Shown: in pieces, positions 1 to 46,604 of the stretch
Layout of the letters: the number at the start of each line of letters is the position of its first letter
How positions within the stretch are numbered: position 1 is the stretch's first letter
Source of the DNA: Escherichia phage vB_EcoS-UDF157lw
Length of the DNA stretch: 46,604 bases
Strand: one strand, 5' to 3'
Sequence record: OQ243221
Translations under genes and position numbers: made by a program
Notes under the pieces: generated by a model
What the model saw: the letters and a program-made list of their open reading frames with translations, nothing else
Database searches by the model: none
What the model was told of the DNA's origin: nothing

Positions 1-44
1 TGGATCAAATAGTTGGTTGGTTTTATCGCTCGCGGAGAGACTTC

Positions 45-235
45 TTTATATACGCGTAGTCCGCTGTCTACCGATTGTCGACCGTATCCACATTTACAAT
101 TTATACGCCTTGATACAATCCATATACACTAAAATATCCTTATATATAAAGTACTTAGACTATTATTATTATTATATATAGTATTATGTATATATAGCGT
201 ATCATCTGTACGCTACTATATAGGTTGGTTTGCTT
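45..235. repeat. AT-rich non-coding block homologous to 27079-27270 (direct repeat, diverged)
   Basis: See partner; contains TATACGC-type repeats at 47-54, 101-108, 198-205 (inverted) and an ATTATTATTATTAT tract. Confidence 0.6.
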
Positions 236-435
236 AAATTTCTATTTTTATTCCTACACTGTAGGAATTGTACTACCTTGTAGGAAAATATAAGGGGATA
301 TAGCTAGAACCCCCTCATCTATATGTAGACGCACGTAGACGCCTGTACACACCCAGCAACGATGCGGCATGCAGGGCAAAAAGCGTATCAATTTTAAAAT
401 AAACAAAAAAATACATTTATAGACACGTAAATCTT

Positions 436-459
436 TGCTATAGTCATTTCATCGAAACG
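436..459 (+). promoter_or_regulatory. Extended -10 promoter-like element (TGcTATAGT, 436-444) followed by conserved leader CATCGAAACGA (449-459) upstream of first early gene
   Basis: Read directly: ttTGcTATAGTcatttCATCGAAACGAGG then RBS aacgagagga and ATG at 494. No recognisable -35. Confidence 0.45.
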
Positions 460-493
460 AGGCAACAAACAACAATCAACGAGAGGAATCATC

Positions 494-1036
494 ATGAGCA
501 AAACGACCTTAGGTGAAGTAATTCGATTCATGGCTAAAAAGGCACTCCAGTCAGAAGATAAGGAGTTTAAGGTTCCAGTTCGAGATATTTACCGACAAAT
601 TAGAGGTCATGATTACCCGGAAATGGAGACTGATGATAAAACCGGGGATATTATCAACCTTGGAGAGCGGAAGTTGAGTGAGTTAAAGAACTCATACATT
701 CATAATACATTGTCACGAATGAGAGAGTTGCGTGAGGCTAAGTATATCGCCCGTTATCAATTCATCTGGATTGATGCGGATGGTGAAGATACCACGCCCC
801 GCCAGTATGATGGCGATGGTGCTGATAAATACCTGCTAATCCATCTCACCGAGGGGGTTAAGGAGCCAAAAGCAAAACAAAGAGAGAAAGAAGAAAAGGA
901 GCGGGCTGTTATTGAGAAGTTCAAATCTCGCTTGCTTAAGTTATCACCTAACGTACTGGATTTTGAAGGTGATGAGCTGACTGGCGCAGTTAAGGCTATC
1001 CGCATGTATCAAGAGATGATCAAGGAGTTTAACTAA
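494..1036 (+). CDS. Hypothetical early protein (180 aa), charged/Lys-Glu-rich C-terminal half
   Basis: ORF with GAGAGGA RBS 7 nt upstream; first gene after the AT-rich leader; no motif recognised. Confidence 0.6.
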   Translation: MSKTTLGEVIRFMAKKALQSEDKEFKVPVRDIYRQIRGHDYPEMETDDKTGDIINLGERKLSELKNSYIHNTLSRMRELREAKYIARYQFIWIDADGEDTTPRQYDGDGADKYLLIHLTEGVKEPKAKQREKEEKERAVIEKFKSRLLKLSPNVLDFEGDELTGAVKAIRMYQEMIKEFN

Positions 1037-1596
1037 TGTTTGATTTCGACGAAGATAAGTTAACTGATGACCAGGTGATGGAAGTCGCCAGGCAAGATAA
1101 CCTGCCGCCACTTCGTGTGGCAATCAATACTAATGGATACCGCCAATCATTCAATTTCTGGCCCAGCGCCGAAGAGATGCTGTGCGTCAAGTTGAGCTAC
1201 AAATACGGCGTCGTAGTGAGCATGATTAGACGCCAGGGCTGGAATGGAGTGGTTGGCATTCGATCTCTATACGAGGCAATCCGAAAGGTCCAGCCATTCG
1301 TCTGGCGCGAAGGGATTATGCATGACCTGACAAATAACATCATCCCAGAACTACAGGAGGCGGGAATTGTTTGCCTCATTGGCGATAAGATTTATGTTCA
1401 TCCGGCCCTGGTTGAGATGGATAAGGACGACGTGCAAAACTGGTGCAGTCAGTGCCGATCCGACGCGCCACGCTCAAACTACGTGCCACCGCAAACAACA
1501 ATCCATGGCTATGATGCCGATGAGGTGGAGAAGGCCATACAGTTCTACCGGAAAGCGAAAGCTCTCCTGAATGGTGAATATAGCACAAATTGCTAA
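1036..1596 (+). CDS. Truncated paralogue of the replication P-loop ATPase (N- and C-terminal domains only, 186 aa)
   Basis: Start overlaps previous stop (TAATG). N-terminus MFDFDEDKLTDDQVMEVARQDNLPPLRVAINTNGYRQS matches N-terminus of the 42577-44160 minus-strand protein; C-terminal GVVGIRSLYEAIRKVQPF...CLIGDKIYVHP matches its C-terminus; the ATPase core is absent. Confidence 0.7.
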   Translation: MFDFDEDKLTDDQVMEVARQDNLPPLRVAINTNGYRQSFNFWPSAEEMLCVKLSYKYGVVVSMIRRQGWNGVVGIRSLYEAIRKVQPFVWREGIMHDLTNNIIPELQEAGIVCLIGDKIYVHPALVEMDKDDVQNWCSQCRSDAPRSNYVPPQTTIHGYDADEVEKAIQFYRKAKALLNGEYSTNC

Positions 1597-1623
1597 ACAA
1601 TAAATTGGGTAGTCAGCTATGAT
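1581..1623 (+). promoter_or_regulatory. Composite promoter-like element: TAGCACaaaTTGCTAAA, 22 nt, TATGAT
   Basis: Palindrome TAGCA-N5-TGCTA overlapping the stop of the upstream gene; -10-like hexamer 22 nt downstream; leader ...AAACGAGAGGA before ATG 1655. Confidence 0.5.
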
Positions 1624-1654
1624 TACCCTATCAACCAAACGAGAGGAATAAAAG

Positions 1655-1888
1655 ATGATCTTAATTAACCTATCTGAAAGGCAAGCCAAAGAGATTAAAG
1701 CAGTACTGATGCATTGCATTAACCGAAAGCTATTTAGCTCGTCAGAATCGCTTACAGAGGTTGTAAATCAGATTCGAAATCAGGAGTTTGAAGATATACT
1801 GCCGTGGGAAGAGGACTTGGCCTGGCTTGAGTACGAGCAGGTTTGCACGGCACTATCAGGCTGCCAACTGGCTAGCCAATACAAGTGA
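1655..1888 (+). CDS. Hypothetical protein (77 aa)
   Basis: ORF with RBS aacgagagga; preceded by composite promoter element. Confidence 0.5.
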   Translation: MILINLSERQAKEIKAVLMHCINRKLFSSSESLTEVVNQIRNQEFEDILPWEEDLAWLEYEQVCTALSGCQLASQYK

Positions 1889-2006
1889 CAATCTACGAAC
1901 ACACGTTCAGCAGCAGGGGTATCGATATGCTCTTGCATTACGTAGACGAGAGATACGCCATGTTAATGCAGAAGACGCATGGCGGCACTATAAAGAGGGT
2001 TGAGAT

Positions 2007-2123
2007 ATGTACTACTATATAATTCCTGTTGAAGATTTGATTCGTGATTACAGTCACGGCTACATTGCTGTATGCGACGCTGATACAATGACTGCATATG
2101 TTGACTTTGATTTTGAGGATTGA
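2007..2123 (+). CDS. Small hypothetical protein (38 aa)
   Basis: Hand-translated ORF MYYYIIPVEDLIRDYSHGYIAVCDADTMTAYVDFDFED; RBS agaggg-ttgagat-ATG nearly identical to the RBS context of the next gene. Confidence 0.3.
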   Translation: MYYYIIPVEDLIRDYSHGYIAVCDADTMTAYVDFDFED

Positions 2124-2126
2124 GAT

Positions 2127-2426
2127 ATGAGTAAGTACGAAAAAGAGATTATTGGCCTGGACGGCACCAAGACTACGGTTGATGTATATCGCGTCATCGC
2201 AGCATTTGGCGTAACGGACCCGGCACTACAGCATGCCATCAAAAAGGTACTGTGCAGCGGCATTCGAACACGACATAAGGATTACCCTACCGACATCAAT
2301 GAGGCCATTGTATCGCTTCAGAAGGCCATAGAATTCCATGATCAAAGGGGCGCACATGTCCAGGAACTTATAGACAAGTATCGCAACGGACCTAAACATT
2401 ATCTTGATAGCTGGAGCAACAAATAG
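2127..2426 (+). CDS. Hypothetical protein (99 aa)
   Basis: ORF with RBS gagga 8 nt upstream; the stop codon is the TAG of the downstream TAGCAC motif. Confidence 0.55.
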   Translation: MSKYEKEIIGLDGTKTTVDVYRVIAAFGVTDPALQHAIKKVLCSGIRTRHKDYPTDINEAIVSLQKAIEFHDQRGAHVQELIDKYRNGPKHYLDSWSNK

Positions 2427-2466
2427 CACAAATTGCTAAACATCCATCGCAAGGATGCGTTACCAT
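2424..2466 (+). promoter_or_regulatory. Composite promoter-like element: TAGCACaaaTTGCTAAA, 22 nt, TACCAT (weak -10)
   Basis: Same architecture; spacer holds inverted repeat CATCC...GGATG; leader TATCGAAATGAGACGAGG. Confidence 0.4.
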
Positions 2467-2498
2467 TACTTTATCGAAATGAGACGAGGAAAGATTAA

Positions 2499-2627
2499 AT
2501 GTGTGGATATGATGAGTTGCCAAGTGAATGGTGTAAAAAGATGATGGATGAGGCTAAAGATGGGGATGAAGTAATGGCGTACTTTGAGTTGATGAACATG
2601 TGGCATGAGCGCGAGGAGAAGAAATGA
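2499..2627 (+). CDS. Small hypothetical protein (42 aa)
   Basis: ORF MCGYDELPSEWCKKMMDEAKDGDEVMAYFELMNMWHEREEKK with RBS cgagga; stop overlaps next start (ATGA). Confidence 0.3.
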   Translation: MCGYDELPSEWCKKMMDEAKDGDEVMAYFELMNMWHEREEKK

Positions 2628-2917
2628 AGATTTACGTATTCACTGGCAACTTATTGGCAGCCAACGATTCTGAAGGTGGTGACGGCAAGCGAGCAATTCA
2701 CATGGGGAGTAAGAAACAAACAATGAGGCGCATATCTATTGATGAAGCAATTAAAATTGGTAGCTTCGTTTGCTTGTGGGTATGTGATGGTGAGCTTCAA
2801 GCGGAACAGGTTAGGAATGGTTACGTATATACTGGATATGATGAATATGACGATGAGAGAGAATTGTTTCAGCCTGCATTTTATCTCGACGCTGAATTTT
2901 ACATCGCTGGAGAATAA
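2624..2917 (+). CDS. Hypothetical protein (97 aa)
   Basis: ORF in track; translationally coupled to the upstream small ORF. Confidence 0.5.
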   Translation: MKIYVFTGNLLAANDSEGGDGKRAIHMGSKKQTMRRISIDEAIKIGSFVCLWVCDGELQAEQVRNGYVYTGYDEYDDERELFQPAFYLDAEFYIAGE

Positions 2918-2920
2918 CCC

Positions 2921-3055
2921 ATGATATGGATTCACACGTACTACACTGGCAAGTTCAATAGCGTAATGCACAAACGAATGTATGACAGCTATGAATCAGC
3001 AAAGGCACAGCAGGCAGTCCTAGGTGGCGATATTCAATCTTACAAGAAGGCTTAA
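2921..3055 (+). CDS. Small hypothetical protein (44 aa)
   Basis: Hand-translated ORF MIWIHTYYTGKFNSVMHKRMYDSYESAKAQQAVLGGDIQSYKKA; ends 2 nt before the next ATG. Confidence 0.3.
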   Translation: MIWIHTYYTGKFNSVMHKRMYDSYESAKAQQAVLGGDIQSYKKA

Positions 3056-3057
3056 TC

Positions 3058-3297
3058 ATGTTCGGACTTACTCAACCACAATTTAATGCAGTTCGCGCCC
3101 AAGCTAAGAAACTTAACGAGGCAGTGGATAAGCTGACAAGCAAGCAGAAGCAGGATAATGACATCATGAAGGCGATTATCTGTGAGTTTCATAGCCCAGT
3201 CAGTACAATCATCGAGAAGATGAAGTTTGTTTGGGTTGCAGGCTATCTTGCTGGTCGCGTAGGTAAGCGTGAAGATGGGGAGCAGATTTATGACTAA
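3058..3297 (+). CDS. Hypothetical protein (79 aa)
   Basis: ORF in track; tightly packed with flanking genes. Confidence 0.5.
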   Translation: MFGLTQPQFNAVRAQAKKLNEAVDKLTSKQKQDNDIMKAIICEFHSPVSTIIEKMKFVWVAGYLAGRVGKREDGEQIYD

Positions 3298-3484
3298 ATC
3301 ACTAGGGAAAGTCAGATGCATTGTGTCTTACAATGATAAGAAGTTCAAAACTGGTAAATCTTACAGCATTTTGTCATCACCCGCATATGGTTGGGTTAAA
3401 TGTGAGTCAGAAGATGGGTGTATAGAGATGGTTAAAGATGGCAATGACATTGAGTTTGGTTACTTTGAGGTATTTTATGACTGA
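3290..3484 (+). CDS. Hypothetical protein (64 aa; start moved to internal ATG)
   Basis: ATG at 3290 overlaps the upstream stop (ATGACTAA); the track start at 3269 would overlap 29 nt. Confidence 0.45.
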   Translation: MTKSLGKVRCIVSYNDKKFKTGKSYSILSSPAYGWVKCESEDGCIEMVKDGNDIEFGYFEVFYD

Positions 3485-3541
3485 GCTATCAATCTGGTTC
3501 CTGGCTGGCATGTTGACGTGGATTTATTTCGTCGTCATGGC

Positions 3542-3570
3542 TTGACGAAAATGTTAAAAGTGGTTAGTAT
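3542..3570 (+). promoter_or_regulatory. Candidate sigma70-type promoter (TTGACG, 17 nt, TAGTAT) upstream of the tRNA region
   Basis: Hexamers and 17-nt spacing read directly; lies in a 286-bp non-coding gap. Confidence 0.3.
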
Positions 3571-3770
3571 TAACCACGTAGACGGCAATGACCGTAACGC
3601 TCATCGCGGAGATGCAAGCCGATAGCCGGGCTGGATAAAGATACGAGGCAAATAAAACCGCAGTTAGACATTGAGTGCTTAGCATAGCGCACGCCTTAAT
3701 GCAGTAAGTCGGACTTGACCTTCCGAGGATTGTGAAACCTCCCCGCATTCGGTAAGCGGGACTCATTCTA

Positions 3771-3846
3771 GTTCTGCTGGCGTAACAGGATAACGCAGAG
3801 ACCTCCTAAGTCTCAGTTACTGGTTCGAGTCCAGTGCGGAACACCA
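3771..3846 (+). tRNA. tRNA-Arg (anticodon CCU, reads AGG)
   Basis: Hand-folded cloverleaf: acceptor GTTCTGC/GCGGAAC (one G-U), D-arm GCGT/ACGC with GG in loop, anticodon stem GAGAC/GTCTC with loop CTCCTAA (U33, CCT, A37), T-arm ACTGG-TTCGAGT-CCAGT, discriminator A, encoded CCA. Confidence 0.85.
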
Positions 3847-3862
3847 AGCATGGAGCATCCTA

Positions 3863-4048
3863 GTGAATAACTACGAAGTCCGTTTAACTTCCCGCCTAAT
3901 GGGTCGGCAATGCAAATCTTGCCAGCAATCCTACGAAGGTAGGTTCATTGCTAAAAGCCCTGAAGAAGCAGTTGCAGCCGCAAAGGCAGCATTTAATATT
4001 GACCTGACAGTTCACAAGGTCAGCGTTGATAAAGTATCCCTCGTTTGA
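3863..4048 (+). CDS. Hypothetical protein (61 aa, GTG start)
   Basis: ORF in track; GGAG 7 nt upstream of GTG; followed by a strong terminator. Confidence 0.35.
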   Translation: MNNYEVRLTSRLMGRQCKSCQQSYEGRFIAKSPEEAVAAAKAAFNIDLTVHKVSVDKVSLV

Positions 4049-4076
4049 GATTGGTCATCTCGCAATGCAGTACTTT

Positions 4077-4100
4077 GCCCTCCTTGTGAGGGCTTTTTTT
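4077..4100 (+). terminator. Rho-independent terminator
   Basis: GCCCTC-cttgt-GAGGGC hairpin followed by TTTTTTT. Confidence 0.7.
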
Positions 4101-4147
4101 CGTCCATAGTCATGGTACAATGACTTTTAAAACAGGAGGAATATCAA

Positions 4148-4663
4148 ATGTCAGAAGAGAAAAAGATTCACCAGAAGATTGGCAACTTCAAGGAGCTATA
4201 CAATAAGAAGTATGGCGACATTGCCAATCTAAAGATTAACCACAGGTACACTCCTGAGCAGGTATTCGACATGGCCGTAAGGTATTTCAGCTGGGCTGAA
4301 GAGCAAGCGATTAAGGCCATTGAAACGGCGAGCTTTCAGGGTGTTGTAACGGAAAACCTTGTTCATAAGCCACGAATATTTACGATAACTGGATTCCAAC
4401 TTTTCTGCGGCGTTGGTCATAATGCCATCAGTAAATGGCGCTCTTCGCCTGGATTTGATGAGGTGATGGAGTTTGTGGATTCGGTAATCTTTGAGCAGAA
4501 GTATCAGCTTGGCGTTAACAACATCATCAACCCTGGACTGATTGGCAAAGACCTTGGCATCGATAAGCCGCAAGAGGTTAACATCAACAACGCTTCTAAT
4601 GCGGCAGTGAACGATGAAGAAGCGATCAAGGCTGCTCTCGAATCAGTAATTGATAAGCTATAG
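4148..4663 (+). CDS. Putative terminase small subunit (171 aa)
   Basis: Position immediately upstream of the terminase large subunit; strong RBS aggagga; own promoter-like region after terminator. Assignment is positional. Confidence 0.5.
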   Translation: MSEEKKIHQKIGNFKELYNKKYGDIANLKINHRYTPEQVFDMAVRYFSWAEEQAIKAIETASFQGVVTENLVHKPRIFTITGFQLFCGVGHNAISKWRSSPGFDEVMEFVDSVIFEQKYQLGVNNIINPGLIGKDLGIDKPQEVNINNASNAAVNDEEAIKAALESVIDKL

Positions 4664-4703
4664 CACTAATTGTCAAAACTCATGGATGAGTTATTGATAT
4701 CAT
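4661..4703 (+). promoter_or_regulatory. Composite promoter-like element: TAGCACtaaTTGTCAAA, 22 nt, TATCAT
   Basis: Motif overlaps terS stop; spacer contains inverted repeat CTCAT..ATGAG; precedes HNH gene. Confidence 0.45.
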
Positions 4704-4728
4704 CATTTAATCAATGTTAGGAGGGTTT

Positions 4729-5217
4729 ATGAATTGGCATGATGAATTTGATTATGATGATGGGCTGCTTTACTGGAAGTGCAGCTTAAAAAATGGCTCA
4801 AGAAAGAAAGGCCACGTTGCTGGTAATATTGACGCAAGCGAAGGTTATGTGAACATAAATTTAAAGACTGGAAAGGTTAAAGCTCACCGTGTTATATGGG
4901 AGATGTTTAACGGTAAAATACCTGACGGAATGGAAATTGACCACATCAACCATGACAGAAGCGACAACAGAATTGATAACTTGAGAATGGTTACTAGGTC
5001 AGAGAACCAAAAGAATAAGAGTAGGTTCAAGAACAACACTTCAGGAATATCAGGTGTAACATGGTGTAGTCGCCATTGCAAATGGAGGGCCAGAATCATG
5101 ATTAACGGAAAGTCAAAGAATCTAGGTAGATTTGACACAATAGAAGCTGCGGCAAAGGCTCGCTCAGACGCTGTAGACGCTCTCGGTTTTCACAAGAATC
5201 ACGGAGATAGAAATTAA
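4729..5217 (+). CDS. HNH homing-type endonuclease with AP2-like DNA-binding domain (162 aa)
   Basis: Motifs EIDHINHDRSDNRIDNLRMVTRSENQ (HNH) and GVTW...KWRARI...LGRF (AP2-like). Start moved to ATG 4729, which follows RBS taggaggg. Confidence 0.8.
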   Translation: MNWHDEFDYDDGLLYWKCSLKNGSRKKGHVAGNIDASEGYVNINLKTGKVKAHRVIWEMFNGKIPDGMEIDHINHDRSDNRIDNLRMVTRSENQKNKSRFKNNTSGISGVTWCSRHCKWRARIMINGKSKNLGRFDTIEAAAKARSDAVDALGFHKNHGDRN

Positions 5218-6779
5218 TGATTATATGGGATGAATTAACCAATCAGGAGAGGCTGGCCATTAAGGCAATTTCAGAGCACAGCTTCGAAGGGTTCTTGCGC
5301 TGCTGGTTCTCAATCACTCAGGGGCAGAAGTTCATTATGAACTGGCATGCGAAATACCTTTGCCGGATTGTTGATGAGATTATTGAGGGCAAAAGGAAGA
5401 ACACGATAATCAACGTTGCTCCTGGCGCCTCTAAAACGGAGCTGTTCAGCATCCACTTTCCTGTATATAGCATGATAAAGCTGGGCAAGGTAAGGAATCT
5501 AAACCTTAGCTTTGCCGACACGCTGGTTAAGAGGAACTCAAAGAGAGTCAGGGATTTGATTAGTTCAAGTGAGTTTCAGAGTTTATGGCCTTGCAAGTTC
5601 GGAACATCAAGGGATGATGAGATACAGGTACTTGATGATTCCGGTAGGGTAAGGTTTGAGTCAATATCCAAGGCTATGGGGTCACAGATTACTGGTAGTC
5701 GTGGTGGTTATATTACCGACTCATATAGCGGGTGTATTATGTTGGATGATTGCGAGAAACCCGCAGATATGTTTAGTAAGGTTAAGCGCGAGTCCGTACA
5801 TACAACTCTAACAAACACAGTTCGCTCTCGTAGGGCTAGCTCAGTAAAAGGTAAGGAAACTCCTGTAATATCTATTCAGCAGCGATTACATGTTAATGAT
5901 GCAACGTGGTTGATGAAAGAGGGCGGCATGGGCATGGAATTTGACGTGATTAAGATTCCAGCTTTAGTTACGGAGGAATACGCCAACGAGCTTCCTGATT
6001 GGATTCGTGATCAGTTTTGTAAGGATGTTCTCTCATCTGAATACATAGAGCGAGATGGTGTTAAATACTATAGCTACTTCCCGCAAAAGGAGTCAGTTCA
6101 TGACATAATGAAGCTATGGGATCAAGATAGCTACACCTTCATGAGTCAGTATCTTCAAGAGCCAGTAGCCTTAGGCGGAAACCTGATTAACGTAGATTGG
6201 TTTGTTCGTCTTGACGAGAACAATAGGCCGCCAGTCAAGTATGACTACCGTTTCATTACGGCTGATACTGCCATGACTACTAAGAGTTATAGTGACTACT
6301 CAGTATTCCAGCTATGGGGGCGCAAAGATAACAGGCTTTATCTTCTGGATATGGTAAGGGGTAAATGGGAAGCACCTGAACTTGAGCAAACTCTTCTGGA
6401 CTTTGAGAGTAAGCATAGAGCAGCTAGTAAGACAGATGGTATATTGCGCAAGGTTATTATCGAGAAGAAAGCGTCTGGAATAGGACTTATCCAGTCGGCG
6501 GGTCGGGTAATGCGAACTCCTATCGAGCCTTTCGTTCCAGATACAGATAAGTTAACCAGGGTGATGAGCGCACTGCCACAGATTAAAGCTGGTAACGTAG
6601 TTCTGCCTGACTCTGCGCCATGGCTTACCTCGCTATTAACCGAGTTCTCGGCGTTCACTGCTGACGATTCTCATCCCCATGATGACATTGTGGATACGAC
6701 AACAATGGCCATCAACTGTGAATTGAACTTGAGTGACGATCCGAGAGCCCGCTTAATGAGGCTAGCTGGAGTTAAGTAA
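5217..6779 (+). CDS. Terminase large subunit (520 aa)
   Basis: Size, position before portal, deviant Walker A (APGASKTE) and acidic nuclease-like C-terminal half; start overlaps HNH stop (TAATG). Confidence 0.8.
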   Translation: MIIWDELTNQERLAIKAISEHSFEGFLRCWFSITQGQKFIMNWHAKYLCRIVDEIIEGKRKNTIINVAPGASKTELFSIHFPVYSMIKLGKVRNLNLSFADTLVKRNSKRVRDLISSSEFQSLWPCKFGTSRDDEIQVLDDSGRVRFESISKAMGSQITGSRGGYITDSYSGCIMLDDCEKPADMFSKVKRESVHTTLTNTVRSRRASSVKGKETPVISIQQRLHVNDATWLMKEGGMGMEFDVIKIPALVTEEYANELPDWIRDQFCKDVLSSEYIERDGVKYYSYFPQKESVHDIMKLWDQDSYTFMSQYLQEPVALGGNLINVDWFVRLDENNRPPVKYDYRFITADTAMTTKSYSDYSVFQLWGRKDNRLYLLDMVRGKWEAPELEQTLLDFESKHRAASKTDGILRKVIIEKKASGIGLIQSAGRVMRTPIEPFVPDTDKLTRVMSALPQIKAGNVVLPDSAPWLTSLLTEFSAFTADDSHPHDDIVDTTTMAINCELNLSDDPRARLMRLAGVK

Positions 6780-6791
6780 TCATGATAAACT

Positions 6792-6817
6792 GCCCCTTAC
6801 TCAGGGGCTTTTTTATT
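6792..6817 (+). terminator. Rho-independent terminator between terL and portal
   Basis: GCCCCT-tactc-AGGGGC hairpin followed by TTTTTTATT. Confidence 0.65.
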
Positions 6818-6828
6818 GGAGAAATTAC

Positions 6829-8103
6829 ATGGTAAAAGCAGACAGCTACGCAAACATCTTTCTTAGCGGGAGTGATGGTAGTGAGGTTTACGGAAAGTTT
6901 GGCAGCCTTGGCCTAACAGCGCCAGCGCAGCTTGAGCAACTTTACGTCAGCAGCGCTCTGGTTCGTCGAATTATTGATATCGTTCCAGAGGTCGCACTTG
7001 GCGCAGGCTTTAGTATTGAAGGTATCGACGACGAAGGTGCTTTCTGGTCGCGATGGGATGATTTAGGCCTTTCAGATAACGTAATCGACGCACTAGCCTG
7101 GGCGAGACTATACGGTGGCGCTGCTGTAGTGGCAATTGTGAAGGATGGAAGGGCGCTAACCAGCCCGGTTCGTGAAGGTGCGGAGCTTGAAACGGTTCGT
7201 GTGTACGACCGGCAGCAAATTAAGGTCCAGACTCGCGAGGAGAATCCACGTAACGCGCGTTTTGGTAAGCCATTAACTTACCGCATCACACCAAACGGGT
7301 CGGCAACGTTCTACGATGTGCACTATACACGCTGTCACATCATTGATGGCGAGCGAGTACCTAACAACCTGCGTCGTAATAACGATGGCTGGGGCGCAAG
7401 CGTACTAACTGGTGACTTAATTGACGCGATTGACGACTATCAGAACTGTGAGCGACTGGCTACTCAGTTACTTCGTCGTAAACAGCAGGCGGTGTGGAAA
7501 GCAAAAGGCCTTGCTGACTTATGTGATGATTCAGATGGATTTGGAGCAGCTCGTTTACGTCTGGCTCAGGTGGATAATAACAGTGGCGTTGGTCAGGCTA
7601 TCGGGATTGACGCGGATAGTGAAGAGTACAACGTTCTCAACTCAGATATTGGCGGTATTGATACATTTCTGAGTCAGAAGTTCGATCGAATCGTTGCTCT
7701 GAGCGGTATTCATGAGATTATCCTTAAGGGTAAGAATGTTGGTGGTGTGTCAGCAAGCCAGAACACTGCTCTAGAGACTTTCTACGGTTATGTTGACCGT
7801 AAGCGCAAGGCTGAATTATTGCCTCTGCTTGAGTTCCTGCTGCCGTTCATCGTAACCGAGCAAGAGTGGTCAGTAGAATTTAACCCTCTATCGCAGGTTA
7901 GTGACAAGGATAAATCTGAGATTCTTGAGAAGAATGTTAACTCAGTTGCTGCATTGATTGCAGCTGGAATCATTGACGCAGACGAAGCAAGAGATACGTT
8001 GCGCGCAATTTCAACTGAGGTTAAGATTGGTGAAGGCTCAATTCAAACGGAGGTTGTAATTAATGAATCAGAAGACCCGCTGGATGTATCCGCAAATAAT
8101 TGA
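6829..8103 (+). CDS. Portal protein (424 aa)
   Basis: Size and position directly downstream of terL and upstream of the minor head protein; no catalytic motif expected. Confidence 0.7.
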   Translation: MVKADSYANIFLSGSDGSEVYGKFGSLGLTAPAQLEQLYVSSALVRRIIDIVPEVALGAGFSIEGIDDEGAFWSRWDDLGLSDNVIDALAWARLYGGAAVVAIVKDGRALTSPVREGAELETVRVYDRQQIKVQTREENPRNARFGKPLTYRITPNGSATFYDVHYTRCHIIDGERVPNNLRRNNDGWGASVLTGDLIDAIDDYQNCERLATQLLRRKQQAVWKAKGLADLCDDSDGFGAARLRLAQVDNNSGVGQAIGIDADSEEYNVLNSDIGGIDTFLSQKFDRIVALSGIHEIILKGKNVGGVSASQNTALETFYGYVDRKRKAELLPLLEFLLPFIVTEQEWSVEFNPLSQVSDKDKSEILEKNVNSVAALIAAGIIDADEARDTLRAISTEVKIGEGSIQTEVVINESEDPLDVSANN

Positions 8104-8827
8104 GAGCCAGATTAATCGCAGCCTTTTGGTTGCGGTATCTGAACTTATTGAGCAAATGAAGTTATCTGCAAAGAGGCTAAAAATTGACACAGCGCAGGAG
8201 ATTGAAGAGGAAGATTCAGACCTTTCAGATGTAATCTCAGCGCTGCTATCTGGTTTTGTTTCCACTCTGCCTGCGCTGGCACTAGCAATATATCGTTATA
8301 ACTCGGCGCAATTCCTTAAGGTGGCCAACAACTCCGGAGGTAAGAATAATCCTGTAGTTCTTGCGCTAGGATTGTATGGTATTAACGCGGATGAACCATG
8401 GTGGCTCGACACCAGGAACTCCTGGATTGTTGGCACGCAGTTAAGTGCATCAAAGCTGCTAAACAACATCAAGGATGATTTCATAAACAACGCCATTACT
8501 GCGCAGGCTGGTAACACTGTTGACCTTGATGATAGATACCGAATCTACAGAAAGAGAACAGCAAATATCGCTGCTGGAATTACAGGGTCTCTAAACTCAA
8601 ACCTTATGCGGAGAAGGCTTGAAGATGCCGGTGTATCTCAGTATGTTTGGCGTGGTAGACTTGACGACAAAGAGCGACCATCTCACGTTTTGCGTGAGGG
8701 GGTTAGCTTTAAATCAGATGGTTCGGACGCTGGAAAACTTGACGGCCTTGCGATATTCCCCGGTCAGCAATACGGGTGTCGTTGCTGGGCTGTTCCTAAA
8801 TGGGAGAATTTAATTAATGAAGAGTAA
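8063..8827 (+). CDS. Minor head protein, Mu F / SPP1 gp7-like (254 aa)
   Basis: C-terminal region with GCRCW motif typical of Mu F-like head morphogenesis proteins; GGAGG RBS; overlaps portal 3-prime end. Confidence 0.7.
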   Translation: MNQKTRWMYPQIIESQINRSLLVAVSELIEQMKLSAKRLKIDTAQEIEEEDSDLSDVISALLSGFVSTLPALALAIYRYNSAQFLKVANNSGGKNNPVVLALGLYGINADEPWWLDTRNSWIVGTQLSASKLLNNIKDDFINNAITAQAGNTVDLDDRYRIYRKRTANIAAGITGSLNSNLMRRRLEDAGVSQYVWRGRLDDKERPSHVLREGVSFKSDGSDAGKLDGLAIFPGQQYGCRCWAVPKWENLINEE

Positions 8828-9938
8828 AATGCGTTATGATAGCGCCAAGGTAAAAGCCCGTTTCGATGAGAACGGTTTTCTCGTGGACACCCCAGTGGTT
8901 GCTCGCGTAGGTGTACAAACCTACTATATGCCAGATGGTTCAGAGCGCCGAGAGTTCCGTCCGGCTTCAGAGGTTTTTAAAGCCGATTCGCTGCAAAGTT
9001 ATCAGGGTAAGCCGCTAACTCTTGGCCACGTGGTTGTCAACTCTGAAAATGCTAAAGAGGTGGTTGTTGGTTCTGTGTCTGGCTCAGCTATGCGTCAGGA
9101 CTCCGCAGTGATTGTTCCTCTTACCGTTTACGACAAGGAAGCAATTGAGAAGGCCAAGTCTGGCGTTGCTGGTGAGCTCTCTGTTGGCTACAACACTGTT
9201 GACATTGAGTCTCCTGGTTGGGGTAGTAATGAAACGGGTGAGTACAAGCTTGATGGAGAGTACGCAAGCCAGGATGAGATTCCTGCTGATTGGGTACGCT
9301 TTGATGCGCTACAGACGAATATCGTTGTTAATCATATCGCACTCGTATATAAAGGTCGCGCAGGTATTGCTAAACTCAATCTGGACGCGGAACAGGAAAA
9401 CCCGTATACTGATACCGTTCAATCAAATAAAGAGGATAAATTGATGATTAAGATTAAACTCGATGGCGAACAGGAGTTCGAAATCGCCCCGGAAGTTGCT
9501 AAGCATATCGAAGCTGTTAAGGCTGATGCAGAGCAGGCTAAAGCTAAAGCTGACACTCTGGAAGCTGAGCGCGATGCGCTTAAAGCTAAAGTTGATGCAA
9601 TGCCAGCAGAGATCGAGAAAGCAGTTGCTAAAGCGAAAGCAGACGCAGACGCGCTCGCAACTCTGGTTGCTGTTGCTGCTGAAGCTGGTGTTAAAGCTGA
9701 TGGTCTGGATGCTAAAGGTATTAAAGTAGCTTACGTTAAAGAAGTTTCCGGCCTGGATGTTTCTGAGAAATCTGACGCGTATATTGACGCAGCGTTCGAC
9801 ATTGCTAAAGAATCTGATAAAATGGCTGAAGTTCGTAAGGCTACCGTAGCCTCCGATAAATCTGACAGCAAAGAAGAGTTGACGCTTATTGATCCGCGCG
9901 CTCGAATTGCTAAATCTAAATCCAAGAAGGAGAAATAA
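8817..9938 (+). CDS. Putative prohead protease / scaffolding protein (373 aa)
   Basis: N-terminal globular domain followed by a long Ala/Lys/Glu-rich predicted coiled coil (AEQAKAKADTLEAERDALKAKVDA...), typical of scaffolds; position before capsid genes. Confidence 0.6.
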   Translation: MKSKMRYDSAKVKARFDENGFLVDTPVVARVGVQTYYMPDGSERREFRPASEVFKADSLQSYQGKPLTLGHVVVNSENAKEVVVGSVSGSAMRQDSAVIVPLTVYDKEAIEKAKSGVAGELSVGYNTVDIESPGWGSNETGEYKLDGEYASQDEIPADWVRFDALQTNIVVNHIALVYKGRAGIAKLNLDAEQENPYTDTVQSNKEDKLMIKIKLDGEQEFEIAPEVAKHIEAVKADAEQAKAKADTLEAERDALKAKVDAMPAEIEKAVAKAKADADALATLVAVAAEAGVKADGLDAKGIKVAYVKEVSGLDVSEKSDAYIDAAFDIAKESDKMAEVRKATVASDKSDSKEELTLIDPRARIAKSKSKKEK

Positions 9939-9940
9939 TA

Positions 9941-10435
9941 ATGGCATTTCGTCAAGCAGCATTAGCGGGTATGGTATCTGATACCTCTCTTTACAATATC
10001 GATGGCGCGTGCGTTCTAGGCGGCACCGCTCAGGTGCAGGTTGGTCAGGCAGTTGGTGTTAGCGAAGTTGAAGTTACTGGAACTAGTTCATCTGGTGCAG
10101 GTCATAAAACTGTAGTTGGTTCTGGCATTACGACCGCTAACGTTTATGGCGTTGCTGTTCGCTCGCATTATGAAGCTGTTGATGGCTTCTATCGACCGCA
10201 AGAGGCAATTAACGTAATGACGGCTGGTAGAATCTGGATGAAAACCACACTGTCAGCAGCACCTGCATTCGGAACTGCAATCACTCTTGATGCGACTGGA
10301 ATTGTTGTTTCTAGCGGCGCTGTTGAGCCAGCTGGTTGGACTTTCGCAGGTGGCTTCATTGCTGGCACTGCGGTGCAGGGTCAGTCAGCACCTTATGATG
10401 GTGCACTGATTGAAGTTCAGGTTAAGCAGAAATAA
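9941..10435 (+). CDS. Putative capsid-associated (decoration-like) protein (164 aa)
   Basis: Gly/Ala/Val/Thr-rich beta-type composition; position between scaffold and capsid; followed by terminator. Function is positional inference. Confidence 0.4.
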   Translation: MAFRQAALAGMVSDTSLYNIDGACVLGGTAQVQVGQAVGVSEVEVTGTSSSGAGHKTVVGSGITTANVYGVAVRSHYEAVDGFYRPQEAINVMTAGRIWMKTTLSAAPAFGTAITLDATGIVVSSGAVEPAGWTFAGGFIAGTAVQGQSAPYDGALIEVQVKQK

Positions 10436-10452
10436 TTGACCGTGTAAATATA

Positions 10453-10475
10453 ACCCGCTTCGGCGGGTTTTTTAT
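10453..10475 (+). terminator. Rho-independent terminator
   Basis: ACCCGC-ttcg-GCGGGT hairpin followed by TTTTTTATT. Confidence 0.7.
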
Positions 10476-10529
10476 TGCCAAAATTCTGTTACAATCATTA
10501 AGACTATTAACCGATATGGAGTAAATGAA

Positions 10530-12074
10530 ATGGCTTTAGAGTTTATGGAAGTTGTAGCTAAGACTTATGGCGACCTGGAGAGGCTAGTAAAGGCAAAAAT
10601 GCTAGAAGGATGGATGCCATTTGATAGCTTAATTGACAATAGATTTACTATCGCAATTGTTATGGTTAAGGGTAGTGATGCGCAGCTTACCGACTTTAGG
10701 ATTCTCGGTGATAGCACTAGAGTTAAATTAATAAGCAAGGCTAACAAATTAATTGCTGATGACCCTGAGTGGGAGGTTTTCGGTCACCCTCAAATATTTG
10801 GCGCTGACGATTACATAGTTTCATTATCAAAAGGCTTTAAGGGAACTACTGGTAGGGATGGCATGGCTGGCCCGCAAGGACCGCAAGGACCGCGCGGCGA
10901 AGTTGGCCCAGAAGGTCCGCAGGGTCCAAGGGGTGACGATGGCGCTGATGGGGAAAAGGGTGAGCGTGGAGCAGTAGGCCCGCAAGGACCAATTGGCCCA
11001 CAGGGTATTCAGGGTCCACAGGGAGTTCAAGGGCCAGCTGGATTAAAGGGCGATAAAGGTGATAAGGGTGATGTTGGCCCACAGGGACCACAAGGATTAA
11101 AAGGTGATACTGGAGAGAAAGGCGACCCTGGAGAAGTTGGCCCTGCTGGTTTAACATTCCGTGGTCAGTGGGTTCCTGGCACTGGTTATACAAAAGACGA
11201 TACCGTAGTTTATAACGGATCAACTTACTTTGCGGTTAATGATATTGCAGCTGATGAGGAGCCAGGTGTATCACCTTTGTGGGTGGTTCTTGCCGCTCAA
11301 GGCACGAAAGGTGACAAGGGTGATAAAGGCGACCCTGGAGATATCGGACCTCAAGGGGAGAAGGGTGATACTGGACCTCAAGGTCCGAGAGGTATTCAGG
11401 GTCCGCAAGGTATTCAGGGGTTAACAGGTGAGCAAGGTCCGCAAGGTGAGCAGGGGCCGCAAGGGATTGTTGGGCCGACTGGACCGCAAGGGCCAAAAGG
11501 TGACACCGGACCTCAAGGTATTCAAGGGCCGCAAGGCATCAGGGGACTTACTGGGCCGATAGGACCACAGGGACCGCAGGGAGAGAAGGGCGAAAAGGGA
11601 GATAAAGGGGAAAAAGGCGAAACTGGTGCAACCGGACCACAGGGTCCAGCGGGTCAAAATAATACAAATAATCCAGTTTATACAACTCAACTTACCGTAT
11701 CTACAAGCTACTCAGCTATAGCCATACCAAATAACCCTGGTGTATCTTTTACAATCAGGAGGGTTGGTAATAACATTGAGTACTCTTTTACAGGCAACTC
11801 AATTCCAGGAAGGTATTTTGATGTTGAGGTTGTAAACTTTCCATCAGCTGACGTAGTTAAAAGATACCAGTCAAATCAGACAATTTCAGGTACAAATAGG
11901 TATGTTGTAGGTGATCCTGCTGGTTATACTGGCGGTGGATACAAAAGGATTCAATTCTCAGCTAGAGATTGGGGGGATAAAAACATTATAATGATTGATG
12001 TTTTTCACCTTCAGCGCCCAACTGATACTAGTTTTAGCATCGCAATTAGGATTGAGACATTCAAGCTGCCATAA
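10530..12074 (+). CDS. Collagen-like repeat protein with embedded carbohydrate-binding-like motif (514 aa); putative fibre/decoration
   Basis: Two blocks of uninterrupted Gly-X-Y triplets (about residues 110-205 and 265-385) separated by [26 protein letters not shown]...PLWVV, which resembles CBM5/12 chitin-binding-type motifs; distinct N- and C-terminal globular domains. Confidence 0.85.
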
Positions 12075-12089
12075 GATTAAAGGTCGCCA

Positions 12090-12117
12090 TTGCGCGGTCT
12101 TAAAACTCGTGTATAAT
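12090..12117 (+). promoter_or_regulatory. Candidate sigma70 promoter upstream of major capsid gene (TTGCGC, 16 nt, TATAAT)
   Basis: Perfect TATAAT at 12112-12117 with TG immediately upstream; TTGCGC at 12090-12095. Confidence 0.45.
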
Positions 12118-12153
12118 GTCAACGTACACTGTTAACCAAAAGGATAAATAGGA

Positions 12154-13098
12154 ATGACTATTAAGCTAGATGCTTTCGAGCAGAACAAAATCACCGAACA
12201 CCTGCGTAACATGGGTGTTGAAAAAGCTGATGCAGCTGGCATTTGGACCATCAAACAGCTGACTCAGACGCTTAACCGTAACTACGATCGCGAATATTCT
12301 GAAACATCTGTAGTTAACCTGTTCCCGGTCACTAACGAAATTGGCGCTTACGCTAAATACTTCGAATACGGCGAAATGGATGGTGTTGGCTTAGCTCAGA
12401 TTGTAGCTGATTATTCAGATGATTTGCCGCTGGTTGATGCACTGATGCAAGAGAAGCAAGGTAAGGTGTTCCGTTTTGGTAATGCATTCCTGGTTTCCAT
12501 CGATGAGATTGCGGCTGGCGCAGCTACTGGTCAATCACTGTCTTCTCGCAAGCAGGCTCTTGCATTCGAAGCTCATGACAACCTGCTTGATAAGCTGGTT
12601 TGGAAAGGCTCCGCACCTCACGGCATTAAGTCTGTATTCGATTACGACAACGTAAACCAGGTAGTTCCAAGCGGCGCATGGACTACAGCACAGACTGCTT
12701 ACGCTGACGTTAATAGCCTGCTGGATATTATCGAAACAGCAACCCAAGGCATCCATCGAGCTAACAGGCTGCTTCTTCCGGCATCCGCTCGTCGAGTAAT
12801 GCAAACTCTGGTCCCGAATACTGGTATTAGCTACTTTGAGTTCTTTGCCCGTAACAACAATGGCGTACAGGTGGAGTTCCTGCAACTCCTTGACAACTAC
12901 GATGGCGCAAACGGCAAGGCTGCAATTGCTTATGAGTACGACCCATTGAACATGAGCATTGAGATTCCAGAAGCTACTCACGTCCTTCCAGCTCAACCGA
13001 AGGATTTGCACTTCAAGTTTCCTGTAACCTCCAAGTCTACTGGCCTGATTATCTACCGACCTCTGACCGTTGCAGTAATGAAAGGTATCACCTTCTAA
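12154..13098 (+). CDS. Major capsid protein (314 aa)
   Basis: Size, position after scaffold, dedicated promoter and strong downstream terminator (high-expression signature). Confidence 0.7.
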   Translation: MTIKLDAFEQNKITEHLRNMGVEKADAAGIWTIKQLTQTLNRNYDREYSETSVVNLFPVTNEIGAYAKYFEYGEMDGVGLAQIVADYSDDLPLVDALMQEKQGKVFRFGNAFLVSIDEIAAGAATGQSLSSRKQALAFEAHDNLLDKLVWKGSAPHGIKSVFDYDNVNQVVPSGAWTTAQTAYADVNSLLDIIETATQGIHRANRLLLPASARRVMQTLVPNTGISYFEFFARNNNGVQVEFLQLLDNYDGANGKAAIAYEYDPLNMSIEIPEATHVLPAQPKDLHFKFPVTSKSTGLIIYRPLTVAVMKGITF

Positions 13099-13104
13099 TA
13101 AATA

Positions 13105-13126
13105 GCCCTCTTCGGAGGGCTTTTTT
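13105..13126 (+). terminator. Rho-independent terminator after major capsid gene
   Basis: GCCCTC-ttcg-GAGGGC hairpin followed by TTTTTT. Confidence 0.75.
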
Positions 13127-13188
13127 ACGTCTGTACTAAATGAATCATAAAGTATATAATTCATTTATAGACTAAACAGGAGGAAAGA

Positions 13189-13437
13189 ATGATTAAGTTA
13201 GAACACGTTGGTGCTTGCCTTATTCGATTTGCTGGAAATGATTACCTGCCAGGACAAATCATTGAAGTAGAAGAGTTGAATGACGGTTTTAAGCGATTGA
13301 TTGCTGAGGGTCGACTTGAGGTAATGGAAGACCGCAAGGCAACCAAGAAAGTAATTGAAGAAATTGAAAGCAAGAAGGTTAAAAAGAAAGAACCAAAGAC
13401 TGTAGACGAAGCTGAAAACGGCGGCGAGTACAAGTAA
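13189..13437 (+). CDS. Hypothetical protein (82 aa), Lys-rich C-terminus; isolated transcription unit
   Basis: RBS aggagga; flanked by terminators on both sides; upstream inverted repeat AAATGAAT...ATTCATTT spanning a TATAAT. Confidence 0.5.
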   Translation: MIKLEHVGACLIRFAGNDYLPGQIIEVEELNDGFKRLIAEGRLEVMEDRKATKKVIEEIESKKVKKKEPKTVDEAENGGEYK

Positions 13438-13444
13438 CCAACAC

Positions 13445-13468
13445 GGACGCTTTAGAGCGTCCTTTTTT
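13445..13468 (+). terminator. Rho-independent terminator
   Basis: GGACGCT-ttag-AGCGTCC hairpin followed by TTTTTT. Confidence 0.7.
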
Positions 13469-13483
13469 GTATGGAGATATAAA

Positions 13484-13885
13484 ATGAATGAAGAAGTAAT
13501 CGCATATATAAGGCAGCTGTACCCCCCACTTAACAACCAGCCGGATGATGTTCTTAACGCATGGATTGAGGTGGCGAAGCTTTTTATCTGCTTAGGCAAG
13601 TTTGGTGACAAGCAGGTTCAGGCACTGGCATTCTACACTCTTCACTTGCTTAGCCAGGATATTGCACTCAAGACTGAGAATGATTCAAGCCAGACATCAT
13701 CTGAGCGGGTTAAGTCCTACTCACTTTCAGGCGAGTACACGATTAGCTACGATACAAGCACTGCCGCAGCTAGCTCATCAAACCTTGAGGAATCCTCATG
13801 GGGTAAGCTTTACATTGATTTGATGCGTCGCAAGGTTGGCCGCTGGGGCTTGATTACCTCTGGTGGGTCGAGGTGCTGCCGATGA
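13484..13885 (+). CDS. Putative head-tail connector / head completion protein (133 aa)
   Basis: Position between capsid and tail genes; overlaps next gene. Positional inference. Confidence 0.45.
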   Translation: MNEEVIAYIRQLYPPLNNQPDDVLNAWIEVAKLFICLGKFGDKQVQALAFYTLHLLSQDIALKTENDSSQTSSERVKSYSLSGEYTISYDTSTAAASSSNLEESSWGKLYIDLMRRKVGRWGLITSGGSRCCR

Positions 13886-14250
13886 ATCATGCACTTTTGC
13901 AGCAGCAAATTAAGGCTGGTATTAATCTCCTGTCAGATGGTGATGGAGTTTTCGAAGCTACGACACAGCCAGCCATCTCTATCGTTAATGGCTATGAAGT
14001 GCGCACACCAGGCACTTCCTACACTGTGCGGGGTGTTATTCGTGAATTCAAAGCAAGAGACATTGACGGTGACATCATCAAGTTCGGTGACCGTCGCGGA
14101 ATTTTTACTGCTGATTCAGTTGTATCGGAAGGCGACCGCATCTACATTGACCAGGAAGCCTACACAGTCATTGACCCTAGACCAGTGAAGCCGACCGGAA
14201 CGGTAATCGCCTACAGGCCAGTACTGCGGAGGGCTGCAACATATGGCTAA
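13873..14250 (+). CDS. Putative head-tail joining protein (125 aa)
   Basis: Overlapping ORFs in a connector gene cluster; positional. Confidence 0.45.
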   Translation: MLPMNHALLQQQIKAGINLLSDGDGVFEATTQPAISIVNGYEVRTPGTSYTVRGVIREFKARDIDGDIIKFGDRRGIFTADSVVSEGDRIYIDQEAYTVIDPRPVKPTGTVIAYRPVLRRAATYG

Positions 14251-14671
14251 TGATAACCTGCTATTCAAGCTAAAGATTAATGATTGGGCCGATTCAGTAA
14301 TGGAGGCGATTCCTGAGATTATTGATGATGCCCTTGATAACGCAGCTAGGGATATCGTTAAGTTGTCTCCTGTTGATACTGGAAGGTTTAGAGGTAACTG
14401 GCAAGCTACAGGAAACAGGCCATCACTGATTGGTTTGAACAACTATGACAAGGATGGGGCTGATACAATTAAGTCACTAAGAAGGCAAATCCACGCTCTA
14501 GCTAGAGATAAGGCTACGCATACAATCTATATCACCAATGCGCTAACGTATGCGGTACCATTGGAGTTCGGTTATTCTGGTCAGGCACCAAACGGGGTAC
14601 TTGGTATCGTCACTAAGAGGCTTGGTTTTTACTTTAATGACGCTATAAGGAAAAAGTCCAATGCACTATGA
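14243..14671 (+). CDS. Putative tail completion / neck protein (142 aa)
   Basis: Positional; overlapping starts and stops typical of neck genes. Confidence 0.45.
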   Translation: MANDNLLFKLKINDWADSVMEAIPEIIDDALDNAARDIVKLSPVDTGRFRGNWQATGNRPSLIGLNNYDKDGADTIKSLRRQIHALARDKATHTIYITNALTYAVPLEFGYSGQAPNGVLGIVTKRLGFYFNDAIRKKSNAL

Positions 14672-15059
14672 AATGATGGTTTCAGCAAGAAAGCTGGTTA
14701 GCGATGCGGCAGTTGATATTGCCGGCGGAGTTCCAGTGGCTTATGAGAACTGCGGATTCACCCCACCCAAAAACGGAAGTTTATGGTTGAAGTTTGATTA
14801 CACGGAGGTTGATAGTGTGACATGGGGATTGCAGCGAACATGCAGGTATTACGTAGGCATGGTTCAGGTCTCTATATTCTTTTCACCAGGTGAGGGGACT
14901 GATAGACCTCGCCAATTGGCTGGGCGATTGTCAGAAGCTTTCGCCGATGGTACAATGCTTGACAGCGGATACATTTATGAAGGCGGATCCGTATTTCCTC
15001 CAGTGAAATCGCAATCCGGCTGGTTCATTCCTGTCCGATTCTACGTACGTATGGATTAA
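14661..15059 (+). CDS. Putative tail terminator protein (132 aa)
   Basis: Positional, immediately upstream of major tail protein. Confidence 0.4.
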   Translation: MHYEMMVSARKLVSDAAVDIAGGVPVAYENCGFTPPKNGSLWLKFDYTEVDSVTWGLQRTCRYYVGMVQVSIFFSPGEGTDRPRQLAGRLSEAFADGTMLDSGYIYEGGSVFPPVKSQSGWFIPVRFYVRMD

Positions 15060-15073
15060 TTAAGGAGATTTAC

Positions 15074-15724
15074 ATGGCCCATCTCAGCAATGGCACACAA
15101 ATTTTTTTGCAAGGCTCTAAATCTGAATCGGTAGCCGTAACGGCTATCACTAACGCAGCTCAGCCAGTTATGACGGTAGCTGACGCTTCAATTTTCGCAG
15201 CTGGTGACTTCATTGTTGTTGAGTCATCTTCATGGTCTAAACTTTCAGAGAAACAGTTGCGAGTAGTTACATCAACGGCTACAACAATTACCGTTGAAGG
15301 CATTGACACTACTGACCCGCTTCAGTTCCCAGCTGGCGGAACGGCATCGATCTACAAGGTTCTTACCTGGTATGAAATGCCTTGTGTTCAAGACGTTTCA
15401 ACTGATGGCGGAGAGCAGCAGTTCGTTACTTATCAGTGCCTGGCTGATGACCGTGAGCAGCAGATTCCAACCTATAAGTCAGCGGTAAACACGACCTATA
15501 CGTTTGCTCACGAGTTCACCAACCCGATCTACCCGGTACTCCGTAACTACGACGAGTCTGGAGCGCTGATTGCGATTCGTGCATACGTTCCTAAAGCTGG
15601 CGAAGTTCGACTTTGGACTGGCACTATCGCGTTTAACGAAACTCCAAACGTTTCCGTTAACGAGATCGAAACTGTATCCGTAGCAATTACGGTGCGTGGA
15701 CGCTATAGCTTCCTGGCTGCATAA
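15074..15724 (+). CDS. Major tail protein (216 aa)
   Basis: Position upstream of chaperones and tape measure; followed by strong terminator. Confidence 0.55.
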   Translation: MAHLSNGTQIFLQGSKSESVAVTAITNAAQPVMTVADASIFAAGDFIVVESSSWSKLSEKQLRVVTSTATTITVEGIDTTDPLQFPAGGTASIYKVLTWYEMPCVQDVSTDGGEQQFVTYQCLADDREQQIPTYKSAVNTTYTFAHEFTNPIYPVLRNYDESGALIAIRAYVPKAGEVRLWTGTIAFNETPNVSVNEIETVSVAITVRGRYSFLAA

Positions 15725-15730
15725 CAATCA

Positions 15731-15754
15731 AGCCCCTTCACAGGGGCTTTTTTT
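15731..15754 (+). terminator. Rho-independent terminator after major tail gene
   Basis: AGCCCCT-tcac-AGGGGCT hairpin followed by TTTTTTT; TTATAAT -10-like element directly after. Confidence 0.7.
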
Positions 15755-15797
15755 ATGTTATAATTTCAACTCAAACAAACATGAGAGGATTATTTAA

Positions 15798-16112
15798 ATG
15801 GCGAAATTCAAATTAAAATTAGGCGCGCTCCCTGATTTCAAGCTTCCGGTTAAGTTCCAGATGATCAACGGCGAGGAAGCTGAGGTTATCTTCAATGCCA
15901 AGCACCGTAAGGCTAAGGAGATTCAGGAAGTATTCCAGACCGAAGGCCTTAAGGATTTTGACTTTGTTAAAGAGATTTGCAGCGGCTGGAACCTTGAAGA
16001 AGAATTTAACGACGAGAACATCGAAGAGCTGGTATCTCTGTTCCCATCATCCGTTCTGGCACTGACTAATGCTTACATGCAAGCTCTGGCGGGCCAGCGC
16101 GCAAAGGTCTAA
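15798..16112 (+). CDS. Tail assembly chaperone (G-like, 104 aa)
   Basis: Acidic small protein between major tail and tape-measure genes. Confidence 0.5.
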   Translation: MAKFKLKLGALPDFKLPVKFQMINGEEAEVIFNAKHRKAKEIQEVFQTEGLKDFDFVKEICSGWNLEEEFNDENIEELVSLFPSSVLALTNAYMQALAGQRAKV

Positions 16113-16174
16113 AGCGCGCTGTATACCTACAATACCAAAGAGAGCCAACGGACTCCGAACTTGAAGCTATTGGA

Positions 16175-16429
16175 ATGCGGCGTTCCGATTACGAAGATGA
16201 GGATCCAGAGGAGTTACACTTCGATGATGACATGATGCTGGCATGGACTATTTATCAGGCGACCTCAACTCAATGGCGTGTAGGTATGAACGGCGCTACC
16301 GGAATAGATTATTCAGTACTCCCTTTCCTCTTTGATGTGTATAATGTCAAGGACAAAGAGATGACTTTAAATGACTTGCGAATACTAGAGTGCAAAGCAC
16401 TTGAGATGATGCAAGTAAGGCAAAAATAA
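16175..16429 (+). CDS. Tail assembly chaperone second ORF (T-like), possibly expressed by -1 frameshift
   Basis: This frame is open from 16070, overlapping the last 43 nt of the G-like ORF in the -1 frame; no canonical slippery heptamer seen. Confidence 0.35.
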   Translation: MRRSDYEDEDPEELHFDDDMMLAWTIYQATSTQWRVGMNGATGIDYSVLPFLFDVYNVKDKEMTLNDLRILECKALEMMQVRQK

Positions 16430-16452
16430 CCTCCCTTTGTGGAGGTTTTTTT
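16430..16452 (+). terminator. Hairpin plus T-run immediately upstream of tape measure gene (attenuator-like)
   Basis: CCTCC-ctttgt-GGAGG followed by TTTTTTT; the downstream GGAGG serves as the tape-measure RBS. Confidence 0.5.
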
Positions 16453-16463
16453 ATGGAGGTTAC

Positions 16464-19400
16464 ATGGCAGAATTTGCAGGTATCACACTTGGCGTTGACG
16501 TTCGCCAGGTTGACCAGGGCACAAAGTCCCTGCAAGAATTTAAACGTGCCAATGAACAGGCGGCAGCTGGAGTTAGCGAGTTCGTTAATGCTGAGCTGGT
16601 TGCGAAGAATCAGGCTCGCGACACTGCAAGGTATCTTTCTGAGCAGAGAAGTGCTTTTCAGTCGCTTCAGTCTGCAATTGATCCAACAGCTTCAAAATTG
16701 CGAAAACTTCAAGATGCAGCAAGTTCTCTTGATAAGGCCTTCTCCGCAGGGGTTGTTCCAGAGGCTGAGTTTTACAGGCTTGGTGAAGCATTAGAAACGC
16801 AAACAAATAGGTTAATAAGGTCTAGGTCAGCATTAACTGAGGAGGGTAGGGCGGCTATAGAAGCTGCAAAAAATAAAGAGTCCGCTGAGAGGCAAGCGCA
16901 ATCATTTATTAGGTCGCTTCAAGCGCAGGCTGATGCAGCGACATTAAGTAGGGATGAGTTCTTAAAGTTAAGGGCGGCACGGCTTGGAGTTAGCGATCAG
17001 GCAGCACCAATAATAGATAGAATAACACAGGCATCAAGTAACAATACTAACGCTATAGCAAATCAAAGTAGGGCGTTTCAGGCGGCTGGGATATCGGCAG
17101 GTCAGTACAATCAGGCCTTAAGGTTCCTTCCTGTACAGATCAATGATATCACTAGCTCGATTGCTAACGGTATGCCTTTATTTATGGTGCTTACCCAGCA
17201 AATACCGCAGATTACAGATTCATTTGGTGGATTTTCAAATACATTATCAGCTGCGCAAGGTGCAGTTATAGATTATGTATCATCAATAGGAGAGCTGAGA
17301 AGTTCATTTGCTGATGTTAGGACTCTTGGTGATGAGGCTATCTTAAGGTTTGGTCGTGCTGCAACTATATTTGGTGGCGCGATAATTGCTTCATTAGCTG
17401 TTCTTGGTAAAGCCGCTTACGACTCATTTATTGAGGTTAGGCAACTTAATAACGCAATAATTGAAACTGGAAGGTCGTCGACTTTATCAGTTGCCGCTAT
17501 CAAGGATTACGCTGATCAGCTAAATGAAACATCAAGGGCAACAAAAGGTTCTATTGGTGACATTTACCAGTCGCTAGTATCAAACGGAAGGCTTACTGTT
17601 AGTCAGATTAACTTAATCGCTAAGTCTGTTGCTAACCTTTCAGCTGTTAGTTCAAGGTCTGCGGAATCAATAATATCTGACTTTGATAAGATAGCAAAAG
17701 ATCCAGTTAAGGGGCTGATAGAGTTAGATAAGCAATTTAACTTTCTTAGCGAAGGGCAGTTGACCCTAGTTAACAACCTAAAAGAAACGGAAGGGCAAAC
17801 AGCAGCAGTAACAGCAGCTTTAGAAATATTTGCAGCTAGAAATGAGTCAGTTACAAAGCAGATTGAAGGCTCGCTTACACCTCTTGAATTGGCTTGGGGC
17901 GATTTCCGTAAGTTCGTTTCAGACACATGGGATGCTATAGGTGACAGGACTATAGGAGCTCTAAACCTATTTACTGACGTTATAGCTGCGACTATTGAGC
18001 AAATAAGACTGATAATTGGCACTGGCGACAAGCTAATAAATGATTTCGTAATACGCGGAATAGAGGCTTTACAAAAGATACCAGGAGCATCTGGCGTTGG
18101 TAATGGAATAGCCGAACAACTAAGGAAGGATAATGACGCAATAGAAAAGGAAAACATAAGGCTAGCTAAATCTATCGCTGATAGGGATGCAAGGGTTCGC
18201 AGGGGCGAGACTGGTTACTTGAGTGTTGGAGAGGGTTCAGAAAGTCAAACTGGAACTTCTGATAGAGATTCAGAATCAAGAAGAAAGGCTTTGGCCGATG
18301 AGATTAAAGCAATTGAGGAGAGAAGTAAAAAGACAAAATCTGGAGCAAAAGAAGAGAGGGATTTGACTATAAGTTATGAGTCTGGCGTTCTAGCTCTTCA
18401 GGCTCAGCTTAAGGTTCTTCAGGAGCACCGCCAGATTAGTGATGTTATCAGTAACGAACGCAAGCAGCTTTTTGCGGAGGAAGCTAAGTTTGCAATCCTT
18501 AATGAAAGGCTTGCAGACGGAACCATCACAAAGCAACAGCGATCATTACTGTTGCAGCAGGATAAAATCTTAGGACTTGCTCGCGAGAAGGCTGAGATTG
18601 GCGACCAGATTGTGCTGCAAGAAAGGGCCAATAAACTTCTTGATGACAACATCAAGAAGAATCGGCAGATTAACGCTGAAGCGGCATCAATTAGTGTTGG
18701 AGCAGGATTATCTCAGCGCGAAGCGGAAAGGCGGCGTGAGTTGGCGGCGCTAGAAGCCCAGCAAATTTCTAAAGGTGGCTCCGTAGATGACACTGACTTC
18801 CAGGCTTTACTTCAGGCTCGTCAGAATTTCTACAATCAGGAAGATGCATTACGTGGTAACTGGCTGGCTGGCGTTAAATCTGCGTTTGCTGAGACGGCTG
18901 ATGAATTGGCAAACTTTAATCAGATTGGTTCCGAGCTAGCCATGAGTGCCTTTAACGGATTGACTGACCAGATAACAAACCTGGTAACTACTGGAGAAGC
19001 TAGCTTCCGTGAGTTTACCGCATCGATTCTGAAGCAGATTGCACGCATTGCAACGCAGCTACTTTTAATTAAGGCGATTGAATCAACCATCTCCAGTTTT
19101 GGCGGTAGTGGTGGTGCAATTGGCTCTATTGGTAGCGCATTTGGTTTCGCTTCTGGCGGTTATACTGGAAACGGTGGTAAGTACGAGCCAGCTGGCACGG
19201 TGCATAAAGGTGAATTCGTCTTTACGAAGGAGGCAACCTCAAGGATTGGCGTTGATAACCTTTATAAGTTAATGCGCGGATACGCAAATGGTGGAGTGGT
19301 TGGTGCTGGTCCTGGCTATGCGACTGGCGGGCTTGTTGGTGGAAGTAACGTTAATGTTGGTGGAGTGAATGTTACCGTTCAGACAGGTCTTGGCGGTGGT

Positions 19401-19517
19401 GGCGGTAATGACGCTAAACAGTTAGAATCTGGTATCAGGGTTATCATCGCGGAAGAGATTACTCAGTCCTTCCAGCAGGGCGGAACGGCTTACCAGTTCT
19501 TGCGAGGTTATAGTTAA
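16464..19517 (+). CDS. Tail tape measure protein (1017 aa from ATG 16464)
   Basis: Length, alpha-helical Ala/Gln/Glu-rich composition, Gly-rich C-terminal region; position after chaperones. The track start 16437 is TTG; ATG 16464 follows GGAGG. Confidence 0.85.
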   Translation: MAEFAGITLGVDVRQVDQGTKSLQEFKRANEQAAAGVSEFVNAELVAKNQARDTARYLSEQRSAFQSLQSAIDPTASKLRKLQDAASSLDKAFSAGVVPEAEFYRLGEALETQTNRLIRSRSALTEEGRAAIEAAKNKESAERQAQSFIRSLQAQADAATLSRDEFLKLRAARLGVSDQAAPIIDRITQASSNNTNAIANQSRAFQAAGISAGQYNQALRFLPVQINDITSSIANGMPLFMVLTQQIPQITDSFGGFSNTLSAAQGAVIDYVSSIGELRSSFADVRTLGDEAILRFGRAATIFGGAIIASLAVLGKAAYDSFIEVRQLNNAIIETGRSSTLSVAAIKDYADQLNETSRATKGSIGDIYQSLVSNGRLTVSQINLIAKSVANLSAVSSRSAESIISDFDKIAKDPVKGLIELDKQFNFLSEGQLTLVNNLKETEGQTAAVTAALEIFAARNESVTKQIEGSLTPLELAWGDFRKFVSDTWDAIGDRTIGALNLFTDVIAATIEQIRLIIGTGDKLINDFVIRGIEALQKIPGASGVGNGIAEQLRKDNDAIEKENIRLAKSIADRDARVRRGETGYLSVGEGSESQTGTSDRDSESRRKALADEIKAIEERSKKTKSGAKEERDLTISYESGVLALQAQLKVLQEHRQISDVISNERKQLFAEEAKFAILNERLADGTITKQQRSLLLQQDKILGLAREKAEIGDQIVLQERANKLLDDNIKKNRQINAEAASISVGAGLSQREAERRRELAALEAQQISKGGSVDDTDFQALLQARQNFYNQEDALRGNWLAGVKSAFAETADELANFNQIGSELAMSAFNGLTDQITNLVTTGEASFREFTASILKQIARIATQLLLIKAIESTISSFGGSGGAIGSIGSAFGFASGGYTGNGGKYEPAGTVHKGEFVFTKEATSRIGVDNLYKLMRGYANGGVVGAGPGYATGGLVGGSNVNVGGVNVTVQTGLGGGGGNDAKQLESGIRVIIAEEITQSFQQGGTAYQFLRGYS

Positions 19518-19548
19518 TAAATGGGGCTTCGGCCCCTAAGGATTTTAA

Positions 19549-19899
19549 ATGGCATTAGATACTTTTACATGGTGTACCCAAATTCAAGGTGGATCAGCAA
19601 ACTTTACTAACGCGAATAACGTTAGGGTTGTCAGCTTTGGTAATGGCTACGAGCAAAGAGGTACTGGAGGATACAGGGCCAACAAGCGAACGTACAACAT
19701 GACATACACCAACAATGACTGGAGAGATGTTCTTGAATTCTGCTTCGCGCACATCATTACACCTTTCGCATGGACCACACCGCAGGGTGAGCTTAAGCTG
19801 TTTGTTGTAGCTCAAGATAGCATTAGCGTCACGCCAAATACCAAGGAAGTTCAGACCGTATCAATGCAATTTACTGAGGTTTTCACATCTATGCAGTAA
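19549..19899 (+). CDS. Minor tail protein (lambda M-like, 116 aa)
   Basis: First gene after tape measure in a lambda-like M-L-K-I-J order. Confidence 0.55.
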   Translation: MALDTFTWCTQIQGGSANFTNANNVRVVSFGNGYEQRGTGGYRANKRTYNMTYTNNDWRDVLEFCFAHIITPFAWTTPQGELKLFVVAQDSISVTPNTKEVQTVSMQFTEVFTSMQ

Positions 19900-19900
19900 A

Positions 19901-19943
19901 TAGCACTAATTGCTAAACAGAAATACCAAGGAAGGTTTACAAT
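19901..19943 (+). promoter_or_regulatory. Composite promoter-like element: TAGCACtaaTTGCTAAA, 22 nt, TACAAT
   Basis: Motif begins at the stop codon of the M-like gene; precedes the inserted 71-aa ORF. Confidence 0.5.
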
Positions 19944-19971
19944 TAAAAAACTTAAACAAGAGGTGATTGAT

Positions 19972-20187
19972 ATGAAAATTAATTTGCTTTGCACAAATGC
20001 TGAAGTTGGTGTCTTTGATTTAAATGTTGGTCAAACTTATGTGGCATACTTCAATGATGATTATGGTCATTATGAACTTTCTGATGAAGGTTTTTCTTAT
20101 GAGTTAAGCGAGGTTAGAGGTGCTCCTTTGACTTTCTACTGTAAATCTTTTAGTGGTGGATTGGTGACATTCATTAAAGTAAACTAA
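19972..20187 (+). CDS. Hypothetical protein (71 aa) in a moron-like insertion
   Basis: Own promoter element upstream and own terminator downstream, inserted between M-like and L-like tail genes; RBS agaggtg. Confidence 0.5.
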   Translation: MKINLLCTNAEVGVFDLNVGQTYVAYFNDDYGHYELSDEGFSYELSEVRGAPLTFYCKSFSGGLVTFIKVN

Positions 20188-20207
20188 GACCCTACGGGGT
20201 CTTTTTA
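20188..20207 (+). terminator. Rho-independent terminator
   Basis: GACCC-tac-GGGGTC hairpin followed by TTTTTATT. Confidence 0.65.
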
Positions 20208-20220
20208 TTGGAGAAATATT

Positions 20221-20985
20221 ATGGCTACGCCATTGAGCACTAAGTTTGAGAATCAATTACAAAGCTTGTTCCCTGGTGAGGTTGTCACGTTGATTGAGGT
20301 TGACGGAGGAAAGTTTGGTGCACCAGTTTACCGATTTCATGGGGAGAATATCAGCTATACCCCAGAAGAAATCATGATGGCACAATCAACAGGCCAGCCA
20401 CTACCAGCAAAGACAATTACCTTCCGTGGGCAAGAGTACGGAGCAAGGCCTTTCGGTATTCAGGGGATCAATATGACCTCTGATGGCAAGGCAAATAAGG
20501 TGACTCTAGTCGTATCCAACGTAGACCAGAATATATCTGCGCTTATCCGCACTTACAATGGACTTGTTCAGGCCAAAGTTACTATCTGGATCACCCTCCG
20601 CGAGAATATTAACGAAGATGGCACCATTGCTGATGGGGATTACCGCAAGCTGGTTTACTTCATTGAGCGACCTAAGCAGGTTGATTACAATACAGCCTCA
20701 TTTGAAATAACTAGCCCAATGGATATGGATGGTATTTACATTCCAGCGCGACTTGTTCAGTCTGTTTGTTATTGGGCACAGCGAGGGCTTTACCGATCAG
20801 GCAATGGATGTAACTACATGGGTACTCGATATTTCGATAAGGACAACGCGCCTGTGACTGACCCATCGCAAGACTTCTGTGCCGGAACGGTTCGTGCGTG
20901 CAAGCTAAGGTTCGGAGAAAATAATCAGTTAGACTTTGGTGGTTGCGCTGCTGCAAGCCTGCAAGCTAAAGCCAACCAAAACTAA
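20221..20985 (+). CDS. Minor tail protein (lambda L-like, 254 aa)
   Basis: Position plus C-terminal conserved cysteines (CYWAQ...GNGCNYMG...CAGTVRACK...GGCAA), consistent with the Fe-S-binding region of L-like proteins. Confidence 0.65.
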   Translation: MATPLSTKFENQLQSLFPGEVVTLIEVDGGKFGAPVYRFHGENISYTPEEIMMAQSTGQPLPAKTITFRGQEYGARPFGIQGINMTSDGKANKVTLVVSNVDQNISALIRTYNGLVQAKVTIWITLRENINEDGTIADGDYRKLVYFIERPKQVDYNTASFEITSPMDMDGIYIPARLVQSVCYWAQRGLYRSGNGCNYMGTRYFDKDNAPVTDPSQDFCAGTVRACKLRFGENNQLDFGGCAAASLQAKANQN

Positions 20986-20994
20986 GGAGAGGTA

Positions 20995-21741
20995 ATGTTA
21001 ACGCCTAAAGTTAAGATCGAAATATTTCGCCACGCCAACGAGGTTTACCCGCAAGAATCTTGCGGGGTTGTAACTCAGAAGGGGATGGCGCAGAAGTATC
21101 ACAGGATTACCAACGTATCCAAAACACCAGAGCAATCATTCATTCTCGACCCAATGGAATTCATGGAGATTTCGGACAATGAAAGCGTTGTTTATGTTGT
21201 ACATTCACATACTGGTGATGGCGCTACTACTAGGCCAAGCGCAGCTGATATTTGCAGCTGCAATGAGTGCGAGCTGCCTTATGTTATTGTTTCTATACCT
21301 GAAGGGGACTTGCGGATTATTCAGCCAGAAAAGATGCCGCTTGCTGGTCGCCCATGGGGTCTTGGCAGCTTCGACTGCTGGGGTTTGGTTATGGAATTTC
21401 ACAAGCTACACGGTGTTAAGCTTAACGATTATCGCGTAGATTATCAGTGGTGGACCAATGAATACCCTGACAATATCTACGATGATAATTGGGAGTTAGA
21501 AGGGTTCGAATTAGTCAGAAGCAATGATATTCCAATTGGCTCAATGGTTATGATGCAGATTCAGAGCGAGAAGACCAACCACGCCGCCATATACATTGGT
21601 GAAAATAAAATCCTACACCATTTATATGGTAAGATGAGTAAGGTTGATTTGTACGGCGATTACTATCGTGAGCGGACTGTACGAATCGTAAGGCATAAAG
21701 ATTTACCGGAGGATGCTGGTTATGACCCAGAACGTGATTGA
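20995..21741 (+). CDS. Tail assembly protein (lambda K-like; MPN/JAMM plus NlpC/P60 domains, 248 aa)
   Basis: JAMM-like motif VVHSHTGDGATTRPSAAD and Cys/His hydrolase signature (GSFDCWGLV ... H); lambda-like position. Confidence 0.8.
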   Translation: MLTPKVKIEIFRHANEVYPQESCGVVTQKGMAQKYHRITNVSKTPEQSFILDPMEFMEISDNESVVYVVHSHTGDGATTRPSAADICSCNECELPYVIVSIPEGDLRIIQPEKMPLAGRPWGLGSFDCWGLVMEFHKLHGVKLNDYRVDYQWWTNEYPDNIYDDNWELEGFELVRSNDIPIGSMVMMQIQSEKTNHAAIYIGENKILHHLYGKMSKVDLYGDYYRERTVRIVRHKDLPEDAGYDPERD

Positions 21742-22288
21742 TGTTAAGCTGGGATTAGGCTTAGGCAGGAAGTTTGGAAAGCTACATAAACTGTGCGTTA
21801 AGACAGTTCCAGAGGCAATGCGAGCTCTCTCTGTAAACATCCCTGAATTTAAGGAATTCATGCGTAGCCATGTGGGCCAGAACACAAGGTTTGCTGTATT
21901 CGTTGACGGTAAGAATGTTAACGAGCACAAGATTAATGACCTTAAGACTGTACGTGAAATTAGGATTATGCCAATCCCGCAAGGTCGAAAATCTGGCGGC
22001 TTATTCCAGACCATCCTTGGAGGTGTACTTTTGGTGGCATCATACTTCTTTCCTGTTCTTTTGCCAGTGGCTGTAGGCCTTCTTGCTGGTGGTGTAGCTC
22101 AGTTATTGGCACCACAAGCGACAGGATTGAATGACCAGGCATCACAAACAAGCAACCGAGCATCATACGCATTCGGCTCAGCAGTAAACACCATTGCTGC
22201 TGGCAACCCCGTTTGCTTACCTTATGGATATCGAACTGTTGGTGGTGCTGTGTTTAGTGCAGGCTCGTATGCAGAAGACATTAGTTAA
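21722..22288 (+). CDS. Tail assembly protein (lambda I-like, 188 aa)
   Basis: Position between K-like and J-like; hydrophobic Gly/Ala/Leu-rich C-terminal segment; start moved to ATG 21722 after GGAGG. Confidence 0.6.
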   Translation: MTQNVIDVKLGLGLGRKFGKLHKLCVKTVPEAMRALSVNIPEFKEFMRSHVGQNTRFAVFVDGKNVNEHKINDLKTVREIRIMPIPQGRKSGGLFQTILGGVLLVASYFFPVLLPVAVGLLAGGVAQLLAPQATGLNDQASQTSNRASYAFGSAVNTIAAGNPVCLPYGYRTVGGAVFSAGSYAEDIS

Positions 22289-22295
22289 AATCACA

Positions 22296-22318
22296 ACCCG
22301 CCTAGTGCGGGTTTTTTA
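22296..22318 (+). terminator. Hairpin plus T-run upstream of J-like gene
   Basis: ACCCGC-ctagt-GCGGGT followed by TTTTTTATT. Confidence 0.6.
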
Positions 22319-22368
22319 TTTAGTGTAGAATGGCACAAATGGTTAAACAAACAACGAGGTTATATGAT

Positions 22369-25300
22369 ATGGCCGATTTGCCAAAGATTTATGGAAGCAA
22401 GGGTGGTAGCAAGAAGCCGCACACGCCTGTAGAGCAAGAAGATAACCTGATTTCACTAAACAAGATTAAGGTGCTACTGGCTGTAGCTGATGGAGAGGTT
22501 GATTCTAGTTTCTCGCTCAAGGATGTTTACCTTGCTGACGTTCCGGTGCAAAACCAGGATAACTCATTCAACTATGAAGGTGTGACAGCTGAGTTTCGCG
22601 CCGGCACTCAATCCCAAGATTACATCGCAGGACTAGATGGCGCGGCATCAGAGATTCAGGTTAGTCGTGAAATTAACAACGACACACCTTACATCATCGC
22701 AGTTAACAACAGTCAGCTATCAGCAATCCGCGTTAAACTGTTCTGGCCTCGGCTCGTTAAGCAAGAAGAGAATGGAGATTTAAATGGAACAACATGTGAA
22801 TATGCAATCGATTTATCAGTTAATGGCGCAGCGTACACGGAATATACCAGAGGCGTGGCTAACGGTAAAACTACAACAGGTTACGACCGCAGCATCAGGG
22901 TTAACCTACCAGCCGAGTTTAGCAGCGCTCTTGTTCGTATTAGGAAGTTAACGCCAGACTCAACAAGTAGCACTCTGGTTAACGGAATGCAGATTACAAC
23001 CTATCAGGAAGTAATCGACGCTAAGTTCCGCTACCCTCTTACGGCACTTGTTTATGTGGAGTTCAGTTCTGACCTGTTCCCTAATGGCATCCCAACGATA
23101 GCCATTAAGAAAAAGTGGAAGCTTATCCGTGTGCCGACAAACTACAATCCAGAGACAAGAACTTATAGCGGAGCATGGGATGGAACCTTTAAAATGGCAT
23201 GGTCTGACAACCCGGCCTGGGTTTTATATGACCTGGTGGTTAGCCAGCGTTACGGTTTAGATCAGCGAGAACTTGGTGTTGAGATTGATAAATGGGGTCT
23301 GTATGAAGCAGCGCAATTCTGCGACCAGATGGTTCCTGATGGTAAGGGTGGAATGGAGCCGCGATATACTTGTAACGTTGTCATTCAGCAGAAAGTGGAA
23401 GCGTATCAGCTTATTCGTGACATCTGTTCTATCTTCCGCGGTTTAACCTTCTATGATGGTGAGCAAATCGGGATTGTTGTAGACAGGCCGCGCCAGCCAA
23501 GCTATGTGTTCACTAATGATAACGTTGTTGATGGATTGTTTAACAGGACATTCTCTAGCGACAAGAGCCTTTACACGACAGCCAACGTTCAGTTTGATGA
23601 CGAGCAGAACAACTACCAGCAGGACGTCGAGCCAGTATTCGACTTAGAAGCAACACGCCGATTTGGTTACAACCCTGTAGACTTGACTGCAATTGGCTGC
23701 GTAAGGCGAAGCGAGGCTAACCGCCGTGGTCGCTGGTTGCTGAAAACAAACCTTCGCAGTGAAACGGTAACGTTCACAACTGGCCTCGAAGGCATGATTC
23801 CTATGATTGGTGATGTAATTGCTGTTAATGACCAGGCATGGTCAAGCAACTACACATTAAACCTTTCTGGTCGAATTGTTGAAGCTACAGGTTTGCAGGT
23901 CTTCGTACCATTCGCTATTGATGCTGACCCTGGTGACAGGATTTTAATCAACAAGCCAGATGGGAGCCCAGAGTACAGGACTATCGCTTCAGTATCTGCC
24001 GATAAGTTGACGCTTGAACTGAATACAGCATTCAGCTTCACACCTCAGCCGGATACGGTATTTGCAATCGACAAGCAGAATCTGGCGTTGCAGCAATACG
24101 TTGTGACAGGAATTCAAAAAGCAAACACGGACGGCGAGGATTCATTCCAGTACAGCATCACTGCGGTGCAGTATGACCCGAACAAGTATGACGAGATTGA
24201 CTATGGTGTGAATATTGACGACAGGCCAACAAGTATCGTTGACCCTGACAGGATTTTACCACCTGAAAATATCACCGTTACTAGTTACAGCAAGGTAGTT
24301 CAGGGTTTAAGCGTTGAGACGATGGTTATTGGTTACGACAAGGTGCAGTATGCGAAAACATACAACGTACAATGGCGTAAGAACAATGGTAACTGGATTA
24401 ACGTACCAGAGACGGCTAACACCGAGGTTGATATTGAAGGAATTTACGCTGGCATCTACGACGTAAGGGTTCGTGCCGTAACTGACCAGAAATCAGTATC
24501 TGCCTGGTCTGATATAACGACAGTTAGCCTGACCGGCAAGATTGGGGAACCTTCGGCGCCGCCTGTAATTACCGCATCTGATGATGAGGTTTTCGGGATT
24601 AGGGTTAAGTGGGGTTTTCCTACTGATTCAGCTGACACTGCGTACACTGAGCTTCATCAGGTTCCTGATAATGGTGACGGTACATACAATCCAGAGAGCG
24701 CATCGCTGCTTACACTGGTTCCGTATCCTCAGTACGAATACTGGCACACCACTTTACCAGCAGGTAACGTGAGGTGGTACAGAGCGAGGATTATTGACAG
24801 GATAGGTAACGTATCGCCATGGACTGATTTTGTAAGGGGCATGGCATCTGACGACGTAAGTGCAATAATTGGTGATATCAAGGTTGATATCGAAAACTCT
24901 GATGGTTACAAGTACCTACTTCAGAACGCCATTGATGCAAACACGGATATCCAGAATCAGGCTGAGGCAATTATAGAGAACGCCCTGGCAAACGATACTG
25001 ACGTTCGCGTTATGAAGCGCGAGAATGGCGCAAGGAAGGCTGAATATCGTCAGGCTGTAAGTTTGATTGCTGATGAAACTCAGGCCCGTGTGGACGCTCT
25101 CACGCAGCTTAAAGCGCAGATTGATGATGAGATTGTTGGTCAGATTACGACAATTGAAACCGCGCTTGCTACGGAGACCGAAGCCAGGGCTACAGCTGAT
25201 ACTCAATTAAGCGCAAGGCTTGGTGATAACGAGGCGGCTTTGAATCAGAAGCTTGACTCTTATGCCACTGTCGAAGGGGTTGGTGTTCAGTACGGCGTCA

Positions 25301-25755
25301 AGCTAGGCCTTAAGTACAATGGGGTTGAGTATGGCGCTGGTATGAGCATGGAGTTAACAGGTAGCGGCGGTAATGTTCGCAGTCAGTTCATTTTCGATGC
25401 TAACAGGTTCGCAATCAGCAACGGCATTAGCTCTGGTTCAGGTCAGTGGTCGCTGCCTTTCGTTGTGGAGAATAACCAGGTGTTCATTCAGAGCGCGGTG
25501 ATTCAGGATGGTTCAATTACTAACGCGAAGATTGGTAACAGGATTCAATCAAACAACTATGTTGCTGGTAGTGCTGGTTGGGCAATTGATAAATCTGGTT
25601 TTGCTGAGTTAAGTAACGCTACCGTTCGCGGTAGTTTGTACGCTAACAATGGTAACTTCGCGTTTAACGGAACCAACAATACTGTCGTAATAAACAATAA
25701 CGGCATAACTGTTAATTTACCAAATGGAGGTAGGGTAGTGGTTGGAGTATGGTAA
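22369..25755 (+). CDS. Central tail fibre / host specificity protein (lambda J-like, about 1128 aa)
   Basis: Length and position; N-terminus ...KGGSKKPHTPVEQEDNL resembles J-type N-termini; start moved to ATG 22369 with GAGG RBS. Confidence 0.85.
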   Translation: MADLPKIYGSKGGSKKPHTPVEQEDNLISLNKIKVLLAVADGEVDSSFSLKDVYLADVPVQNQDNSFNYEGVTAEFRAGTQSQDYIAGLDGAASEIQVSREINNDTPYIIAVNNSQLSAIRVKLFWPRLVKQEENGDLNGTTCEYAIDLSVNGAAYTEYTRGVANGKTTTGYDRSIRVNLPAEFSSALVRIRKLTPDSTSSTLVNGMQITTYQEVIDAKFRYPLTALVYVEFSSDLFPNGIPTIAIKKKWKLIRVPTNYNPETRTYSGAWDGTFKMAWSDNPAWVLYDLVVSQRYGLDQRELGVEIDKWGLYEAAQFCDQMVPDGKGGMEPRYTCNVVIQQKVEAYQLIRDICSIFRGLTFYDGEQIGIVVDRPRQPSYVFTNDNVVDGLFNRTFSSDKSLYTTANVQFDDEQNNYQQDVEPVFDLEATRRFGYNPVDLTAIGCVRRSEANRRGRWLLKTNLRSETVTFTTGLEGMIPMIGDVIAVNDQAWSSNYTLNLSGRIVEATGLQVFVPFAIDADPGDRILINKPDGSPEYRTIASVSADKLTLELNTAFSFTPQPDTVFAIDKQNLALQQYVVTGIQKANTDGEDSFQYSITAVQYDPNKYDEIDYGVNIDDRPTSIVDPDRILPPENITVTSYSKVVQGLSVETMVIGYDKVQYAKTYNVQWRKNNGNWINVPETANTEVDIEGIYAGIYDVRVRAVTDQKSVSAWSDITTVSLTGKIGEPSAPPVITASDDEVFGIRVKWGFPTDSADTAYTELHQVPDNGDGTYNPESASLLTLVPYPQYEYWHTTLPAGNVRWYRARIIDRIGNVSPWTDFVRGMASDDVSAIIGDIKVDIENSDGYKYLLQNAIDANTDIQNQAEAIIENALANDTDVRVMKRENGARKAEYRQAVSLIADETQARVDALTQLKAQIDDEIVGQITTIETALATETEARATADTQLSARLGDNEAALNQKLDSYATVEGVGVQYGVKLGLKYNGVEYGAGMSMELTGSGGNVRSQFIFDANRFAISNGISSGSGQWSLPFVVENNQVFIQSAVIQDGSITNAKIGNRIQSNNYVAGSAGWAIDKSGFAELSNATVRGSLYANNGNFAFNGTNNTVVINNNGITVNLPNGGRVVVGVW

Positions 25756-25762
25756 ATGATTA

Positions 25763-25787
25763 AGCCCCTTTCGGGGCTTTTTCTTTT
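25763..25787. terminator. Bidirectional terminator between J and the convergent leftward pair
   Basis: AGCCCC-tttc-GGGGCT hairpin followed by TTTTTCTTTT on the plus strand. Confidence 0.65.
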
Positions 25788-26748
25788 AGTAGAAGTTGGG
25801 AATAAATGGAAGTGCCATTGATATGTTTGTATCAAATGGGAATTGCGCGCCAGTTTGAGTTGAATAGTTACCTATAACAGTTCCTGGGACGGCTCTAACT
25901 GAACCTCCAGACATGCAAACACCCTTGTATCGTAAGTTATTATATCCACCAGTGACTCTAGTTGTCGCTCCGCATCTAAGTATTGGGAAGAACCCACCAT
26001 TCACCGACTGGTAACCATTATTAATCTGCATAAATCCACTTAGAACAAATGGCCTCCTGATGCTAGAGAAAACTATCTGCCCAGCGCTGTTTGATATCGT
26101 TAAACCCGGACCAGCTACTGGAGGTGTATTATTGAAAATAACTAACTGAACGTAAGTACTTGCAGCAACATCATCAATCCCATTGTATGTTATATCCCTA
26201 CACCATATCGTACTACCATCACTTTCAAGGGATACGTTTGGGTTATCCCATTTACCAAAAGGAATGCCGCCAACTGGCAATGATGCAGAGCCATTAACCT
26301 GGATGCCACCAACCCAAGCAGCAGTCATTAATCTGGAATTGCTTGATATCGCTGTAAAGTCAGTCGAGTTCTCAACAAGGACACCGGGGCTTGATTGTGA
26401 TGATGCTGGTAAAATCTCAAAGCACTGACCGCCAAACTGCAATATGCGACCATTAGCGCCGTTAAAGTTACTTAATGTAATCCTTCCAACCCCATCATTA
26501 ACCTTCGAGAACCCATTCATGTAATAAACTTCTGGTATAACATCATATGCATCAACATAAACAGCCTGAGTTGGCAGGCAGAATGCTGTTGAGCCAGGAG
26601 TCATAGTCAGACCGAAATCCCATGATGATGCTGGTGAGCTTAACCCGCTAGTGTTTATTGAACCAGTCACGGCTGGAACTCTCAAGCCAGCTGTGATTTC
26701 CATTGCTGGCCTTCCGTCATTCAAATCTATCAAGATACCTTGAGGCAT
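25786..26748 (-). CDS. Hypothetical beta-rich protein (320 aa), co-transcribed with Cor-like lipoprotein
   Basis: ATG overlaps the upstream stop (TAATG) with AAGGAG RBS; Gly/Ser/Asn/Thr-rich, no signal peptide. Confidence 0.55.
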   Translation of the reverse strand: MPQGILIDLNDGRPAMEITAGLRVPAVTGSINTSGLSSPASSWDFGLTMTPGSTAFCLPTQAVYVDAYDVIPEVYYMNGFSKVNDGVGRITLSNFNGANGRILQFGGQCFEILPASSQSSPGVLVENSTDFTAISSNSRLMTAAWVGGIQVNGSASLPVGGIPFGKWDNPNVSLESDGSTIWCRDITYNGIDDVAASTYVQLVIFNNTPPVAGPGLTISNSAGQIVFSSIRRPFVLSGFMQINNGYQSVNGGFFPILRCGATTRVTGGYNNLRYKGVCMSGGSVRAVPGTVIGNYSTQTGAQFPFDTNISMALPFIPNFY

Positions 26749-26993
26749 TATTTCCACTCCTTTGAGCCGTGATCTGCAACTGAGCCGCCGTAGCCTCCAC
26801 CAACCTTTGACTCAATGCCAGCATAACGAATATCAACCTCTCCAGCTGCAACAATAACACCACCCTTCCATTTAGCTACGCATACACCAGAGGCCTGAGT
26901 TGCACACCATCCGTCAGGTCGCGGGCCAGAAGAACAACCTACTGTCATGATTACTGCTGCTGCGATGATTGCTGATTTGATGAAGTTAGTCAT
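26748..26993 (-). CDS. Small lipoprotein, Cor-like superinfection-exclusion candidate (81 aa)
   Basis: N-terminal signal peptide with lipobox-like TVGC ([22 protein letters not shown]); location downstream of tail fibre genes as for cor in T1/phi80-type phages. Confidence 0.5.
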
Positions 26994-27017
26994 TTTGTAT
27001 TCCTTAGTAAGTATGTT

Positions 27018-27077
27018 TCGTTTCGATGGAGTAACTATAGCAAAGGCTTCTGCTGGAGTCTTTAGCAAATCGTGCTA
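27018..27077 (-). promoter_or_regulatory. Composite promoter-like element on minus strand: TAGCACgatTTGCTAAA, 23 nt, TGcTATAGT, leader CATCGAAACGA
   Basis: Reverse complement of 27018-27077 read directly; drives the lipoprotein operon. Confidence 0.5.
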
Positions 27078-27078
27078 T

Positions 27079-27270
27079 TTGATATACGCGTAACCGATGT
27101 AACTCGATGTATACAATCTCATACGCGGAAAATTGTATACGCTTTTTACGCGAAGATACGCATTAGTTACACTATAGAATCCTTATATAATAAGGGTTTA
27201 GAGTAATTATTATTATTACTATATTTGTTTGTATATAGTGTAACTACTCTCTATGGTTATGTTGGTGTGT
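27079..27270. repeat. AT-rich non-coding block homologous to 45-235, with GATACGC-type iterons and a (TTA)n tract
   Basis: Shared blocks such as atatacgcgta, atccttatata, ttattattattat, gtatatag, ggtt..gtttg with window positions 45-235, same orientation. Confidence 0.6.
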
Positions 27271-27435
27271 TTTTCTAAAAGACTATGTTTGACTTCCTGT
27301 TAAGGAGGAGATGCATATAGATATAGATAGGGTGCAATTGTGGTGGATACATTGGTTACAAGAGTTACAGCCAGTGCTGGTGCGGTTTAGAAGGTAGCGA
27401 ACCGTATTTATGTGCTTTTTACACCGATATACAGA

Positions 27436-27478
27436 TAGCACGAATAATCAAAACTGATTCTTCCTGATTGGTTATAGT
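27436..27478 (+). promoter_or_regulatory. Degenerate composite promoter-like element: TAGCACgaaTAATCAAAA, 22 nt, TATAGT, upstream of Rha-like gene
   Basis: Half-motif conserved (TAGCAC); TATAGT at 27473-27478. Confidence 0.4.
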
Positions 27479-27488
27479 GCACTCACCG

Positions 27489-27512
27489 GCAGCAGTGGTG
27501 CTGCTTTTGATG
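27489..27512 (+). promoter_or_regulatory. Leader hairpin plus U-run (attenuator-like) upstream of Rha-like gene
   Basis: GCAGCA-gtgg-TGCTGC followed by TTTTGATG, between the putative promoter and the start codon. Confidence 0.35.
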
Positions 27513-27578
27513 CAAAAAAATGCACCACAAAATCCGGGAGTGAAAATAATTCAACCCCAAAAACGAGAGATGATAGGT

Positions 27579-28289
27579 ATGAATCTGATTAATATTGATG
27601 AAAACGTAACCATGAGCAGCCTTGAGATTGCTGAATTGACCGGGAAGCGTCACGATAACGTAGTAAGGGATATTAGAGAAATGCTGAATGATAATGAGAT
27701 ATGCTCAGGATTTAGCCAATCTCACTCCTCAAATTTGAGGAGTGAAATTCAAAATGAATCTCGCGGCTCAAATGTGGACCGCCAGATTAAACACCCATTT
27801 GAATCTGAGTACAAAAACTCAAGAGGCCAAACTCAGCCATGCTTCAACTTACCATATCGTGAAACCATGATTTTGATGGTTGGTTACAACAGAAAGGTAG
27901 CCGCAAAGATTGTTGACCGCTGGCTACACCTTGAGCGGGAAAACAAGCTCCTTAAAGAGCACATGAAGAAGATGGTTTCACTTGATGAGGTTAAGGTTTA
28001 CAAAGTTGAGGCGGCATCAGCAAAGGCTGCACAGCACAGAGCTGAGGATAACTATTACGCAATTGAGAAGTTCATGTTTAAGAACATGGATAAGTGCGAA
28101 AATCCTGCAGAACTTGATGAGCAATACTTCGATGTTAAATTCGAGTCAAATCGTTACCATGACTCTCAAGAGTTGGTTTACAAGTACCAGGCTCAGCTTG
28201 AGGTTGCTTGCGAGAAGTTAAAGGCTAAAGATGATCTGATTGCCAATCTGGTGCATAAAGGCGAACCGCTTAAGCTTGGTAAAAAGTAA
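27579..28289 (+). CDS. Rha-family phage regulatory protein (237 aa from ATG 27579)
   Basis: N-terminal motif SSLEIAELTGKRHDNVVRDIREML typical of Rha/antirepressor-type proteins; coiled-coil C-terminus. Track start 27468 spans the leader hairpin and is rejected. Confidence 0.65.
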   Translation: MNLINIDENVTMSSLEIAELTGKRHDNVVRDIREMLNDNEICSGFSQSHSSNLRSEIQNESRGSNVDRQIKHPFESEYKNSRGQTQPCFNLPYRETMILMVGYNRKVAAKIVDRWLHLERENKLLKEHMKKMVSLDEVKVYKVEAASAKAAQHRAEDNYYAIEKFMFKNMDKCENPAELDEQYFDVKFESNRYHDSQELVYKYQAQLEVACEKLKAKDDLIANLVHKGEPLKLGKK

Positions 28290-28322
28290 TCAGTAAACAA
28301 AAACGCTTCCAGTACAGGAAAC

Positions 28323-28364
28323 AAAAATGTTGACTGTACGGTCAATAAAAATGTTGACCGTTAA
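28323..28364 (+). promoter_or_regulatory. Tandem AAAAATGTTGAC repeats with near-palindrome TTGACTGTACGGTCAA (operator-like)
   Basis: Read directly in the 150-bp intergenic region upstream of the 28442 gene. Confidence 0.35.
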
Positions 28365-28441
28365 CTAATAGGCAAAACCAATTGGATAAACTTAGCTACG
28401 GATGTCATAGTTAAACCACATAAACAGAGAGAGATAGAAAA

Positions 28442-28636
28442 ATGGCATACTTCATTATTCAAGAGCGAAATAACCCTATTTTCGGAACATGTTACTACTG
28501 TGTAGATGGCTCAGGTTACACAAGCAATAAATCAGAGGCAGCAAGATTTGAGACAAAGCAGGAAGCTATTGAATACGCCCACGTGACAGATGAGGAGCTT
28601 GGTTCAGTAATGAAGATTATTAAGGTGAAGGAATAA
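28442..28636 (+). CDS. Hypothetical protein (64 aa)
   Basis: ORF with RBS agagagag; upstream of the exonuclease. Confidence 0.5.
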   Translation: MAYFIIQERNNPIFGTCYYCVDGSGYTSNKSEAARFETKQEAIEYAHVTDEELGSVMKIIKVKE

Positions 28637-28639
28637 ATC

Positions 28640-29608
28640 ATGAGCTTCAAGGTTTACACTAGCGACGAGTTAACCAACGAAGCCTACCACAAGGAGTCAG
28701 ACCATGTGTCTGGCTCTGGTCTGGCTCACATCTTCTCAACTTGCCCCGCTGCTTATAAGTTTGCAGAGCATGATGATAGCAATAAGGCGTTAAAGTTCGG
28801 TACATTAGCCCACACGGTTATTCTTGAAAACTATGTATTCGATGCGACTTACTATCGCCAGCCAGCGCAAGAAGAGTTTGAGGATCTGATTACTAGCAAG
28901 ACTGCTTTGGCAACTCGATTGAAGTCGATGGGTATTGCTGGAACATCTGGTAAGGATTATCCAGAATTAATGGAGATTCTGGCGCTGAGCGGTGAATCAC
29001 TTAACGTATGGTGGGATATTCAGCGCTCTAGCGAGGTTAAAGCGAACGGTCGCGAGATTGTATCAGCTAAAGACTTTGACACAGTACATGCGATGCGAGA
29101 GGTGCTGTGCGGCATTCCTGCATACAATGCGATAGTGAACAGTAAAACCGCTCAGCGAGAGTTATCAATCTTCGGTGAGATTAACGAGTGCGGCGTTAAG
29201 GTTCGTCTTGACCATGTCGATGTCGTTGATGATGTAGTTTATATCCGTGACTACAAGACGACTAGCGACGCATCTCCATCTGGATTTGGGAGATTGGCCT
29301 TCAAGCATGGTTACTTGCTAAAAATGGCGCTTCAGCATGATTTGTTTGTTCGCGCCTTTAATGAGAAGCGTCGAGTTGTTGTTCAGCTTCTTTGCCAGGA
29401 AAAGAAAAGCCCATTCCTTCCAATGTGCTACACGATAACAAAAGAGCACTTAAAGGTTGGTAGATTGCAATACATGAGCGCCCTATCCACATACAAGCAA
29501 TGCAAGAAACTTGATATTTGGCCTGGTTACGGATTTGGCGAAACAGAGATGGAACTGCAAGTTCCTGAGTATGAGATGAAGAAGTACGAAGATAGCACGA
29601 ATAGCTAA
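28640..29608 (+). CDS. Recombination exonuclease, PD-(D/E)XK family (RecE/YqaJ/lambda-Exo-like, 322 aa)
   Basis: Motif LDHVDVVDDVVYIRDYKTT (D..D..K-type nuclease core); adjacent to an Erf-family annealase. Confidence 0.65.
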   Translation: MSFKVYTSDELTNEAYHKESDHVSGSGLAHIFSTCPAAYKFAEHDDSNKALKFGTLAHTVILENYVFDATYYRQPAQEEFEDLITSKTALATRLKSMGIAGTSGKDYPELMEILALSGESLNVWWDIQRSSEVKANGREIVSAKDFDTVHAMREVLCGIPAYNAIVNSKTAQRELSIFGEINECGVKVRLDHVDVVDDVVYIRDYKTTSDASPSGFGRLAFKHGYLLKMALQHDLFVRAFNEKRRVVVQLLCQEKKSPFLPMCYTITKEHLKVGRLQYMSALSTYKQCKKLDIWPGYGFGETEMELQVPEYEMKKYEDSTNS

Positions 29609-29635
29609 AACGGTATTAAATCGATGGGGTATAGT
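29593..29635 (+). promoter_or_regulatory. Composite promoter-like element variant: TAGCACgaaTAGCTAAA, 20-22 nt, TATAGT, leader CATCGACAACAAAGAGAG
   Basis: Overlaps the exonuclease stop; hairpin CGATGGGGTA-TAG-TTACCTCATCG spans the -10. Confidence 0.45.
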
Positions 29636-29664
29636 TACCTCATCGACAACAAAGAGAGATAGAA

Positions 29665-30312
29665 ATGAAGACTTCAGAGAGTAACAAAACAGTTTTACAG
29701 GCACTATTTAAAGCTCGCACAGGATTTGCGAAGGCAGCAAGAGACAAGCAGAACAGTCACCTAAAGAATAGATACGCAACACTTGATTCCATGCTGGAGG
29801 CTGTAATCCCAGCACTTGATGATAACGACTTAATGATTATGCAGAGCATGTTAGAAACATCAACTGCTGACAATCTTAACGTAGAGACGACTCTCTATCA
29901 CGTTTCTGGCGAGTGGGTTAGCTTCTTCATGATTATGCCAATCGTTAAGAAAGACCCGCAAGGAGTAGGATCTGCATTTACATACGCTCGGCGTTACTCA
30001 CTAGCGGCGGCTTTGGGAATTAGTCAGTCTGACGATGATGCGCAGATGGCAGTTAAGAGCGTCAAGGACTGGAAGCGCGATATTGAGAAGGCAGAAACTC
30101 GAGAAGAGCTTATCGAAATCTACAAATCATGCAAATCACAAGCTGACACGGCAACGTGGGGTATAGTAGAGAAAGCGATAATAGATAAACAAGCAGAGAT
30201 CAAAATGGCTTCCGCAAGTGGCTTCAACCCAGCTAAGCCAAAGGAAGTTGCTAAAAAAGTTGCAAACGCAACTAATGAAGTAGTAGAATCACAATCAATC
30301 GAGCAGTTCTAA
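29665..30312 (+). CDS. erf: Erf-family single-strand annealing protein (215 aa)
   Basis: Conserved Erf-like stretch LYHVSGEW...FTYARRYSLAAALGISQSDDD; paired with the exonuclease. Confidence 0.8.
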   Translation: MKTSESNKTVLQALFKARTGFAKAARDKQNSHLKNRYATLDSMLEAVIPALDDNDLMIMQSMLETSTADNLNVETTLYHVSGEWVSFFMIMPIVKKDPQGVGSAFTYARRYSLAAALGISQSDDDAQMAVKSVKDWKRDIEKAETREELIEIYKSCKSQADTATWGIVEKAIIDKQAEIKMASASGFNPAKPKEVAKKVANATNEVVESQSIEQF

Positions 30313-30359
30313 ACTAAACGGGGCTTCGGCCCCAAAATCAAACGAGAAGAGAATATAAA

Positions 30360-30782
30360 ATGCATACTTTAACAGGCGTAATTCGTAAGGCTCCTTTCAC
30401 TAAAGATGGTCAGAACGCCAAGGGTAACTGGAAGATGTACGCTATCGAAATGAGCGAATCTTATAAAACACGAGATGGAGAGCGTAAGTATAGTAATTAT
30501 CGAGCTACCTTCTTTGCTAGCGAGGCGCAAATTAGCTGGTATGACGAAGCATTTCAGGAAGGAAAAGTTATCTCTGTGAGCGGCGATTCATTAGCGGTTA
30601 ATGAGCGCGAACATAATGGCAAGACATATATTACGCTTGAGTTGCAGAATCCTCGATTGATGTTTAGTCAGCGAGGAGGTGAATCAGAACAGCAGCAGCA
30701 GCGACAACAAGCTCAACAGCAACAGAGACAGCAGCCGCAGCAACAAAGCCGATTTAGTGATGAAGATGATATTCCGTTTTAA
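30360..30782 (+). CDS. ssb: Single-stranded DNA-binding protein (140 aa)
   Basis: OB-fold-like N-terminal region, Gln-rich linker, acidic tail ending DEDDIPF. Confidence 0.85.
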   Translation: MHTLTGVIRKAPFTKDGQNAKGNWKMYAIEMSESYKTRDGERKYSNYRATFFASEAQISWYDEAFQEGKVISVSGDSLAVNEREHNGKTYITLELQNPRLMFSQRGGESEQQQQRQQAQQQQRQQPQQQSRFSDEDDIPF

Positions 30783-30788
30783 CTCAAA

Positions 30789-30816
30789 AGAAAAAGCCCC
30801 TTTCGGGGCTTTTTTA
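30789..30816. terminator. Bidirectional rho-independent terminator
   Basis: AGCCCC-tttc-GGGGCT flanked by an A-run upstream and a T-run downstream. Confidence 0.7.
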
Positions 30817-31842
30817 TTGTGACGTTACATCACCATTCAAACTCAAAAATACTGATTGTTTTGTCAAATCAACACCACCTTTAAGCGAATAGTATCTTGA
30901 AGCGCAATAATCAGACTCATCTGAATAGCTGCCAACGTAAACACCAAAGCCATATCCAGAGCAAGCTACATCACCAGCGCCTTGACCTGAATACATGGTT
31001 ACATAGTTACCGGCTGTTGTTAGTATAGGTCTGACATCAATATCTATATACTGAGAATCAAATGACCTTCTAACTCTAAATCCAGTATTCAGGTTTAAGA
31101 TGCTCCACCAAACCTTACCAGATACATCAAAACCAAGAGCAATATTGTAAGTACCACCGTTGACCATTCTTGATGAGACTGGCAACACACCTGATAAAAC
31201 TCTTGTTTCACCTGATGCTGATATTAACAATGAGACACTGTGTTCTCCTGATGCCATCACGTTATACTGCAAGTAAAGAGCATTACTACTAACTCCAAAA
31301 CCAGTCCCTATAGCCATAAGGTTAAAGTCTTCAGCAACAGTTATGGTCGGCGATATATTGCATGTAGCGGTGAAACCTAGTGACGGGTCAAATCCAGTGC
31401 ATATAATCTTATCTTTATTTGCCTGTGAAAGCCTTAGCCAATATTGCTGCCCAACTGATGATGCCGCTGCGGCGAATACTGGTGTATTAGAGACCCCATC
31501 AAAAGCTGAAGTGTCGTTTGCTGGCTTAATTCTTGTCTTCCTTTTGTCTATCAGTCCGTTTATCTTCAGGTTTCCTGAATACTCAGCAACATAGTTAGTG
31601 TCCCCTGAGAAATTTGGGCCAAAGTAACCAGATTCAACAACCCCATCGATCACAACATCAGATCTTGAGTCAAGGAATCTGAAGTTGCCAGCGGAAGTTG
31701 GCCTTCCATCGCCATTGTTAGATACATAGTTAAGCCCAACAAAACCATAGATTCTTACAGAGCTATTTGAAAACGAAACGTTATAATCTCTGTAGTTTGA
31801 GTTTATGCTGTTCCTGTTACTATTTAATCCATTAAATACCAC
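30814..31842 (-). CDS. Tailspike/tail fibre C-terminal portion (342 aa ORF; probably the continuation of 31854-33530)
   Basis: No ATG or RBS (GTG in track); reading frame is open 26 codons further upstream and overlaps the end of the 558-aa ORF in another frame; Ser/Gly/Asn-rich beta composition. Confidence 0.5.
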   Translation of the reverse strand: MVFNGLNSNRNSINSNYRDYNVSFSNSSVRIYGFVGLNYVSNNGDGRPTSAGNFRFLDSRSDVVIDGVVESGYFGPNFSGDTNYVAEYSGNLKINGLIDKRKTRIKPANDTSAFDGVSNTPVFAAAASSVGQQYWLRLSQANKDKIICTGFDPSLGFTATCNISPTITVAEDFNLMAIGTGFGVSSNALYLQYNVMASGEHSVSLLISASGETRVLSGVLPVSSRMVNGGTYNIALGFDVSGKVWWSILNLNTGFRVRRSFDSQYIDIDVRPILTTAGNYVTMYSGQGAGDVACSGYGFGVYVGSYSDESDYCASRYYSLKGGVDLTKQSVFLSLNGDVTSQ

Positions 31843-31853
31843 ATTTCTGGAGT

Positions 31854-33530
31854 TTACAATTCTAACACCGTCACCACCGCAATCCTGCGCCCTATAGCTG
31901 ACATGGTGATGTTTTGGCAGTTATCAATCAGGATGCCATAAGCATCATCAAGCTCATTATAAGCCGACCAACCCGACCAAATAAACTTACCGCCAACAAT
32001 CCTACAGTTTCCGGCATTCCTAAGTATTAGACAATTTCTTCCACAGGTGTTTACCTGTATGTTATTCCATGTGAAGTCTGTTGTTTCGTTAATCAATCCG
32101 TCTTTTTTTATGTGCTGAATAAGAACATCATCAAGAACAGGAGAGTAGTTACCAGCAGCAACGAAAATTCCGTAAACATCAAACCCAGCAATGTGAGTGT
32201 TTCTTATCGTTAAGTCCCTTCTAGGGTCAGCACCAGCGTTGAATGGGTAATTGGTTGATAACCCAGTCGGCGTAGGGATGTAAATCCCAGCAGTACCATC
32301 AGTAAACGCCGTGTCTTGCTGGGCTCCAGTGCCGTAAAGAGCAATGCCTTCAATATGAATGAGCGAGCAAGAATCAGATACCTCAATTAAAGAGCCAATT
32401 GATGAACTAAGCTGAGTTATTCTTGATTTGTGCTTGCCAAAACCAATTATAGAGCAAGATTTATTTCTCATTACCAGGTTTGATGCCATGTAGTCGCTAT
32501 CAAGCTTTAATGCCAGCCCAGAGTCTAGGATTTGCTGTATCTGTGTCGTTGAGTCTGATGTCGATGACTTAATAGCTCCAAGTTCGCAAGGCGACAGCTC
32601 CCCGCTACAGATTCTTTCCCAGTAATAACCGGTACTTGATTCAAAAACCAATCCTGAAGATAATCCATATGATAACGATGACTCCGGCTTACAAACAAAG
32701 AACCCACCACCATAACCAAGACCACCAATGTAAGAATCACAATAGACAACCTCTAAGTCATAAATTCTGGCAGAGTTTGTCATTGCTGATACTGATTCAA
32801 ACCTTCTTGTGTAATCCTGTTGAATCCAAAAACCAACTCCAATACCACCTGTAGACTGTGGTGATGAGTTTTGTGGTATGGATTTTGGAACGCTACCAGA
32901 CCAGTAATAAACCGAAACATGATTGTCATTAAAGTAAATTGCAGGCTGAGTTCTTGAGTTTATTTCTCCACCATTTGAGAAATCAACTACAAGAGCAGAT
33001 GACACAGAAGCCGCAGCAGAGCTTGCTATTGTAGCTGAAGAGGAAGCTGAGTTAGCGCTACTTTCAGCTAACTGCCTATCAGAAGATACCTGATCTTTGT
33101 CAGAAGAAACTTGAGCAGCATCAACAGCAACTTGCTGAGATTGCATGTTGACATTATTTACGCTTTGCTGGAAAGAATCAGAATCAAATTGATTAAAAGC
33201 ATCAACTGCCGCTGCAACCTCTGTTTCACGGGACTGATAATAACGAAGTGTCTCAGCAACGTCCTGAGCAAGACCTTGGACAGTAATTCCGTCATGAGCA
33301 AGGATTGAGTACTGAGTCCCAGCTGGCGCAGTAAAACCTTTATCATTGAATACACGAATCTCTGTATCGCTTAAAATCTCAGCGATAGTAACAATGCTTG
33401 TCGGGGTGGTGTTAAAAATCATTGTTGCGCCAACTCGGATTAGCGTTAGTGGTTGCCTCCACGTGGTGCCAACACCAGTTACAGTTCCGTCAGCTGCAAG
33501 CGATGCAGTTCCAGCGTCATAAATTGCCAT
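31854..33530 (-). CDS. Tailspike / side tail fibre N-terminal portion with beta-helix-like repeats (558 aa)
   Basis: GGAGA RBS; N-terminus MAIYDAGTASLAADGTVTGVGTTW; Ser-rich linker; repetitive N/G/I-rich segments consistent with a parallel beta-helix. Confidence 0.6.
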   Translation of the reverse strand: MAIYDAGTASLAADGTVTGVGTTWRQPLTLIRVGATMIFNTTPTSIVTIAEILSDTEIRVFNDKGFTAPAGTQYSILAHDGITVQGLAQDVAETLRYYQSRETEVAAAVDAFNQFDSDSFQQSVNNVNMQSQQVAVDAAQVSSDKDQVSSDRQLAESSANSASSSATIASSAAASVSSALVVDFSNGGEINSRTQPAIYFNDNHVSVYYWSGSVPKSIPQNSSPQSTGGIGVGFWIQQDYTRRFESVSAMTNSARIYDLEVVYCDSYIGGLGYGGGFFVCKPESSLSYGLSSGLVFESSTGYYWERICSGELSPCELGAIKSSTSDSTTQIQQILDSGLALKLDSDYMASNLVMRNKSCSIIGFGKHKSRITQLSSSIGSLIEVSDSCSLIHIEGIALYGTGAQQDTAFTDGTAGIYIPTPTGLSTNYPFNAGADPRRDLTIRNTHIAGFDVYGIFVAAGNYSPVLDDVLIQHIKKDGLINETTDFTWNNIQVNTCGRNCLILRNAGNCRIVGGKFIWSGWSAYNELDDAYGILIDNCQNITMSAIGRRIAVVTVLEL

Positions 33531-33582
33531 GTTATTTCTCCTATTTGATAGATGAAACCTATTGTATCAGATTAAATGCAAT

Positions 33583-33602
33583 AAAAAACCCTCCGAAGAG
33601 GG
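33583..33602 (-). terminator. Rho-independent terminator (minus strand) after primase
   Basis: On the minus strand: CCCTC-ttcg-GAGGG followed by TTTTTT. Confidence 0.6.
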
Positions 33603-33608
33603 TGATTG

Positions 33609-34532
33609 CTATGAATGCTTATCTATCAGATCTTGCGGGTTATATAACCTTCTTTCAAGCCCCATCTTGAAATTGCCACCTTTAGGTATTACGACTTTTA
33701 GACCTCTATCATCAGCAACATAAAGCGACTCCTTTTCATCAGCTAAGCAAGCTATCCTGCACTCTTTATTCCTGAGTTCATAAGCAACCATTTCTAAGTT
33801 GTGGTGAGTTAGGCAGTCGTAAGTTGTCCTTTTTGTGCATGCCGATACATGTAGTGCGTTAATCCAGCCAACAGTGAGGTAGATAGCGCCATCACTACAT
33901 TTACTTACCGGAACAACCGAGCCGCGAGTGTAGTCTTTTGCGAGATATGACTCATTACCCTCTTCATCTATAAACTTTACGTTACAAGGCTCATCTGATA
34001 AACCATCCTCGTAAACCATAAAGCATTGCTCGGCTATAATTTCTTCTCCAGACCCCTTTATTCCTATTTTGTATTCCCGTTCAGTAATAATTGCTTCAAA
34101 TCTCGTAAGCTGTGTCATTTCTACAGACTTGGTGCGAGATATTACCTTCTCGATTGATTCAATGGATGCCTGAGCGCCAAAGTTATATCTCTGAACTCGG
34201 CTCGCTGCTTTGTTTGCCTTCACTATGATTTCGACGGGAGTCAAATTAAGCCAGTCGCCAAGTAAATTTATAGCTTCCGCAAATCTAAGGCCGGAACATT
34301 TCATAACCCATCCTATTCCTGAGTCACTGCCGCACTTAGAGCAAACTGCGGCCCCATTACCTTTTTCGCTTCCTATTTCGTCTGTAAACCTGAATCTGTC
34401 AGTACCAAAGCAATAAGGGCACGGCCCGTGCTTCTTGCTAAGGTGTCTATCATTCCAACCAAGCTCCTTTGCATAAAATGATTTCCACAATCCAGCCATT
34501 TTAGGTATTACTTCATTCTTGTCGTAATTCAT
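33609..34532 (-). CDS. Putative DNA primase (zinc-ribbon type, 307 aa)
   Basis: CPYCFG...CSKCG zinc-binding motif near the N-terminus; acidic motif YVADDRG; located in the replication module. Confidence 0.5.
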   Translation of the reverse strand: MNYDKNEVIPKMAGLWKSFYAKELGWNDRHLSKKHGPCPYCFGTDRFRFTDEIGSEKGNGAAVCSKCGSDSGIGWVMKCSGLRFAEAINLLGDWLNLTPVEIIVKANKAASRVQRYNFGAQASIESIEKVISRTKSVEMTQLTRFEAIITEREYKIGIKGSGEEIIAEQCFMVYEDGLSDEPCNVKFIDEEGNESYLAKDYTRGSVVPVSKCSDGAIYLTVGWINALHVSACTKRTTYDCLTHHNLEMVAYELRNKECRIACLADEKESLYVADDRGLKVVIPKGGNFKMGLERRLYNPQDLIDKHS

Positions 34533-34545
34533 TTTTATTTAATCC

Positions 34546-34578
34546 AATAAAAAGGTTGTACCGATTATGGCACAACCT
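34546..34578 (-). terminator. Rho-independent terminator (minus strand) between HTH gene and primase
   Basis: 8-bp stem AAGGTTGT/ACAACCTT followed by a U-run on the minus strand. Confidence 0.55.
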
Positions 34579-34584
34579 TAATTT

Positions 34585-35058
34585 TTACTCTTTAGCTTTT
34601 CGTGCTTCTTCTCTTTCTTTCTTAACCTTTCGCCATGATTTACGCTGCGGCTTGGTTGCTAACTCAGCTTCTGTAACAACTCGAAGCATCTGACGCTTCT
34701 TGCATCGCAGTGTTAGAGGCTTGCCGTTACCGTCGAACTGTAAATCAGGTCGGCAGAATGTAGCCCTGAACCCCTCTCCAGTTCGCTTATATCGATTATG
34801 CGCAAGCTGTGCGCCGCGAGCTGAAATCATTCCCCGCTTACACCATTCTTCTACAGCCTGGCGCGTAACCTTTAGCTGCTTAGCTAGATTGGCCTTGCTG
34901 CCGTAGAAGTCCAATACAATCTCAAGGCGCGCCCTTAATCCCGCTCTCACTTCATCCTTTAGTACATAGTAACCTGATGGACGCTTACGCGGCTTCTTGT
35001 CTTCTGTGCGAATTGTTCCGTTGTTACCATTAAGAGTACGCTTGTCAATTGAATCCAT
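34585..35058 (-). CDS. Helix-turn-helix DNA-binding protein (Cro/YdaS-like, 157 aa)
   Basis: Motif GSKANLAKQLKVTRQAVEEWCKRGMIS; basic Lys/Arg-rich C-terminus; divergent from the helicase operon. Confidence 0.55.
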   Translation of the reverse strand: MDSIDKRTLNGNNGTIRTEDKKPRKRPSGYYVLKDEVRAGLRARLEIVLDFYGSKANLAKQLKVTRQAVEEWCKRGMISARGAQLAHNRYKRTGEGFRATFCRPDLQFDGNGKPLTLRCKKRQMLRVVTEAELATKPQRKSWRKVKKEREEARKAKE

Positions 35059-35072
35059 TTTCTCACCTCAAT

Positions 35073-35113
35073 AGCACTTTTTGTTAAACATTGGTTTAGA
35101 TGGATGTTATTAT
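35073..35113 (+). promoter_or_regulatory. Composite promoter-like element: TAGCACtttttGTTAAA, 21 nt, TATTAT
   Basis: Lies in the divergent intergenic region; the -10 sits inside the track ORF start, which argues for the downstream ATG 35151. Confidence 0.45.
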
Positions 35114-35150
35114 ATCGCCAATCGAACGAACATTAAAGGCATTTGATATT

Positions 35151-37094
35151 ATGGAAAACCGATTGAAAACAATACAAAAACAGATTGAAGAATTGGGCGA
35201 AGATAAGATTAAAGAGATTCAAACTAAATTCACCTCTTCTAACGGTATGGTTCCGTATAGCTATCAGTGTGTTATGTACAATGAGATTGCAAAGCGCATT
35301 AGTCGCTATGAGCATCCATTTATCGCAATGGCTTCAGTTTCTGCTGGTAAGACTCTGGTTTTTGGTATGGTTGCTAAGCGTTGCTCTGAGCTTGGCTTGC
35401 CTATGCTTGTTCTTGCTCGTCAGGCAGAGCTGGTTAGCCAGAATGCTTCTGAGATTTCTGATTACGGGGTTCCTAACTCCATTTATTGCTCTGGGCTTGG
35501 AATAAAATCATCTTATTTCCCTGTGGTGGTTGGCTCTGAGGGCACAGTAGTTGGCGGGCTTAAGAAGTCACTTGGCGATTTCTGTCCTGCGGTAGTTGCT
35601 ATTGATGAGTGTCACCATATTGATGACCAGGACATAGCGGAGGCAATTGATAACAATGAGACTGCGCAACAGGCATTAGATAAGGGGCGTAGCCAGTATA
35701 CGGTCATCATCCTGACTTTAATGGAGCGCTGCCGTGCTAAGTATGGCAAGAATCTCCGTATCTTTGGACTGACTGGTTCTCCTTTCCGTGGAACTACGCC
35801 AATAGTTGTTGAAAACAAAAAGGAGTTGGGATTTTGGCGTGAGACGGTCACAAATATCGATACAAACTACCTGGTCGAGTTCGGTTCCGTGGTTCCGACA
35901 AACTTTGGTGCTACTGATGGCGTTGGTTACGACCTGTCAGAGTTTGATGCATCATCTGAAGATGGTGTTCAGGATTACACTAAAGCCCAGCTTGAAGCCA
36001 TGGATAAAAAGATTCAGGCATCTGGAACAATGACAGCGGAGATAATGAAGAAAGTATGGCTTGCCGCGAAAAACAGGAATGGAGTTCTGGTAACATGCGC
36101 AGGTGAGCGCCATTGCCACGAAGCCGCAAGTTACCTTCCTGAAGGTGAAAAGTTCTGCATTATAACTGGAAAGACTGGCGAGAAGCAGCGCAAGGAGTTG
36201 CTTGATAAGTGCTTTAGCGGGGAGATTAAATATTGCTTTCAGGTTCAGGCGCTAACCACTGGCGTAAATGTGCCTACATGGGATACAAGCGTTATTCTGC
36301 GTAAGATTGGTAGCCTTACACTCCTGGTTCAGCTACTTGGTCGAGGAATGCGTAAGCTTAAGAAGCTCCATGAAGATAAAGGAATGGTCAAGAATGACCA
36401 TTTGGTACTGGACTTCGCAGGAACGATGGACTCTATGGCATCATTGTACTTCAATCCAATTCTTGAGCAGGCTCAATATCAGCTACGAAAGAGTAATGGC
36501 AAGGAGACTAAGCAGTGTCCAGTATGCGGAACAGAGAACAGCTTCTTTGCTCGACGTTGCATGCATATTGATGAGAATAATAATCGCTGCGAATATTTCT
36601 GGGTTAGTCGCACATGTGAAGACCAGAAAGACCCACGAACCGGAAAGGTTATCGTTAAAGGCTGCGGAGTTCAGAATGACGTTGCAGCTAAGATTTGTAG
36701 GGGTTGCGATTGCACTTTGCTTGATCCAAATCTCAACTTAAGCGGCAAACATTACCGCAAGAACGACTGGTTTGATGTTGTTGACTTTAAGGTTGGGCTA
36801 ACAAAGAACCAATCAGGAATCATCTACAACTACATCCTTGATGATGGCATGGGTGGGACATTCAAAGCTCATGAGGTTTTCTTTGTAGAGTCTGACCATC
36901 GAGTATGTAAAACGCTCTGGTTGAACAATGGAATTAAAGGTCACGTAGTCGACATGAACGCTAAGCGATATATGGCTGCATATCGCAATGCTCGCAAGAT
37001 TATGGAGTATGCGCAGTACATCCATGCCCCTAAGAGGGTAACTCACCGCAAGACCGCTAAAGGTGGCGATAATATTGCTAATAAGGAGTTCTAA
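35151..37094 (+). CDS. SF2 DEAH-type DNA helicase with C-terminal Cys-rich zinc-ribbon region (647 aa)
   Basis: Walker A SAGKT, motif II DECHH, further helicase motifs; C-terminal CPVCG...CRGCDC cluster. Confidence 0.85.
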   Translation: MENRLKTIQKQIEELGEDKIKEIQTKFTSSNGMVPYSYQCVMYNEIAKRISRYEHPFIAMASVSAGKTLVFGMVAKRCSELGLPMLVLARQAELVSQNASEISDYGVPNSIYCSGLGIKSSYFPVVVGSEGTVVGGLKKSLGDFCPAVVAIDECHHIDDQDIAEAIDNNETAQQALDKGRSQYTVIILTLMERCRAKYGKNLRIFGLTGSPFRGTTPIVVENKKELGFWRETVTNIDTNYLVEFGSVVPTNFGATDGVGYDLSEFDASSEDGVQDYTKAQLEAMDKKIQASGTMTAEIMKKVWLAAKNRNGVLVTCAGERHCHEAASYLPEGEKFCIITGKTGEKQRKELLDKCFSGEIKYCFQVQALTTGVNVPTWDTSVILRKIGSLTLLVQLLGRGMRKLKKLHEDKGMVKNDHLVLDFAGTMDSMASLYFNPILEQAQYQLRKSNGKETKQCPVCGTENSFFARRCMHIDENNNRCEYFWVSRTCEDQKDPRTGKVIVKGCGVQNDVAAKICRGCDCTLLDPNLNLSGKHYRKNDWFDVVDFKVGLTKNQSGIIYNYILDDGMGGTFKAHEVFFVESDHRVCKTLWLNNGIKGHVVDMNAKRYMAAYRNARKIMEYAQYIHAPKRVTHRKTAKGGDNIANKEF

Positions 37095-37483
37095 TGGTTA
37101 AGGTTTTTCACGACAAAACAAGCACGGACAAGGCTAAAGAGGTTGTTCACCAAATAAATTCAATAGCTTGGGTTCGCCACAACCATCCAGAGATATTTGC
37201 TTTTCACGTGAAGAATGAAGGTCTCAAGTCTATCGGCACAGCAATGAAGGACAAGCAGGAGGGAGTAATTAAGGGTGTATCAGATATTCTACTGATTGGA
37301 CCAAATGGCTTTGCCGCAATAGAGCTTAAGCGAGCAATAAAATCAGATAGCAAGGTTTCAAAGGAGCAAAAGGAGTTCCTGGAAAAGGTATCAGAAACAG
37401 GAGGTTACGCGGCAATCTGTTATGGGTTTGAAATGTTTAAGTTGGCAATTACAGATTATCTATCAAATAGCACGAATTGCTAA
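37094..37483 (+). CDS. VRR-NUC-type nuclease (129 aa)
   Basis: Motif GVSDILLIGPNGFAAIELKRA (PD-(D/E)XK-like D...E.K); start overlaps the helicase stop (TAATG). Confidence 0.6.
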   Translation: MVKVFHDKTSTDKAKEVVHQINSIAWVRHNHPEIFAFHVKNEGLKSIGTAMKDKQEGVIKGVSDILLIGPNGFAAIELKRAIKSDSKVSKEQKEFLEKVSETGGYAAICYGFEMFKLAITDYLSNSTNC

Positions 37484-37510
37484 AGAGATTTCGCAAGGAT
37501 GCGATATAGT
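37468..37510 (+). promoter_or_regulatory. Composite promoter-like element: TAGCACgaaTTGCTAAA, 22 nt, TATAGT, leader CATCGAAACGAAGAGAG
   Basis: Canonical copy; spacer holds CGCAAGGATGCG. Confidence 0.55.
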
Positions 37511-37541
37511 TACTTCATCGAAACGAAGAGAGAGAAACAAA

Positions 37542-37736
37542 ATGACTACTATCTACACTGAAAAGCTGTACAAGTCACGCAAAACTGGTTATGAATATGA
37601 ATTAGCAATCACCCCTGAGGGTTATATTCTTGATGATGGAGACGGTTACTCATTCGAAGTTAGCCCAACATACAAAGATAATTTAGAGACTGTTAAAAAC
37701 GCATTCGGCGAAAAATTTGATGAGGTGTCAGAATAA
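37542..37736 (+). CDS. Hypothetical protein (64 aa)
   Basis: ATG after the conserved leader and RBS; the track ORF start lies upstream of the promoter element. Confidence 0.45.
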   Translation: MTTIYTEKLYKSRKTGYEYELAITPEGYILDDGDGYSFEVSPTYKDNLETVKNAFGEKFDEVSE

Positions 37737-37954
37737 TGAAATTAACCTTTGATAAGCAATGGGAACTATTTCAGGCAATGGTGGCGCAGGAGTTGAGTAA
37801 AGCTGGATATAAAAATGATGTTTGGGATTTAGCTTGGTGTCTTGATTATAGTTTCGAAGAGGATTATCTGAACACTGACATCGAAACATGGCGCGACAGA
37901 ATGATTGCTGATATCGAAGAAATGAAGAAAGATTGCCCGGAGGATTTTTCATGA
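37736..37954 (+). CDS. Hypothetical acidic protein (72 aa)
   Basis: Start overlaps upstream stop (TAATG). Confidence 0.45.
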   Translation: MKLTFDKQWELFQAMVAQELSKAGYKNDVWDLAWCLDYSFEEDYLNTDIETWRDRMIADIEEMKKDCPEDFS

Positions 37955-38151
37955 TTACTGCGACTTGCGTAATGACGAACGGCTCATTCACCCTGCTCAA
38001 TGAGTATGAATTCAAACTTGACCCGATTAATGACCAGGTTGAAATAGTTAGCGATGACGGATTTGCATGGAAGTTACATAATGAATTTGATGGGTACTAC
38101 GGGTGTAATGATGCGAAAGGTAAGCATGTAAGTTTTCTTGTTTATGAGTAA
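37951..38151 (+). CDS. Hypothetical protein (66 aa)
   Basis: ATG 37951 preceded by GGAGGA and overlapping the upstream stop (ATGA). Confidence 0.45.
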   Translation: MITATCVMTNGSFTLLNEYEFKLDPINDQVEIVSDDGFAWKLHNEFDGYYGCNDAKGKHVSFLVYE

Positions 38152-38153
38152 AT

Positions 38154-38195
38154 AGCACTTTTTGTTAAAACTAAAATACAAGGATGGATTATATT
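38154..38195 (+). promoter_or_regulatory. Composite promoter-like element: TAGCACtttttGTTAAA, 21 nt, TATATT
   Basis: Follows the stop of the previous gene. Confidence 0.45.
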
Positions 38196-38225
38196 AATTA
38201 CATTAGCAAATGAGAGGGTTAAGAG

Positions 38226-38351
38226 ATGAAAATTGTAGACAAAGAGATGTTCGAGATTGCGCAGTCTTTCGCAAATGACGCAGTTAAGACTGGATCTAAA
38301 TATTGCTGGATGTGCGCTCTAGAATCTTTAAAAATGGCTTACGGCCTATGA
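38226..38351 (+). CDS. Small hypothetical protein (41 aa)
   Basis: Hand-translated MKIVDKEMFEIAQSFANDAVKTGSKYCWMCALESLKMAYGL; stop overlaps next ATG (ATGA). Confidence 0.3.
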   Translation: MKIVDKEMFEIAQSFANDAVKTGSKYCWMCALESLKMAYGL

Positions 38352-38587
38352 TAGTTGAAACCGGACGCGCCGCTGTATGGGCGCATTGTGGAGATGCGGG
38401 ATTGCAGGATGACATCAAGATGATAGGTAAATACTTTGATATTGATGACATATCTGTAGTTTTCAATGGGAAGTTTAGTTATATGAACCAGCGGCCACGC
38501 AAGTATGTAAGAGTTCCAGCAACGCCTAGCCTCGCAATGTATCGTGAGGAAGGTAAGAAGATATTTAAGAAAGGTGCGAAGAAATGA
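38348..38587 (+). CDS. Hypothetical protein (79 aa)
   Basis: Translationally coupled chain of small ORFs. Confidence 0.4.
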   Translation: MIVETGRAAVWAHCGDAGLQDDIKMIGKYFDIDDISVVFNGKFSYMNQRPRKYVRVPATPSLAMYREEGKKIFKKGAKK

Positions 38588-38841
38588 ATTTACCTGGTCT
38601 GGATTTTGATGAGAGTAAGTATCAGGTTGTGTTTTTTGGTGAGAAGCCTTATCGGAAGATTCCTTTCTCTGAGTGGATTCCTCCGGACTACCTCGATGTA
38701 CTGGTGCAAATTGAGATTGGTAAAGCTGAGTTGATGTACTATTCGCCAGGTTGCAATATGATGATGCCTAGTGAGTATTCACCAGCAATTTCTGCTTTAG
38801 AAACTGAGTTTCTTGATTACTGGCTAAAAGAAGTAAAATAG
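38584..38841 (+). CDS. Hypothetical protein (85 aa)
   Basis: ATGA overlap with the previous gene. Confidence 0.45.
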   Translation: MNLPGLDFDESKYQVVFFGEKPYRKIPFSEWIPPDYLDVLVQIEIGKAELMYYSPGCNMMMPSEYSPAISALETEFLDYWLKEVK

Positions 38842-38881
38842 CACTTTTTGTTAAAACACATCGCCATGGATGGCGTATAGT
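38839..38881 (+). promoter_or_regulatory. Composite promoter-like element: TAGCACtttttGTTAAA, 22 nt, TATAGT, leader CATCGAAACGAGAG
   Basis: Spacer holds hairpin CGCCAT-gg-ATGGCG. Confidence 0.5.
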
Positions 38882-38908
38882 GTGTTCATCGAAACGAGAG
38901 ACGATTCA

Positions 38909-38977
38909 GATGAAAACATTACTACCGTTGATGGCTATGCCATTAACCTTTATAATCATGTACTTCATAATCTGCTA
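38909..38977 (+). CDS. Putative 22-aa hydrophobic peptide (MKTLLPLMAMPLTFIIMYFIIC)
   Basis: Immediately follows the conserved leader and RBS GAGAGACGA; entirely hydrophobic; too short for the ORF track. Confidence 0.25.
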
Positions 38978-38992
38978 ACAGGAAATTAAATA

Positions 38993-40126
38993 ATGGCTAT
39001 AGCTAAAATCACCAACGAAGAGTTAAAGCAAGAACTGGCTAACGGTATGACTAACAAGGCAATCGCAGAGAAGTACGGTATGAATATTCGTAACGTAGAG
39101 CTGCGTCGCAGCAAGTTGGCTAAGGCTGGGGATGGTCACGGTCGCGATGTGAGTAACCTAATTCCTCAGGGCTACATGGTTAAAGGTGTATCTAGCCTTG
39201 TTGATAATGATGGCAATGTGAAGTTGCAATGGGTTAAGTCCTCTATTGATGCAGAGAAGCTTGAGGAGATGATGAATCAAGCGCGAGAGGCATTCTCTAG
39301 CGAGCTACCAAAAGAAAAAGCAGTTAAATCTGAAGGTCTGAATTTTGATGAAGATACTTTAGCTATGTATCCAGTATTTGACCTTCACATTGGCGCAATG
39401 GCCCACAAGCATGAGTGCGGAGAAAACTACGACACAGCAACGGCAGAGAAAGTAATGAACGATTATTTTGACTACGCCGTACAGAAATCTCCAAATTCAA
39501 AGAATGCTGTACTAGTGCTAGGAGGTGATCTGCTTCATTATGATTCTTTGGAAGCCAAAACTCCAGCCAGTGGTCACATCCTGGACAGTGACAGTCGCTA
39601 CGCCAAGATTGTTTATGTTTGCATTCGAGCGGTTCGCCGCGCAATTCGAAACATGCTTAGCAAACATGAAAACGTAGAGGTTAAAGTTATATCTGGTAAT
39701 CATGATGAAAGTGGTATGGTTTGGTTGCGGGCTGCGCTTGCTGCATTTTATGAGGAAGAGCCACGCGTTAGTATTGATGTTAGTCCCGCGGCAATGATGG
39801 TAACTAAGTTTGGTTCTACAATGCTTGGTTTCACTCACGGGCATCAAATGCGTAAAGCTGATACTCGCCTTTCGGTTATGGCTACTGACTGGCGACGTGA
39901 CTTTGGTTTAAGTGATTATGTATACACCCACTCAGGCCACTGGCATTCACAGAAGATTACAGAGACAAATCTTGGTATTGATGAGGTTCATGGTCAGCTT
40001 GGTTCACCAGATGCATATAGTGCGAATGGTGGATGGCGCTCACAAAGGCAGGCCGCGGTAATCATCTATCATAAAGAGTTTGGTGAGGTTGGTCGCTTTA
40101 TCTGCCGTCCAGAAATGTTCAAATAA
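38993..40126 (+). CDS. Calcineurin-like metallophosphoesterase with N-terminal HTH-like domain (377 aa)
   Basis: Phosphoesterase motifs D-L-H (FDLHIG), GGDLLH, GNHDE, GH.H (HSGHWH); N-terminal about 110 aa with HTH-like TNKAIAEKYGMNIRNVELRRSKL. Confidence 0.8.
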   Translation: MAIAKITNEELKQELANGMTNKAIAEKYGMNIRNVELRRSKLAKAGDGHGRDVSNLIPQGYMVKGVSSLVDNDGNVKLQWVKSSIDAEKLEEMMNQAREAFSSELPKEKAVKSEGLNFDEDTLAMYPVFDLHIGAMAHKHECGENYDTATAEKVMNDYFDYAVQKSPNSKNAVLVLGGDLLHYDSLEAKTPASGHILDSDSRYAKIVYVCIRAVRRAIRNMLSKHENVEVKVISGNHDESGMVWLRAALAAFYEEEPRVSIDVSPAAMMVTKFGSTMLGFTHGHQMRKADTRLSVMATDWRRDFGLSDYVYTHSGHWHSQKITETNLGIDEVHGQLGSPDAYSANGGWRSQRQAAVIIYHKEFGEVGRFICRPEMFK

Positions 40127-40145
40127 TATCACTTTTTGTTAAAGC
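40127..40145 (+). promoter_or_regulatory. Motif variant TATCACtttttGTTAAA without clear -10
   Basis: Upstream half degenerate (TATCAC); no TATAGT-like hexamer at the expected spacing. Confidence 0.25.
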
Positions 40146-40191
40146 CCTTCGAGGCTTTTGAGATGCGTCAGCTACAGATATAGGAATCAAA

Positions 40192-40389
40192 ATGATTACA
40201 GAGATGATTTTAGTTGCAAGCCTTTCATCTCCATTGGTATCTCAACAGTATTGTGAACTTGGAAAAGAGATTTACCATGAAGGAGTGGAATTAAGAACGG
40301 TTGTTGATTGGCTTAATCACAGCACGATGAATATTGATGATAAAAAGATTGTCCTTGAGTGCTATATAGTGGAGTCAAATAAAGTCTAA
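40192..40389 (+). CDS. Hypothetical protein (65 aa)
   Basis: ORF in track; the stop is followed by TAGCAC motif. Confidence 0.45.
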   Translation: MITEMILVASLSSPLVSQQYCELGKEIYHEGVELRTVVDWLNHSTMNIDDKKIVLECYIVESNKV

Positions 40390-40432
40390 ATAGCACGAAT
40401 TGCTAAAACGAAAATCAAAAGATGGGGTATAG
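40390..40432 (+). promoter_or_regulatory. Composite promoter-like element: TAGCACgaaTTGCTAAA, 22 nt, TATAGT, leader ...AAACGAGAGGA
   Basis: Hairpin GATGGGGTA-TAG-TTACCCCATC spans the -10. Confidence 0.55.
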
Positions 40433-40465
40433 TTACCCCATCTAAACAAACGAGAGGATACAAAG

Positions 40466-40651
40466 ATGGCTAAATTCACACAATCAGATGCACAAATCGA
40501 AGTTAAAGATGTTGGTTTTGGTAAGACCTTTAAGATTGCGCAGGCATACGGCTCTAGCGAAGAAGATGTAAAAGTTGACACTATCAATCTTACTGCTAAG
40601 AATGCTCGTGAAATTGCCTACGCAATCCTAGATGCACTTGGAGAGCGATAA
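40466..40651 (+). CDS. Hypothetical protein (61 aa)
   Basis: RBS gagagga; canonical promoter element upstream. Confidence 0.45.
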   Translation: MAKFTQSDAQIEVKDVGFGKTFKIAQAYGSSEEDVKVDTINLTAKNAREIAYAILDALGER

Positions 40652-40839
40652 TGCTTCAAACAATTAAAGCCGACATGGTTAAGGTGGGTGATGAAGTTTT
40701 GTTCTTAAACTGCCCACCGCAGGTAGTTAAGGCTACAAGCCTTGAGTATTACCCTGGCTGTATTTTCGTAATGATTAAGACCATTGGTGGTAACTGCTTC
40801 CCAATTAATGTAAACACACTTATTTGCGTAAACCGTTAA
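40651..40839 (+). CDS. Hypothetical protein (62 aa)
   Basis: Start overlaps previous stop (TAATG). Confidence 0.45.
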   Translation: MLQTIKADMVKVGDEVLFLNCPPQVVKATSLEYYPGCIFVMIKTIGGNCFPINVNTLICVNR

Positions 40840-40851
40840 GAGATTATCAAA

Positions 40852-41025
40852 ATGACTAAATTATTCTGCGTTAGCAACAAATCAAAATCACTGCCTTTCA
40901 CTGTAAACAACCCTTACAGTGGTGAGTACCAGGGGGATGGTAATTATAAGATTTATGGCGATGACATGACTTGGATCTTCGCTCCCATTGATGGAGAGCT
41001 GGTGGAATTCATTATAGCAGACTAA
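40852..41025 (+). CDS. Hypothetical protein (57 aa)
   Basis: Hand-translated ORF MTKLFCVSNKSKSLPFTVNNPYSGEYQGDGNYKIYGDDMTWIFAPIDGELVEFIIAD; followed by terminator. Confidence 0.4.
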   Translation: MTKLFCVSNKSKSLPFTVNNPYSGEYQGDGNYKIYGDDMTWIFAPIDGELVEFIIAD

Positions 41026-41051
41026 CTTATAAGAAACATCAACTTGCAAAC

Positions 41052-41080
41052 AGGCGGCCTTTATGGCTGCCTTTTTTCTT
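41052..41080 (+). terminator. Rho-independent terminator upstream of lysis cassette
   Basis: GGCGGCC-ttta-GGCTGCC hairpin (one G-U) followed by TTTTTTCTTTT. Confidence 0.65.
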
Positions 41081-41139
41081 TTATGTCAAAGTTTAATATC
41101 TGGTATTATTTAATCAAATCAACTTAAAGAGGCCGCAAC

Positions 41140-41355
41140 ATGAAGCATTTCTATGACGCAGCCGCCTTGTCCGGTAGCGGAGTAGCTATGGGTGGCGGTT
41201 TATCTGACAACACAATCATCGGCATTATTGGCTTAGTTATCGCCGTATGCTTTGGTATTTTTGGCGCATGGCTGCGCTGGCGTGACAGTAAGGCGCTCCA
41301 TAAAGCACTTGAAGATGGGGATATTCGAGAGGCAATGAGAATCAGGAGTAAATAA
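41140..41355 (+). CDS. Holin (71 aa; pinholin-like)
   Basis: Small protein with Gly-rich segment and hydrophobic TMD IIGIIGLVIAVCFGIFGAWL, charged C-terminus; directly upstream of a SAR endolysin. Confidence 0.65.
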   Translation: MKHFYDAAALSGSGVAMGGGLSDNTIIGIIGLVIAVCFGIFGAWLRWRDSKALHKALEDGDIREAMRIRSK

Positions 41356-41837
41356 TGAGCATTAAAAATAAGGTAATTGGTTCTGCTGTGGCTGGTGCCA
41401 TGGCTCTGGCGGTTCCGTTCCTTAATGAGCATGAAGGCGTTGAGTACAAGCCTTACAAGGATGTTGCTGGGGTATGGACTATTTGCGCAGGAATCACTGG
41501 TCCTGACGTTATTCTGGGCAAGGTTTACACACAGCGAGAGTGTGATGCACTACTTATGAAGCACTTGTCAATTCATCGTGCCGCTGTTGATAAAGCGTTA
41601 AAGGTTGATGTTCCAGTTAGCACCAGGGCTGCCTTGTATAGTTTCTCATTCAACGTGGGAACTAATGCGATGCGCAAATCAACGGCAATGAGGAAGATTA
41701 ATTCCGGAGATATCTATGGCGGTTGCAATGCCTTAAGGCTATTTAACAAGATTACAATTAATGGTAAAAAGGTTGTATCTAAGGGTTTGGATAATAGACG
41801 TGACGCGGAGGTGAAGATATGCGTTTCGGAGTTGTAG
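41355..41837 (+). CDS. SAR endolysin (lysozyme, P21 R-like, 160 aa)
   Basis: N-terminal Gly/Ala-rich signal-anchor (VIGSAVAGAMALAVPF) followed by EGVEYKPYKDVAGVWTICAGITG...YSFSFNVG lysozyme core closely resembling phage P21 R. Confidence 0.9.
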   Translation: MSIKNKVIGSAVAGAMALAVPFLNEHEGVEYKPYKDVAGVWTICAGITGPDVILGKVYTQRECDALLMKHLSIHRAAVDKALKVDVPVSTRAALYSFSFNVGTNAMRKSTAMRKINSGDIYGGCNALRLFNKITINGKKVVSKGLDNRRDAEVKICVSEL

Positions 41838-42223
41838 TTCTGGCAATTATCTTGCTGACAGGGTGCTCTGCTATGTCAGCCATTTCTGATTTCTTACCAG
41901 TAAAGGATGGCGTAGAGGCAACCGCGCAGGTTGGTGAGTCCAACCAGAAAACAGGAGTTGGATTGTCAAATCAAACAGACAAATCTAGCTCAACAGAAAG
42001 CGACATGCGCAACTCAACTAACAGAGACGTAGATTCATCAAGCCAGAAAAAGACAGCCGCTACAGGACTATCAGCCAACACAATAACAGCTGAAAAGATT
42101 GAAATTCATAGCACTGAAAATTCTGGCTTTGACTCTTTAGTCTGGGGTATTCTGGCTGGATTAGTTTCAGGTTTGCTAACTTACTTCGCTTTAAGATTCG
42201 CAGGAAACAAAAAAGGAGCCTAA
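41819..42223 (+). CDS. Unimolecular spanin (u-spanin, T1 gp11-like, 134 aa)
   Basis: N-terminal lipoprotein signal with lipobox LTGC and C-terminal TMD LVWGILAGLVSGLLTYFAL, the defining u-spanin topology. Confidence 0.75.
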   Translation: MRFGVVVLAIILLTGCSAMSAISDFLPVKDGVEATAQVGESNQKTGVGLSNQTDKSSSTESDMRNSTNRDVDSSSQKKTAATGLSANTITAEKIEIHSTENSGFDSLVWGILAGLVSGLLTYFALRFAGNKKGA

Positions 42224-42238
42224 TGGCTCCTTTATTTT
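42208..42238. terminator. Bidirectional terminator between convergent rightward and leftward operons
   Basis: GGAGCC-taat-GGCTCC flanked by AAAAAA upstream and TTTATTTT downstream. Confidence 0.65.
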
Positions 42239-42572
42239 ACGCGAACAGTTGGTCGTCTGTCATTTCTTTTATGGTCATCATCTCATTGGTGTACTTATCA
42301 CTCTCACCTCCGAGGCACCTAAAGCTAAAACCGAATGGTCGCTTCGTGCTTCCTTTGCTCCAGTAACTGCCATTAACTCCATCGATGTAACCTTCAGTCA
42401 TGCATCTTGCCAGAAACTCCTTTGACGCAGATGATGCAAAGTAACGCGCATTAACTCCAGCTGCCTTAGCCATTCTTTCACATTCTTTGTGGCGGTAAAT
42501 GAATACCGCCAGGTGCTGCCTGTTAAACTTTTCGTAGCTCTCGCAGAACTTGAACACATCAAGGATGAACAT
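42237..42572 (-). CDS. Hypothetical protein (111 aa)
   Basis: ORF in track, last gene of the leftward operon. Confidence 0.5.
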   Translation of the reverse strand: MFILDVFKFCESYEKFNRQHLAVFIYRHKECERMAKAAGVNARYFASSASKEFLARCMTEGYIDGVNGSYWSKGSTKRPFGFSFRCLGGESDKYTNEMMTIKEMTDDQLFA

Positions 42573-42576
42573 TTAA

Positions 42577-44160
42577 TTACCCCAGCAGCCGTGGATTGAT
42601 ATATACCTTGTCACCAATCAGGCAGGTATAGTTTTTATCATCAAGCATCGGGAGTAAGTGGTCTTTAATTTTAGCCATAACACCAGCCTGTGACTCGAAA
42701 GGTCGAACCTTACGCGCAGCTTCATAAAGTGAACGCAAACCCACAACTCCTTTACTGTTCTTGCCTTGCTTGATAAGGATATCAATTAACTTGTTCATCT
42801 CAGCGTTATCGCCAGCATGACCAGCTGCGTTAGCAGAAGATAAGTAAGTCTTGCTAAGTTCTTCAAACATCAATAAAGCCTCCTGCATCGTTTCCAGTCC
42901 AATCTCCCTGGACTTCTGCGGACTACCGCCATTTGGATTAAACCAGTTACGTATGGTGTGAAGAACGGCAGCAAGGCGAATAACCTGTTTATCCATTTTA
43001 CCTAGTGCGCCACGGAGCATTGTGTGTGAATACTTGCCGCCATCCGCAAGGTGTGGCTCCATTTCCTGTCGAGCACGGTTAAGGTGCTTCATTGCTGAGT
43101 TACTAATAGTCAACTTCACATCTTGCTCACTCATAATTTCATGAACAAGACGGAAGTAATCAGCCTTCAACGCTCCGTCAATCGGCTCATATGTTGACTC
43201 GCCATTATCATCGACGAAAACACGCTCACCAAGGAATGACTTTTCACGCACAAGCAAGAAACGTTCGGATACACCAATACCGCGAGCACCAGCATTCATG
43301 ATTGCGACTATTGTTTCATCCTGCGCAATTACAGAAATACACCCCATAGCAATAAAGCTCATGTTGTTCTCTGCGTTCGCACGCGCGATAGATACGTTAC
43401 CAGCATCCCAGGCCTTAAGTACCAGTTCGCTGTTTGTTTTCTTTGTTCCATCACCATAGGTCATGCCCAGCAGTGAGTTGACGCTCGTCGCCTCATCCGA
43501 GATGACAGCGAAGCTACCCTGACGATGGTTAATGCGTGCCAGACCTTCAGGAGTAGTATCAGATACAGGGAATACGATGTCGCAAAGTTTCTCGAGCTTA
43601 TCTTCCAGCTCCTCCTTCTCCTCAAACAAACCAGCCATCTCAGAAGGCGACTTCTCCTGCTTCATTTCTTTAGCCAGAGCCGACAGCTTGGCCATAATCT
43701 TTTTACGGTCACGCTTACGCAGATCGTTTAGTCGCTCAGTCTCTGCAATCATTGGAGCAAGAGACAGCGAGTTAATGGCAGATTTACCAGTTGATGGAGG
43801 CTGGCTGGTCACTACATACAGTGATGTTGGTTGTTGAGTTCCGTGATACTCAACCGTAAAGCGACCTAACATAGCTGCCGAGATGCAACCAAGGAAGTGC
43901 ATATAAGCAGATGATTCAGGAAACTGAACAGAACGAGCAATGTTGCTTGATAGTTTGCCAACTACATCATAGTCGTTACCAAGCGAGATAACAGGATACT
44001 TGTCGCCAGTAGAATCAATCTCAACCGGAGCTTTCCAGAATGATGCGCTCTGGCGATAACCGTTCGCATTAATAGCAACACGTAAAGGAGGTAATCCATC
44101 CTGAGCGGCAACAGCCATTACTTGTTCAACAGTCAATTTGTCATCATTAAAATCAAACAT
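42577..44160 (-). CDS. Putative replication-associated P-loop NTPase (helicase/primase-associated, 527 aa)
   Basis: Deviant Walker A PPSTGKS and Walker B-like FAVISDEATS; RBS GAGAGAG before ATG 44160; N- and C-termini are paralogous to the 1036-1596 protein. Confidence 0.6.
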   Translation of the reverse strand: MFDFNDDKLTVEQVMAVAAQDGLPPLRVAINANGYRQSASFWKAPVEIDSTGDKYPVISLGNDYDVVGKLSSNIARSVQFPESSAYMHFLGCISAAMLGRFTVEYHGTQQPTSLYVVTSQPPSTGKSAINSLSLAPMIAETERLNDLRKRDRKKIMAKLSALAKEMKQEKSPSEMAGLFEEKEELEDKLEKLCDIVFPVSDTTPEGLARINHRQGSFAVISDEATSVNSLLGMTYGDGTKKTNSELVLKAWDAGNVSIARANAENNMSFIAMGCISVIAQDETIVAIMNAGARGIGVSERFLLVREKSFLGERVFVDDNGESTYEPIDGALKADYFRLVHEIMSEQDVKLTISNSAMKHLNRARQEMEPHLADGGKYSHTMLRGALGKMDKQVIRLAAVLHTIRNWFNPNGGSPQKSREIGLETMQEALLMFEELSKTYLSSANAAGHAGDNAEMNKLIDILIKQGKNSKGVVGLRSLYEAARKVRPFESQAGVMAKIKDHLLPMLDDKNYTCLIGDKVYINPRLLG

Positions 44161-44203
44161 TATTATCATCTCTCTCTAAATGCCCCCGAAGGGGCTTGAC
44201 TAT

Positions 44204-44383
44204 TTACTTGATACGAACTTCAATCATCTGGCCTTTATGAGGAAGATACAGCTTTGCGCGACCTCTAATCATTACGGTGATGATATTCTCCTTAAGGTCA
44301 ACGTGAAGTACTTTGCGGAACAGTGGCCCCATTTTTACCATCATGCCAGGTTTGATGTTTTCGATAGTAGTCATGATATCCAT
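44204..44383 (-). CDS. Hypothetical protein (59 aa)
   Basis: Hand-translated MDIMTTIENIKPGMMVKMGPLFRKVLHVDLKENIITVMIRGRAKLYLPHKGQMIEVRIK; preceded by promoter element and CATCGAAACGA leader. Confidence 0.4.
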   Translation of the reverse strand: MDIMTTIENIKPGMMVKMGPLFRKVLHVDLKENIITVMIRGRAKLYLPHKGQMIEVRIK

Positions 44384-44421
44384 TTTTTAGCCCTTTTAAT
44401 GTATTTCGTTTCGATGAAGAG

Positions 44422-44465
44422 AATATATCAATTTTTGTTGTTAAGTCCTTTAGCAAAAAGTGCTA
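44422..44465 (-). promoter_or_regulatory. Composite promoter-like element (minus): TAGCACtttttGCTAAA, 23 nt, TGaTATATT, leader CATCGAAACGA
   Basis: Reverse complement read directly. Confidence 0.5.
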
Positions 44466-44582
44466 TTAAAGACCAACCAGACATTTGCCAACTACAACAG
44501 CGATTGCGCCCATGAAGCCAAAGAAACCAAACTTAATTACTTGTTCCATTACCGCATCAACTGCTTTAGAGATGTTTTTCAT
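44466..44582 (-). CDS. Small hydrophobic protein (38 aa, MKNISKAVDAVMEQVIKFGFFGFMGAIAVVVGKCLVGL)
   Basis: Strong RBS AAGGTGA; C-terminal TM-like segment; the track N-terminal extension translates through a terminator hairpin and is rejected. Confidence 0.35.
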   Translation of the reverse strand: MKNISKAVDAVMEQVIKFGFFGFMGAIAVVVGKCLVGL

Positions 44583-44612
44583 TTTGTTCACCTTAGTTTT
44601 TGTCTTCTTGAT

Positions 44613-44663
44613 GGAAACAAATATACCCGCCGAAGCGGGTACTGTCATTAGCAAAAAGTGCTA
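44613..44663 (-). promoter_or_regulatory. Overlapping terminator and promoter-like element (minus): TAGCACtttttGCTAA, hairpin ACCCGC-ttcg-GCGGGT, TATATT
   Basis: The hairpin and U-rich tract sit inside the spacer between the palindrome and the -10-like hexamer. Confidence 0.45.
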
Positions 44664-44870
44664 TTTTTTTAAGTGCCCTGGCGCATAGCATTTTCCATCC
44701 TTCTTATGCAAAACCCACCCAGCATATTTAAGTTGCCTTGCACAATCAGAAAAGTTCTCGCCCGCAGCGTCCGTATAGTGTGGCATAAAATAAGAACCAT
44801 CATCATTTGACTCAGTTGAGCACTTCTTACAGTCGCAATAAACAGCGATGGAATAACCTGAAACAATCAT
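44661..44870 (-). CDS. Hypothetical Cys-rich small protein (69 aa)
   Basis: CDCKKC ... C ... C pattern suggests a zinc-binding protein. Confidence 0.45.
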   Translation of the reverse strand: MIVSGYSIAVYCDCKKCSTESNDDGSYFMPHYTDAAGENFSDCARQLKYAGWVLHKKDGKCYAPGHLKK

Positions 44871-45220
44871 TTGTAAGCCGCCTCAAACTTATACATCCCA
44901 TAACCCACATCAAAGCCAACTTCTTCATCACGCGTCAACTGCCAGCCCTCGCCGTCTTCATCATAAATATACCCAGCGTTACGACCAAGTGATGCAGTCA
45001 TTGATACCTGGTAACGCTTACCCTTACTGAAACTCTTCTTGAGTGGTGACTTGTGGTTCACGAAAGTGCAAAGCAAAGTCTTGGTCTTGACGTAACGACC
45101 CCGGCCAGTGAGATTTTGCCATTTACCATGAATCTTGATTTGCTCAATACCATCTTTAACGCGAGCTTTAAACAGATTGTTATCTGAGCTGATCCAGTTT
45201 TTAGTGATAGTGGTAGCCAT
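44867..45220 (-). CDS. Hypothetical protein (117 aa)
   Basis: ORF in track; overlapping stop/start with the downstream gene. Confidence 0.5.
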   Translation of the reverse strand: MATTITKNWISSDNNLFKARVKDGIEQIKIHGKWQNLTGRGRYVKTKTLLCTFVNHKSPLKKSFSKGKRYQVSMTASLGRNAGYIYDEDGEGWQLTRDEEVGFDVGYGMYKFEAAYK

Positions 45221-45245
45221 TACTATTTTCCTTTTTGGTTTGTTA

Positions 45246-45548
45246 TTAGTTAGCGTTATGACGTTCGATATAGTCGCGGATTGTTTCGCCTACGCTTTTA
45301 GCGGCACCAAAAGTGCCCTTTGCGTGGCGTGAATCGCGGTACGTCTGGAAGAATTTACGAGCGATGTTTGCGAACATTGAACCAGTCACGCGAGCATCAC
45401 CGAAATTTGTTTCGATAGCGTTGCTAATGCCATCCTTGAACTCATTTTCAGTCATGAACATCTCTGCCATGCCAGCAGTCTCGAAAAGGTTAGCTAATTC
45501 ATTCATGTTGTTATGGTCTTCGGCTGTAAACAGGTTCATGTTAATCAT
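45246..45548 (-). CDS. Hypothetical acidic protein (100 aa)
   Basis: ORF in track; preceded on the minus strand by promoter element and CATCGAAACGAAAC leader. Confidence 0.5.
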   Translation of the reverse strand: MINMNLFTAEDHNNMNELANLFETAGMAEMFMTENEFKDGISNAIETNFGDARVTGSMFANIARKFFQTYRDSRHAKGTFGAAKSVGETIRDYIERHNAN

Positions 45549-45581
45549 CTTCGTGATTCCTTAGTTTCGTTTCGATGAGAT

Positions 45582-45625
45582 GAATATACAATAAAAGCCC
45601 CGAAGGGCTTTAGCAATTCGTGCTA
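45582..45625 (-). promoter_or_regulatory. Composite promoter-like element (minus): TAGCACgaaTTGCTAAA, hairpin AGCCC-ttc-GGGGCT, TGTATATT
   Basis: Reverse complement read directly; the TAG of the motif is the stop codon of the upstream 50-aa ORF. Confidence 0.5.
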
Positions 45626-45775
45626 TTTCTTTGCTGCTTTTGCAATTGCCTTCTGGACGATGTTGAAGCTCTCAATCAAATCTTCTTTGAAGTAGTCACC
45701 AACAGGCCAACCCTTACCGCTGTACTTTGCTATAGTTTCTAGATCGTAATAGTTCAAATCAGATGGTTTAAGCAT
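45623..45775 (-). CDS. Small hypothetical protein (50 aa)
   Basis: Hand-translated MLKPSDLNYYDLETIAKYSGKGWPVGDYFKEDLIESFNIVQKAIAKAAKK; start abuts the upstream stop (TAAATG). Confidence 0.35.
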   Translation of the reverse strand: MLKPSDLNYYDLETIAKYSGKGWPVGDYFKEDLIESFNIVQKAIAKAAKK

Positions 45776-46015
45776 TTACCTCACCTCATCAAAAGTTGCG
45801 ACACCAGGGATAAACATTCCGACCTTCCAACCTGCGATAGCAATCCATCCAGAATCGTGCTTGTGCGGTCGCTCGGCGCCATTAATCACCCACTCGTTCG
45901 GGATTGTCTTGCCGTTAATGATTAGCAGCTCAGCTTCGTATACAGAGCCTTTTACAAATGGCGTCAAAACCTTTTTGTCTGTACTGTTAATAACGTTTGT
46001 GCAGCGAATTTTCAT
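45776..46015 (-). CDS. Hypothetical protein (79 aa)
   Basis: ORF in track. Confidence 0.5.
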   Translation of the reverse strand: MKIRCTNVINSTDKKVLTPFVKGSVYEAELLIINGKTIPNEWVINGAERPHKHDSGWIAIAGWKVGMFIPGVATFDEVR

Positions 46016-46025
46016 ATCTCAATCC

Positions 46026-46205
46026 TCAAATAAATGGTAAACATTCGACGCAGCCAAGTCCATCGCAGCACAGAAATTCATCTTCTGACTGGAATTGCTT
46101 AGCCAAATCAATGTCCAGCTTTCCGCGCAGCACAAGGTTGGTGTAAACTTCGTTAAGTCCAATCAGTGCGCATTCGTGGCGCAAATCGTCTTTATCAATC
46201 TTCAT
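46026..46205 (-). CDS. Small Cys-rich hypothetical protein (59 aa)
   Basis: Hand-translated; C-terminal CCDGLGCVEC; start overlaps the upstream stop. Confidence 0.4.
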   Translation of the reverse strand: MKIDKDDLRHECALIGLNEVYTNLVLRGKLDIDLAKQFQSEDEFLCCDGLGCVECLPFI

Positions 46206-46389
46206 ACCGCTCTACCTCGAAGTTGTATACCATTACGTTTCTATCATGCTTGTTCTTTATCACCATTGACTCAAGCTCTTCGTATACAGCCACTACATTG
46301 TAAACACCACCAGGCTCAAGGCCGTAGAATTCGTATTCTTCATCGTCAAAACCATCCGTTTTACTTAGTGCTGTTATTTTTACCTTCAT
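46195..46389 (-). CDS. Hypothetical acidic protein (64 aa), first gene of the leftward operon
   Basis: RBS GAGGAG; promoter element immediately upstream. Confidence 0.5.
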   Translation of the reverse strand: MKVKITALSKTDGFDDEEYEFYGLEPGGVYNVVAVYEELESMVIKNKHDRNVMVYNFEVERYED

Positions 46390-46417
46390 ATCTATCTCCT
46401 CGTTGTTGATGAGTTTA

Positions 46418-46460
46418 CTATAGCCTTGCCATCCCCATTTTTCTTTAGCAAAAAGTGCTA
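46418..46460 (-). promoter_or_regulatory. Composite promoter-like element (minus): TAGCACtttttGCTAAA, 21 nt, TATAGT, leader CATCAACAACGAGGAG
   Basis: Reverse complement read directly; drives the leftward small-gene operon. Confidence 0.5.
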
Positions 46461-46604
46461 TTCGTCAGATTTATGGATTGTTGCAGGCATTGCGATGATT
46501 AGCATGACTATTACACATAAAGCAATATTTCATCGAGTGCAACAGGTTTATTGATTGTTGCCAGTTTGGCAATGATGGATGGATGGATTGAATGAAAGGA
46601 GGTT

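What the first reader, a model, noticed from the sequence alone, without database searches (positions are those of the whole stretch)
4661..5217. HNH-AP2 endonuclease with its own promoter inserted between the terminase small and large subunit genes
An HNH nuclease with an AP2-type DNA-binding domain sits between the putative terS and terL genes, preceded by a composite promoter element and overlapping the terL start. This is either a free-standing homing endonuclease (mobile element) or an HNH recruited for packaging-associated cleavage.
Basis: partly seen in the sequence, partly recalled or inferred. Interest (0 to 1): 0.5.

Follow-up and report, generated by a model that had tools for sequence, protein, structure and literature searches.

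The report
Mobile HNH-AP2 homing endonuclease beside terminase
The gene between the two DNA-packaging genes of this T1-like coliphage is an ordinary selfish homing-endonuclease gene, and comparison with relatives shows it arrived together with about 1 kb of the neighbouring packaging gene, so it is not a packaging factor.

Summary
Window 4729-5217 (+) encodes a 162-aa protein with an HNH_3 nuclease domain and a C-terminal AP2 fold. It lies between terS (4148-4663) and terL (5217-6779), and its stop codon overlaps the terL start (TAATG). The claimed promoter is not confirmed.

The window is the published genome of Escherichia phage vB_EcoS-UDF157lw (Rogunavirus), where this gene is labelled only "DNA-binding protein".

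Comparisons favour a free-standing homing endonuclease gene over a packaging HNH:
- Several viable relatives with near-identical flanking genes (Rogue1, C119, phiKP26, JLA23) lack it, and there terS and terL overlap (ATGA).
- At least three unrelated HNH genes (25-39% aa identity) occupy the same slot in other relatives.
- The window has an AHS24/BECP10-like backbone. The tract ~4549-6209 (end of terS, HNH, first kb of terL) is phiEB49-like (91%) and only 65-75% identical to siblings.
- Between two other carriers, HNH synonymous divergence is 0.056, against 0.41-1.05 in the flanks.
- The phage is predicted to package by headful (pac).

This is a known kind of element. The candidate homing site (ATGACGCCAGCCGAAAAGCTGGCA in empty alleles) is inferred, not tested.

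The parts
4148..4663 (+). terS (terminase small subunit, 171 aa). Bases 4148-~4537 belong to the AHS24/BECP10-like backbone (98-100% identity). The last ~115 nt are phiEB49-like.
   Evidence: phrog_606 E 5.4e-60 and PF16677; segment identity matrices; informative sites
4535..4549 (.). Left crossover zone of the imported tract. Upstream informative sites are mostly BECP10-like and solidly so from 4279 (47 consecutive sites to 4532); downstream sites are mostly phiEB49-like.
   Evidence: informative-site list
4664..4728 (+). terS-HNH spacer belonging to the cassette. It holds an imperfect inverted repeat (4670-4682 / 4687-4699), an extended -10-like TGATATCAT (4695-4703) and the Shine-Dalgarno AGGAGG (4719-4724).
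   Evidence: No canonical promoter.
4729..5217 (+). Free-standing HNH-AP2 homing endonuclease gene (162 aa; an alternative upstream ATG lies at 4714). The N-terminal beta-hairpin region is aa 1-50. The HNH_3 nuclease core is aa 51-94 (4879-5010), with catalytic D71-H72 at 4939-4944 plus N84 and N93. The AP2 fold is aa 105-152 (5041-5184).
   Evidence: (D71, H72, N84, R86 invariant in 62 homologues)
5217..6779 (+). terL (terminase large subunit, 520 aa). Its start codon overlaps the HNH stop (TAATG). Its first three codons (M-I-I) are cassette-specific.
5217..6209 (+). 'A-type' terL 5' block imported with the HNH gene. It is 91% identical to phiEB49 and 65-75% to all other Rogunavirinae. At protein level it is <=77% identical to anything except the phiEB49 group and L015 (88%). 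Its Walker A reads GASKT instead of GAGKT.
5235..5258 (+). Position equivalent to the candidate homing site. All 8 HNH-less alleles carry ATGACGCCAGCCGAAAAGCTGGCA here (>=23/24 invariant). The window allele differs at 12/24 positions and the HNH-B allele at 10/24. This is an inference only.
6209..6251 (.). Right crossover zone. The last A-type informative site is 6209, and all 25 informative sites from 6251 to 6743 are backbone type. The zone coincides with a ~40-nt stretch that is almost invariant in all alleles.

Best explanation
Window 4729-5217 is a free-standing homing endonuclease gene of the I-HmuI-like HNH_3 class with a C-terminal AP2 DNA-binding domain. It sits in the terS/terL junction of a Rogunavirus (phage vB_EcoS-UDF157lw).

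Likely mechanism (inferred from established knowledge of intron-less homing by T4 Seg/Mob enzymes, reviewed in PMC2988022, with mobE in PMC2790892):
1. During mixed infection the enzyme nicks or cuts the terL region of a co-infecting relative that lacks this cassette.
2. The break is repaired by recombination using the HNH-carrying genome as template.
3. The HNH gene and flanking DNA are copied in together (co-conversion).
4. The carrier's own terL 5' allele is too diverged at the target to be cut.

Shown here:
- The domain architecture and intact catalytic residues.
- A precise presence/absence footprint.
- Repeated occupation of the slot by unrelated HNH genes.
- A ~1.66-kb imported tract centred on the gene in an otherwise AHS24/BECP10-like genome.
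- Much lower synonymous divergence of the HNH gene than of its flanks.

Inferred:
- That cleavage drives these exchanges.
- That the target is the conserved ATGACGCCAGCCGAAAAGCTGGCA near the terL start of empty alleles.
- That expression comes from read-through or an extended -10 promoter, with translational coupling to terL preserved by the TAATG overlap.
For: Architecture: HNH_3 E 2.6e-25 plus AP2. The model matches I-HmuI and AP2 folds. D71, H72, N84 and R86 are invariant and N93 nearly so among 62 homologues. dN/dS is 0.06-0.07.

Family behaviour: tblastn finds relatives in 2,723 phage records, often several per genome and next to varied genes. HNH-AP2 is an already recognised homing-endonuclease architecture, and such genes cluster near terminase genes (PMC10448857).

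Footprint: Rogue1, Sf12, C119, phiKP26 and JLA23 lack the gene. Their terS stop overlaps the terL start (ATGA), and the match is 551 bp shorter.

Slot re-use: BECP10/AHS24/AKS96 carry a different HNH-AP2 there (33% aa identity). Contig L016 carries a third type (39% identity to this one, 25% to type B) in front of an A-type terL.

Mosaic: the window is 96-98% identical to BECP10, Rogue1 and AHP42 genome-wide. terS 1-390 is 100% identical to AHS24 and terL 1001-end is 99% identical to BECP10/AHS24. In between, the window is 91% identical to phiEB49 and 65-75% to its siblings.

Linkage: three HNH-B phages share a 100% identical terL 10-600, although AKS96's terL 3' end is only 70% identical to the others.

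Recent spread: between phiEB49 and L014, dS is 0.056 in HNH, against 0.72 (terS), 0.41 (terL 5') and 1.05 (terL 3'). For the window against phiEB49 or L014, dS is 0.14-0.18 in HNH against 0.51-0.54 in terL 5'.
Against: No cleavage activity, target site or homing has been demonstrated for this protein or any close relative. Mosaicism is common in phages and could arise by ordinary recombination that merely happens to include the gene. The tight 5' linkage to terL and the translational coupling could also fit a terminase-associated role. Four of the five known A-type terL genomes carry this HNH. The proposed target site rests on 13 genomes, and being adjacent to the insertion point it may simply be part of the cassette.
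Confidence: 0.85

Rival explanations
1. Packaging-associated HNH. Like HK97 gp74 and the HNH genes next to cos sites and terminases, the protein assists TerL in cutting concatemers and is a component of the packaging machine.
For: It lies immediately between terS and terL and is translationally coupled to terL. It is co-inherited with a distinctive TerL ATPase-domain allele in the window, phiEB49, L014 and L015. Published discussion notes that homing and packaging roles upstream of terminase are not mutually exclusive (PMC10448857).
Against: Viable siblings with near-identical flanking genes lack any gene there. This phage is predicted to use headful pac packaging, not cos (PMC10838988). Cos-adjacent HNH enzymes carry a [CxxC]2 zinc site (PMC3592412 abstract). 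This protein has only C18, C113 and C117, no such motif, and no PF01844 hit at E <= 0.01. L016 pairs the same A-type TerL with an unrelated HNH. Family members sit at many non-packaging loci. The HNH gene is far younger than its flanks by dS.
Confidence: 0.05
2. Chance passenger of ordinary modular recombination. The terS-terL junction is simply a permissive site for extra genes, and the HNH gene is inactive or irrelevant to the exchanges seen.
For: Sd1 and Opt-719 carry unrelated 37- and 34-aa hydrophobic ORFs in the same slot, so non-nuclease inserts also occur there. A further mosaic boundary exists in terL 3' without an adjacent nuclease (AKS96 and e4/1c).
Against: The ORF is intact at 162 aa in four lineages down to 70% identity. 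Catalytic residues are invariant and dN/dS is ~0.06. Three unrelated HNH_3 genes are found in one slot. The dS dip is centred on the HNH gene. Each HNH type is linked to its own terL-5' allele.
Confidence: 0.07
3. Domesticated DNA-binding regulator, as the GenBank label 'DNA-binding protein' suggests. The AP2 domain is used for transcriptional control of the late or packaging operon, and the nuclease activity is vestigial.
For: GenBank annotation WCI99789.1. The AP2 fold is a transcription-factor domain in plants and Apicomplexa.
Against: The HNH core is the best-conserved part of the family. The gene is absent from siblings that have the same operon.
Confidence: 0.03

Closest known systems
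I-HmuI (PDB 1U3E), HNH homing endonuclease of Bacillus phage SPO1
   Same: Best sequence match (E 0.015) and best structural match (Foldseek E 2.6e-4, full length) among solved structures. It shares the N-terminal beta-hairpin DNA-binding region and the HNH_3-type beta-beta-alpha-metal core.
   Different: I-HmuI is encoded inside a group I intron and has a different C-terminal DNA-binding region. This gene is free-standing (no Rfam intron hit) and ends in an AP2 domain. Only about 20% identity.
HNH-AP2 homing endonuclease family (phages, cyanobacteria, protists; Magnani et al. 2004 as cited in PMC10448857)
   Same: Same two-domain architecture, with an N-terminal HNH and a C-terminal AP2. Same sporadic, multi-copy distribution in phage genomes.
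   Different: Nothing architectural. This is one more lineage, whose specific target is unknown.
Free-standing T4 homing endonucleases (SegB/F/G, MobE) and intron-less homing / marker exclusion
   Same: An intergenic gene next to an essential gene, variable presence among relatives, co-conversion of flanking DNA, and a divergent 'immune' flanking allele (PMC2790892, PMC2988022, PMC2330249).
   Different: Seg enzymes are GIY-YIG, and Mob enzymes are HNH with zinc-finger-type domains rather than AP2. Homing has been shown genetically for those enzymes and not here.
HK97 gp74-type and cos-adjacent HNH packaging endonucleases
   Same: An HNH nuclease encoded next to the terminase genes.
   Different: Those have a [CxxC]2 zinc site, occur in cos phages, and are conserved and required for cos cleavage. 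This one lacks the motif, sits in a predicted pac/headful phage and is absent from siblings.
Orthologue gp59 of Escherichia phage phiEB49 (YP_009018673.1, annotated HNH endonuclease)
   Same: 97.5% amino-acid identity, the same slot, and the same 1-nt overlap with a 520-aa terL.
   Different: phiEB49 belongs to another genus (Lindendrivevirus) and has three further family copies elsewhere in its genome. The window has only this one.

Membership tests
Free-standing HNH (HNH_3 / I-HmuI-like) homing endonuclease | HNH_3 beta-beta-alpha-metal nuclease core with catalytic His/Asn residues intact | tested here: met
   PF13392 E 2.6e-25. D71, H72, N84 and R86 are invariant and N93 nearly invariant in 62 homologues. 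The model matches 1u3e.
Free-standing HNH (HNH_3 / I-HmuI-like) homing endonuclease | Separate sequence-reading DNA-binding module (here AP2) | tested here: met
   PF00847 E 3.7e-7, below the Pfam cut-off. The fold of residues ~105-152 matches solved AP2 domains with probability 1.0 and rmsd 1.3-3.4 A.
Free-standing HNH (HNH_3 / I-HmuI-like) homing endonuclease | Own ORF between genes, not inside an intron or intein | tested here: met
   It lies between the terS stop and the terL start. No Rfam intron was found in 3300-7000. TerL aligns colinearly with HNH-less homologues.
Free-standing HNH (HNH_3 / I-HmuI-like) homing endonuclease | Sporadic presence among close relatives with a precise empty site | tested here: met
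   It is absent in Rogue1, Sf12, C119, phiKP26 and JLA23, which have a terS/terL ATGA overlap.
Free-standing HNH (HNH_3 / I-HmuI-like) homing endonuclease | Evidence of horizontal movement with co-conversion of flanks | tested here: met
   Imported tract ~4549-6209 in an AHS24/BECP10-like backbone. dS is 0.056 in HNH against 0.41-1.05 in the flanks.
Free-standing HNH (HNH_3 / I-HmuI-like) homing endonuclease | Site-specific cleavage of the cognate endonuclease-lacking allele and nuclease-dependent inheritance bias | not testable with these tools
   This needs in vitro cleavage and phage crosses. Only a candidate site is proposed.
Packaging-associated HNH (HK97 gp74 / cos-adjacent HNH) | HNH core with a [CxxC]2 zinc-binding site (PF01844-type) | tested here: not met
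   There is no PF01844 hit at E <= 0.01. The protein has three Cys (C18, C113, C117) and no CxxC pair (sequence). The feature is taken from the PMC3592412 abstract.
Packaging-associated HNH (HK97 gp74 / cos-adjacent HNH) | Conserved in all related phages as part of the packaging module | tested here: not met
   It is missing from five sequenced relatives and replaced by unrelated HNH genes in others.
Packaging-associated HNH (HK97 gp74 / cos-adjacent HNH) | Host phage uses cos-type packaging | tested here: not met
   The published PhageTerm analysis of this very phage predicts headful packaging with a pac site (PMC10838988). This is a literature result, not recomputed here.
Packaging-associated HNH (HK97 gp74 / cos-adjacent HNH) | Required for terminase cleavage / packaging | not testable with these tools
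   This needs deletion and packaging assays. The viability of HNH-less siblings argues against it.

The most novel reading that the evidence does not exclude
The terS/terL junction of Rogunavirinae may be an arena where at least three unrelated HNH homing endonucleases compete, each carrying its own cleavage-immune terL 5' allele. Under this reading, UDF157lw is a caught-in-the-act case in which the HNH-A cassette displaced the HNH-B cassette of an AHS24-like ancestor. Endonuclease pressure would then be what drove the unusually divergent TerL ATPase-domain allele (<=77% aa identity to all but a handful of sequences; Walker A GASKT instead of GAGKT). In that case a selfish nuclease would be shaping the evolution of an essential packaging motor and serving as a weapon in co-infection.
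Probability: 0.3. Interest if true: 0.45.

Novelty: new member of a known kind. Interest (0 to 1): 0.27.

Why it matters
Mostly as clean-up. A gene labelled "DNA-binding protein" in a candidate biocontrol phage is really a mobile nuclease gene, and it is not needed to explain packaging.

There is some secondary value. The locus offers a compact natural system with empty, A-, B- and C-occupied alleles in near-isogenic, easily grown coliphages. It could be used to test intron-less homing by an HNH-AP2 enzyme, competition between endonucleases for one slot, and nuclease-driven diversification of a terminase ATPase domain. For phage-cocktail design it is a reminder that co-infecting Rogunaviruses can exchange terL segments.

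Tried and rejected
- Canonical sigma-70 promoter upstream of the gene: none found by scan. The extended -10 pattern occurs at chance frequency.
- RNA structure hiding the ribosome-binding site: the fold is not better than shuffles (z = -1.36). The outer stem is not maintained in L014.
- Group I intron or other structured RNA: no Rfam hit except tRNA-Arg.
- Paralogues in the window: none.
- Obligatory linkage of HNH-A with the A-type TerL, which would have favoured a functional partnership: rejected, because L016 carries an A-type terL with an unrelated HNH.
- The small ORFs in the same slot of Sd1 and Opt-719 as decayed HNH remnants: rejected, since there is no similarity and they are hydrophobic peptides.
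- Packaging-HNH membership: rejected on the motif, on lack of conservation and on packaging type (see the membership table).
It was rerun without that sequence.

Full report
**What is at the coordinates**

The ORF list gives a + strand ORF at 4714..5217. The most plausible start is the ATG at 4729, which lies four bases after AGGAGG (4719-4724). This gives 162 aa, the length annotated for the phiEB49 orthologue.

- Pfam finds HNH_3 (PF13392, E 2.6e-25) at residues 51-94.
- Pfam finds AP2 (PF00847, E 3.7e-07, 30.8 bits, just under the 33.3-bit cut-off) at residues 105-144.
- PHROGs places the protein in phrog_99 'HNH endonuclease' (E 2.5e-67).
- An AlphaFold2 model built on 62 homologues is confident (pLDDT 91.6).
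- The best solved match to the model is the homing endonuclease I-HmuI (1u3e, E 2.6e-4, full length).
- The C-terminal three-strand-plus-helix domain matches solved AP2 domains of Plasmodium and Arabidopsis (probability 1.0, rmsd 1.3-3.4 A over 46-57 columns).
- D71, H72, N84 and R86 are invariant across the 62 homologues and N93 is nearly so.

The neighbours are terS (4148-4663; phrog_606, GP3_package), terL (5217-6779; phrog_38, Terminase_6C) and the portal gene (6829-8103). The HNH stop TAA (5215-5217) shares its last base with the terL ATG. The gene, its domains, its position and the overlap are therefore all confirmed.

**The promoter claim**

The consensus scan finds no sigma-70-like site between 4661 and 4728. 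TTGTCA (4670-4675) and TTGATA (4694-4699) are the outer arms of an imperfect inverted repeat, TTGTCAAAACTCA / TGAGTTATTGATA. Its predicted hairpin is not better than shuffled sequence (z = -1.36), and its outer stem is not maintained in relative L014.

What remains is an extended -10-like TGATATCAT (4695-4703). It is conserved in phiEB49 and L014, and also, as TGATATTAT, in L015, whose HNH is only 70% identical. That nonamer pattern, however, occurs in the window exactly as often as chance predicts (10 observed, 9.96 expected). A dedicated promoter is possible but not shown.

**Identity of the window**

The TerL and HNH proteins are exact matches to WCI99790.1 and WCI99789.1 of Escherichia phage vB_EcoS-UDF157lw, on a contig of 46,604 bp, which is the window length. 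In that record the HNH gene is labelled only 'DNA-binding protein'. The phage's paper does not mention HNH or terminase, and it predicts headful packaging with a pac site (PMC10838988). Genome-wide, the window is 96-98% identical to Rogunaviruses BECP10, Rogue1, AHP42 and AKS96.

**Presence/absence and footprint**

- Only phiEB49, which belongs to another genus (Lindendrivevirus), has the same gene in the phage collection (97.5% aa identity, same slot).
- Rogue1, Sf12, C119, phiKP26 and JLA23 have nothing there. Their terS stop overlaps the terL start (ATGA), and the matched region is 551 bp shorter.
- The RefSeq start of Rogue1 terL appears to be 24 nt too short. The upstream in-frame ATG gives MKTLVWEE..., matching the other phages.
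- The cassette therefore runs from just after the terS stop to just before the conserved TGGGA of terL (about 4661-5225). It supplies the first three terL codons (M-I-I) and replaces terS-terL translational coupling with HNH-terL coupling.

**The slot is used repeatedly**

- BECP10, AHS24 and AKS96 carry a different HNH-AP2 gene in the same place (33-34% aa identity). AHP24 and AHP42 also have an annotated HNH there and show the same match pattern. This gene is preceded by an annotated promoter and terminator and overlaps terL by 8 nt.
- A metagenomic contig (L016) carries a third HNH_3 gene there. It is 39% identical to this one over 103 aa and 25% identical to type B.
- Other Drexlerviridae records also list homing or HNH endonucleases next to terL.
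- Sd1 and Opt-719 have unrelated 37- and 34-aa hydrophobic ORFs in the slot. These are not HNH remnants.

**Mosaic tract**

I compared segment identities across 13 genomes.

| Segment (window coordinates) | Identity of the window to relatives |
|---|---|
| terS 1-390 (4148-4537) | 100% to AHS24, 98% to BECP10, 86% to phiEB49 |
| terS last 126 nt (4538-4663) | closest to phiEB49 (91%) |
| terL 10-1000 (5226-6216) | 91% to phiEB49, 65-75% to every other genome |
| terL 1001-end (6217-6779) | 99% to BECP10/AHS24, 86% to phiEB49 |

Informative sites place the left crossover at about 4535-4549 and the right one between 6209 and 6251. The right crossover falls in one of only three stretches of the first ~1.1 kb of terL that are nearly invariant among the HNH-less alleles, and the only one also unchanged in the A and B alleles. 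That is what recombination resolving in perfect homology would predict.

UDF157lw is therefore an AHS24/BECP10-like genome in which about 1.66 kb has been replaced from a phiEB49-like donor. The replaced tract comprises the end of terS, the HNH cassette and the TerL ATPase-domain coding region. Because the closest backbones carry HNH-B, the simplest history is replacement of one endonuclease cassette by another.

The same linkage appears for type B. BECP10, AHS24 and AKS96 share a 100% identical terL 10-600, although AKS96's terL 3' third is only 70% identical to the other two.

**Age of the gene relative to its flanks**

- Between phiEB49 and contig L014 (both natural carriers), Nei-Gojobori dS is 0.056 in the HNH gene. 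It is 0.72 in terS, 0.41 in terL 1-999 and 1.05 in terL 3'.
- For the window against phiEB49 or L014, dS is 0.14-0.18 in the HNH gene and 0.51-0.54 in terL 5'.
- dN/dS of the HNH gene is about 0.06-0.07.
- The ORF keeps 162 codons in L015 at 70% identity.

The gene is therefore under purifying selection and has spread among lineages more recently than its neighbours diverged.

**Family behaviour**

tblastn finds relatives in 2,723 phage records, often several per genome and next to tail, helicase or lysis genes. The window has one copy.

The literature already recognises HNH-AP2 as a homing-endonuclease architecture. It also reports that such genes cluster near terminase genes and sit at boundaries of genetic exchange (PMC10448857), and it notes repositioning of HNH genes among T1-like phages (PMC13164509).

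**Packaging-HNH alternative**

Its only support is position and coupling to terL. The evidence against it is:
- Viable siblings lack the gene.
- This phage is predicted to package by pac/headful.
- The protein lacks the [CxxC]2 zinc site described for cos-adjacent HNH enzymes (PMC3592412; sequence).
- There is no PF01844 hit.
- The same A-type TerL is paired with an unrelated HNH in L016.
- The dS pattern shows the HNH gene is much younger than its flanks.

I give this alternative about 5%.

**Candidate target (inference)**

Within the first ~1.1 kb of terL, only one 24-nt stretch is at least 23/24 invariant in all eight HNH-less alleles, which come from several genera, and yet altered in both HNH-bearing alleles. 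That stretch is ATGACGCCAGCCGAAAAGCTGGCA, which begins 9 nt downstream of the insertion point (window equivalent 5235-5258). The A allele differs at 12/24 positions and the B allele at 10/24.

A second stretch (equivalent to 5895-5923) is invariant in empty and B alleles and differs at 6-7 positions in A. The Walker-A coding region is also A-specific, reading GASKT against GAGKT. These are hypotheses for cleavage assays, not findings.

**Verdict**

This is a real gene, correctly read by the first stage as HNH-AP2 between terS and terL. It is best explained as a free-standing homing endonuclease gene, with unusually clear comparative signs of recent mobility. It is a new, uncharacterised member of a well-known kind. 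An orthologue is already annotated as HNH endonuclease in RefSeq. Interest is low to moderate.

Noticed in passing
window 3771-3846: tRNA-Arg (anticodon CCT) lies upstream of the packaging module and is shared with Rogue1, BECP10 and Sf12. phiEB49 and Sd1 carry a second tRNA there (Val and Trp respectively).
   Followed up: partly
window 4077-4093 and 4113-4121: A terminator-like hairpin (GCCCTCCTTGTGAGGGC followed by a T run) is followed by an extended -10-like TGGTACAAT just upstream of terS. This may be the real start of the packaging operon transcript.
   Followed up: no
window 6792-6808: A GC-rich hairpin between terL and the portal gene scores as a terminator on both strands.
   Followed up: no
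L002 (Rogue1, NC_019718) 2361-2385: The RefSeq terL start looks 24 nt too short. The in-frame ATG overlapping the terS stop (ATGA) matches the starts annotated in Sf12, C119, phiKP26 and JLA23. The e4/1c terL start may be similarly truncated.
   Followed up: partly
terL 3' third (equivalent to window 6217-6779) in L012 (AKS96) and L007 (e4/1c): AKS96 and e4/1c share a second divergent block in the TerL nuclease-domain region. It is 90% identical between them and about 70% identical to all other Rogunavirinae. This is another mosaic boundary inside terL, with no adjacent nuclease in AKS96.
   Followed up: no
L007 (e4/1c) 2203-2720: A split or frameshifted HNH gene lies between terL and a truncated portal gene. 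This is a decaying endonuclease at a second slot of the same module.
   Followed up: no
L005 (Sd1) 1661-1774; L008 (Opt-719) 586-690: Unrelated 37- and 34-aa hydrophobic ORFs occupy the terS-terL slot with overlapping start and stop codons. They show no similarity to any of the HNH cassettes.
   Followed up: yes
L001 4488-4694, L005 3409-3735, L008 2325-2681, L015 6121-6444: phiEB49, Sd1, Opt-719, JK06 and L015 have an extra small gene (annotated 'virion structural protein' or hypothetical) between terL and the portal gene. It is absent from the window, Rogue1 and BECP10.
   Followed up: no
window 5427-5447 (TerL residues ~71-77): The A-type TerL has Walker A PGASKTE where all other aligned Rogunavirinae have PGAGKTE. 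This unusual substitution in a core ATPase motif is confined to the HNH-A-linked allele.
   Followed up: partly
L003 (BECP10) 2365-2430; L004 (AHS24) 503-561: The HNH-B cassette carries a near-consensus promoter (TTGATA-N17-TATAAT) followed immediately by a strong terminator-like hairpin (CCCCATTC...GAGTGGGG followed by a T run) in front of the HNH start. This odd promoter-then-terminator arrangement suggests tight control of the nuclease.
   Followed up: no

What the first reader, a model, noticed from the sequence alone, without database searches (positions are those of the whole stretch)
13130..13468. Single small gene isolated by terminators inside the head gene block, with a palindrome spanning a TATAAT
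The 82-aa Lys-rich protein at 13189-13437 is bracketed by strong terminators and preceded by the inverted repeat AAATGAAT-cataaagtaTATAATtc-ATTCATTT, which would occlude the -10 if bound. This could be an independently regulated decoration or DNA-binding protein, or a second moron.
Basis: seen in the sequence. Interest (0 to 1): 0.35.

Follow-up and report, generated by a model that had tools for sequence, protein, structure and literature searches.

The report
Conserved T1-family small head-module gene
The small gene is the ordinary, already annotated counterpart of phage T1 gene 46, a core gene of all T1-like phages that lies between two leaky transcription stops; it is probably a helper for head assembly or DNA packaging, not an add-on or a coat decoration.

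Summary
The window is a complete T1-like (Drexlerviridae, Rogunavirus-type) coliphage genome, about 97% identical to AHP24, AHP42, AHS24 and AKS96 around the finding.

- **Gene and terminators.** The ORF at 13189-13437 and both flanking terminators are real. They are already annotated in those records and in T1 itself (gp46).
- **Family and position.** The protein belongs to Pfam DUF7444. In every Drexlerviridae lineage sampled, and in the myophage DIBBI, its gene lies between the major capsid gene and the head-tail adaptor gene. It is therefore not a moron.
- **Not seen in virions.** The protein is acidic (pI 5.5). It is absent from the solved T1 and T1-like virion structures and from published virion proteomes, so a stoichiometric decoration role is unlikely.
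- **Terminators are attenuators.** The downstream terminator abuts the adaptor gene's ribosome-binding site. In T1-type relatives the upstream terminator abuts the small gene's own ribosome-binding site.
- **Promoter-like signal.** The TATAAT box is invariant, and its 17-nt spacing from CTGTAC is fixed wherever CTGTAC is present, in Rogunavirinae and Braunvirinae. This suggests a re-initiation promoter in this lineage.
- **Palindrome.** It is real and longer than described (13-nt arms, 12/13 complementary, local P about 0.002). It occurs only in the AHP24/BECP10 clade and nowhere else in the genome.
- **Best functional guess (about 40%).** A lambda gpFI/YqbF-like prohead-binding chaperone. The basis is weak fold matches, gene position and absence from virions.

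The parts
12154..13098 (+). Major capsid protein gene (context; upstream neighbour)
   Evidence: phrog_264 at 2e-91. Closest PDB sequence is 9n01_C, 'Major capsid protein', E 9e-154.
13104..13127 (+). Intrinsic terminator after the capsid gene (stem 13104-13121, UUCG loop, T6); acts as an attenuator
   Evidence: dG -12.9. Annotated in KF771237. A GC hairpin plus T-run is found at this place in 35 of 39 distinct upstream contexts, with different stem sequences.
13131..13137 (+). Conserved CTGTAC / -35-like TGTACT (3 of 6 to TTGACA), 17 nt upstream of TATAAT
   Evidence: Invariant in alignment A6. TGTAC-N16-19-TATAAT occurs once in the window, 0.14 expected. The consensus scan did not list it, because the -35 is too weak.
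13155..13160 (+). TATAAT, the -10 box of a probable re-initiation promoter
   Evidence: Invariant at 28-30 nt from the ATG in 10 distinct Rogunavirinae/Braunvirinae contexts, while the surrounding bases vary.
13129..13172 (.). Clade-specific imperfect palindrome/hairpin. Inner arms are 13137-13149 and 13155-13167 (12/13 complementary, 5-nt loop); outer stem is 13129-13135 with 13166-13172
   Evidence: Present only in the AHP24/AHP42/AHS24/AKS96/BECP10 group. The half-site is not enriched elsewhere in the genome.
13178..13183 (+). Shine-Dalgarno sequence AGGAGG, 5 nt before the ATG
   Evidence: Read from the sequence. It is the best match to consensus among the late genes listed.
13189..13437 (+). 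DUF7444 gene, ortholog of T1 gp46 (82 aa, 9.3 kDa, pI 5.5)
   Evidence: Pfam PF24231 at 1.5e-23, 83 bits against a cut-off of 27. phrog_2716 at 1.3e-33. 100% identical to the AKS96 protein. 32% identical to T1 gp46.
13189..13332 (+). N-terminal folded domain (residues 1-48; four strands, one helix, one strand)
   Evidence: AF2 model with pLDDT about 90 or above across residues 1-50. It is the only part conserved in the Klebsiella phage proteins. It is the whole of DIBBI gp11 (hhalign 96%).
13396..13434 (+). C-terminal tail with the conserved motif K(T/S)xxE(L/A)E(N/D)GGEY(K)
   Evidence: Alignments A1 and A2; E76 is nearly invariant. Low model confidence suggests it is flexible.
13445..13468 (+). 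Intrinsic terminator after the small gene (stem 13445-13462, T6); must be read through
   Evidence: dG -11.8. Annotated in KF771237. Conserved in T1, KOX1, PHB17, EC3a and Rogue1 with different stems.
13484..13885 (+). Head-tail adaptor gene (DUF4054). Its ribosome-binding site (GGAG 13473-13476) starts 5 nt after the terminator's T-run
   Evidence: Pfam DUF4054 at 3e-18. PDB adaptor chains 9l01_B and 9jlf_b at 1e-25. Sequence read.

Best explanation
**What it is (about 90% confident).** The gene is the ortholog of phage T1 gene 46. It is a core late gene of T1-like phages (Pfam DUF7444) with a fixed place between the major capsid gene and the head-tail adaptor gene.

**How it is transcribed (inferred from layout).**
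- The two flanking hairpin-plus-T-run terminators are attenuators inside one long late transcription unit, not insulators.
- They lower transcript levels stepwise after the very abundant capsid protein.
- The neck and tail-tube genes behind them have no promoter of their own, so both terminators must be read through.

**Lineage-specific promoter (about 60%).** In this lineage (Rogunavirinae/Braunvirinae, with an analogous site in Webervirus) a roughly 45-nt spacer follows the first terminator. It carries a host sigma-70-type promoter with a perfect -10 and a weak -35. This promoter probably restarts transcription and raises expression of the small gene.

**What the protein does (about 40%).** The protein is not part of the finished virion. 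Most likely it works like lambda gpFI and B. subtilis YqbF.
- The 48-residue N-terminal beta-rich domain binds the capsid protein on proheads.
- The flexible charged tail, with its conserved ELE-GGEY end, recruits or positions a partner such as the terminase-DNA complex or the portal.
- The result would be help with head assembly or DNA packaging.

**The palindrome.** The palindrome over the -10 box is a clade-specific addition of unknown use. If it does anything, it more likely forms an RNA hairpin in read-through transcripts than serves as a repressor site.
For: **Identity and conservation**
- Pfam and PHROG matches.
- 229 phage records hold a relative.
- Synteny holds in seven genera or subfamilies, including T1 and the myophage DIBBI.
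- The exhaustive HMMER search finds only 23 representative clusters, all small proteins.

**Attenuator layout**
- The adaptor's ribosome-binding site starts 5 nt after the second T-run.
- In 23 distinct upstream contexts of T1-type and related lineages, the first terminator ends 22-28 nt before the ATG, with no -10 box between.
- The same kind of terminator follows the cement, tail-tube and chaperone genes.

**Promoter**
- Alignment A6 shows invariant CTGTAC and TATAAT, fixed 17-nt spacing and a variable spacer.
- The same TATAAT is kept even where another gene is inserted upstream (L019, L020, Rogue1).
- The terminator plus CTGTAC block is 92-94% identical to Rtp-type phages, whose capsid genes are about 73% identical.

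**Not in virions**
- T1 cryo-EM models cover gp33, 34, 36, 37, 38, 41, 42, 44, 45, 47, 48, 49 and 52, but not gp46 (PMC11945409).
- No PDB chain matches the family profile, while capsid, cement, adaptor and portal chains of T1-like phages do match their window counterparts.
- Virion mass spectrometry of Sfin-1, the AHP phages and Rogue1 does not list it.

**gpFI/YqbF likeness**
- YqbF is the top Foldseek hit of 350,542 PDB chains.
- BFVD hits include a 'LEM-like' small phage protein.
- lambda FI also lies directly after the capsid gene E.
- gpFI is a packaging chaperone (a non-virion protein, from my own knowledge) that bridges the capsid and the terminase-DNA complex (PMC13595911).
- gpFI-like genes directly after the capsid gene are reported for TP901-1 (PMC4493119).
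- The gene stays with the head module when the tail is contractile (DIBBI).
Against: **The gpFI/YqbF link is weak.**
- Foldseek gives E 1.1 and probability 0.30 for YqbF.
- hhalign of the family against a shallow gpFI alignment gives 1.6% probability, covering only a 14-column LPG..F.V stretch.
- No member hits Pfam Packaging_FI (PF14000) or any YqbF family at E up to 10.
- The domain order is reversed relative to gpFI.
- T1-like phages package by headful from pac sites, and no gpFI-type factor is known for such phages (my own knowledge).

**Absence from virions is indirect.**
- A flexible, low-copy or substoichiometric protein can escape cryo-EM.
- A 9-kDa protein can run off 12% gels.

**No transcript data exist.**
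- No transcript mapping was found for any T1-like phage.
- The -35 matches only 3 of 6, and the consensus scan did not call the site.
- The authors of the AHP records annotated no promoter here.
Confidence: 0.45

Rival explanations
1. The protein is a real but hard-to-see virion component. It could be a flexible or low-occupancy capsid decoration, a portal-vertex or neck accessory, or an internal protein. In that case it would be made in set amounts by the terminator-bracketed arrangement.
For: - It lies in the structural gene block between the capsid and adaptor genes.
- It has a strong ribosome-binding site.
- The charged, low-confidence C-terminal tail could be invisible in averaged maps.
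- Gel-band proteomics of the AHP phages and Rogue1 sampled only a few bands.
Against: - T1 head and connector maps at 3.5-3.6 A were fully assigned to other proteins, and gp46 is never mentioned.
- A second T1-like virion (9kmg, 9kmh, 9jlf) also has no such chain.
- Shotgun LC-MS/MS of Sfin-1 virions detected 22 proteins, including non-structural contaminants, but the visible parts of its table show no CDS81, the JK_24P homolog.
- The cement role is already filled by 9941-10435.
Confidence: 0.2
2. The palindrome is an operator. A dimeric phage or host protein would bind it and cover the -10 box, so that the small gene is regulated on its own schedule.
For: - The inverted repeat is unlikely by chance in this spacer (P about 0.002).
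- It encloses the whole TATAAT box.
- TATAAT itself is conserved as a probable promoter element.
- Rtp has a different short inverted repeat, TTGAGT/ACTCAA, around the same TATAAT.
Against: - The repeat is found only in the AHP24/BECP10 clade. e4/1c, SU57, EC3a, KOX1, Rogue1 and Sd1 show no comparable structure (z from -1.7 to +1.0).
- The half-site occurs in the genome no more often than chance, 5 against 4.4 expected.
- No candidate regulator was identified.
- T1-type relatives have no spacer at all.
Confidence: 0.1
3. The protein is a small nucleic-acid-binding or regulatory factor, or an anti-defence factor, and is unrelated to particle assembly. On this view it merely happens to reside in the late operon.
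For: - The C-terminal half is Lys-rich with net charge +3.
- Weak fold matches include the ribosomal L9 N-domain and WYL/PafBC-type regulators.
Against: - The protein is acidic overall, and the family pI is mostly 4.7-6.7.
- Its position between the capsid and adaptor genes is strictly conserved, also in a myophage that shares only the head module.
- No Pfam or PADLOC-type annotation points that way. PADLOC itself was not searched.
Confidence: 0.1
4. The gene is a moron: an accessory cargo gene with its own promoter and terminator, inserted between structural genes.
For: - It is bracketed by terminators and has a promoter-like site.
- Its GC content is 0.406, against 0.44 for the genome and 0.47-0.48 for its neighbours.
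- The spacer is a known insertion site for HNH genes in Rogue1 and Sd1.
Against: - It is present at the same locus in every Drexlerviridae lineage sampled and in DIBBI, with sequence divergence that tracks the phages.
- In T1-type phages it has no promoter and must be co-transcribed.
Confidence: 0.02

Closest known systems
Phage T1 gp46 (ST46) and its orthologs rtp28, JK_24 and AHP42_11; Pfam DUF7444 (PF24231), PHROG 2716
   Same: - Same family by HMM.
- Same size class.
- Same gene position (capsid gene, terminator, this gene, terminator, adaptor gene).
- Same C-terminal GGEY motif.
- The AKS96 protein is 100% identical.
   Different: - T1 and Tempevirinae lack the roughly 45-nt promoter-like spacer.
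- Klebsiella phages carry an N-terminal extension and lack the GGEY end.
- No function has been assigned to any member.
Lambda gpFI, the DNA-packaging chaperone (Pfam Packaging_FI, PDB 2LSM)
   Same: - Its gene follows the major capsid gene directly.
- It is small, acidic and two-part, with a folded domain of about 50 residues joined to a charged flexible part.
- It is not a virion protein.
- The two share an LPG..F.V stretch.
   Different: - No significant sequence or profile similarity.
- The folded domain is C-terminal in gpFI and N-terminal here.
- Lambda packages from cos sites, while T1-like phages package by headful.
- Biochemical activity was not tested here.
B. subtilis skin-prophage protein YqbF (PDB 2HJQ)
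   Same: - It has an N-terminal small beta-rich domain followed by a helical tail.
- It is encoded next to the prophage capsid gene (my own knowledge).
   Different: - The YqbF tail is a HeH/Rho_N-type domain, which was not detected here.
Terminator-punctuated late operons of T1-like phages
   Same: Intrinsic terminators follow the cement, capsid, gp46-like, tail-tube and chaperone genes in T1 and in AHP42, and they are annotated there. The AHP-group genomes carry 18-21 predicted terminators each (PMC4070988).
   Different: Nothing differs structurally. Termination efficiency has not been measured for any of these phages.

Membership tests
DUF7444 / T1 gp46 orthologs | Pfam PF24231 match above the gathering score | tested here: met
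   83 bits against a cut-off of 27, E 1.5e-23, covering residues 2-81. All 30 aligned relatives match.
DUF7444 / T1 gp46 orthologs | Gene lies between the major capsid gene and the DUF4054 adaptor gene | tested here: met
   Seen in the window, AHP42, Rogue1, EC3a, KOX1, PHB17, T1, SU57, e4/1c, Rtp, Sd1 and DIBBI.
Lambda gpFI (Packaging_FI) | Sequence or profile similarity to PF14000 | tested here: not met
   No hit at E up to 10 for any of 30 members. hhalign probability is 1.6%.
Lambda gpFI (Packaging_FI) | Fold of the head-binding domain (2LSM) | tested here: inconclusive
   [not shown]
Lambda gpFI (Packaging_FI) | Encoded directly after the capsid gene; not in the mature virion | tested here: met
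   Position. Absence from virions is indirect, through homologs.
Lambda gpFI (Packaging_FI) | Binds the capsid protein on proheads and stimulates terminase-dependent packaging | not testable with these tools
   This needs genetics and biochemistry.
YqbF-like prophage proteins | Structural similarity to 2HJQ | tested here: inconclusive
   [not shown]
Capsid decoration / cement proteins | Present at fixed stoichiometry on the mature capsid | tested here: not met
   The T1 capsid was assigned to gp47, gp48 and gp49 only. PDB cement chains match the neighbouring gene 9941-10435, not this one.
Moron | Sporadic presence among otherwise syntenic relatives | tested here: not met
   Present in all lineages sampled.
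Moron | Own promoter and terminator | tested here: inconclusive
   A terminator is present. A promoter-like site exists in this lineage but is absent in T1-type relatives.
Intrinsic (rho-independent) terminator | GC-rich hairpin followed by a T-run, kept in relatives through changed stems | tested here: met
   Stem sequences differ between T1, PHB17, KOX1, Rogue1 and the window, yet each pairs.
Intrinsic (rho-independent) terminator | Measured termination or read-through | not testable with these tools
   No transcript data for T1-like phages were found.
Sigma-70 promoter | -10 and -35 hexamers at 16-18 nt | tested here: inconclusive
   -10 matches 6/6, spacing is 17, -35 TGTACT matches 3/6. 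The scan did not list it. The conservation pattern fits a promoter.
Palindromic operator | Conserved in relatives and/or repeated at other promoters of the genome | tested here: not met
   Clade-restricted. The half-site is not enriched.

The most novel reading that the evidence does not exclude
DUF7444 may be the T1-family counterpart of lambda gpFI and B. subtilis YqbF: an abundant, non-virion protein that binds proheads. Its small N-terminal domain would hold the capsid protein, and its conserved ELE-GGEY tail would bring in the terminase-DNA complex. That would extend gpFI-type packaging chaperones to headful-packaging phages and to the T1-like head module shared with some myophages.
Probability: 0.35. 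Interest if true: 0.4.

Novelty: already known. Interest (0 to 1): 0.15.

Why it matters
**For annotation.** The window's genome belongs to a well-sequenced phage group, and the gene and both terminators are already in GenBank, so little changes.

**What the comparison adds**
- It clarifies that the terminators in the late region of T1-like phages are attenuators in a single operon.
- It shows that one sub-lineage has gained a conserved restart promoter after the capsid-gene terminator.

**The function.** The only open point of some interest is the role of gp46/DUF7444. It is a core protein of a whole phage family and still has no assigned function. A gpFI-like role is a cheap, testable hypothesis now that T1 virion structures show the protein is not part of the particle.

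Tried and rejected
**Homology searches**
- The word-indexed homology search with the single protein gave only 5 close hits.
- With the family alignment it gave 32 hits, all DUF7444 only, so no bridge to an annotated family appeared.
- The exhaustive HMMER search found 23 representative clusters and nothing outside the family.
- NCBIfam gave no hit.
- A weak Pfam DUF7210 signal appeared in 10 of 30 members (best E 0.002). It is itself an uncharacterised domain and added nothing.

**Testing the gpFI link**
- hhalign against a gpFI alignment was not significant.
- The gpFI alignment was shallow (86-99% identity), and the AF2 model of gpFI failed for its C-domain. The planned reciprocal fold search could not be made.
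- The afdb50 library was unavailable.
- The Popovic et al. 2012 paper on gpFI (PMC3442539) is not held. My statement that YqbF is a structural relative of gpFI rests on memory.

**Other checks**
- Rfam found nothing in 12900-13700 except sub-threshold matches to the terminator hairpin.
Lineage-specific single queries worked instead.
- I considered that the collagen-like neighbour might have a cement-like N-terminus, as T1 gp48 does. BLASTP shows no similarity.
- Literature searches for DUF7444, gp46 synonyms and T1-like transcriptomes found nothing relevant.

Full report
**What the window is**

The 46.6-kb window is a complete genome of a T1-like siphophage (Drexlerviridae, Rogunavirus type). 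The stretch 12086-14300 is 96.8-96.9% identical to Escherichia phages AHP24, AHP42, AHS24, AKS96 and BECP10.

PHROG and Pfam scans give the usual T1 head-neck-tail order:

| Coordinates | Gene product |
|---|---|
| 8817-9938 | protease-scaffold |
| 9941-10435 | cement protein (Pfam Phage_cement) |
| 10530-12074 | collagen-repeat protein |
| 12154-13098 | major capsid protein |
| 13189-13437 | the gene of the finding |
| 13484-13885 | DUF4054 adaptor |
| 13873-14250 | stopper |
| 14243-14671 | Neck1-type protein |
| 14661-15059 | tail terminator |
| 15074-15724 | tail tube protein |

**Checking the observation**

The ORF, its length and both terminators are as described.
- Each terminator has a 7-bp stem with five G-C pairs, a 4-nt loop and a T6 run. 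Their energies are -12.9 and -11.8 kcal/mol.
- TATAAT is at 13155-13160.

The actual repeat is stronger than claimed.
- The arms are 13137-13149 and 13155-13167, 12 of 13 complementary, with 5 nt between them, so TATAAT lies wholly in the right arm.
- An outer stem extends the hairpin to 13129-13172.
- In shuffles of the 67-nt spacer, a perfect 8-bp repeat arises 3.6% of the time and the 12/13 form 0.18%.

The protein has 12 Lys but 18 acidic residues, giving net charge -2 and pI 5.5.

**The gene is known and is a core gene**

- KF771237 (AHP42) annotates the same CDS (AHP42_11) and both terminators. The AKS96 protein is 100% identical.
- The protein matches Pfam DUF7444 (83 bits, cut-off 27) and PHROG 2716, both of unknown function.
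- tblastn finds it in 229 phage records, mainly Escherichia and Klebsiella phages.
- In every record I opened, the gene lies between the capsid and adaptor genes. These were Rogue1, EC3a, KOX1, PHB17, T1 (ST46 = gp46, with both terminators annotated), SU57, e4/1c, Rtp (rtp28, 'similar to gp46 of phage T1') and Sd1.
- The Xanthomonas myophage DIBBI shares only the head module. It has a 51-residue homolog of the N-terminal domain (hhalign 96%, E 3e-9) at the same place, after a capsid-gene terminator.
- An exhaustive HMMER search of 1.8 billion representatives finds just 23 clusters, all proteins of 76-114 residues.

The family alignment shows three parts:
- a conserved domain of about 50 residues;
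- a Lys/Glu-rich linker;
- a C-terminal K(S/T)xxELE(D/N)GGEY motif.

This distribution rules out a moron.

**How the locus is transcribed (inferred from layout)**

- After the second terminator's T-run (13463-13468), the adaptor gene's GGAG (13473-13476) and ATG (13484) follow at once. The next strong promoter-like site on this strand comes only after the tail-tube gene, at 15737-15764. The neck and tail-tube genes therefore depend on read-through.
- I collected 39 distinct upstream contexts from IMG/VR and GenBank relatives.
  - In the 23 contexts from T1-type and related lineages, the capsid-gene terminator ends 22-28 nt before the small gene's ATG. Only the ribosome-binding site lies between, so the small gene itself can be expressed only by read-through.
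  - The terminators keep their place while their stems differ in sequence, which argues that they function.
- They are thus attenuators that step down expression after very abundant products. The same design follows the cement, tail-tube and chaperone genes.

**The TATAAT box is probably a real promoter element in this lineage**

- Five lineages were aligned: the window, e4/1c, SU57, Rtp and EC3a. The terminator, CTGTAC, TATAAT and the Shine-Dalgarno core are invariant. The 17-nt spacer between CTGTAC and TATAAT and the stretch after TATAAT vary freely.
- The same holds in ten distinct contexts. These include two where a different sequence precedes TATAAT, and Rogue1, where an HNH gene is inserted upstream.
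- Klebsiella phages have TTGCGA-17-TTAAAT at the same position.
- The block from the terminator to CTGTAC is 92-94% identical to Rtp-type phages, whose capsid genes are only about 73% identical.
- Against this, the -35 matches only 3 of 6. The consensus scan did not list the site, and no transcript mapping of any T1-like phage was found.

**The palindrome**

- It is present only in the AHP24/AHP42/AHS24/AKS96/BECP10 clade. Other relatives align only up to position 13145.
- Folding the equivalent spacers gives a comparable hairpin only in Rtp, with a different sequence. Rtp's close relatives SU57 and EC3a do not have it.
- The half-site occurs in the genome at chance frequency.
- If the promoter is used, transcription would start at about 13167, so the hairpin would exist only in read-through RNA.
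- I regard it as a clade-specific feature of unknown use. An operator is possible but unsupported.

**The protein is not seen in virions**

- The T1 cryo-EM study built gp33, 34, 36, 37, 38, 41, 42, 44, 45, 47, 48, 49 and 52 and never mentions gp46 (PMC11945409).
- The PDB holds capsid, cement, adaptor and portal chains of T1 (9kzj, 9l01) and of a second T1-like phage (9kmg, 9kmh, 9jlf). These match the window's proteins strongly. Neither the protein nor the family profile matches any chain.
- The visible parts of the Sfin-1 virion LC-MS/MS table show no CDS81, the homolog. The AHP-group band analysis identifies seven other proteins, and Rogue1 three.
- This evidence is indirect, but it is consistent.

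**What the protein may do**

- The AF2 model has mean pLDDT 82.6, and about 90 or above for residues 1-50. It shows four short strands, a helix and a fifth strand, then a charged helix and a low-confidence tail.
- Foldseek ranks YqbF first of 350,542 chains, but at E 1.1.
- BFVD returns family members and then many small uncharacterised phage proteins, one of them named 'LEM-like'.
- Lambda FI lies directly after capsid gene E. gpFI bridges the capsid and the terminase-DNA complex (PMC13595911); that it is absent from the virion is from my own knowledge. gpFI-like genes after the capsid gene are reported in TP901-1 (PMC4493119).
- The gpFI C-domain sequence shares an LPG..F.V..G.L pattern with the DUF7444 domain, but hhalign gives only 1.6% probability. 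No member hits Packaging_FI.

I therefore rate 'works like gpFI/YqbF' at about 40% and do not file the protein as a member of that family.

**Verdict**

- This is an ordinary, already annotated core gene of T1-like phages in an attenuator-punctuated late operon.
The gene is not a moron, not a demonstrable decoration protein and not a basic DNA-binding protein.
- The points worth carrying forward are the lineage-specific restart promoter and the testable idea of a gpFI-like role for DUF7444.

Noticed in passing
window 10530-12074 (+): A 514-aa collagen-repeat protein (Pfam Collagen 3e-36, weak CBM_5_12) that PHROGs labels 'tail fiber'. It lies between the cement and capsid genes, where T1 has gp48 (cement protein II). 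Its Rogue1 homolog gp21 is a prominent virion band. AHP42 has two small ORFs there instead. BLASTP shows no similarity to the cement protein or to T1 gp48. It may be a capsid fibre rather than a tail fibre.
   Followed up: partly
L003 987-1472 (Rogue1); L012 267-857 (Sd1); L019 and L020 upstream of 1501: The spacer between the capsid-gene terminator and the DUF7444 gene is an insertion hot spot. Rogue1 and Sd1 carry an HNH homing-endonuclease gene exactly there. In Rogue1 its stop codon overlaps the conserved TATAAT. Two IMG/VR relatives have other sequence there.
   Followed up: partly
L013 9823-10208 (Xanthomonas phage DIBBI): Two tandem small genes lie between the capsid and adaptor genes. 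gp11 (51 aa) is the DUF7444 N-domain alone. gp10 (76 aa) looks by eye like a diverged paralog with a charged tail.
   Followed up: partly
window 12112-12117, 13155-13160, 15759-15764 (+): Perfect TATAAT boxes precede the capsid gene and follow the terminators after the capsid and tail-tube genes. This suggests a repeated terminator-then-promoter design in the late region. The site at 15737-15764 (TTCACA-16-TATAAT with TG) overlaps the terminator loop and is annotated in AHP42.
   Followed up: no
window 13095-13145 versus 12089-13098: The non-coding block from the terminator to CTGTAC is 92-94% identical to Rtp/ACG-M12-type phages. The adjacent capsid gene is only about 73% identical. The block is either under strong constraint or was recently exchanged.
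   Followed up: no
window 140-215 and 27186-27230: Very AT-rich stretches with short TAA/TAT runs surround TATAAT boxes near the window start (- strand) and at about 27.2 kb. I saw them only in a list of TATAAT sites.
   Followed up: no

What the first reader, a model, noticed from the sequence alone, without database searches (positions are those of the whole stretch)
16070..16452. Possible -1 frameshift chaperone pair and a hairpin attenuator directly before the tape measure gene
The second chaperone ORF frame is open from 16070, overlapping the last 43 nt of the G-like gene in the -1 frame, as in G/GT chaperones, but no canonical XXXYYYZ slippery heptamer is present (nearest is GCAAAGG). 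A CCTCC/GGAGG hairpin plus T-run sits immediately before the tape-measure RBS.
Basis: partly seen in the sequence, partly recalled or inferred. Interest (0 to 1): 0.35.

Follow-up and report, generated by a model that had tools for sequence, protein, structure and literature searches.

The report
Tail chaperone frameshift plus terminator
This is the ordinary pair of tail-assembly chaperone genes of a T1-like (Rogue1-type) coliphage, in which the second protein is almost certainly made by a rare backward slip of the ribosome at a non-standard slip site, followed by a conserved transcription terminator just before the tape-measure gene; the idea was already published for a near-identical phage.

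Summary
The window is a Rogunavirus (Drexlerviridae), 99.4% identical to phage Rogue1 over 15000-17000.

- **Genes:** ORF 15798-16112 is a Phage_TAC_4 tail assembly chaperone ("G"). The -1 frame, open from 16070 to the stop at 16427-16429, carries DUF1799 ("T").
- **Slip site:** There is no X_XXY_YYZ heptamer. A_AAG_GTC (16103-16109) sits where almost every sampled relative has A_AAA_AAC or G_GGA_AAC next to the G stop.
- **Evidence for a frameshift:** T is in the -1 frame in 82/82 related loci. The 62 nt between the G stop and ATG 16175 evolve as -1 frame coding sequence, with 10/11 variable sites at codon position 3. That ATG has no Shine-Dalgarno sequence and is Leu in most genera. The conceptual 210-aa fusion matches phrog_17368 end to end.
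- **Efficiency:** In published E. coli reporters the A_AAG tetramer is no weaker than A_AAA_AAC.
- **Hairpin:** 16428-16447 plus U7 is a plain intrinsic terminator. One follows the T stop in 17/17 sampled Drexlerviridae, with differing stems. No antiterminator alternative was found.
- **Novelty:** Kropinski et al. 2012 already proposed a G-T fusion without the classical site for Rogue1. TLS and Skenny records annotate the join.

The feature is real, ordinary and essentially known. A minor twist is that AAC changed to GTY twice independently.

The parts
15730..15756 (+). Intrinsic terminator after the tail tube gene (stem-loop 15730-15749 plus U-run)
   Evidence: Scan. Folding energy -13 kcal/mol, z = -4.0. 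Annotated as a terminator in AKS96, AHP42 and Skenny.
15737..15764 (+). Sigma-70-like promoter (TTCACA-16-TATAAT with TG extended -10) overlapping the terminator, upstream of G
   Evidence: Best promoter-like match in 12000-26000, 11/12. Annotated as a promoter in Rogue1, AKS96 and AHP42. A consensus match only.
15798..16112 (+). G-like tail assembly chaperone ORF (104 aa), Pfam Phage_TAC_4
   Evidence: PF08748 E = 4.8e-37. phrog_569 and phrog_17368. SD GAGAGGA, dG -5.8.
16070..16112 (+). Overlap in which the -1 (T) frame is already open; the frameshift must occur here
   Evidence: In relatives the overlap shrinks to as little as 7 nt, which confines the shift to the heptamer.
16103..16109 (+). 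Proposed slip site A_AAG_GTC (core tetramer A_AAG 16103-16106), followed by the G stop TAA at 16110-16112
   Evidence: Positional homologue of A_AAA_AAC or G_GGA_AAC in relatives. A_AAG is the most shift-prone tetramer in E. coli.
16095..16121 (+). Palindrome CAGCGCGC / GCGCGCTG whose 11-nt loop holds the slip site and the G stop; role unknown
   Evidence: Folding energy -15.1 kcal/mol, z = -2.5. Only 6 bp in most Rogunavirinae and absent in other genera.
16113..16174 (+). Linker: -1 frame coding sequence (..KRAVYLQYQREPTDSELEAIG) upstream of the annotated ATG, reachable only by frameshifting
   Evidence: 10 of 11 variable sites at -1 frame codon position 3, and 9 of 11 synonymous. This is the most conserved part of T across genera. 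No start codon.
16106..16429 (+). T segment of the GT fusion in the -1 frame (107 aa plus stop), containing DUF1799 at about 16169-16411
   Evidence: PF08809 E = 1.9e-13. The 210-aa fusion matches phrog_17368 positions 1-213 in one stretch, E = 8.8e-86.
16175..16177 (+). ATG used as the T start in GenBank and RefSeq records of relatives; probably an internal Met codon
   Evidence: Anti-SD dG -0.2, against -5.4 to -10.3 for real starts. Leu in most genera.
16428..16452 (+). Intrinsic terminator (stem AACCTCC/GGAGGTT, loop CTTTGT, U7) that starts inside the T stop codon
   Evidence: Conserved in 17/17 Drexlerviridae with different stems. Annotated in AKS96, AHP42 and Skenny.
16455..16466 (+). 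SD GGAGG (16455-16459) and ATG (16464-16466) of the tape measure gene (16464-19517)
   Evidence: dG -10.0. TMP_2 and Tape_meas_lam_C domains. Same start as annotated in relatives.

Best explanation
The region is the tail assembly chaperone module of a Rogue1-like T1-family siphophage.

**Translation.** Most ribosomes translate G (15798-16112, 104 aa) and stop at TAA 16110. A small fraction slip back one base while tRNA-Lys reads AAG at 16104-16106 and re-pairs with AAA at 16103-16105. They continue in the -1 frame through 16106-16426 and make a 210-aa G-T fusion, ...AGQRAK-GLKRAVYLQYQ...RQK. By analogy with lambda G/GT, G and GT coat the tape measure protein, and the T part recruits the tube protein.

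**The slip site.** It is a degenerate descendant of the family-wide heptamer A_AAA_AAC and now works as a Z_ZZN tetramer with single-tRNA slippage. No RNA stimulator could be demonstrated.

**Transcription.** Immediately after the T stop, a conserved intrinsic terminator (16428-16452) ends a short promoter-G/GT unit. Only read-through transcripts carry the tape measure and distal tail genes, which would keep these low-copy proteins below tube and chaperone levels.

**Shown here:** frame geometry, homology, coding constraint, lack of an independent start, and conservation of the terminator structure.

**Inferred:** that slippage happens at A_AAG, its frequency, the protein functions, and that the hairpin terminates transcription partially.
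For: **Identity.** 99.4% to Rogue1. G is Phage_TAC_4, T is DUF1799, flanked by the tube gene (Phage_tail_3) and the TMP gene.

**Geometry.** T is -1 relative to G, and the G stop lies inside the open T frame, in 82/82 loci from IMG/VR plus Skenny and in 16 further Drexlerviridae.

**Slip-site homology.**
- Relatives carry A_AAA_AAC or G_GGA_AAC in the last 2-3 codons of G.
- The closest canonical relative, Sd1, is 89% identical in T.
- In IMG/VR, 70 contigs have A_AAA_AAC_TAA and 42 have A_AAR_GTY_TAA.

**Translation of the linker.**
- The -1 frame translation starting at the slip site, K[K/G/S]LKRAVYL.YQ..PTD, is the best-conserved part of T.
- Within Rogunavirinae, 10 of 11 variable linker sites are at -1 frame position 3 and 9 of 11 are synonymous there, against 1 and 0 in the other two frames.
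- The Webervirus clade with A_AAA_GTY shows the same pattern.

**No independent start.** There is no ATG/GTG/TTG in the -1 frame before 16175. ATG 16175 has no SD (dG -0.2) and is Leu in most genera.

**Fusion.** It matches phrog_17368 at 1-210 against 1-213/213, E = 8.8e-86. TLS tfmS and Skenny gp39 are annotated as joined frameshift products (PMC6763657).

**Slipperiness (Sharma et al. 2014).** AAAG gives 0.178% without and 5.64% with a pseudoknot. AAAAAAC gives 0.163%, 0.189% and 0.739%.

**Terminator.**, and annotations.
Against: - No canonical heptamer is present, and in-frame A_AAG occurs 18 times in 13 structural ORFs, so the motif itself is not distinctive.
- No stimulatory structure is supported. 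The downstream fold has z = +0.7. The family consensus structure is -0.5 kcal/mol. The only long helix is kept in 2/13 Rogunavirinae.
- The upstream SD-like UGGCGGG is weak (-5.3) and not conserved.
- Without a stimulator, reporter values for A_AAG are only about 0.18%. That is far below the few percent I recall for lambda GT (from memory; not looked up here).
- No experimental data (mass spectrometry, ribosome profiling) for GT exist for any Rogunavirus. Rogue1 virion proteomics covered only three bands.
- All Rogunavirinae records checked annotate two separate CDS.
- Termination efficiency is unknown.
Confidence: 0.8

Rival explanations
1. There are two separate proteins. In this clade the heptamer has decayed, and T (84 aa) is now translated on its own from ATG 16175, as GenBank and RefSeq records annotate.
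For: An ATG exists at 16175, and Rogue1, AKS96, C119, Opt-79, Jk06 and AHP42 annotate a CDS from it. The canonical heptamer is absent.
Against: - ATG 16175 has essentially no SD (dG -0.2; 79% of all ATGs in the region do as well or better).
- The same Met also occurs in Braunvirinae, which keep the canonical heptamer, and is Leu elsewhere.
- The 62 nt upstream of the ATG are under -1 frame purifying selection within the very clade that lacks the heptamer.
- The conserved KRAVYLQYQ segment would be lost from such a product.
Confidence: 0.06
2. A GT fusion is made, but not by tRNA-Lys slippage on A_AAG. The shift would occur elsewhere in the 43-nt overlap (for example G_GGC at 16091-16094) or by a stop-adjacent event with tRNA-Val on GUC and UAA in the A site.
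For: - The -1 frame is open for 43 nt, so the window alone does not fix the site.
- G_GGC is a second Z_ZZN tetramer (reading).
- The 0-frame stop lies directly after the heptamer, or one codon after it, in the sampled relatives.
- AAC changed to GTY twice.
- GTC is the rarest Val codon in the structural genes, 14 of 213.
Against: - G_GGC is not shift-prone in E. coli: 0.137% and 0.047%.
- tRNA-Val cannot re-pair on GGU (inference from codon-anticodon rules).
- In relatives with a 7-16-nt overlap the shift is confined to the heptamer position.
- The -1 frame protein conservation begins exactly there.
Confidence: 0.1
3. The hairpin at 16428-16447 is not mainly a terminator. It could be a 3'-end stabiliser or processing site, or a translational element that sequesters the SD-like GGAGG in front of the out-of-frame ATG 16453.
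For: The 3' arm is GGAGG, placed 7 nt before ATG 16453 (dG -10.0). Intercistronic hairpins commonly stabilise upstream mRNA (general knowledge).
Against: - It has the full terminator anatomy: a GC-containing 7-bp stem plus U7.
- The equivalent hairpins in other genera have stems without GGAGG (GCGCC, CCCGC, GCCGCC) but always a U-tract.
- The 16453 ORF is not conserved; it is cut to 14 codons in TR2 (my reading of the TR2 sequence).
Confidence: 0.1

Closest known systems
Phage lambda gpG / gpGT tail assembly chaperones (programmed -1 frameshift at G_GGA_AAG; Levin et al. 1993; Xu, Hendrix and Duda 2004, 2013)
   Same: Two overlapping ORFs lie between the tube gene and the tape measure gene. 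The second is in the -1 frame without its own start. The slip is at the very end of G. No RNA stimulator is required in lambda (from memory), and none was found here. The rest of the tail module is also lambda-like, with M, L, K and I homologues downstream (PMC3496638).
   Different: The protein families differ: Phage_TAC_4 and DUF1799 were the only Pfam hits, and none was to lambda's own G and T families. The slip site is the tetramer-type A_AAG_GTC instead of a two-tRNA heptamer. A terminator sits between T and the TMP gene.
T1-family (Drexlerviridae) chaperones: TLS TfmA/TfmS and Klebsiella phage Skenny gp38/gp39, annotated as frameshift products
   Same: They share the Pfam and PHROG families, the same gene order, the slip at the same position next to the G stop, and a terminator right after the T stop.
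   Different: TLS and most genera use A_AAA_AAC. Skenny uses A_AAA_GTT. The window uses A_AAG_GTC.
Phage Rogue1 genes 30/31 (Kropinski et al. 2012, PMC3496638)
   Same: Essentially the same sequence (99.4%). That paper already states that gene 30 lacks the classical lambda site but may form a G-T-type fusion with gp31.
   Different: The paper invokes a downstream pseudoknot, which I could not substantiate. It does not name the slip site or show the coding constraint. The GenBank record keeps two CDS.
Z_ZZN tetramer -1 frameshift sites (A_AAG in IS3-family elements; Sharma et al. 2014, PMC4066793)
   Same: A_AAG in the 0 frame, decoded by the single E. coli tRNA-Lys, with cognate re-pairing on AAA.
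   Different: Those sites normally depend on a downstream pseudoknot or hairpin, or an upstream SD. No such element is supported here.

Membership tests
G/GT-type tail assembly chaperone with programmed -1 frameshift (lambda paradigm) | Two ORFs located between the major tail (tube) gene and the tape measure gene | tested here: met
   Tube gene 15074-15724 (Phage_tail_3), G 15798-16112, T frame 16070-16429, TMP 16464-19517.
G/GT-type tail assembly chaperone with programmed -1 frameshift (lambda paradigm) | Second ORF overlaps the end of the first in the -1 frame and has no start codon or SD of its own | tested here: met
   The -1 frame arrangement holds in 82/82 loci. There is no start codon before 16175. 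ATG 16175 has dG -0.2 and is not conserved.
G/GT-type tail assembly chaperone with programmed -1 frameshift (lambda paradigm) | Canonical slippery heptamer X_XXY_YYZ in the overlap | tested here: not met
   There is none in 16070-16112; only A_AAG_GTC is present. It is met at the homologous position in relatives, as A_AAA_AAC or G_GGA_AAC.
G/GT-type tail assembly chaperone with programmed -1 frameshift (lambda paradigm) | Sequence downstream of the slip site is translated in the -1 frame (purifying selection on the extension) | tested here: met
   10 of 11 variable sites in 16113-16174 are at -1 frame position 3, and 9 of 11 are synonymous. The protein is conserved from the slip site onward.
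G/GT-type tail assembly chaperone with programmed -1 frameshift (lambda paradigm) | A fusion protein is actually produced, at a low fixed ratio to G, and is required for tail assembly | not testable with these tools
   This needs mass spectrometry, western blots and genetics. No data were found for Rogunavirus.
Pfam Phage_TAC_4 (PF08748) + DUF1799 (PF08809) / PHROG 17368 | Scores above the curated Pfam cut-offs, and a collinear match of the fusion to the full PHROG 17368 profile, which spans both parts | tested here: met
   127.4 bits against a cut-off of 21.1, and 50.8 against 26. The fusion matches 1-210 to 1-213/213, E = 8.8e-86.
Lambda's own gpG and gpT sequence families | Detectable sequence match to the Pfam families that hold lambda G and T | tested here: not met
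   hmmscan at E up to 1 returned only Phage_TAC_4 and DUF1799 as meaningful hits. The relationship to lambda is functional and syntenic, not by family assignment.
Rho-independent (intrinsic) terminator | GC-containing stem-loop immediately followed by a U-tract, downstream of a stop codon on the coding strand | tested here: met
   7-bp stem (4 GC), 6-nt loop, U7, starting inside the T stop codon. Folding energy -9.6 kcal/mol, z = -3.0.
Rho-independent (intrinsic) terminator | Structure conserved in relatives despite sequence change | tested here: met
   17/17 Drexlerviridae have a hairpin plus U-tract after the T stop, with at least 5 different stem sequences.
Rho-independent (intrinsic) terminator | Causes transcript 3' ends in vivo or in vitro | not testable with these tools
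   This needs Term-seq or in vitro transcription.
Transcription attenuator (regulated terminator) | Mutually exclusive antiterminator structure or another sensing element | tested here: not met
   The terminator hairpin persists in the MFE and centroid folds of 16340-16470, with no competing pairing. There is no Rfam match.
Z_ZZN tetramer -1 frameshift site (A_AAG type) | A_AAG in the 0 frame, with cognate re-pairing of tRNA-Lys | tested here: met
   GCA AAG at 16101-16106 in the G frame. Motif ranking in E. coli.
Z_ZZN tetramer -1 frameshift site (A_AAG type) | Stimulator: a downstream hairpin or pseudoknot 5-9 nt away, or an upstream SD-like sequence | tested here: inconclusive
   No significant or conserved downstream fold was found. 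A weak SD-like UGGCGGG lies 9-15 nt upstream (dG -5.3) but is not conserved. Pseudoknots cannot be predicted with the tools at hand.

The most novel reading that the evidence does not exclude
Two Drexlerviridae clades independently replaced the family's two-tRNA heptamer A_AAA_AAC with A_AAR_GUY next to the G stop. They are Rogunavirinae (A_AAG_GTC) and most Webervirus (A_AAA_GTT or A_AAA_GTC). Both kept the -1 frame extension under purifying selection. If GT is still made there, these phages depend on single-tRNA-Lys (tetramer-type) slippage with no detectable RNA stimulator. Because only frameshifted ribosomes reach the T stop codon, which abuts the terminator stem, frameshift frequency might also tune read-through into the tape measure gene. 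That would be a frameshift-coupled attenuation. Nothing here tests this last step.
Probability: 0.3. Interest if true: 0.45.

Novelty: already known. Interest (0 to 1): 0.2.

Why it matters
Mostly as an annotation matter. All Rogunavirinae records checked here (including one RefSeq record), and several records from other genera, list two separate small genes named "hypothetical" or, wrongly, "tail length tape measure protein". The evidence indicates one G product and one G-T frameshift fusion.

It also gives a clean natural example showing that a missing XXXYYYZ heptamer does not mean a lost frameshift. The site can be placed by homology, and the derived A_AAG is at least as slippery in E. coli reporters as the ancestral A_AAA_AAC.

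The terminator-flanked promoter-G/GT unit is a plausible way to set the stoichiometry between chaperones, tube protein and tape measure in T1-like phages. None of this changes current understanding of tail assembly.

Tried and rejected
- **Downstream stimulatory hairpin or pseudoknot (claimed for Rogue1 in PMC3496638).**
  - The fold of 16107-16200 has z = +0.7.
  - RNAalifold over 19 phages gives -0.5 kcal/mol with nothing near the slip site.
  - Helix enumeration finds one 9-bp helix (16116-16124 with 16175-16183), kept in only 2/13 Rogunavirinae.
  - Rejected as unsupported. Pseudoknot prediction proper was not available.
- **Upstream SD-like stimulator.** Weak and not conserved.
- **Palindrome 16095-16121 as stimulator.** Its 5' arm would be inside the ribosome at the moment of slippage, and it is clade-specific. 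Left unexplained.
- **Independent initiation at ATG 16175.** Rejected.
- **Non-ATG start or termination-reinitiation in the -1 frame.** No ATG, GTG or TTG lies between 16070 and 16175.
- **Transcriptional slippage.** The longest A-run at the window site is 3.
- **Regulated attenuator with an alternative structure.** None found.
- **Rfam.** Only sub-threshold sRNA-like matches to the tube-gene terminator.
- **PDB sequence search for G and T.** No hits.
- **NCBIfam on the fusion.** No hits.
- **The 2026 Avs paper (PMC13581612).** It mentions tail assembly chaperone isoforms made by frameshifting but says nothing about slip-site variants.
Full report
**What the window is.** The 2-kb stretch 15000-17000 is 99.4% identical to Enterobacteria phage vB_EcoS_Rogue1, and 98-99% to BECP10, phiJLA23, C119, AKS96, phiKP26, AHS24, e4/1c and Jk06. 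All of those with fetched records are Drexlerviridae, Rogunavirinae, Rogunavirus, which are T1-like siphophages. The local gene order is as follows:

- tube protein, 15074-15724 (Phage_tail_3, E = 6e-72)
- a 104-aa ORF, 15798-16112 (Pfam Phage_TAC_4 "phage tail assembly chaperone", E = 5e-37)
- a -1 frame ORF carrying DUF1799 (E = 2e-13)
- the tape measure protein, 16464-19517 (TMP_2 plus Tape_meas_lam_C)
- ORFs in the positions of lambda M, L, K and I, as the Rogue1 paper and the Skenny record assign them

- TAA at 16067-16069 closes the second frame, which is then open from 16070 to TAA 16427-16429.
- It overlaps the last 43 nt of the G-like gene and is -1 relative to it.
- No ATG, GTG or TTG occurs in that frame before ATG 16175.
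- There is no in-frame X_XXY_YYZ heptamer in the G ORF. The only plausible motif is A_AAG within GCA AAG GTC TAA (16101-16112).
- The hairpin AACCTCC-CTTTGT-GGAGGTT (16428-16447), the U7 run (16446-16452), GGAGG (16455-16459) and the TMP ATG (16464) are as described. The hairpin folds at -9.6 kcal/mol, z = -3.0.

**Is T made by frameshifting?** I collected 80 IMG/VR loci with the DUF1799 segment, Klebsiella phage Skenny, and 16 further Drexlerviridae loci from ten named genera. Four results bear on the question.

- **Frame geometry.** In all 82 loci of the first set the T frame is -1 relative to the upstream Phage_TAC_4 ORF, and that ORF's stop lies within the open T frame. The overlap is as short as 7 nt.
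- **Slip-site position.** Aligned at the G stop, almost all relatives carry a canonical heptamer in the last two or three codons of G. This is A_AAA_AAC in most and G_GGA_AAC in two. All other sampled Drexlerviridae genera read [GC/GT]A_AAA_AAC TAA: Christensenvirus, Guelphvirus, Loudonvirus, Hanrivervirus, Tlsvirus, Vilniusvirus, Kyungwonvirus, Tunavirus and Webervirus F20. Shigella phage Sd1, a Rogunavirinae-like phage 89% identical in T, has GCA_AAA_AAC TAA. The window and the other twelve close relatives read GCA_AAG_GTC TAA at exactly that place. So 16103-16109 is the positional homologue of the family's slippery heptamer, now reduced to the tetramer A_AAG.
- **Protein conservation.** The -1 frame translation starting at the slip site is the most conserved part of T across genera: K[K/G/S]LKRAVYL.YQ..PTD.EL...G[L/M]. 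The Met encoded by ATG 16175 is Leu in most genera, and it is also present in Braunvirinae, which keep the canonical heptamer.
- **Coding constraint.** Within the thirteen Rogunavirinae sequences, the 62-nt linker 16113-16174 lies after the G stop and before the annotated ATG. It has 11 variable sites. Ten fall on -1 frame codon position 3 and nine are synonymous in that frame, against one and zero in the other two frames. Dropping Sd1 leaves 9 of 10 at position 3.

ATG 16175 has essentially no Shine-Dalgarno complementarity (dG -0.2 kcal/mol). The real starts with an SD in this operon score -5.4 to -10.3, and 79% of all ATGs in the region score as well or better than 16175.

The conceptual fusion is G residues 1-103 plus the -1 frame from GGT 16106, 210 aa in all. 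It matches phrog_17368 from end to end in one stretch (1-210 against 1-213/213, E = 8.8e-86).

Together these results show that 16113-16174 is translated in the -1 frame and that the only way to reach it is a -1 shift from G. Independent expression of an 84-aa T is very unlikely.

**How slippery is A_AAG?** Sharma et al. 2014 (PMC4066793) measured all tetramers and heptamers in E. coli.

| Motif | No stimulator | IS911 stimulators | IS3 pseudoknot |
|---|---|---|---|
| A_AAG tetramer | 0.178% | not measured | 5.64% |
| A_AAA tetramer | 0.125% | not measured | 0.256% |
| A_AAA_AAC heptamer | 0.163% | 0.189% | 0.739% |

A_AAG is the best tetramer. The ancestral heptamer A_AAA_AAC is described as inefficient in E. 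coli. The derived site is therefore not weaker than the one it replaced.

The likely mechanism is single-tRNA slippage of tRNA-Lys (E. coli has only the UUU-anticodon species) from AAG to AAA. tRNA-Val on GUC cannot re-pair on GGU. Whether slippage occurs in the A site, or in the P site with a slowly filled A site, cannot be said. GTC is the rarest Val codon in the structural genes, 14 of 213, which is only suggestive.

**Stimulators.** None is supported.

- The downstream fold is no better than shuffled sequence.
- RNAalifold on 19 phages finds nothing near the site.
- The one long helix is kept in 2/13 close relatives.
- The SD-like UGGCGGG lies 9-15 nt upstream, is weak, and is not conserved.
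- A clade-specific palindrome, CAGCGCGC/GCGCGCUG (16095-16121, -15.1 kcal/mol, z = -2.5), holds the slip site and the G stop in its loop. Its 5' arm would be inside the ribosome during slippage, so I leave it unexplained.

The "downstream pseudoknot" mentioned for Rogue1 could not be tested properly, because no pseudoknot predictor was available.

**The hairpin before the tape measure gene.** It has the anatomy of an intrinsic terminator. It is one of seven such plus-strand hairpins that directly follow stop codons in this late operon, at 13104, 13445, 15730, 16428, 20186, 22295 and 25762.

- In 17/17 sampled Drexlerviridae the T stop is followed within 0-5 nt by a GC-rich hairpin and a U-tract interrupted by at most one C, then the SD and ATG of the TMP gene.
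- The stems differ (AACCUCC, GCCAUCC, AACCCGC, AGCGCC, GCCGCC), so the structure is conserved rather than the sequence.
- Sister records already annotate it as a rho-independent terminator.
- No competing antiterminator fold appears, so "attenuator" in the regulatory sense is not supported.

A second terminator lies after the tube gene, and a near-consensus extended -10 promoter overlaps it (15737-15764, 11/12 match). With these, G/GT forms a short unit bracketed by terminators. The tape measure and distal tail genes depend on read-through, which plausibly sets their lower dosage (inference).

**Comparison with what is known.** Functionally and syntenically this is the lambda G/GT system. By sequence family it is the Phage_TAC_4/DUF1799 (PHROG 17368) version found in T1-like phages and many enterobacterial prophage-like contigs.

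- The frameshift is annotated as a joined CDS in TLS (tfmS) and Skenny (PMC6763657).
- For Rogue1 itself, Kropinski et al. 2012 wrote that gene 30 lacks the classical lambda site but may form a G-T-type fusion with gp31.
- Non-canonical slip sites in chaperone overlaps are widely acknowledged (PRFect paper).

The finding is therefore already known as a hypothesis. What this analysis adds is the placement of the site by homology, the coding-constraint test within the clade, and the reporter-based argument that A_AAG is adequate.

**Side observation.** Exact-pattern scans of IMG/VR found 42 contigs with GCA_AAR_GTY_TAA and 70 with A_AAA_AAC_TAA in this context. Of the 42, 37 are Webervirus (A_AAA_GTT or A_AAA_GTC) and 5 are Rogunavirinae (A_AAG_GTC). 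Each variant clade has a canonical sister, F20 and Sd1 respectively, so the last G codon changed from AAC (Asn) to GTY (Val) twice. The Webervirus variant clade also keeps the linker under -1 frame constraint: 9 of 11 variable sites at position 3 and 10 of 11 synonymous. Why GTY recurs is unexplained.

**Verdict.** The feature is real and correctly read by the first stage. It is an ordinary, previously proposed feature of a well-known phage group. Interest is low. The main practical value is correcting annotation.

Noticed in passing
window 16103-16112; L004 18433-18442; L104-L145: The canonical A_AAA_AAC heptamer was replaced by A_AAR_GTY (last G codon Asn to Val) in two separate clades. These are Rogunavirinae (A_AAG_GTC) and most Webervirus (A_AAA_GTT or A_AAA_GTC, 37 IMG/VR contigs). 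Each clade has a canonical sister, Sd1 and F20 respectively. The reason for the recurrent GTY is unknown.
   Followed up: partly
window 16095-16121: The palindrome CAGCGCGC...GCGCGCTG (-15.1 kcal/mol, z = -2.5) places the slip site and the G stop codon in an 11-nt loop. It is 8 bp in the window, 6 bp in most Rogunavirinae, and absent in other genera. It may simply reflect Arg-Ala codons in both frames.
   Followed up: partly
window 15730-15764: The terminator after the tube gene overlaps a near-consensus extended -10 promoter (TTCACA-16-TG-T-TATAAT). G/GT may therefore have its own promoter between two terminators. Sub-threshold Rfam sRNA hits (STnc50, 32 bits against a gathering score of 55) on the minus strand here are probably just the hairpin.
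   Followed up: partly
window 16453-16794: An out-of-frame ATG at 16453 sits 7 nt after the GGAGG of the terminator's 3' arm (anti-SD dG -10.0) and opens a 113-aa ORF overlapping the TMP start. An ATG overlapping the TMP SD (ATGGRGG) recurs in many genera, but the ORF is not conserved: it is 14 codons long in TR2. It is probably spurious.
   Followed up: partly
window 13104, 13445, 15730, 16428, 20186, 22295, 25762 (+ strand): A series of terminator-like hairpins directly follows stop codons throughout the late structural operon. They come after the major capsid protein ORF (12154-13098), the tube gene, GT, the gpI-like ORF (21713-22288) and other ORFs. This suggests stepwise down-tuning of transcription along the operon.
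   Followed up: no
window 19963-20187: The 74-aa ORF between the M-like and L-like genes starts at a GTG with no SD (dG +0.5) and is followed by a terminator-like hairpin that overlaps its stop codon. Its start and its reality were not examined. The Rogue1 paper notes an extra 'gene 34' relative to lambda.
   Followed up: no
L095, H58, H59 and similar (GenBank MG0656xx): About 20 records named 'Campylobacter phage' with host C. jejuni are Drexlerviridae (the one fetched is Hanrivervirus) with coliphage-like chaperone loci. They are marked UNVERIFIED and are probably mis-assigned hosts or contaminants.
   Followed up: no
RefSeq/GenBank records of relatives (e.g. NC_019718, L216): RefSeq re-annotation names G, T and TMP all 'tail length tape measure protein', and PHROG descriptions for the chaperone families say the same. 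This is a propagated misnomer for the chaperones.
   Followed up: no

What the first reader, a model, noticed from the sequence alone, without database searches (positions are those of the whole stretch)
19901..20207. Self-contained moron inside the tail-tip gene series: promoter element, 71-aa ORF, terminator
Between the M-like and L-like tail genes lies a unit with its own composite promoter (TAGCACtaaTTGCTAAA ... TACAAT), a 71-aa ORF (MKINLLCTNAEVGVFDLNVGQTYVAYFNDDYGHYELSDEGF...) and a hairpin plus T-run terminator. Independently transcribed inserts in late operons are classic morons and often encode host-modulating, exclusion or anti-defence functions.
Basis: partly seen in the sequence, partly recalled or inferred. 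Interest (0 to 1): 0.55.

Follow-up and report, generated by a model that had tools for sequence, protein, structure and literature searches.

The report
Gp54-like accessory gene in tail operon
A T1-like coliphage carries a 283-bp low-GC insert between two tail genes, with its own phage-family promoter element and a 71-residue protein whose predicted fold matches Gp54 of phage Bas11, a small non-essential protein that a bacterial immune sensor (CapRel) recognises; it is a genuine "moron", though its terminator belongs to the neighbouring tail-gene junction and its function is still unknown.

Summary
The window is a Rogunavirus (T1-like, 97% to Rogue1). A 71-aa ORF (19972-20187) lies between the gpM-like and gpL-like tail genes.

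It is preceded by one of 15 copies of the family repeat ATAGCAC-N3-TTGCTAAA (0.37 expected), followed 20 nt later by TACAAT, and it ends at a hairpin plus T-run.

The moron reading is supported:
- 23 related loci have a 30-81-nt M-L gap.
- Only a small Rogunavirus subclade carries this insert.
- AHP24, AHS24 and Sf12 carry an unrelated 64-aa ORF at the same point with the same flanks.
- The insert is 32% GC against 44% for the window (0.1 percentile).
- dN/dS is 0.30, against about 0.04 for the neighbouring genes.
- Distant homologues sit at two other late-module sites, each as promoter-ORF-terminator units.

Two corrections apply. The hairpin is the resident M-L junction hairpin, present in empty-site phages, and it must be leaky because gene L has no promoter of its own. 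TTGCTA is 22 nt from the -10 hexamer, so it is not a canonical -35.

The parts
19549..19899 (+). Upstream neighbour: gpM-like minor tail protein gene (116 aa). Its stop codon TAA (19897-19899) plus A19900 forms the left TAAA junction.
   Evidence: Pfam Phage_min_tail 2.4e-18 and PHROG 14; junction alignment.
19901..20183 (+). The 283-bp insert relative to empty-site phages. The boundary is ambiguous by 4 nt because TAAA is repeated at both ends (19897-19900 and 20180-20183).
   Evidence: Alignment A1 with Jk06 and AHP42 empty sites; gap survey; GC 32.2% against 44.0%, 0.1 percentile of equal-sized windows.
19900..19917 (+). Copy of the T1-family direct repeat ATAGCAC-N3-TTGCTAAA (imperfect dyad TAGCA-N5-TGCTA), the upstream element of the promoter module.
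   Evidence: 15 copies against 0.37 expected; same consensus described in phage TLS (PMC11447400); the same element precedes gene 54 of Bas11.
19938..19943 (+). -10-like hexamer TACAAT, 20 nt after the repeat element.
   Evidence: 15 of 15 repeat copies have a -10-like hexamer at +19 to +21. Transcription start near 19950 is inferred only.
19958..19966 (+). Shine-Dalgarno sequence AAGAGGTGA.
   Evidence: Read directly from the sequence.
19972..20187 (+). ORF-A: 71 aa, 8.0 kDa, pI 4.4, no transmembrane segment or signal peptide, predicted six-stranded beta-barrel with a long beta1-beta2 loop. Belongs to PHROG 29402.
20186..20211 (+). Resident M-L junction hairpin (7-bp stem, UACG loop) plus T-run. 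It acts as a leaky terminator or RNA 3' hairpin and is not part of the insert.
   Evidence: dG -11.4. Present in empty-site phages and annotated as a terminator in AHP42.
20221..20985 (+). Downstream neighbour: gpL-like minor tail protein gene (254 aa).
   Evidence: Pfam Phage_tail_L 4.8e-45.

Best explanation
The feature is an accessory gene cassette (a moron) inserted at the gpM/gpL junction of the tail-tip operon of a Rogue1-like T1-family phage.

Proposed mechanism:
1. Host RNA polymerase starts at a promoter of the phage family's own repeat type (ATAGCAC-N3-TTGCTAAA, 20 nt, TACAAT). This is the same class that heads most small early-region genes of this phage, and also gene 54 of phage Bas11.
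2. The ORF is therefore transcribed independently of the late tail operon, and probably earlier.
3. The short transcript has a strong ribosome-binding site and encodes a 71-residue acidic cytoplasmic protein.
4. Transcripts end, only partly, at the hairpin that already belonged to the M-L junction.
5. [quoted passage not shown] This is the rare fold of Gp54 of Bas11, a non-essential small protein that binds and activates the CapRel-SJ46 immunity protein.

By analogy, it most likely acts by binding a host protein, either as an anti-defence or host-takeover factor or as something immune sensors can detect. It is unlikely to be a virion part.

Shown: the insert, its polymorphism, the promoter-type element, coding selection, foreign composition, mobility of the family between sites, and the fold match.
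Inferred: promoter activity and timing, leakiness of the hairpin, and all of the protein's function. I give about 0.35 to the specific anti-defence or host-protein-binding role.
For: Insertion polymorphism:
- The M-L gap is 39-40 nt in Jk06, AHP42 and phiEB49, and 30-81 nt in 23 loci overall.
- It is 321-324 nt in the ORF-A phages: the window, Rogue1, C119, phiKP26 and a Logan contig. BECP10 also encodes ORF-A; its gap was not measured.
- ORF-A occurs in only 4 distinct phages of 50,697 records, 5 clusters among 5.8 billion proteins, and 2 more representatives among 1.8 billion.

Foreign origin and selection:
- GC is 32.2% against 44.0% (0.1 percentile). GC3 is 23.6% against about 46% in the flanking genes.
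- dN/dS is 0.30, with dN about 5-7 times that of M, L and K.

Promoter:
- 15 repeat copies against 0.37 expected.
- 15 of 15 have a -10-like hexamer at +19 to +21, and 14 of 15 have a start codon 51-67 nt after the motif.
- The TLS paper reports the same repeat in the direction of transcription, about 76 nt upstream of start codons.
- Gene 54 of Bas11 has the same element. Mutations just upstream of it lowered Gp54 expression, and the native promoter drove expression from a plasmid in uninfected E. coli (PMC11578894).
- Inside the late block 4148-25755 there are only two repeat copies. Both head accessory inserts: the HNH endonuclease at 4714-5217, and ORF-A.

Mobility:
- Homologue P0009 (49% identity) sits just upstream of terS as terminator, repeat, TATAAT, ORF, terminator.
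- Homologue P0010 sits between a portal-like gene and the head protease, with a degenerate repeat, TATCAT and a terminator.

Fold:
- The AF2 model has pLDDT 93.7 and pTM 0.78.
Against: - There is no sequence similarity to Gp54. ORF-A gives no hit to Pfam PF25180, and hhalign probability is 0.07%. Common ancestry therefore rests on a predicted structure built from a 5-sequence alignment.
- Gp54's own benefit to its phage is unknown, so the analogy does not deliver a function.
- Promoter activity of this copy is untested. It lacks the CATCGAAACGA leader that most other copies share. The published view of the repeat is undecided between stoperator, enhancer site and UP-like element.
- The positions of the Bas11 promoter mutations relative to the repeat are not given in the text I could read.
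- The terminator is not part of the cassette.
- Virion proteomics in this group covered only major gel bands, so an 8-kDa virion component is not formally excluded.
Confidence: 0.62

Rival explanations
1. The selected feature is the promoter, not the protein. The repeat-type promoter was inserted to give the downstream tail-tip genes L, K, I and J an extra or earlier transcriptional input, and the small ORF is a passenger.
For: Gene L begins 18 nt after the hairpin with no space for its own promoter, so transcripts from the cassette promoter that pass the hairpin would read into L-K-I. Two unrelated ORFs share the same promoter element at the same point. phiJLA23 appears to keep only the repeat element.
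Against: ORF-A is under purifying selection (dN/dS 0.30). It is kept intact at three different genomic sites with different downstream genes. Most relatives manage without any promoter here. The phiJLA23 junction contains an N and has the same 39-nt length as the empty site, so it may be an assembly artefact.
Confidence: 0.12
2. ORF-A is a tail-tip accessory, such as an assembly chaperone or a small decoration, placed next to the proteins it serves.
For: Position between gpM-like and gpL-like genes. Three GenBank records call it 'tailspike sialidase'.
Against: It is absent from phages with 93-100% identical M and L proteins. It has an early-type promoter, foreign composition and fast protein evolution. 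Homologues sit next to terminase or head-protease genes instead. The fold matches a non-structural early protein. The sialidase label has no support in Pfam, NCBIfam or PDB sequence searches, and at 71 residues ORF-A is far smaller than known endosialidases (own knowledge). AHP24 (slot filled) and AHP42 (slot empty) gave identical virion banding patterns, although small proteins would not be resolved.
Confidence: 0.05
3. ORF-A is a superinfection-exclusion or envelope-acting protein, like the Cor or Llp lipoproteins of T1- and T5-type phages.
For: Such genes are classic morons in or near tail modules. This window carries one: a PF24052 phage lipoprotein at 26748-27068 on the minus strand, under another repeat-type promoter.
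Against: ORF-A has no signal peptide, lipobox or transmembrane segment. Residues 2-10 form the first barrel strand in a confident model.
Confidence: 0.03

Closest known systems
Gp54 of phage Bas11 (PDB 9AXB; Pfam PF25180 'Phage antiviral trigger protein Gp54'; Zhang et al., Nature 2024, PMC11578894)
Morons of lambdoid phages (Hendrix/Juhala concept, as summarised in PMC4378225)
   Same: A single ORF with a promoter, inserted between two genes that are adjacent in relatives, with deviant nucleotide composition, located in a late operon.
   Different: The phage is virulent, so there is no prophage expression or lysogenic conversion. The promoter is the phage family's own repeat element rather than a foreign one. 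The terminator is the resident junction hairpin.
PeSL mobile regulatory cassettes of T4-type phages (Arbiol et al. 2010, PMC2839356)
   Same: A repeated promoter motif associated with stem-loop terminators brackets small non-essential ORFans. Indels and replacements between close relatives occur at these motifs. Here, two unrelated cargos are bounded by the same repeat on the left and the same hairpin on the right.
   Different: The motif and the phage family differ. Recombination between repeats and mini-circle formation are not shown here. The original insertion into an empty M-L site has only a 4-nt TAAA microhomology.
T1-family 21-nt direct repeat aaATAGCACnnnTTGnTAAAA (phage TLS re-annotation, PMC11447400)
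   Same: The element at 19900-19917 matches the consensus, points in the direction of transcription, is intergenic, and lies 72 nt upstream of the start codon (the paper gives about 76).
   Different: The paper leaves its role open and does not report the fixed-distance -10 hexamer. That hexamer is present in 15 of 15 copies here.
DUF7244 (PF23896), small proteins of siphophages
   Same: Four of seven ORF-A family members give weak hits (best E 8.2e-5). A DUF7244 protein of phage MM01 appears among the weaker BFVD structural matches.
   Different: All scores are below the gathering threshold (23 bits or less against 27; the window protein scores 13 bits).

Membership tests
Moron (independent 'more DNA' unit in a phage operon) | Extra DNA lying between two genes that are adjacent in related phages | tested here: met
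   The M-L gap is 30-81 nt in 23 loci and 321-324 nt in the ORF-A phages. The boundaries are defined to within 4 nt.
Moron (independent 'more DNA' unit in a phage operon) | Own promoter upstream of the ORF | tested here: inconclusive
   At sequence level this is met: a perfect copy of a 15-fold repeated promoter-type module with TACAAT at the family's fixed distance. Activity of this copy was not testable. Indirect support comes from Bas11 gene 54.
Moron (independent 'more DNA' unit in a phage operon) | Own terminator downstream, brought in with the ORF | tested here: not met
   A hairpin plus T-run follows the ORF, but the identical hairpin is present in empty-site phages, so it is resident. 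Homologous cassettes at other sites do have their own terminators.
Moron (independent 'more DNA' unit in a phage operon) | Nucleotide composition different from the neighbouring genes | tested here: met
   GC is 32.2% against 44.0% (0.1 percentile). GC3 is 23.6% against 46.2% (M) and 45.5% (L).
Pfam PF25180 Gp54 (phage antiviral trigger protein) | Sequence match to the family model above its gathering score | tested here: not met
   ORF-A and its relatives give no PF25180 hit at E up to 1. Profile-profile probability is 0.07%.
Pfam PF25180 Gp54 (phage antiviral trigger protein) | Six-stranded beta-barrel with a prominent beta1-beta2 loop | tested here: met
Pfam PF25180 Gp54 (phage antiviral trigger protein) | Direct binding and activation of CapRel-SJ46 | not testable with these tools
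   This needs co-expression toxicity, pull-down or ITC assays as in PMC11578894.
PHROG 29402 (unknown function) | Full-length match to the family profile | tested here: met
   E 6.5e-53 over residues 1-71 of 71. P0009 and P0010 also match.
T1-family direct repeat aaATAGCACnnnTTGnTAAAA | Consensus match, intergenic, in the direction of transcription, about 76 nt upstream of a start codon | tested here: met
   ATAGCACTAATTGCTAAA at 19900-19917 on the plus strand, 72 nt before ATG 19972.
Tailspike sialidase / endosialidase (the GenBank label on C119, phiKP26 and BECP10 homologues) | Sialidase catalytic domain or any similarity to known endosialidases | tested here: not met
DUF7244 (PF23896) | Score at or above the gathering threshold of 27 bits | tested here: not met
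   The window protein scores 13.1 bits. The best family member scores 23 bits.

The most novel reading that the evidence does not exclude
ORF-A belongs to a sequence-divergent superfamily of Gp54-like six-stranded beta-barrels in T1-family phages. These small proteins would be host- or defence-binding effectors that also serve as recognisable patterns for CapRel-type sensors. They would move between phages and between genomic sites as cassettes headed by the ATAGCAC...TTGCTAAA promoter repeat, in a T1-family counterpart of the PeSL shuffling system of T4-type phages.
Probability: 0.2. Interest if true: 0.75.

Novelty: new member of a known kind. Interest (0 to 1): 0.5.

Why it matters
Gp54 of Bas11 is the only characterised protein with this rare fold, and it is one of the few known cases where one bacterial immune sensor recognises two unrelated phage proteins.

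A second protein family with the same fold, with no sequence similarity, has now turned up in a different Drexlerviridae subfamily, under the same promoter class and in a polymorphic slot. This suggests the fold is a recurrent tool of T1-like phages. It also gives natural isogenic-like comparisons: phages with cargo A, with cargo B, or with an empty slot. These can be used to ask what such proteins do and whether CapRel-type or other defences see them.

The analysis also gives the undecided T1-family repeat element a concrete geometry (a fixed -10 hexamer 20 nt downstream) and links it to gene mobility. Finally, it flags a wrong 'tailspike sialidase' label that has spread through three GenBank records.

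Tried and rejected
- **ORF-B as a sequence homologue of Gp54.** No PDB sequence match. Rejected.
- **A sequence homologue of Gp54 or a paralogue of ORF-A elsewhere in the window.** None found.
- **TTGCTA as a canonical -35.** Rejected, because the spacer is 22 nt in all copies.
- **A phage-encoded class-II activator binding the dyad.** The dyad would be centred near -42. This is weakened by the expression of Gp54 from its native promoter in uninfected cells.
- **Junction 16-mer scans.** I scanned viral and metagenome collections for further cargo types.
- **Other library searches.** PADLOC, NCBIfam, Pfam and PDB sequence searches for ORF-A were all negative.
- **AFDB50 fold search.** The library was not available.
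- **Drexlerviridae transcriptomics.** A literature search found nothing usable.
- **First guess at the Bas11 accession.** It fetched Bas59 instead.

Full report
**What the window is.** The region is 97% identical to Enterobacteria phage vB_EcoS_Rogue1 (Drexlerviridae, Rogunavirinae), and 249 phage records match it. The genes around the finding are:
- the tape measure gene (16437-19517);
- a gpM-like minor tail protein (19549-19899, Pfam Phage_min_tail);
- the ORF in question;
- a gpL-like protein (20221-20985, Phage_tail_L);
- a JAB/NlpC-P60 gpK-like protein;
- a gpI-like protein;
- the 1141-aa gpJ-like tip protein.

**Checking the observation.** The ORF runs from ATG 19972 to stop codon 20185-20187 (71 aa), behind a strong Shine-Dalgarno sequence, AAGAGGTGA. 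The hairpin AAGACCC-UACG-GGGUCUU with a T-run at 20186-20211 is real, with dG -11.4 kcal/mol.

The generic sigma-70 scan gives only a 9-of-12 site here (TAAACA-18-TACAAT). Such sites are no more frequent in the region than in shuffled sequence (17 against 20.3).

TAGCACTAATTGCTAAA occurs 15 times in the window with 3 or fewer mismatches, against 0.37 expected. All 15 copies point in the direction of the next gene. All 15 have a -10-like hexamer 19-21 nt after the motif (background 0.066 per site). In 14 of 15, a start codon with a ribosome-binding site follows 51-67 nt after the motif. The 19901 copy has zero mismatches, TACAAT at +20 and its ATG at +54.

TTGCTA lies 22 nt from the -10 hexamer in these copies, so it is not a canonical -35.

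**The repeat is already described.** The re-annotation of phage TLS reports a 21-nt direct repeat, aaATAGCACnnnTTGnTAAAA. It occurs in 21 copies, in the direction of transcription, about 76 nt upstream of start codons. It is also seen in T1, Rtp and Rogue1. Its role is left open between stoperator, enhancer site and UP-like element (PMC11447400).

**The insert and its boundaries.** I aligned the M-L junction of eight phages. Jk06 and AHP42 read ...ATGCAG TAA ACTAAGACCCTACGGGGTCTTTTTTATTGGAGAAATATTATG. The M stop codon is followed directly by the hairpin, the T-run and the L ribosome-binding site, giving a 39-nt gap.

The window, Rogue1 and C119 have 283 extra bases (19901-20183) between the TAAA of the M stop and a second TAAA. 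The hairpin therefore belongs to the ancestral junction. It is annotated as a terminator in AHP42, which has no insert. The last codon and the stop codon of the ORF are supplied by that junction.

Because L starts 18 nt after the hairpin in all these phages, the hairpin must allow read-through. It is at most a partial terminator (inference).

**How widespread the insert is.** I surveyed 31 loci that encode both M and L. Gaps are 30-81 nt in 23 loci, including phages with 93-100% identical M and L proteins. Two groups have long gaps:
- ORF-A phages, 321-324 nt: Rogue1, C119, phiKP26 and a Logan metagenome contig.
- AHP24, AHS24 and Sf12, 341-347 nt.

**Distribution of ORF-A.** tblastn finds ORF-A in only four distinct phages of 50,697 records: C119, phiKP26, BECP10 and Rogue1. 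A word-indexed search of 5.8 billion proteins finds five clusters. A full HMM search of 1.84 billion representatives adds only two 71-aa relatives and one weak repetitive hit.

In Rogue1 the gene is frameshifted by one extra T in a T-run. Rogue1 was 454-sequenced, so this may be an artefact.

**A different cargo in the same slot.** AHP24, AHS24 and Sf12 carry a 64-aa ORF (PHROG 24631) at the same insertion point. It has the same left flank (TAAATAGCACGAATTGCTAAA plus a -10 hexamer and the canonical CATCGA(A/G)ACGA leader) and the same right flank (TAAACTAAGACCC...).

The two cargos are not demonstrably related:
- hhalign probability is 6.6%.
- The ORF-B model has a beta4-alpha-beta layout.

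Scans of viral and metagenome collections for the junction 16-mer found no third cargo type.

**Evidence that the ORF is a real, foreign, selected gene.**
- Against the 68%-identical homologue on L009, dN/dS is 0.30 (dN 0.19). M, L and K give 0.045, 0.036 and 0.044 at similar dS.
- The insert has 32.2% GC against 44.0% for the window. This is the 0.1 percentile of equal-sized windows.
- GC3 is 23.6% against about 46% in M and L.

**The family moves between sites.** The two distant relatives sit elsewhere.
- P0009 (49% identity) lies immediately upstream of the small and large terminase genes of an uncultured T1-like phage. The order there is terminator, ATAGCACTTTTTGTTAAA, 20 nt, TATAAT, ORF, terminator.
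- P0010 lies between a portal-like gene and the head maturation protease. It has a degenerate repeat (TTTCGCACGAATTGCTAAAA), TATCAT and its own terminator.

Within the window's late block (4148-25755) there are only two repeat copies, and both head accessory inserts. One is ORF-A. The other is an HNH_3/AP2 endonuclease (4714-5217) sitting between the small and large terminase genes. In Bas11 those two genes are adjacent.

**What the protein is.** ORF-A is 8.0 kDa with pI 4.4. It has no transmembrane segment or signal peptide. It gives no Pfam, NCBIfam or PADLOC hit and no meaningful PDB sequence match. It belongs to PHROG 29402, of unknown function.

An AlphaFold2 model from a five-sequence alignment is confident: pLDDT 93.7 and pTM 0.78, with six strands and an 11-residue beta1-beta2 loop.

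As far as I know, 9AXB (released 2024) postdates AlphaFold2's training data, so the model should be independent of it (own knowledge).

BFVD matches are small uncharacterised proteins of other siphophages, among them IME347, SU57, NBD2 and Pocis76, with TM 0.64-0.76.

**The link with Gp54 beyond the fold.** Bas11 is also a Drexlerviridae phage (Tempevirinae). Gene 54 (39780-39980, minus strand) lies in the early small-gene region. It is preceded by GATAGCACTTTTTGTTAAA, 20 nt and TATCAT, which is the same promoter module.

The paper reports two relevant results. Escape mutations immediately upstream of gene 54 lowered Gp54 levels. [quoted passage not shown] This suggests that the promoter class works with host RNA polymerase alone, so genes behind it can be expressed from the start of infection.

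At the sequence level there is no relationship. Gp54 defines Pfam PF25180. ORF-A and its relatives do not hit that model, and profile-profile comparison gives 0.07%. Four of seven ORF-A family members give sub-threshold hits to DUF7244.

**Interpretation.**
- The promoter is the phage family's own repeat-type promoter.
- The terminator is resident and leaky.
- The protein now has a specific structural relative.

I file the feature as a moron-type accessory cassette. I describe the protein as having a Gp54-like fold, not as a member of PF25180. Its function is inferred: a cytoplasmic binder of a host or defence protein that immune sensors might also detect.

The main rival is that the promoter, rather than the ORF, is what selection keeps, through its input into L-K-I. 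A structural role and an exclusion role are unlikely.

The 'tailspike sialidase' label on the C119, phiKP26 and BECP10 homologues has no support.

The arrangement of a repeated promoter motif plus hairpins bracketing exchangeable ORFans resembles the PeSL cassettes of T4-type phages (PMC2839356). Recombination at the repeats is not shown here.

Noticed in passing
window 1581, 2424, 4661, 19901, 29593, 35072, 37468, 38153, 38839, 40391 (+); 27077, 44465, 44663, 45625, 46460 (-): Fifteen copies of TAGCAC-N3-TTGCTAAA, each with a -10-like hexamer 19-21 nt downstream. Most also have a conserved leader (tacYYcATCGAAACGA) and then a small gene. If the hexamer spans -12 to -7, the imperfect dyad TAGCA-N5-TGCTA is centred near -42. 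In several copies the -10 hexamer is embedded in a short inverted repeat, for example GGGGTAtagtTACCCC after 40391.
   Followed up: partly
window 4714-5217 (+): An HNH_3 plus AP2 endonuclease gene sits between the small (4148-4663) and large (5217-6779) terminase genes and is headed by the repeat copy at 4661. It looks like a second accessory or homing insert in the late block. In Bas11 the two terminase genes are adjacent.
   Followed up: partly
window 26748-27068 (-): A phage lipoprotein (PF24052, 5.8e-38) with a signal peptide and a Cys lipobox lies downstream of the tail-tip gene under the repeat copy at 27077 (-). It may be a Cor/Llp-type superinfection-exclusion gene. Next to it is a DUF6453 protein (25786-26757, minus strand).
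   Followed up: partly
window 15730-15749, 16428-16447, 19523-19536, 20186-20203, 22295-22313, 25762-25779 (+): The late operon is punctuated by short GC-rich hairpins, some with UUCG or UACG tetraloops. Most are followed by T-runs and sit immediately before the next gene's ribosome-binding site. They must be leaky terminators or RNA-stabilising or processing hairpins.
   Followed up: partly
L001 (Rogue1) about 3700-3710: The Rogue1 copy of ORF-A is frameshifted by one extra T in a T-run and is annotated as 43 aa. The genome was 454-sequenced, so this is either a homopolymer error or natural inactivation of the gene.
   Followed up: partly
L007 (phiJLA23) 1100-1140: The phiJLA23 M-L junction keeps the repeat element but lacks both the ORF and the hairpin. 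It contains an N and has the same 39-nt length as the empty site. It is either a deletion derivative or an assembly artefact.
   Followed up: no
L006 (phiEB49) 790-1269: phiEB49 has an HNH endonuclease gene between the tape measure gene and gene M. This is another insertion in the neighbouring junction of the same operon.
   Followed up: no
P0011 (970 aa): A repetitive 970-aa protein gives six weak matches to ORF-A residues 13-53 (E 3e-5 overall), for example VYDLKLGDVLVTKYHDTNSGHDSLSFSYDAVS. Its repeats look like Hcp or tail-tube-type units. This is probably a chance or compositional match.
   Followed up: no
GenBank records C119_16, phiKP26 and BECP10 homologues: The 71-aa protein is labelled 'tailspike sialidase' in three records and in UniProt/BFVD. 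The label appears to have spread by annotation transfer without any supporting similarity.
   Followed up: yes

Follow-up and report, generated by a model that had tools for sequence, protein, structure and literature searches.

In the BASEL phages, the allele carried at a locus downstream of gpJ corresponds without exception to the terminal receptor used, a relationship that spans Drexlerviridae, Dhillonvirus and Queuovirinae, and the rtp44/rtp45-type allele was assigned to LptD from resistance mutants with lptD loop deletions (Maffei et al. 2021, PMC8594841). This tracking of allele and receptor was confirmed in a screen of 255 phages, in which the LptD family was delimited at > 30 % identity and > 99 % coverage, all such proteins tracked with LptD, and the tip of GpJ was found to co-vary with the receptor-binding protein (RBP) encoded at the locus (bioRxiv 10.64898/2026.04.02.716166). 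Structures of both the RBP and the exclusion lipoprotein on LptDE were solved by Dunbar et al. (PNAS 2025; PMC12685063). The RBP of phage Oekolampad (RBPOeko) has a double beta-sandwich fold, with a tail-proximal part that is disordered in the cryo-EM map, and binds the extracellular face of LptDE; entry 9rpt holds this protein on open LptDE, and binding was also demonstrated in vitro, where it was abolished by LptD resistance mutations (PMC12685063). In entry 9rps, the lipoprotein Rtp45 is bound to LptDE from the periplasm and lies between LptE and LptM. Rtp45 contains a Cys30–Cys38 disulfide, its residues 30–35 pair with strand beta6 of LptD (residues 318–323), and its hairpin, which runs up the LptD lumen, pushes extracellular loop 4 as far as 20 Å out of place, so that the RBP no longer binds (PMC12685063).

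Closer to the phage studied here, OzMSK, which its authors describe as 'nearly identical' to MSK, fails on two lptD loop-deletion strains; the same study lists a Rogue1 ORF as a predicted LptD-RBP, with an RMSD of 0.36 Å to the OzMSK model, and divides the LptD-RBP family into three groups that perhaps differ in how they bind (PMC13035648). The pb5/Llp pair of T5 follows the same logic, with an RBP held non-covalently on the central fibre and a periplasmic lipoprotein that disables the receptor (PMC12685063, PMC8594841), although the receptor there is FhuA, and Llp acts by long-range allostery whilst Rtp45 displaces a loop physically (PMC12685063). The module is already known, together with its receptor and mechanism: the biology was worked out in Maffei et al. 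2021, in Black et al. 2025 and in Dunbar et al. 2025, and the Rogue1 clade is named explicitly in this literature. What the present analysis yields is a correction of annotation for two genes of this kind.

Anatomy of the locus and its phage relatives

The window analysed is the whole 46,604 nt sequence of Escherichia phage vB_EcoS-UDF157lw (record OQ243221). Using the ORF list and direct reading of the sequence, we confirmed two genes on the minus strand. The first, at 26748..26993, specifies a lipoprotein of 81 aa plus stop; its ATG lies at 26993, its TAA at 26750–26748, and a Shine-Dalgarno sequence, AAGGA (27005–27001), is found 7 nt upstream of the start. The second, at 25786..26748, specifies 320 aa plus stop, from an ATG at 26748–26746 to a TAA at 25788–25786, and its Shine-Dalgarno sequence, AAGGAG (26762–26757), is located 8 nt upstream, within the lipoprotein gene. 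Stop and start overlap in the sequence TAATG (26746..26750, minus strand), sharing one base, an arrangement that points to translational coupling. The ORF list also offered a GTG start for the second gene at 26757, giving 323 aa; this start was rejected and the ATG at 26748 kept, as the latter has the Shine-Dalgarno sequence and every homologue starts at the ATG (MPQGI/MPEGI...).

Both genes matched full protein families, the first PF24052 (E = 2.4e-38) and the second PF20051 (E = 8.1e-139), and on these matches they are genuine genes rather than chance ORFs. A leftward two-gene unit with TAATG coupling and a lipoprotein as its first product, as described in the first-pass annotation, was thus borne out by the sequence and by the two family matches. 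The unit is convergent with the gene for a J-like central tail-fibre/tip protein of 1141 aa (22330..25755, plus strand), which carries the Pfam domains FNIII-A_GpJ, Phage-tail_3 and Phage_Tail_Tip; J ends at 25755 and the stop codon of the 320-aa gene is reached at 25786.

The region was 99 % identical to Escherichia phage BECP10 and 96–98 % identical to Rogue1, AHP24, AHS24, C119 and phiKP26; the records of Rogue1 and AHP24 place these phages in Rogunavirus, Drexlerviridae. Amongst annotated records, the 1 nt overlap and the gene order were identical in Rtp, JeanPiccard, Rogue1 and AHP24, the coupled genes being rtp45/rtp44 in Rtp and bas02_0025/0024 in JeanPiccard, and the same J-convergent layout was present in Rtp, Bas02, Bas18, Bas25 and Rogue1. 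More broadly, the Rtp44/Rtp45, AugustePiccard/JeanPiccard (Bas01/Bas02), OzMSK/Msk and Rogue1 pairs consist of the same two Pfam families, with the lipoprotein gene preceding the RBP gene, and share with the window the TAATG overlap, the J-convergent position, an intergenic hairpin and a promoter frame. The Oekolampad (Bas18) genes bas18_0025, for the RBP, and bas18_0026, for the exclusion lipoprotein, with structure entries 9rpt, 9rpw and 9rqi, resemble the window in full-length homology, fold and locus layout, whereas they differ in belonging to a Dhillonvirus, in a lipoprotein of only 40 % identity, and in being separated by 2 nt with no overlap.

The flanks and the body of the second gene have diverged to different degrees. 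Compared with Rtp, nucleotide identity was 66–83 % from the promoter through the lipoprotein gene to ~50 nt into the RBP gene, 37–59 % across the RBP body (26700–25801), and 58–78 % in the 3′ part of J. The window thus carries a different allele of the RBP body from Rtp and Bas02 (42 % identity at the amino acid level, 37–59 % at the nucleotide level) between conserved flanks. From these comparisons, the RBP body behaves as an exchangeable or fast-diverging cassette set between conserved docking and exclusion functions, which would also explain how a lipoprotein that is 79 % identical to Rtp45 can be paired with an RBP that is only 42 % identical to Rtp44.

Family membership of the two proteins

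The 81-aa protein matched PF24052, the 'Phage lipoprotein family', with 130.4 bits (cut-off 27), residues 1–80 aligning with profile positions 1–80 of 80, and was also assigned to phrog_4281. Its N-terminus is hydrophobic (Kyte-Doolittle 19-residue maximum of 1.76, residues 4–22) and leads into a lipobox, ...IMTVG-C20, that aligns with MMVG-C20 in Rtp45; the residue at position -3 is a T, which is non-canonical, and Cys20 is the predicted lipid anchor. Searching PDB sequences at E ≤ 1 returned 9rps_D, the Rtp45 chain of the LptDE complex (E = 2.6e-34); the other matches to this protein within that threshold were chance enzyme hits. Identity was 79 % to Rtp45, 91 % to the Msk protein, 96 % to that of Rogue1 and 40 % to that of Oekolampad. 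Relative to Rtp45, the window protein has a 5-residue insertion near the C-terminus, and it retains Cys20, Cys30 and Cys38, as well as an identical CATQAS segment at residues 30–35, the strand that pairs with LptD in Rtp45. We relied on this comparison and made no structure prediction for the lipoprotein because, according to the authors of 9rps, AF3 models neither Rtp45 nor its complex correctly (PMC12685063) and because 79 % identity to a solved chain is more informative.

The first-pass annotation had likened this protein to Cor, the lipoprotein of T1, phi80 and N15. Cor excludes phages through inactivation of their receptor. The likeness holds for position, as both are small leftward lipoprotein genes at the end of a locus downstream of J, as is cor in T1; it does not extend to descent. 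The BLASTP alignment with T1 Cor covered only residues 8–25, that is, the signal peptide and lipobox. In a one-to-one comparison, the mature parts were 23 % identical (E = 0.049, not significant), and T1 Cor scored 17.7 bits against PF24052, under the cut-off of 27. Homology to Cor was rejected on these comparisons. A tblastn search with T1 Cor against the window gave nothing significant, the T1 FhuA-locus genes ST31 and ST32 had no tblastn match in the window at E ≤ 1, and the window proteins had no counterpart in T1. Homologues of T1 ST32/ST31 and N15 gp22/gp23 are the mark of the FhuA-type locus that Cor accompanies. Cor thus differs from the window protein in its unrelated mature part, its FhuA target and its partner genes. 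Similarly, neither T5 pb5 nor Llp was returned by the PDB sequence searches at E ≤ 1.

The superinfection exclusion put forward for this gene is nevertheless supported, in that Rtp45, the closest characterized relative, is a receptor-blocking lipoprotein (PMC12685063); it is the receptor that changes, from FhuA to LptD. Judged by its relationship to Rtp45, the small gene would encode an exclusion factor of that family that blocks the receptor, with LptD rather than FhuA as the predicted target. In function it would be analogous to Cor and to T5 Llp; it belongs to a separate family.

The 320-aa protein, previously noted as Gly/Ser/Asn-rich and beta-rich, indeed contains 12.2 % G, 10.3 % S and 7.5 % N, and an AlphaFold2 model (59-sequence alignment, mean pLDDT 84.7) was all-beta with no helix. 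It was assigned to PF20051 (DUF6453) with 462 bits (cut-off 25), residues 4–297 aligning with profile positions 1–291 of 291, and to phrog_1265. Records of related phages name the two genes 'hypothetical protein'/'membrane protein' and 'putative lipoprotein', and the PHROGs/RefSeq label for the 320-aa protein is 'membrane protein / moron'. The 'membrane protein' annotation was rejected, as the protein has no transmembrane-like segment (hydropathy maximum 0.86) and no signal peptide.

Rather than being uncharacterized, as first stated, this protein is a relative of the Oekolampad RBP within one family. Against PDB sequences it matched 9rpt_C (also 9rpw and 9rqi) over residues 2–320 at E = 3.7e-67, with no other protein returned at E ≤ 1, and a Foldseek search of the PDB with the model returned 9rpt_C as the sole match at E ≤ 0.001 (E = 1.4e-20; TM 0.72 normalized to the query and 0.90 to the target). 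Identity to the Rogue1 protein was 98.8 %, followed by 88 % for Msk, 44 % for Oekolampad, 42.5 % for VogelGryff and 42 % for Rtp44/JeanPiccard, with alignment coverage of ~100 % for the Oekolampad, JeanPiccard/Rtp44, VogelGryff and Msk proteins. With more than 30 % identity at near-full coverage, the 320-aa protein falls within the published bounds of the LptD family. The most conserved stretches of the family were residues 1–30 and 121–140, both modelled with a pLDDT of 52–67, and the variable ones were residues 31–110 and 241–310; this pattern fits the published view of a conserved, tail-proximal base and variable loops that contact LptD (PMC13035648).

The genomic context of homologues likewise points to the tail. 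In prophages, Klebsiella phages and Kuravirus podophages, they were found within the tail operon, directly after the J or tail-needle gene: in an E. coli prophage the DUF6453 gene has the same orientation as J and follows it at a distance of 8 nt, in a Klebsiella phage it directly follows J, and in Kuravirus podophages it directly follows the tail-needle gene, whose product carries a Phage_Tail_Tip domain, as does the C-terminus of J. No Rtp45-like lipoprotein gene was found beside the DUF6453 gene in the flanks fetched for the E. coli prophage, the Klebsiella phage, the Seuratvirus VogelGryff and SU10. Kuravirus genomes have a DUF6453 gene and, located elsewhere in the genome, a gene for an Rtp45-like lipoprotein.

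The C-terminal tail of J itself is of a matching type. Its last 42 aa were identical to Rtp at 35 of 42 positions, to Oekolampad at 24 of 40, to a Klebsiella phage at 25 of 41 and to T1 at only 10 of 40, and T1 J could be aligned only as far as nt 25650 of the window. The last ~35–42 residues of J are hence of a type common to phages carrying DUF6453 and not that of T1, and J is the presumed docking partner of the RBP.

From its homology, the large gene is a tail-tip RBP and not the second exclusion or receptor-modifying component that had been suggested, a role at odds with both the RBP homology and the tail-operon context of the homologues. The first-pass annotation had proposed a homology search for this protein and held that its detection as a tail component of the virion would speak against an exclusion role; the search gave tail-component homology and context, which comes close to such a result on a basis other than virion proteomics. 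In the literature, we came across no proteomic analysis of virions that covers a DUF6453 protein; the SU10 homologue, gp19, is absent from the seven proteins named as structural in the SU10 paper and goes unmentioned in the literature on that phage that was consulted.

Predicted receptor and proposed mechanism

Taken together, we consider it very highly probable that the two genes form a module of a terminal RBP for LptD and a cognate exclusion lipoprotein that would block LptD. Gene anatomy, family membership, full-length homology, the fold match, synteny and the conservation of Rtp45 features were computed here; for this phage we infer that it is specific for LptD, that its RBP is attached to J, that the lipoprotein confers exclusion, and when the two genes are expressed. 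That LptD is the receptor appears highly likely from the sequence relationships described above.

By this reading, the DUF6453 protein would be made late and would be held by non-covalent contacts at the tip that the C-terminus of the J-like central fibre forms, probably via its N-terminal ~30 residues, which are highly conserved, and the conserved segment at 121–140. The variable loops of the beta-sandwich would then enter the extracellular mouth of the LPS translocon LptD(E), a step that would commit the phage to injecting its DNA. Made from the same mRNA immediately ahead of the RBP, the 81-aa protein would be exported and lipidated at Cys20 and, by analogy with Rtp45, would bind LptDE from the periplasm and send a beta-hairpin up the LptD lumen. 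Extracellular loop 4 would be displaced and RBP binding lost, with the result that superinfecting LptD-dependent phages would be excluded and progeny would not be wasted on receptors in cell debris.

A variant of this scheme, in which the Rogue1/Msk-type RBP has some outer-membrane protein besides LptD as its receptor or depends on a co-receptor, with the lipoprotein acting there, seems to us very unlikely. It could draw on the RBP being only 42–44 % identical to the family members studied by experiment, those of Rtp44/Bas02 type and that of Oekolampad, on the divergence of the RBP body (37–59 % nucleotide identity to Rtp) between conserved flanks, and on Bas01, a carrier of an Rtp44-type RBP that additionally needs NupG via a J domain and so demonstrates a dual receptor requirement in the group (bioRxiv 10.64898/2026.04.02.716166). 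Set against this, OzMSK cannot grow on either of two strains with independent loop deletions in lptD, and the RBP of its near-twin Msk is 88 % identical to that of the window (our comparison was made with Msk, the likeness of OzMSK to Msk being that given by its authors); the lipoprotein is 79 % identical to the LptDE-bound Rtp45, with an identical LptD-pairing strand; and in the 255-phage screen, family proteins above 30 % identity all tracked with LptD. By analogy with Bas01, this phage may have a second receptor requirement as well. Least credible of all, and scarcely to be entertained, is a Cor-type lipoprotein that blocks FhuA alongside a 320-aa non-virion factor serving as a second exclusion or receptor-modifying component, for whilst the cor-like position, the co-transcription and translational coupling of the two genes and the 'membrane protein / moron' label would suit it, the mature lipoprotein has no significant similarity to Cor, which itself scores under the PF24052 cut-off, counterparts of ST31/ST32 are absent from the window, and the 320-aa protein lacks a signal peptide and transmembrane segment, shares full-length homology and fold with an RBP on the outside face of LptDE, and has homologues encoded within tail operons that have no lipoprotein gene close by.

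Assignment of the pair to LptD replaces the labels 'hypothetical protein', 'membrane protein' and 'moron' with an LptD-type RBP and its cognate superinfection-exclusion lipoprotein. It also makes LptD predictable as the terminal receptor, which is of use in receptor prediction and in the choice of phages for cocktails. As LptD is essential, resistance would be expected to arise via loop changes and not via loss of the protein; furthermore, expression of an Rtp45-like lipoprotein by the host or by a prophage is expected to confer resistance to this phage. We also considered an extension that we regard as unlikely, namely that the Rogue1/Msk-type allele engages LptD in another mode or state than RBPOeko, with a near-unchanged lipoprotein excluding all alleles; that RBP diversification stems from variation in host LptD loops and not from exclusion; and that LptD would be the hitherto unrecognized terminal receptor of Kuravirus podophages via a portable pair of J-tip domain and DUF6453 protein.

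Expression signals of the two-gene unit

Upstream of the lipoprotein gene, we read a putative sigma-70 promoter on the minus strand (27034..27062), consisting of a weak -35 element, AAGACT (27062–27057), a 17 nt spacer and an extended -10 element, TGcTATAGT (27042–27034; TG at 27042–27041 and TATAGT at 27039–27034). A generic consensus scan did not call the site, and returned three promoter-like sites against a shuffle mean of 5.1; cross-phage conservation was therefore used in place of the scan. By this comparison, Msk, Rtp and JeanPiccard retain a -35 of the form xxGAC(A/T), a spacer of 16–17 nt and a -10 of the form TAnnnT, whereas the TG of the extended -10 is not conserved in these phages. 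Of the dedicated extended -10 promoter originally ascribed to the pair, the motif is present and its -35/-10 frame is conserved; the extended part is not, and a promoter for the two-gene unit is plausible but unproven.

An alternative -35, TTGCTA, was rejected, as it would leave a spacer of 22–23 nt and belongs instead to a conserved palindrome. This palindrome, TAGCA-N5-TGCTA (27063..27077, minus strand), abuts the -35 element and is kept in the window, Rogue1, AHP24, Msk and JeanPiccard, with a degenerate form in Rtp; it is possibly a regulator site. At the other end of the unit, the RBP gene is separated from the convergent J gene by a GC-rich hairpin (25762..25779), followed by a good T-run on the plus strand and a weak one on the minus strand. 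The AHP24 record marks this hairpin as a terminator for both strands and the Rogue1 record does so for the minus strand; it is probably a bidirectional terminator shared by the two transcription units.

DUF6453 homologs in Kuravirus podophages

Homologs of the LptD-type receptor-binding protein (RBP; DUF6453, PF20051) are present in the Kuravirus podophages MN03 (NC_070990.1) and SU10 (NC_027395.1), with MN03 gp027 matching both PF20051 (E = 1e-24) and 9rpt_C (E = 1.7e-9), the Oekolampad RBP chain solved with LptDE. In these regions (1983-3987 of fetched locus L008 for MN03; 5089-7090 of fetched locus L011 for SU10), the Kuravirus DUF6453 gene lies directly 3' of the tail-needle gene, the product of which carries a Phage_Tail_Tip domain of the type found in J, the central tail-fibre/tip protein. 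Both genomes also specify a lipoprotein resembling Rtp45, the superinfection-exclusion lipoprotein of phage Rtp, at a site away from the DUF6453 gene (72748-72894 in MN03; 66333-66440 in SU10). The DUF6453 gene after the tail needle, together with the lipoprotein in the same genomes, suggests that Kuravirus podophages may use LptD as a terminal receptor, a role that has gone unrecognised. O-antigen dependence is the sole dependence given for these phages in the BASEL-2 paper, which draws a parallel between the short tail fibres of Kuravirus and T-even phages, the latter binding the LPS core as their terminal receptor. The SU10 homolog, gp19, goes unmentioned in the SU10 structure paper.

DUF6453 loci without a neighbouring lipoprotein

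In a lambdoid Escherichia coli prophage (GCA_003773125.1; 2790-6957 of fetched loci L012/L013) and the Klebsiella siphophage RCIP0011 (1-3457 of fetched locus L009), the DUF6453 gene comes after J and has the same orientation. No Rtp45-like lipoprotein was found in the fetched flanks of these two loci or of that of Seuratvirus VogelGryff (2377-3466 of fetched locus L006); thus, an exclusion gene is not invariably present beside the RBP gene. As DUF6453 genes are found not only in this prophage but also in many Citrobacter, Salmonella and E. coli chromosomes, the RBP family is also used by temperate phages.

J ends in a segment of ~35-42 residues (RGSLYANNGNFAFNGTNNTVVINNNGITVNLPNGGRVVVGVW; window 25630-25755) that is shared by J of other DUF6453-carrying phages but not by that of T1, the single non-LptD control in this comparison. 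This segment is a candidate for the site at which the RBP docks.

Annotation, divergence and upstream region of the RBP gene

In RefSeq/PHROGs the 320-aa RBP (25786-26748) is labelled 'membrane protein' or 'moron, auxiliary metabolic gene and host takeover'. These labels look wrong, as neither a transmembrane segment nor a signal peptide was found in its sequence.

Divergence from Rtp is mosaic across the locus: the RBP body (25801-26700) shares 37-59% nucleotide identity with Rtp, whilst its flanks (26701-27200 and 24800-25800), comprising the putative promoter, lipoprotein gene, RBP 5' end and 3' part of J, share 58-83%. Consequently, the relationships of the two proteins to Rtp are discordant, with amino acid identities of 79% for the lipoprotein versus 42% for the RBP.

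Directly 5' of the putative -35 element of the lipoprotein/RBP unit is a palindrome, TAGCA-N5-TGCTA (27063-27077, minus strand), conserved in Rogue1, AHP24, Msk and JeanPiccard and degenerate in Rtp, which may be a regulator binding site. Divergent from the unit lies a gene (27468-28289, plus strand) that is the counterpart of a Rogue1 gene annotated as an anti-repressor with a pRha motif, followed by an exonuclease VIII gene. The AT-rich spacer of ~475 nt between this counterpart and the unit probably houses divergent promoters.
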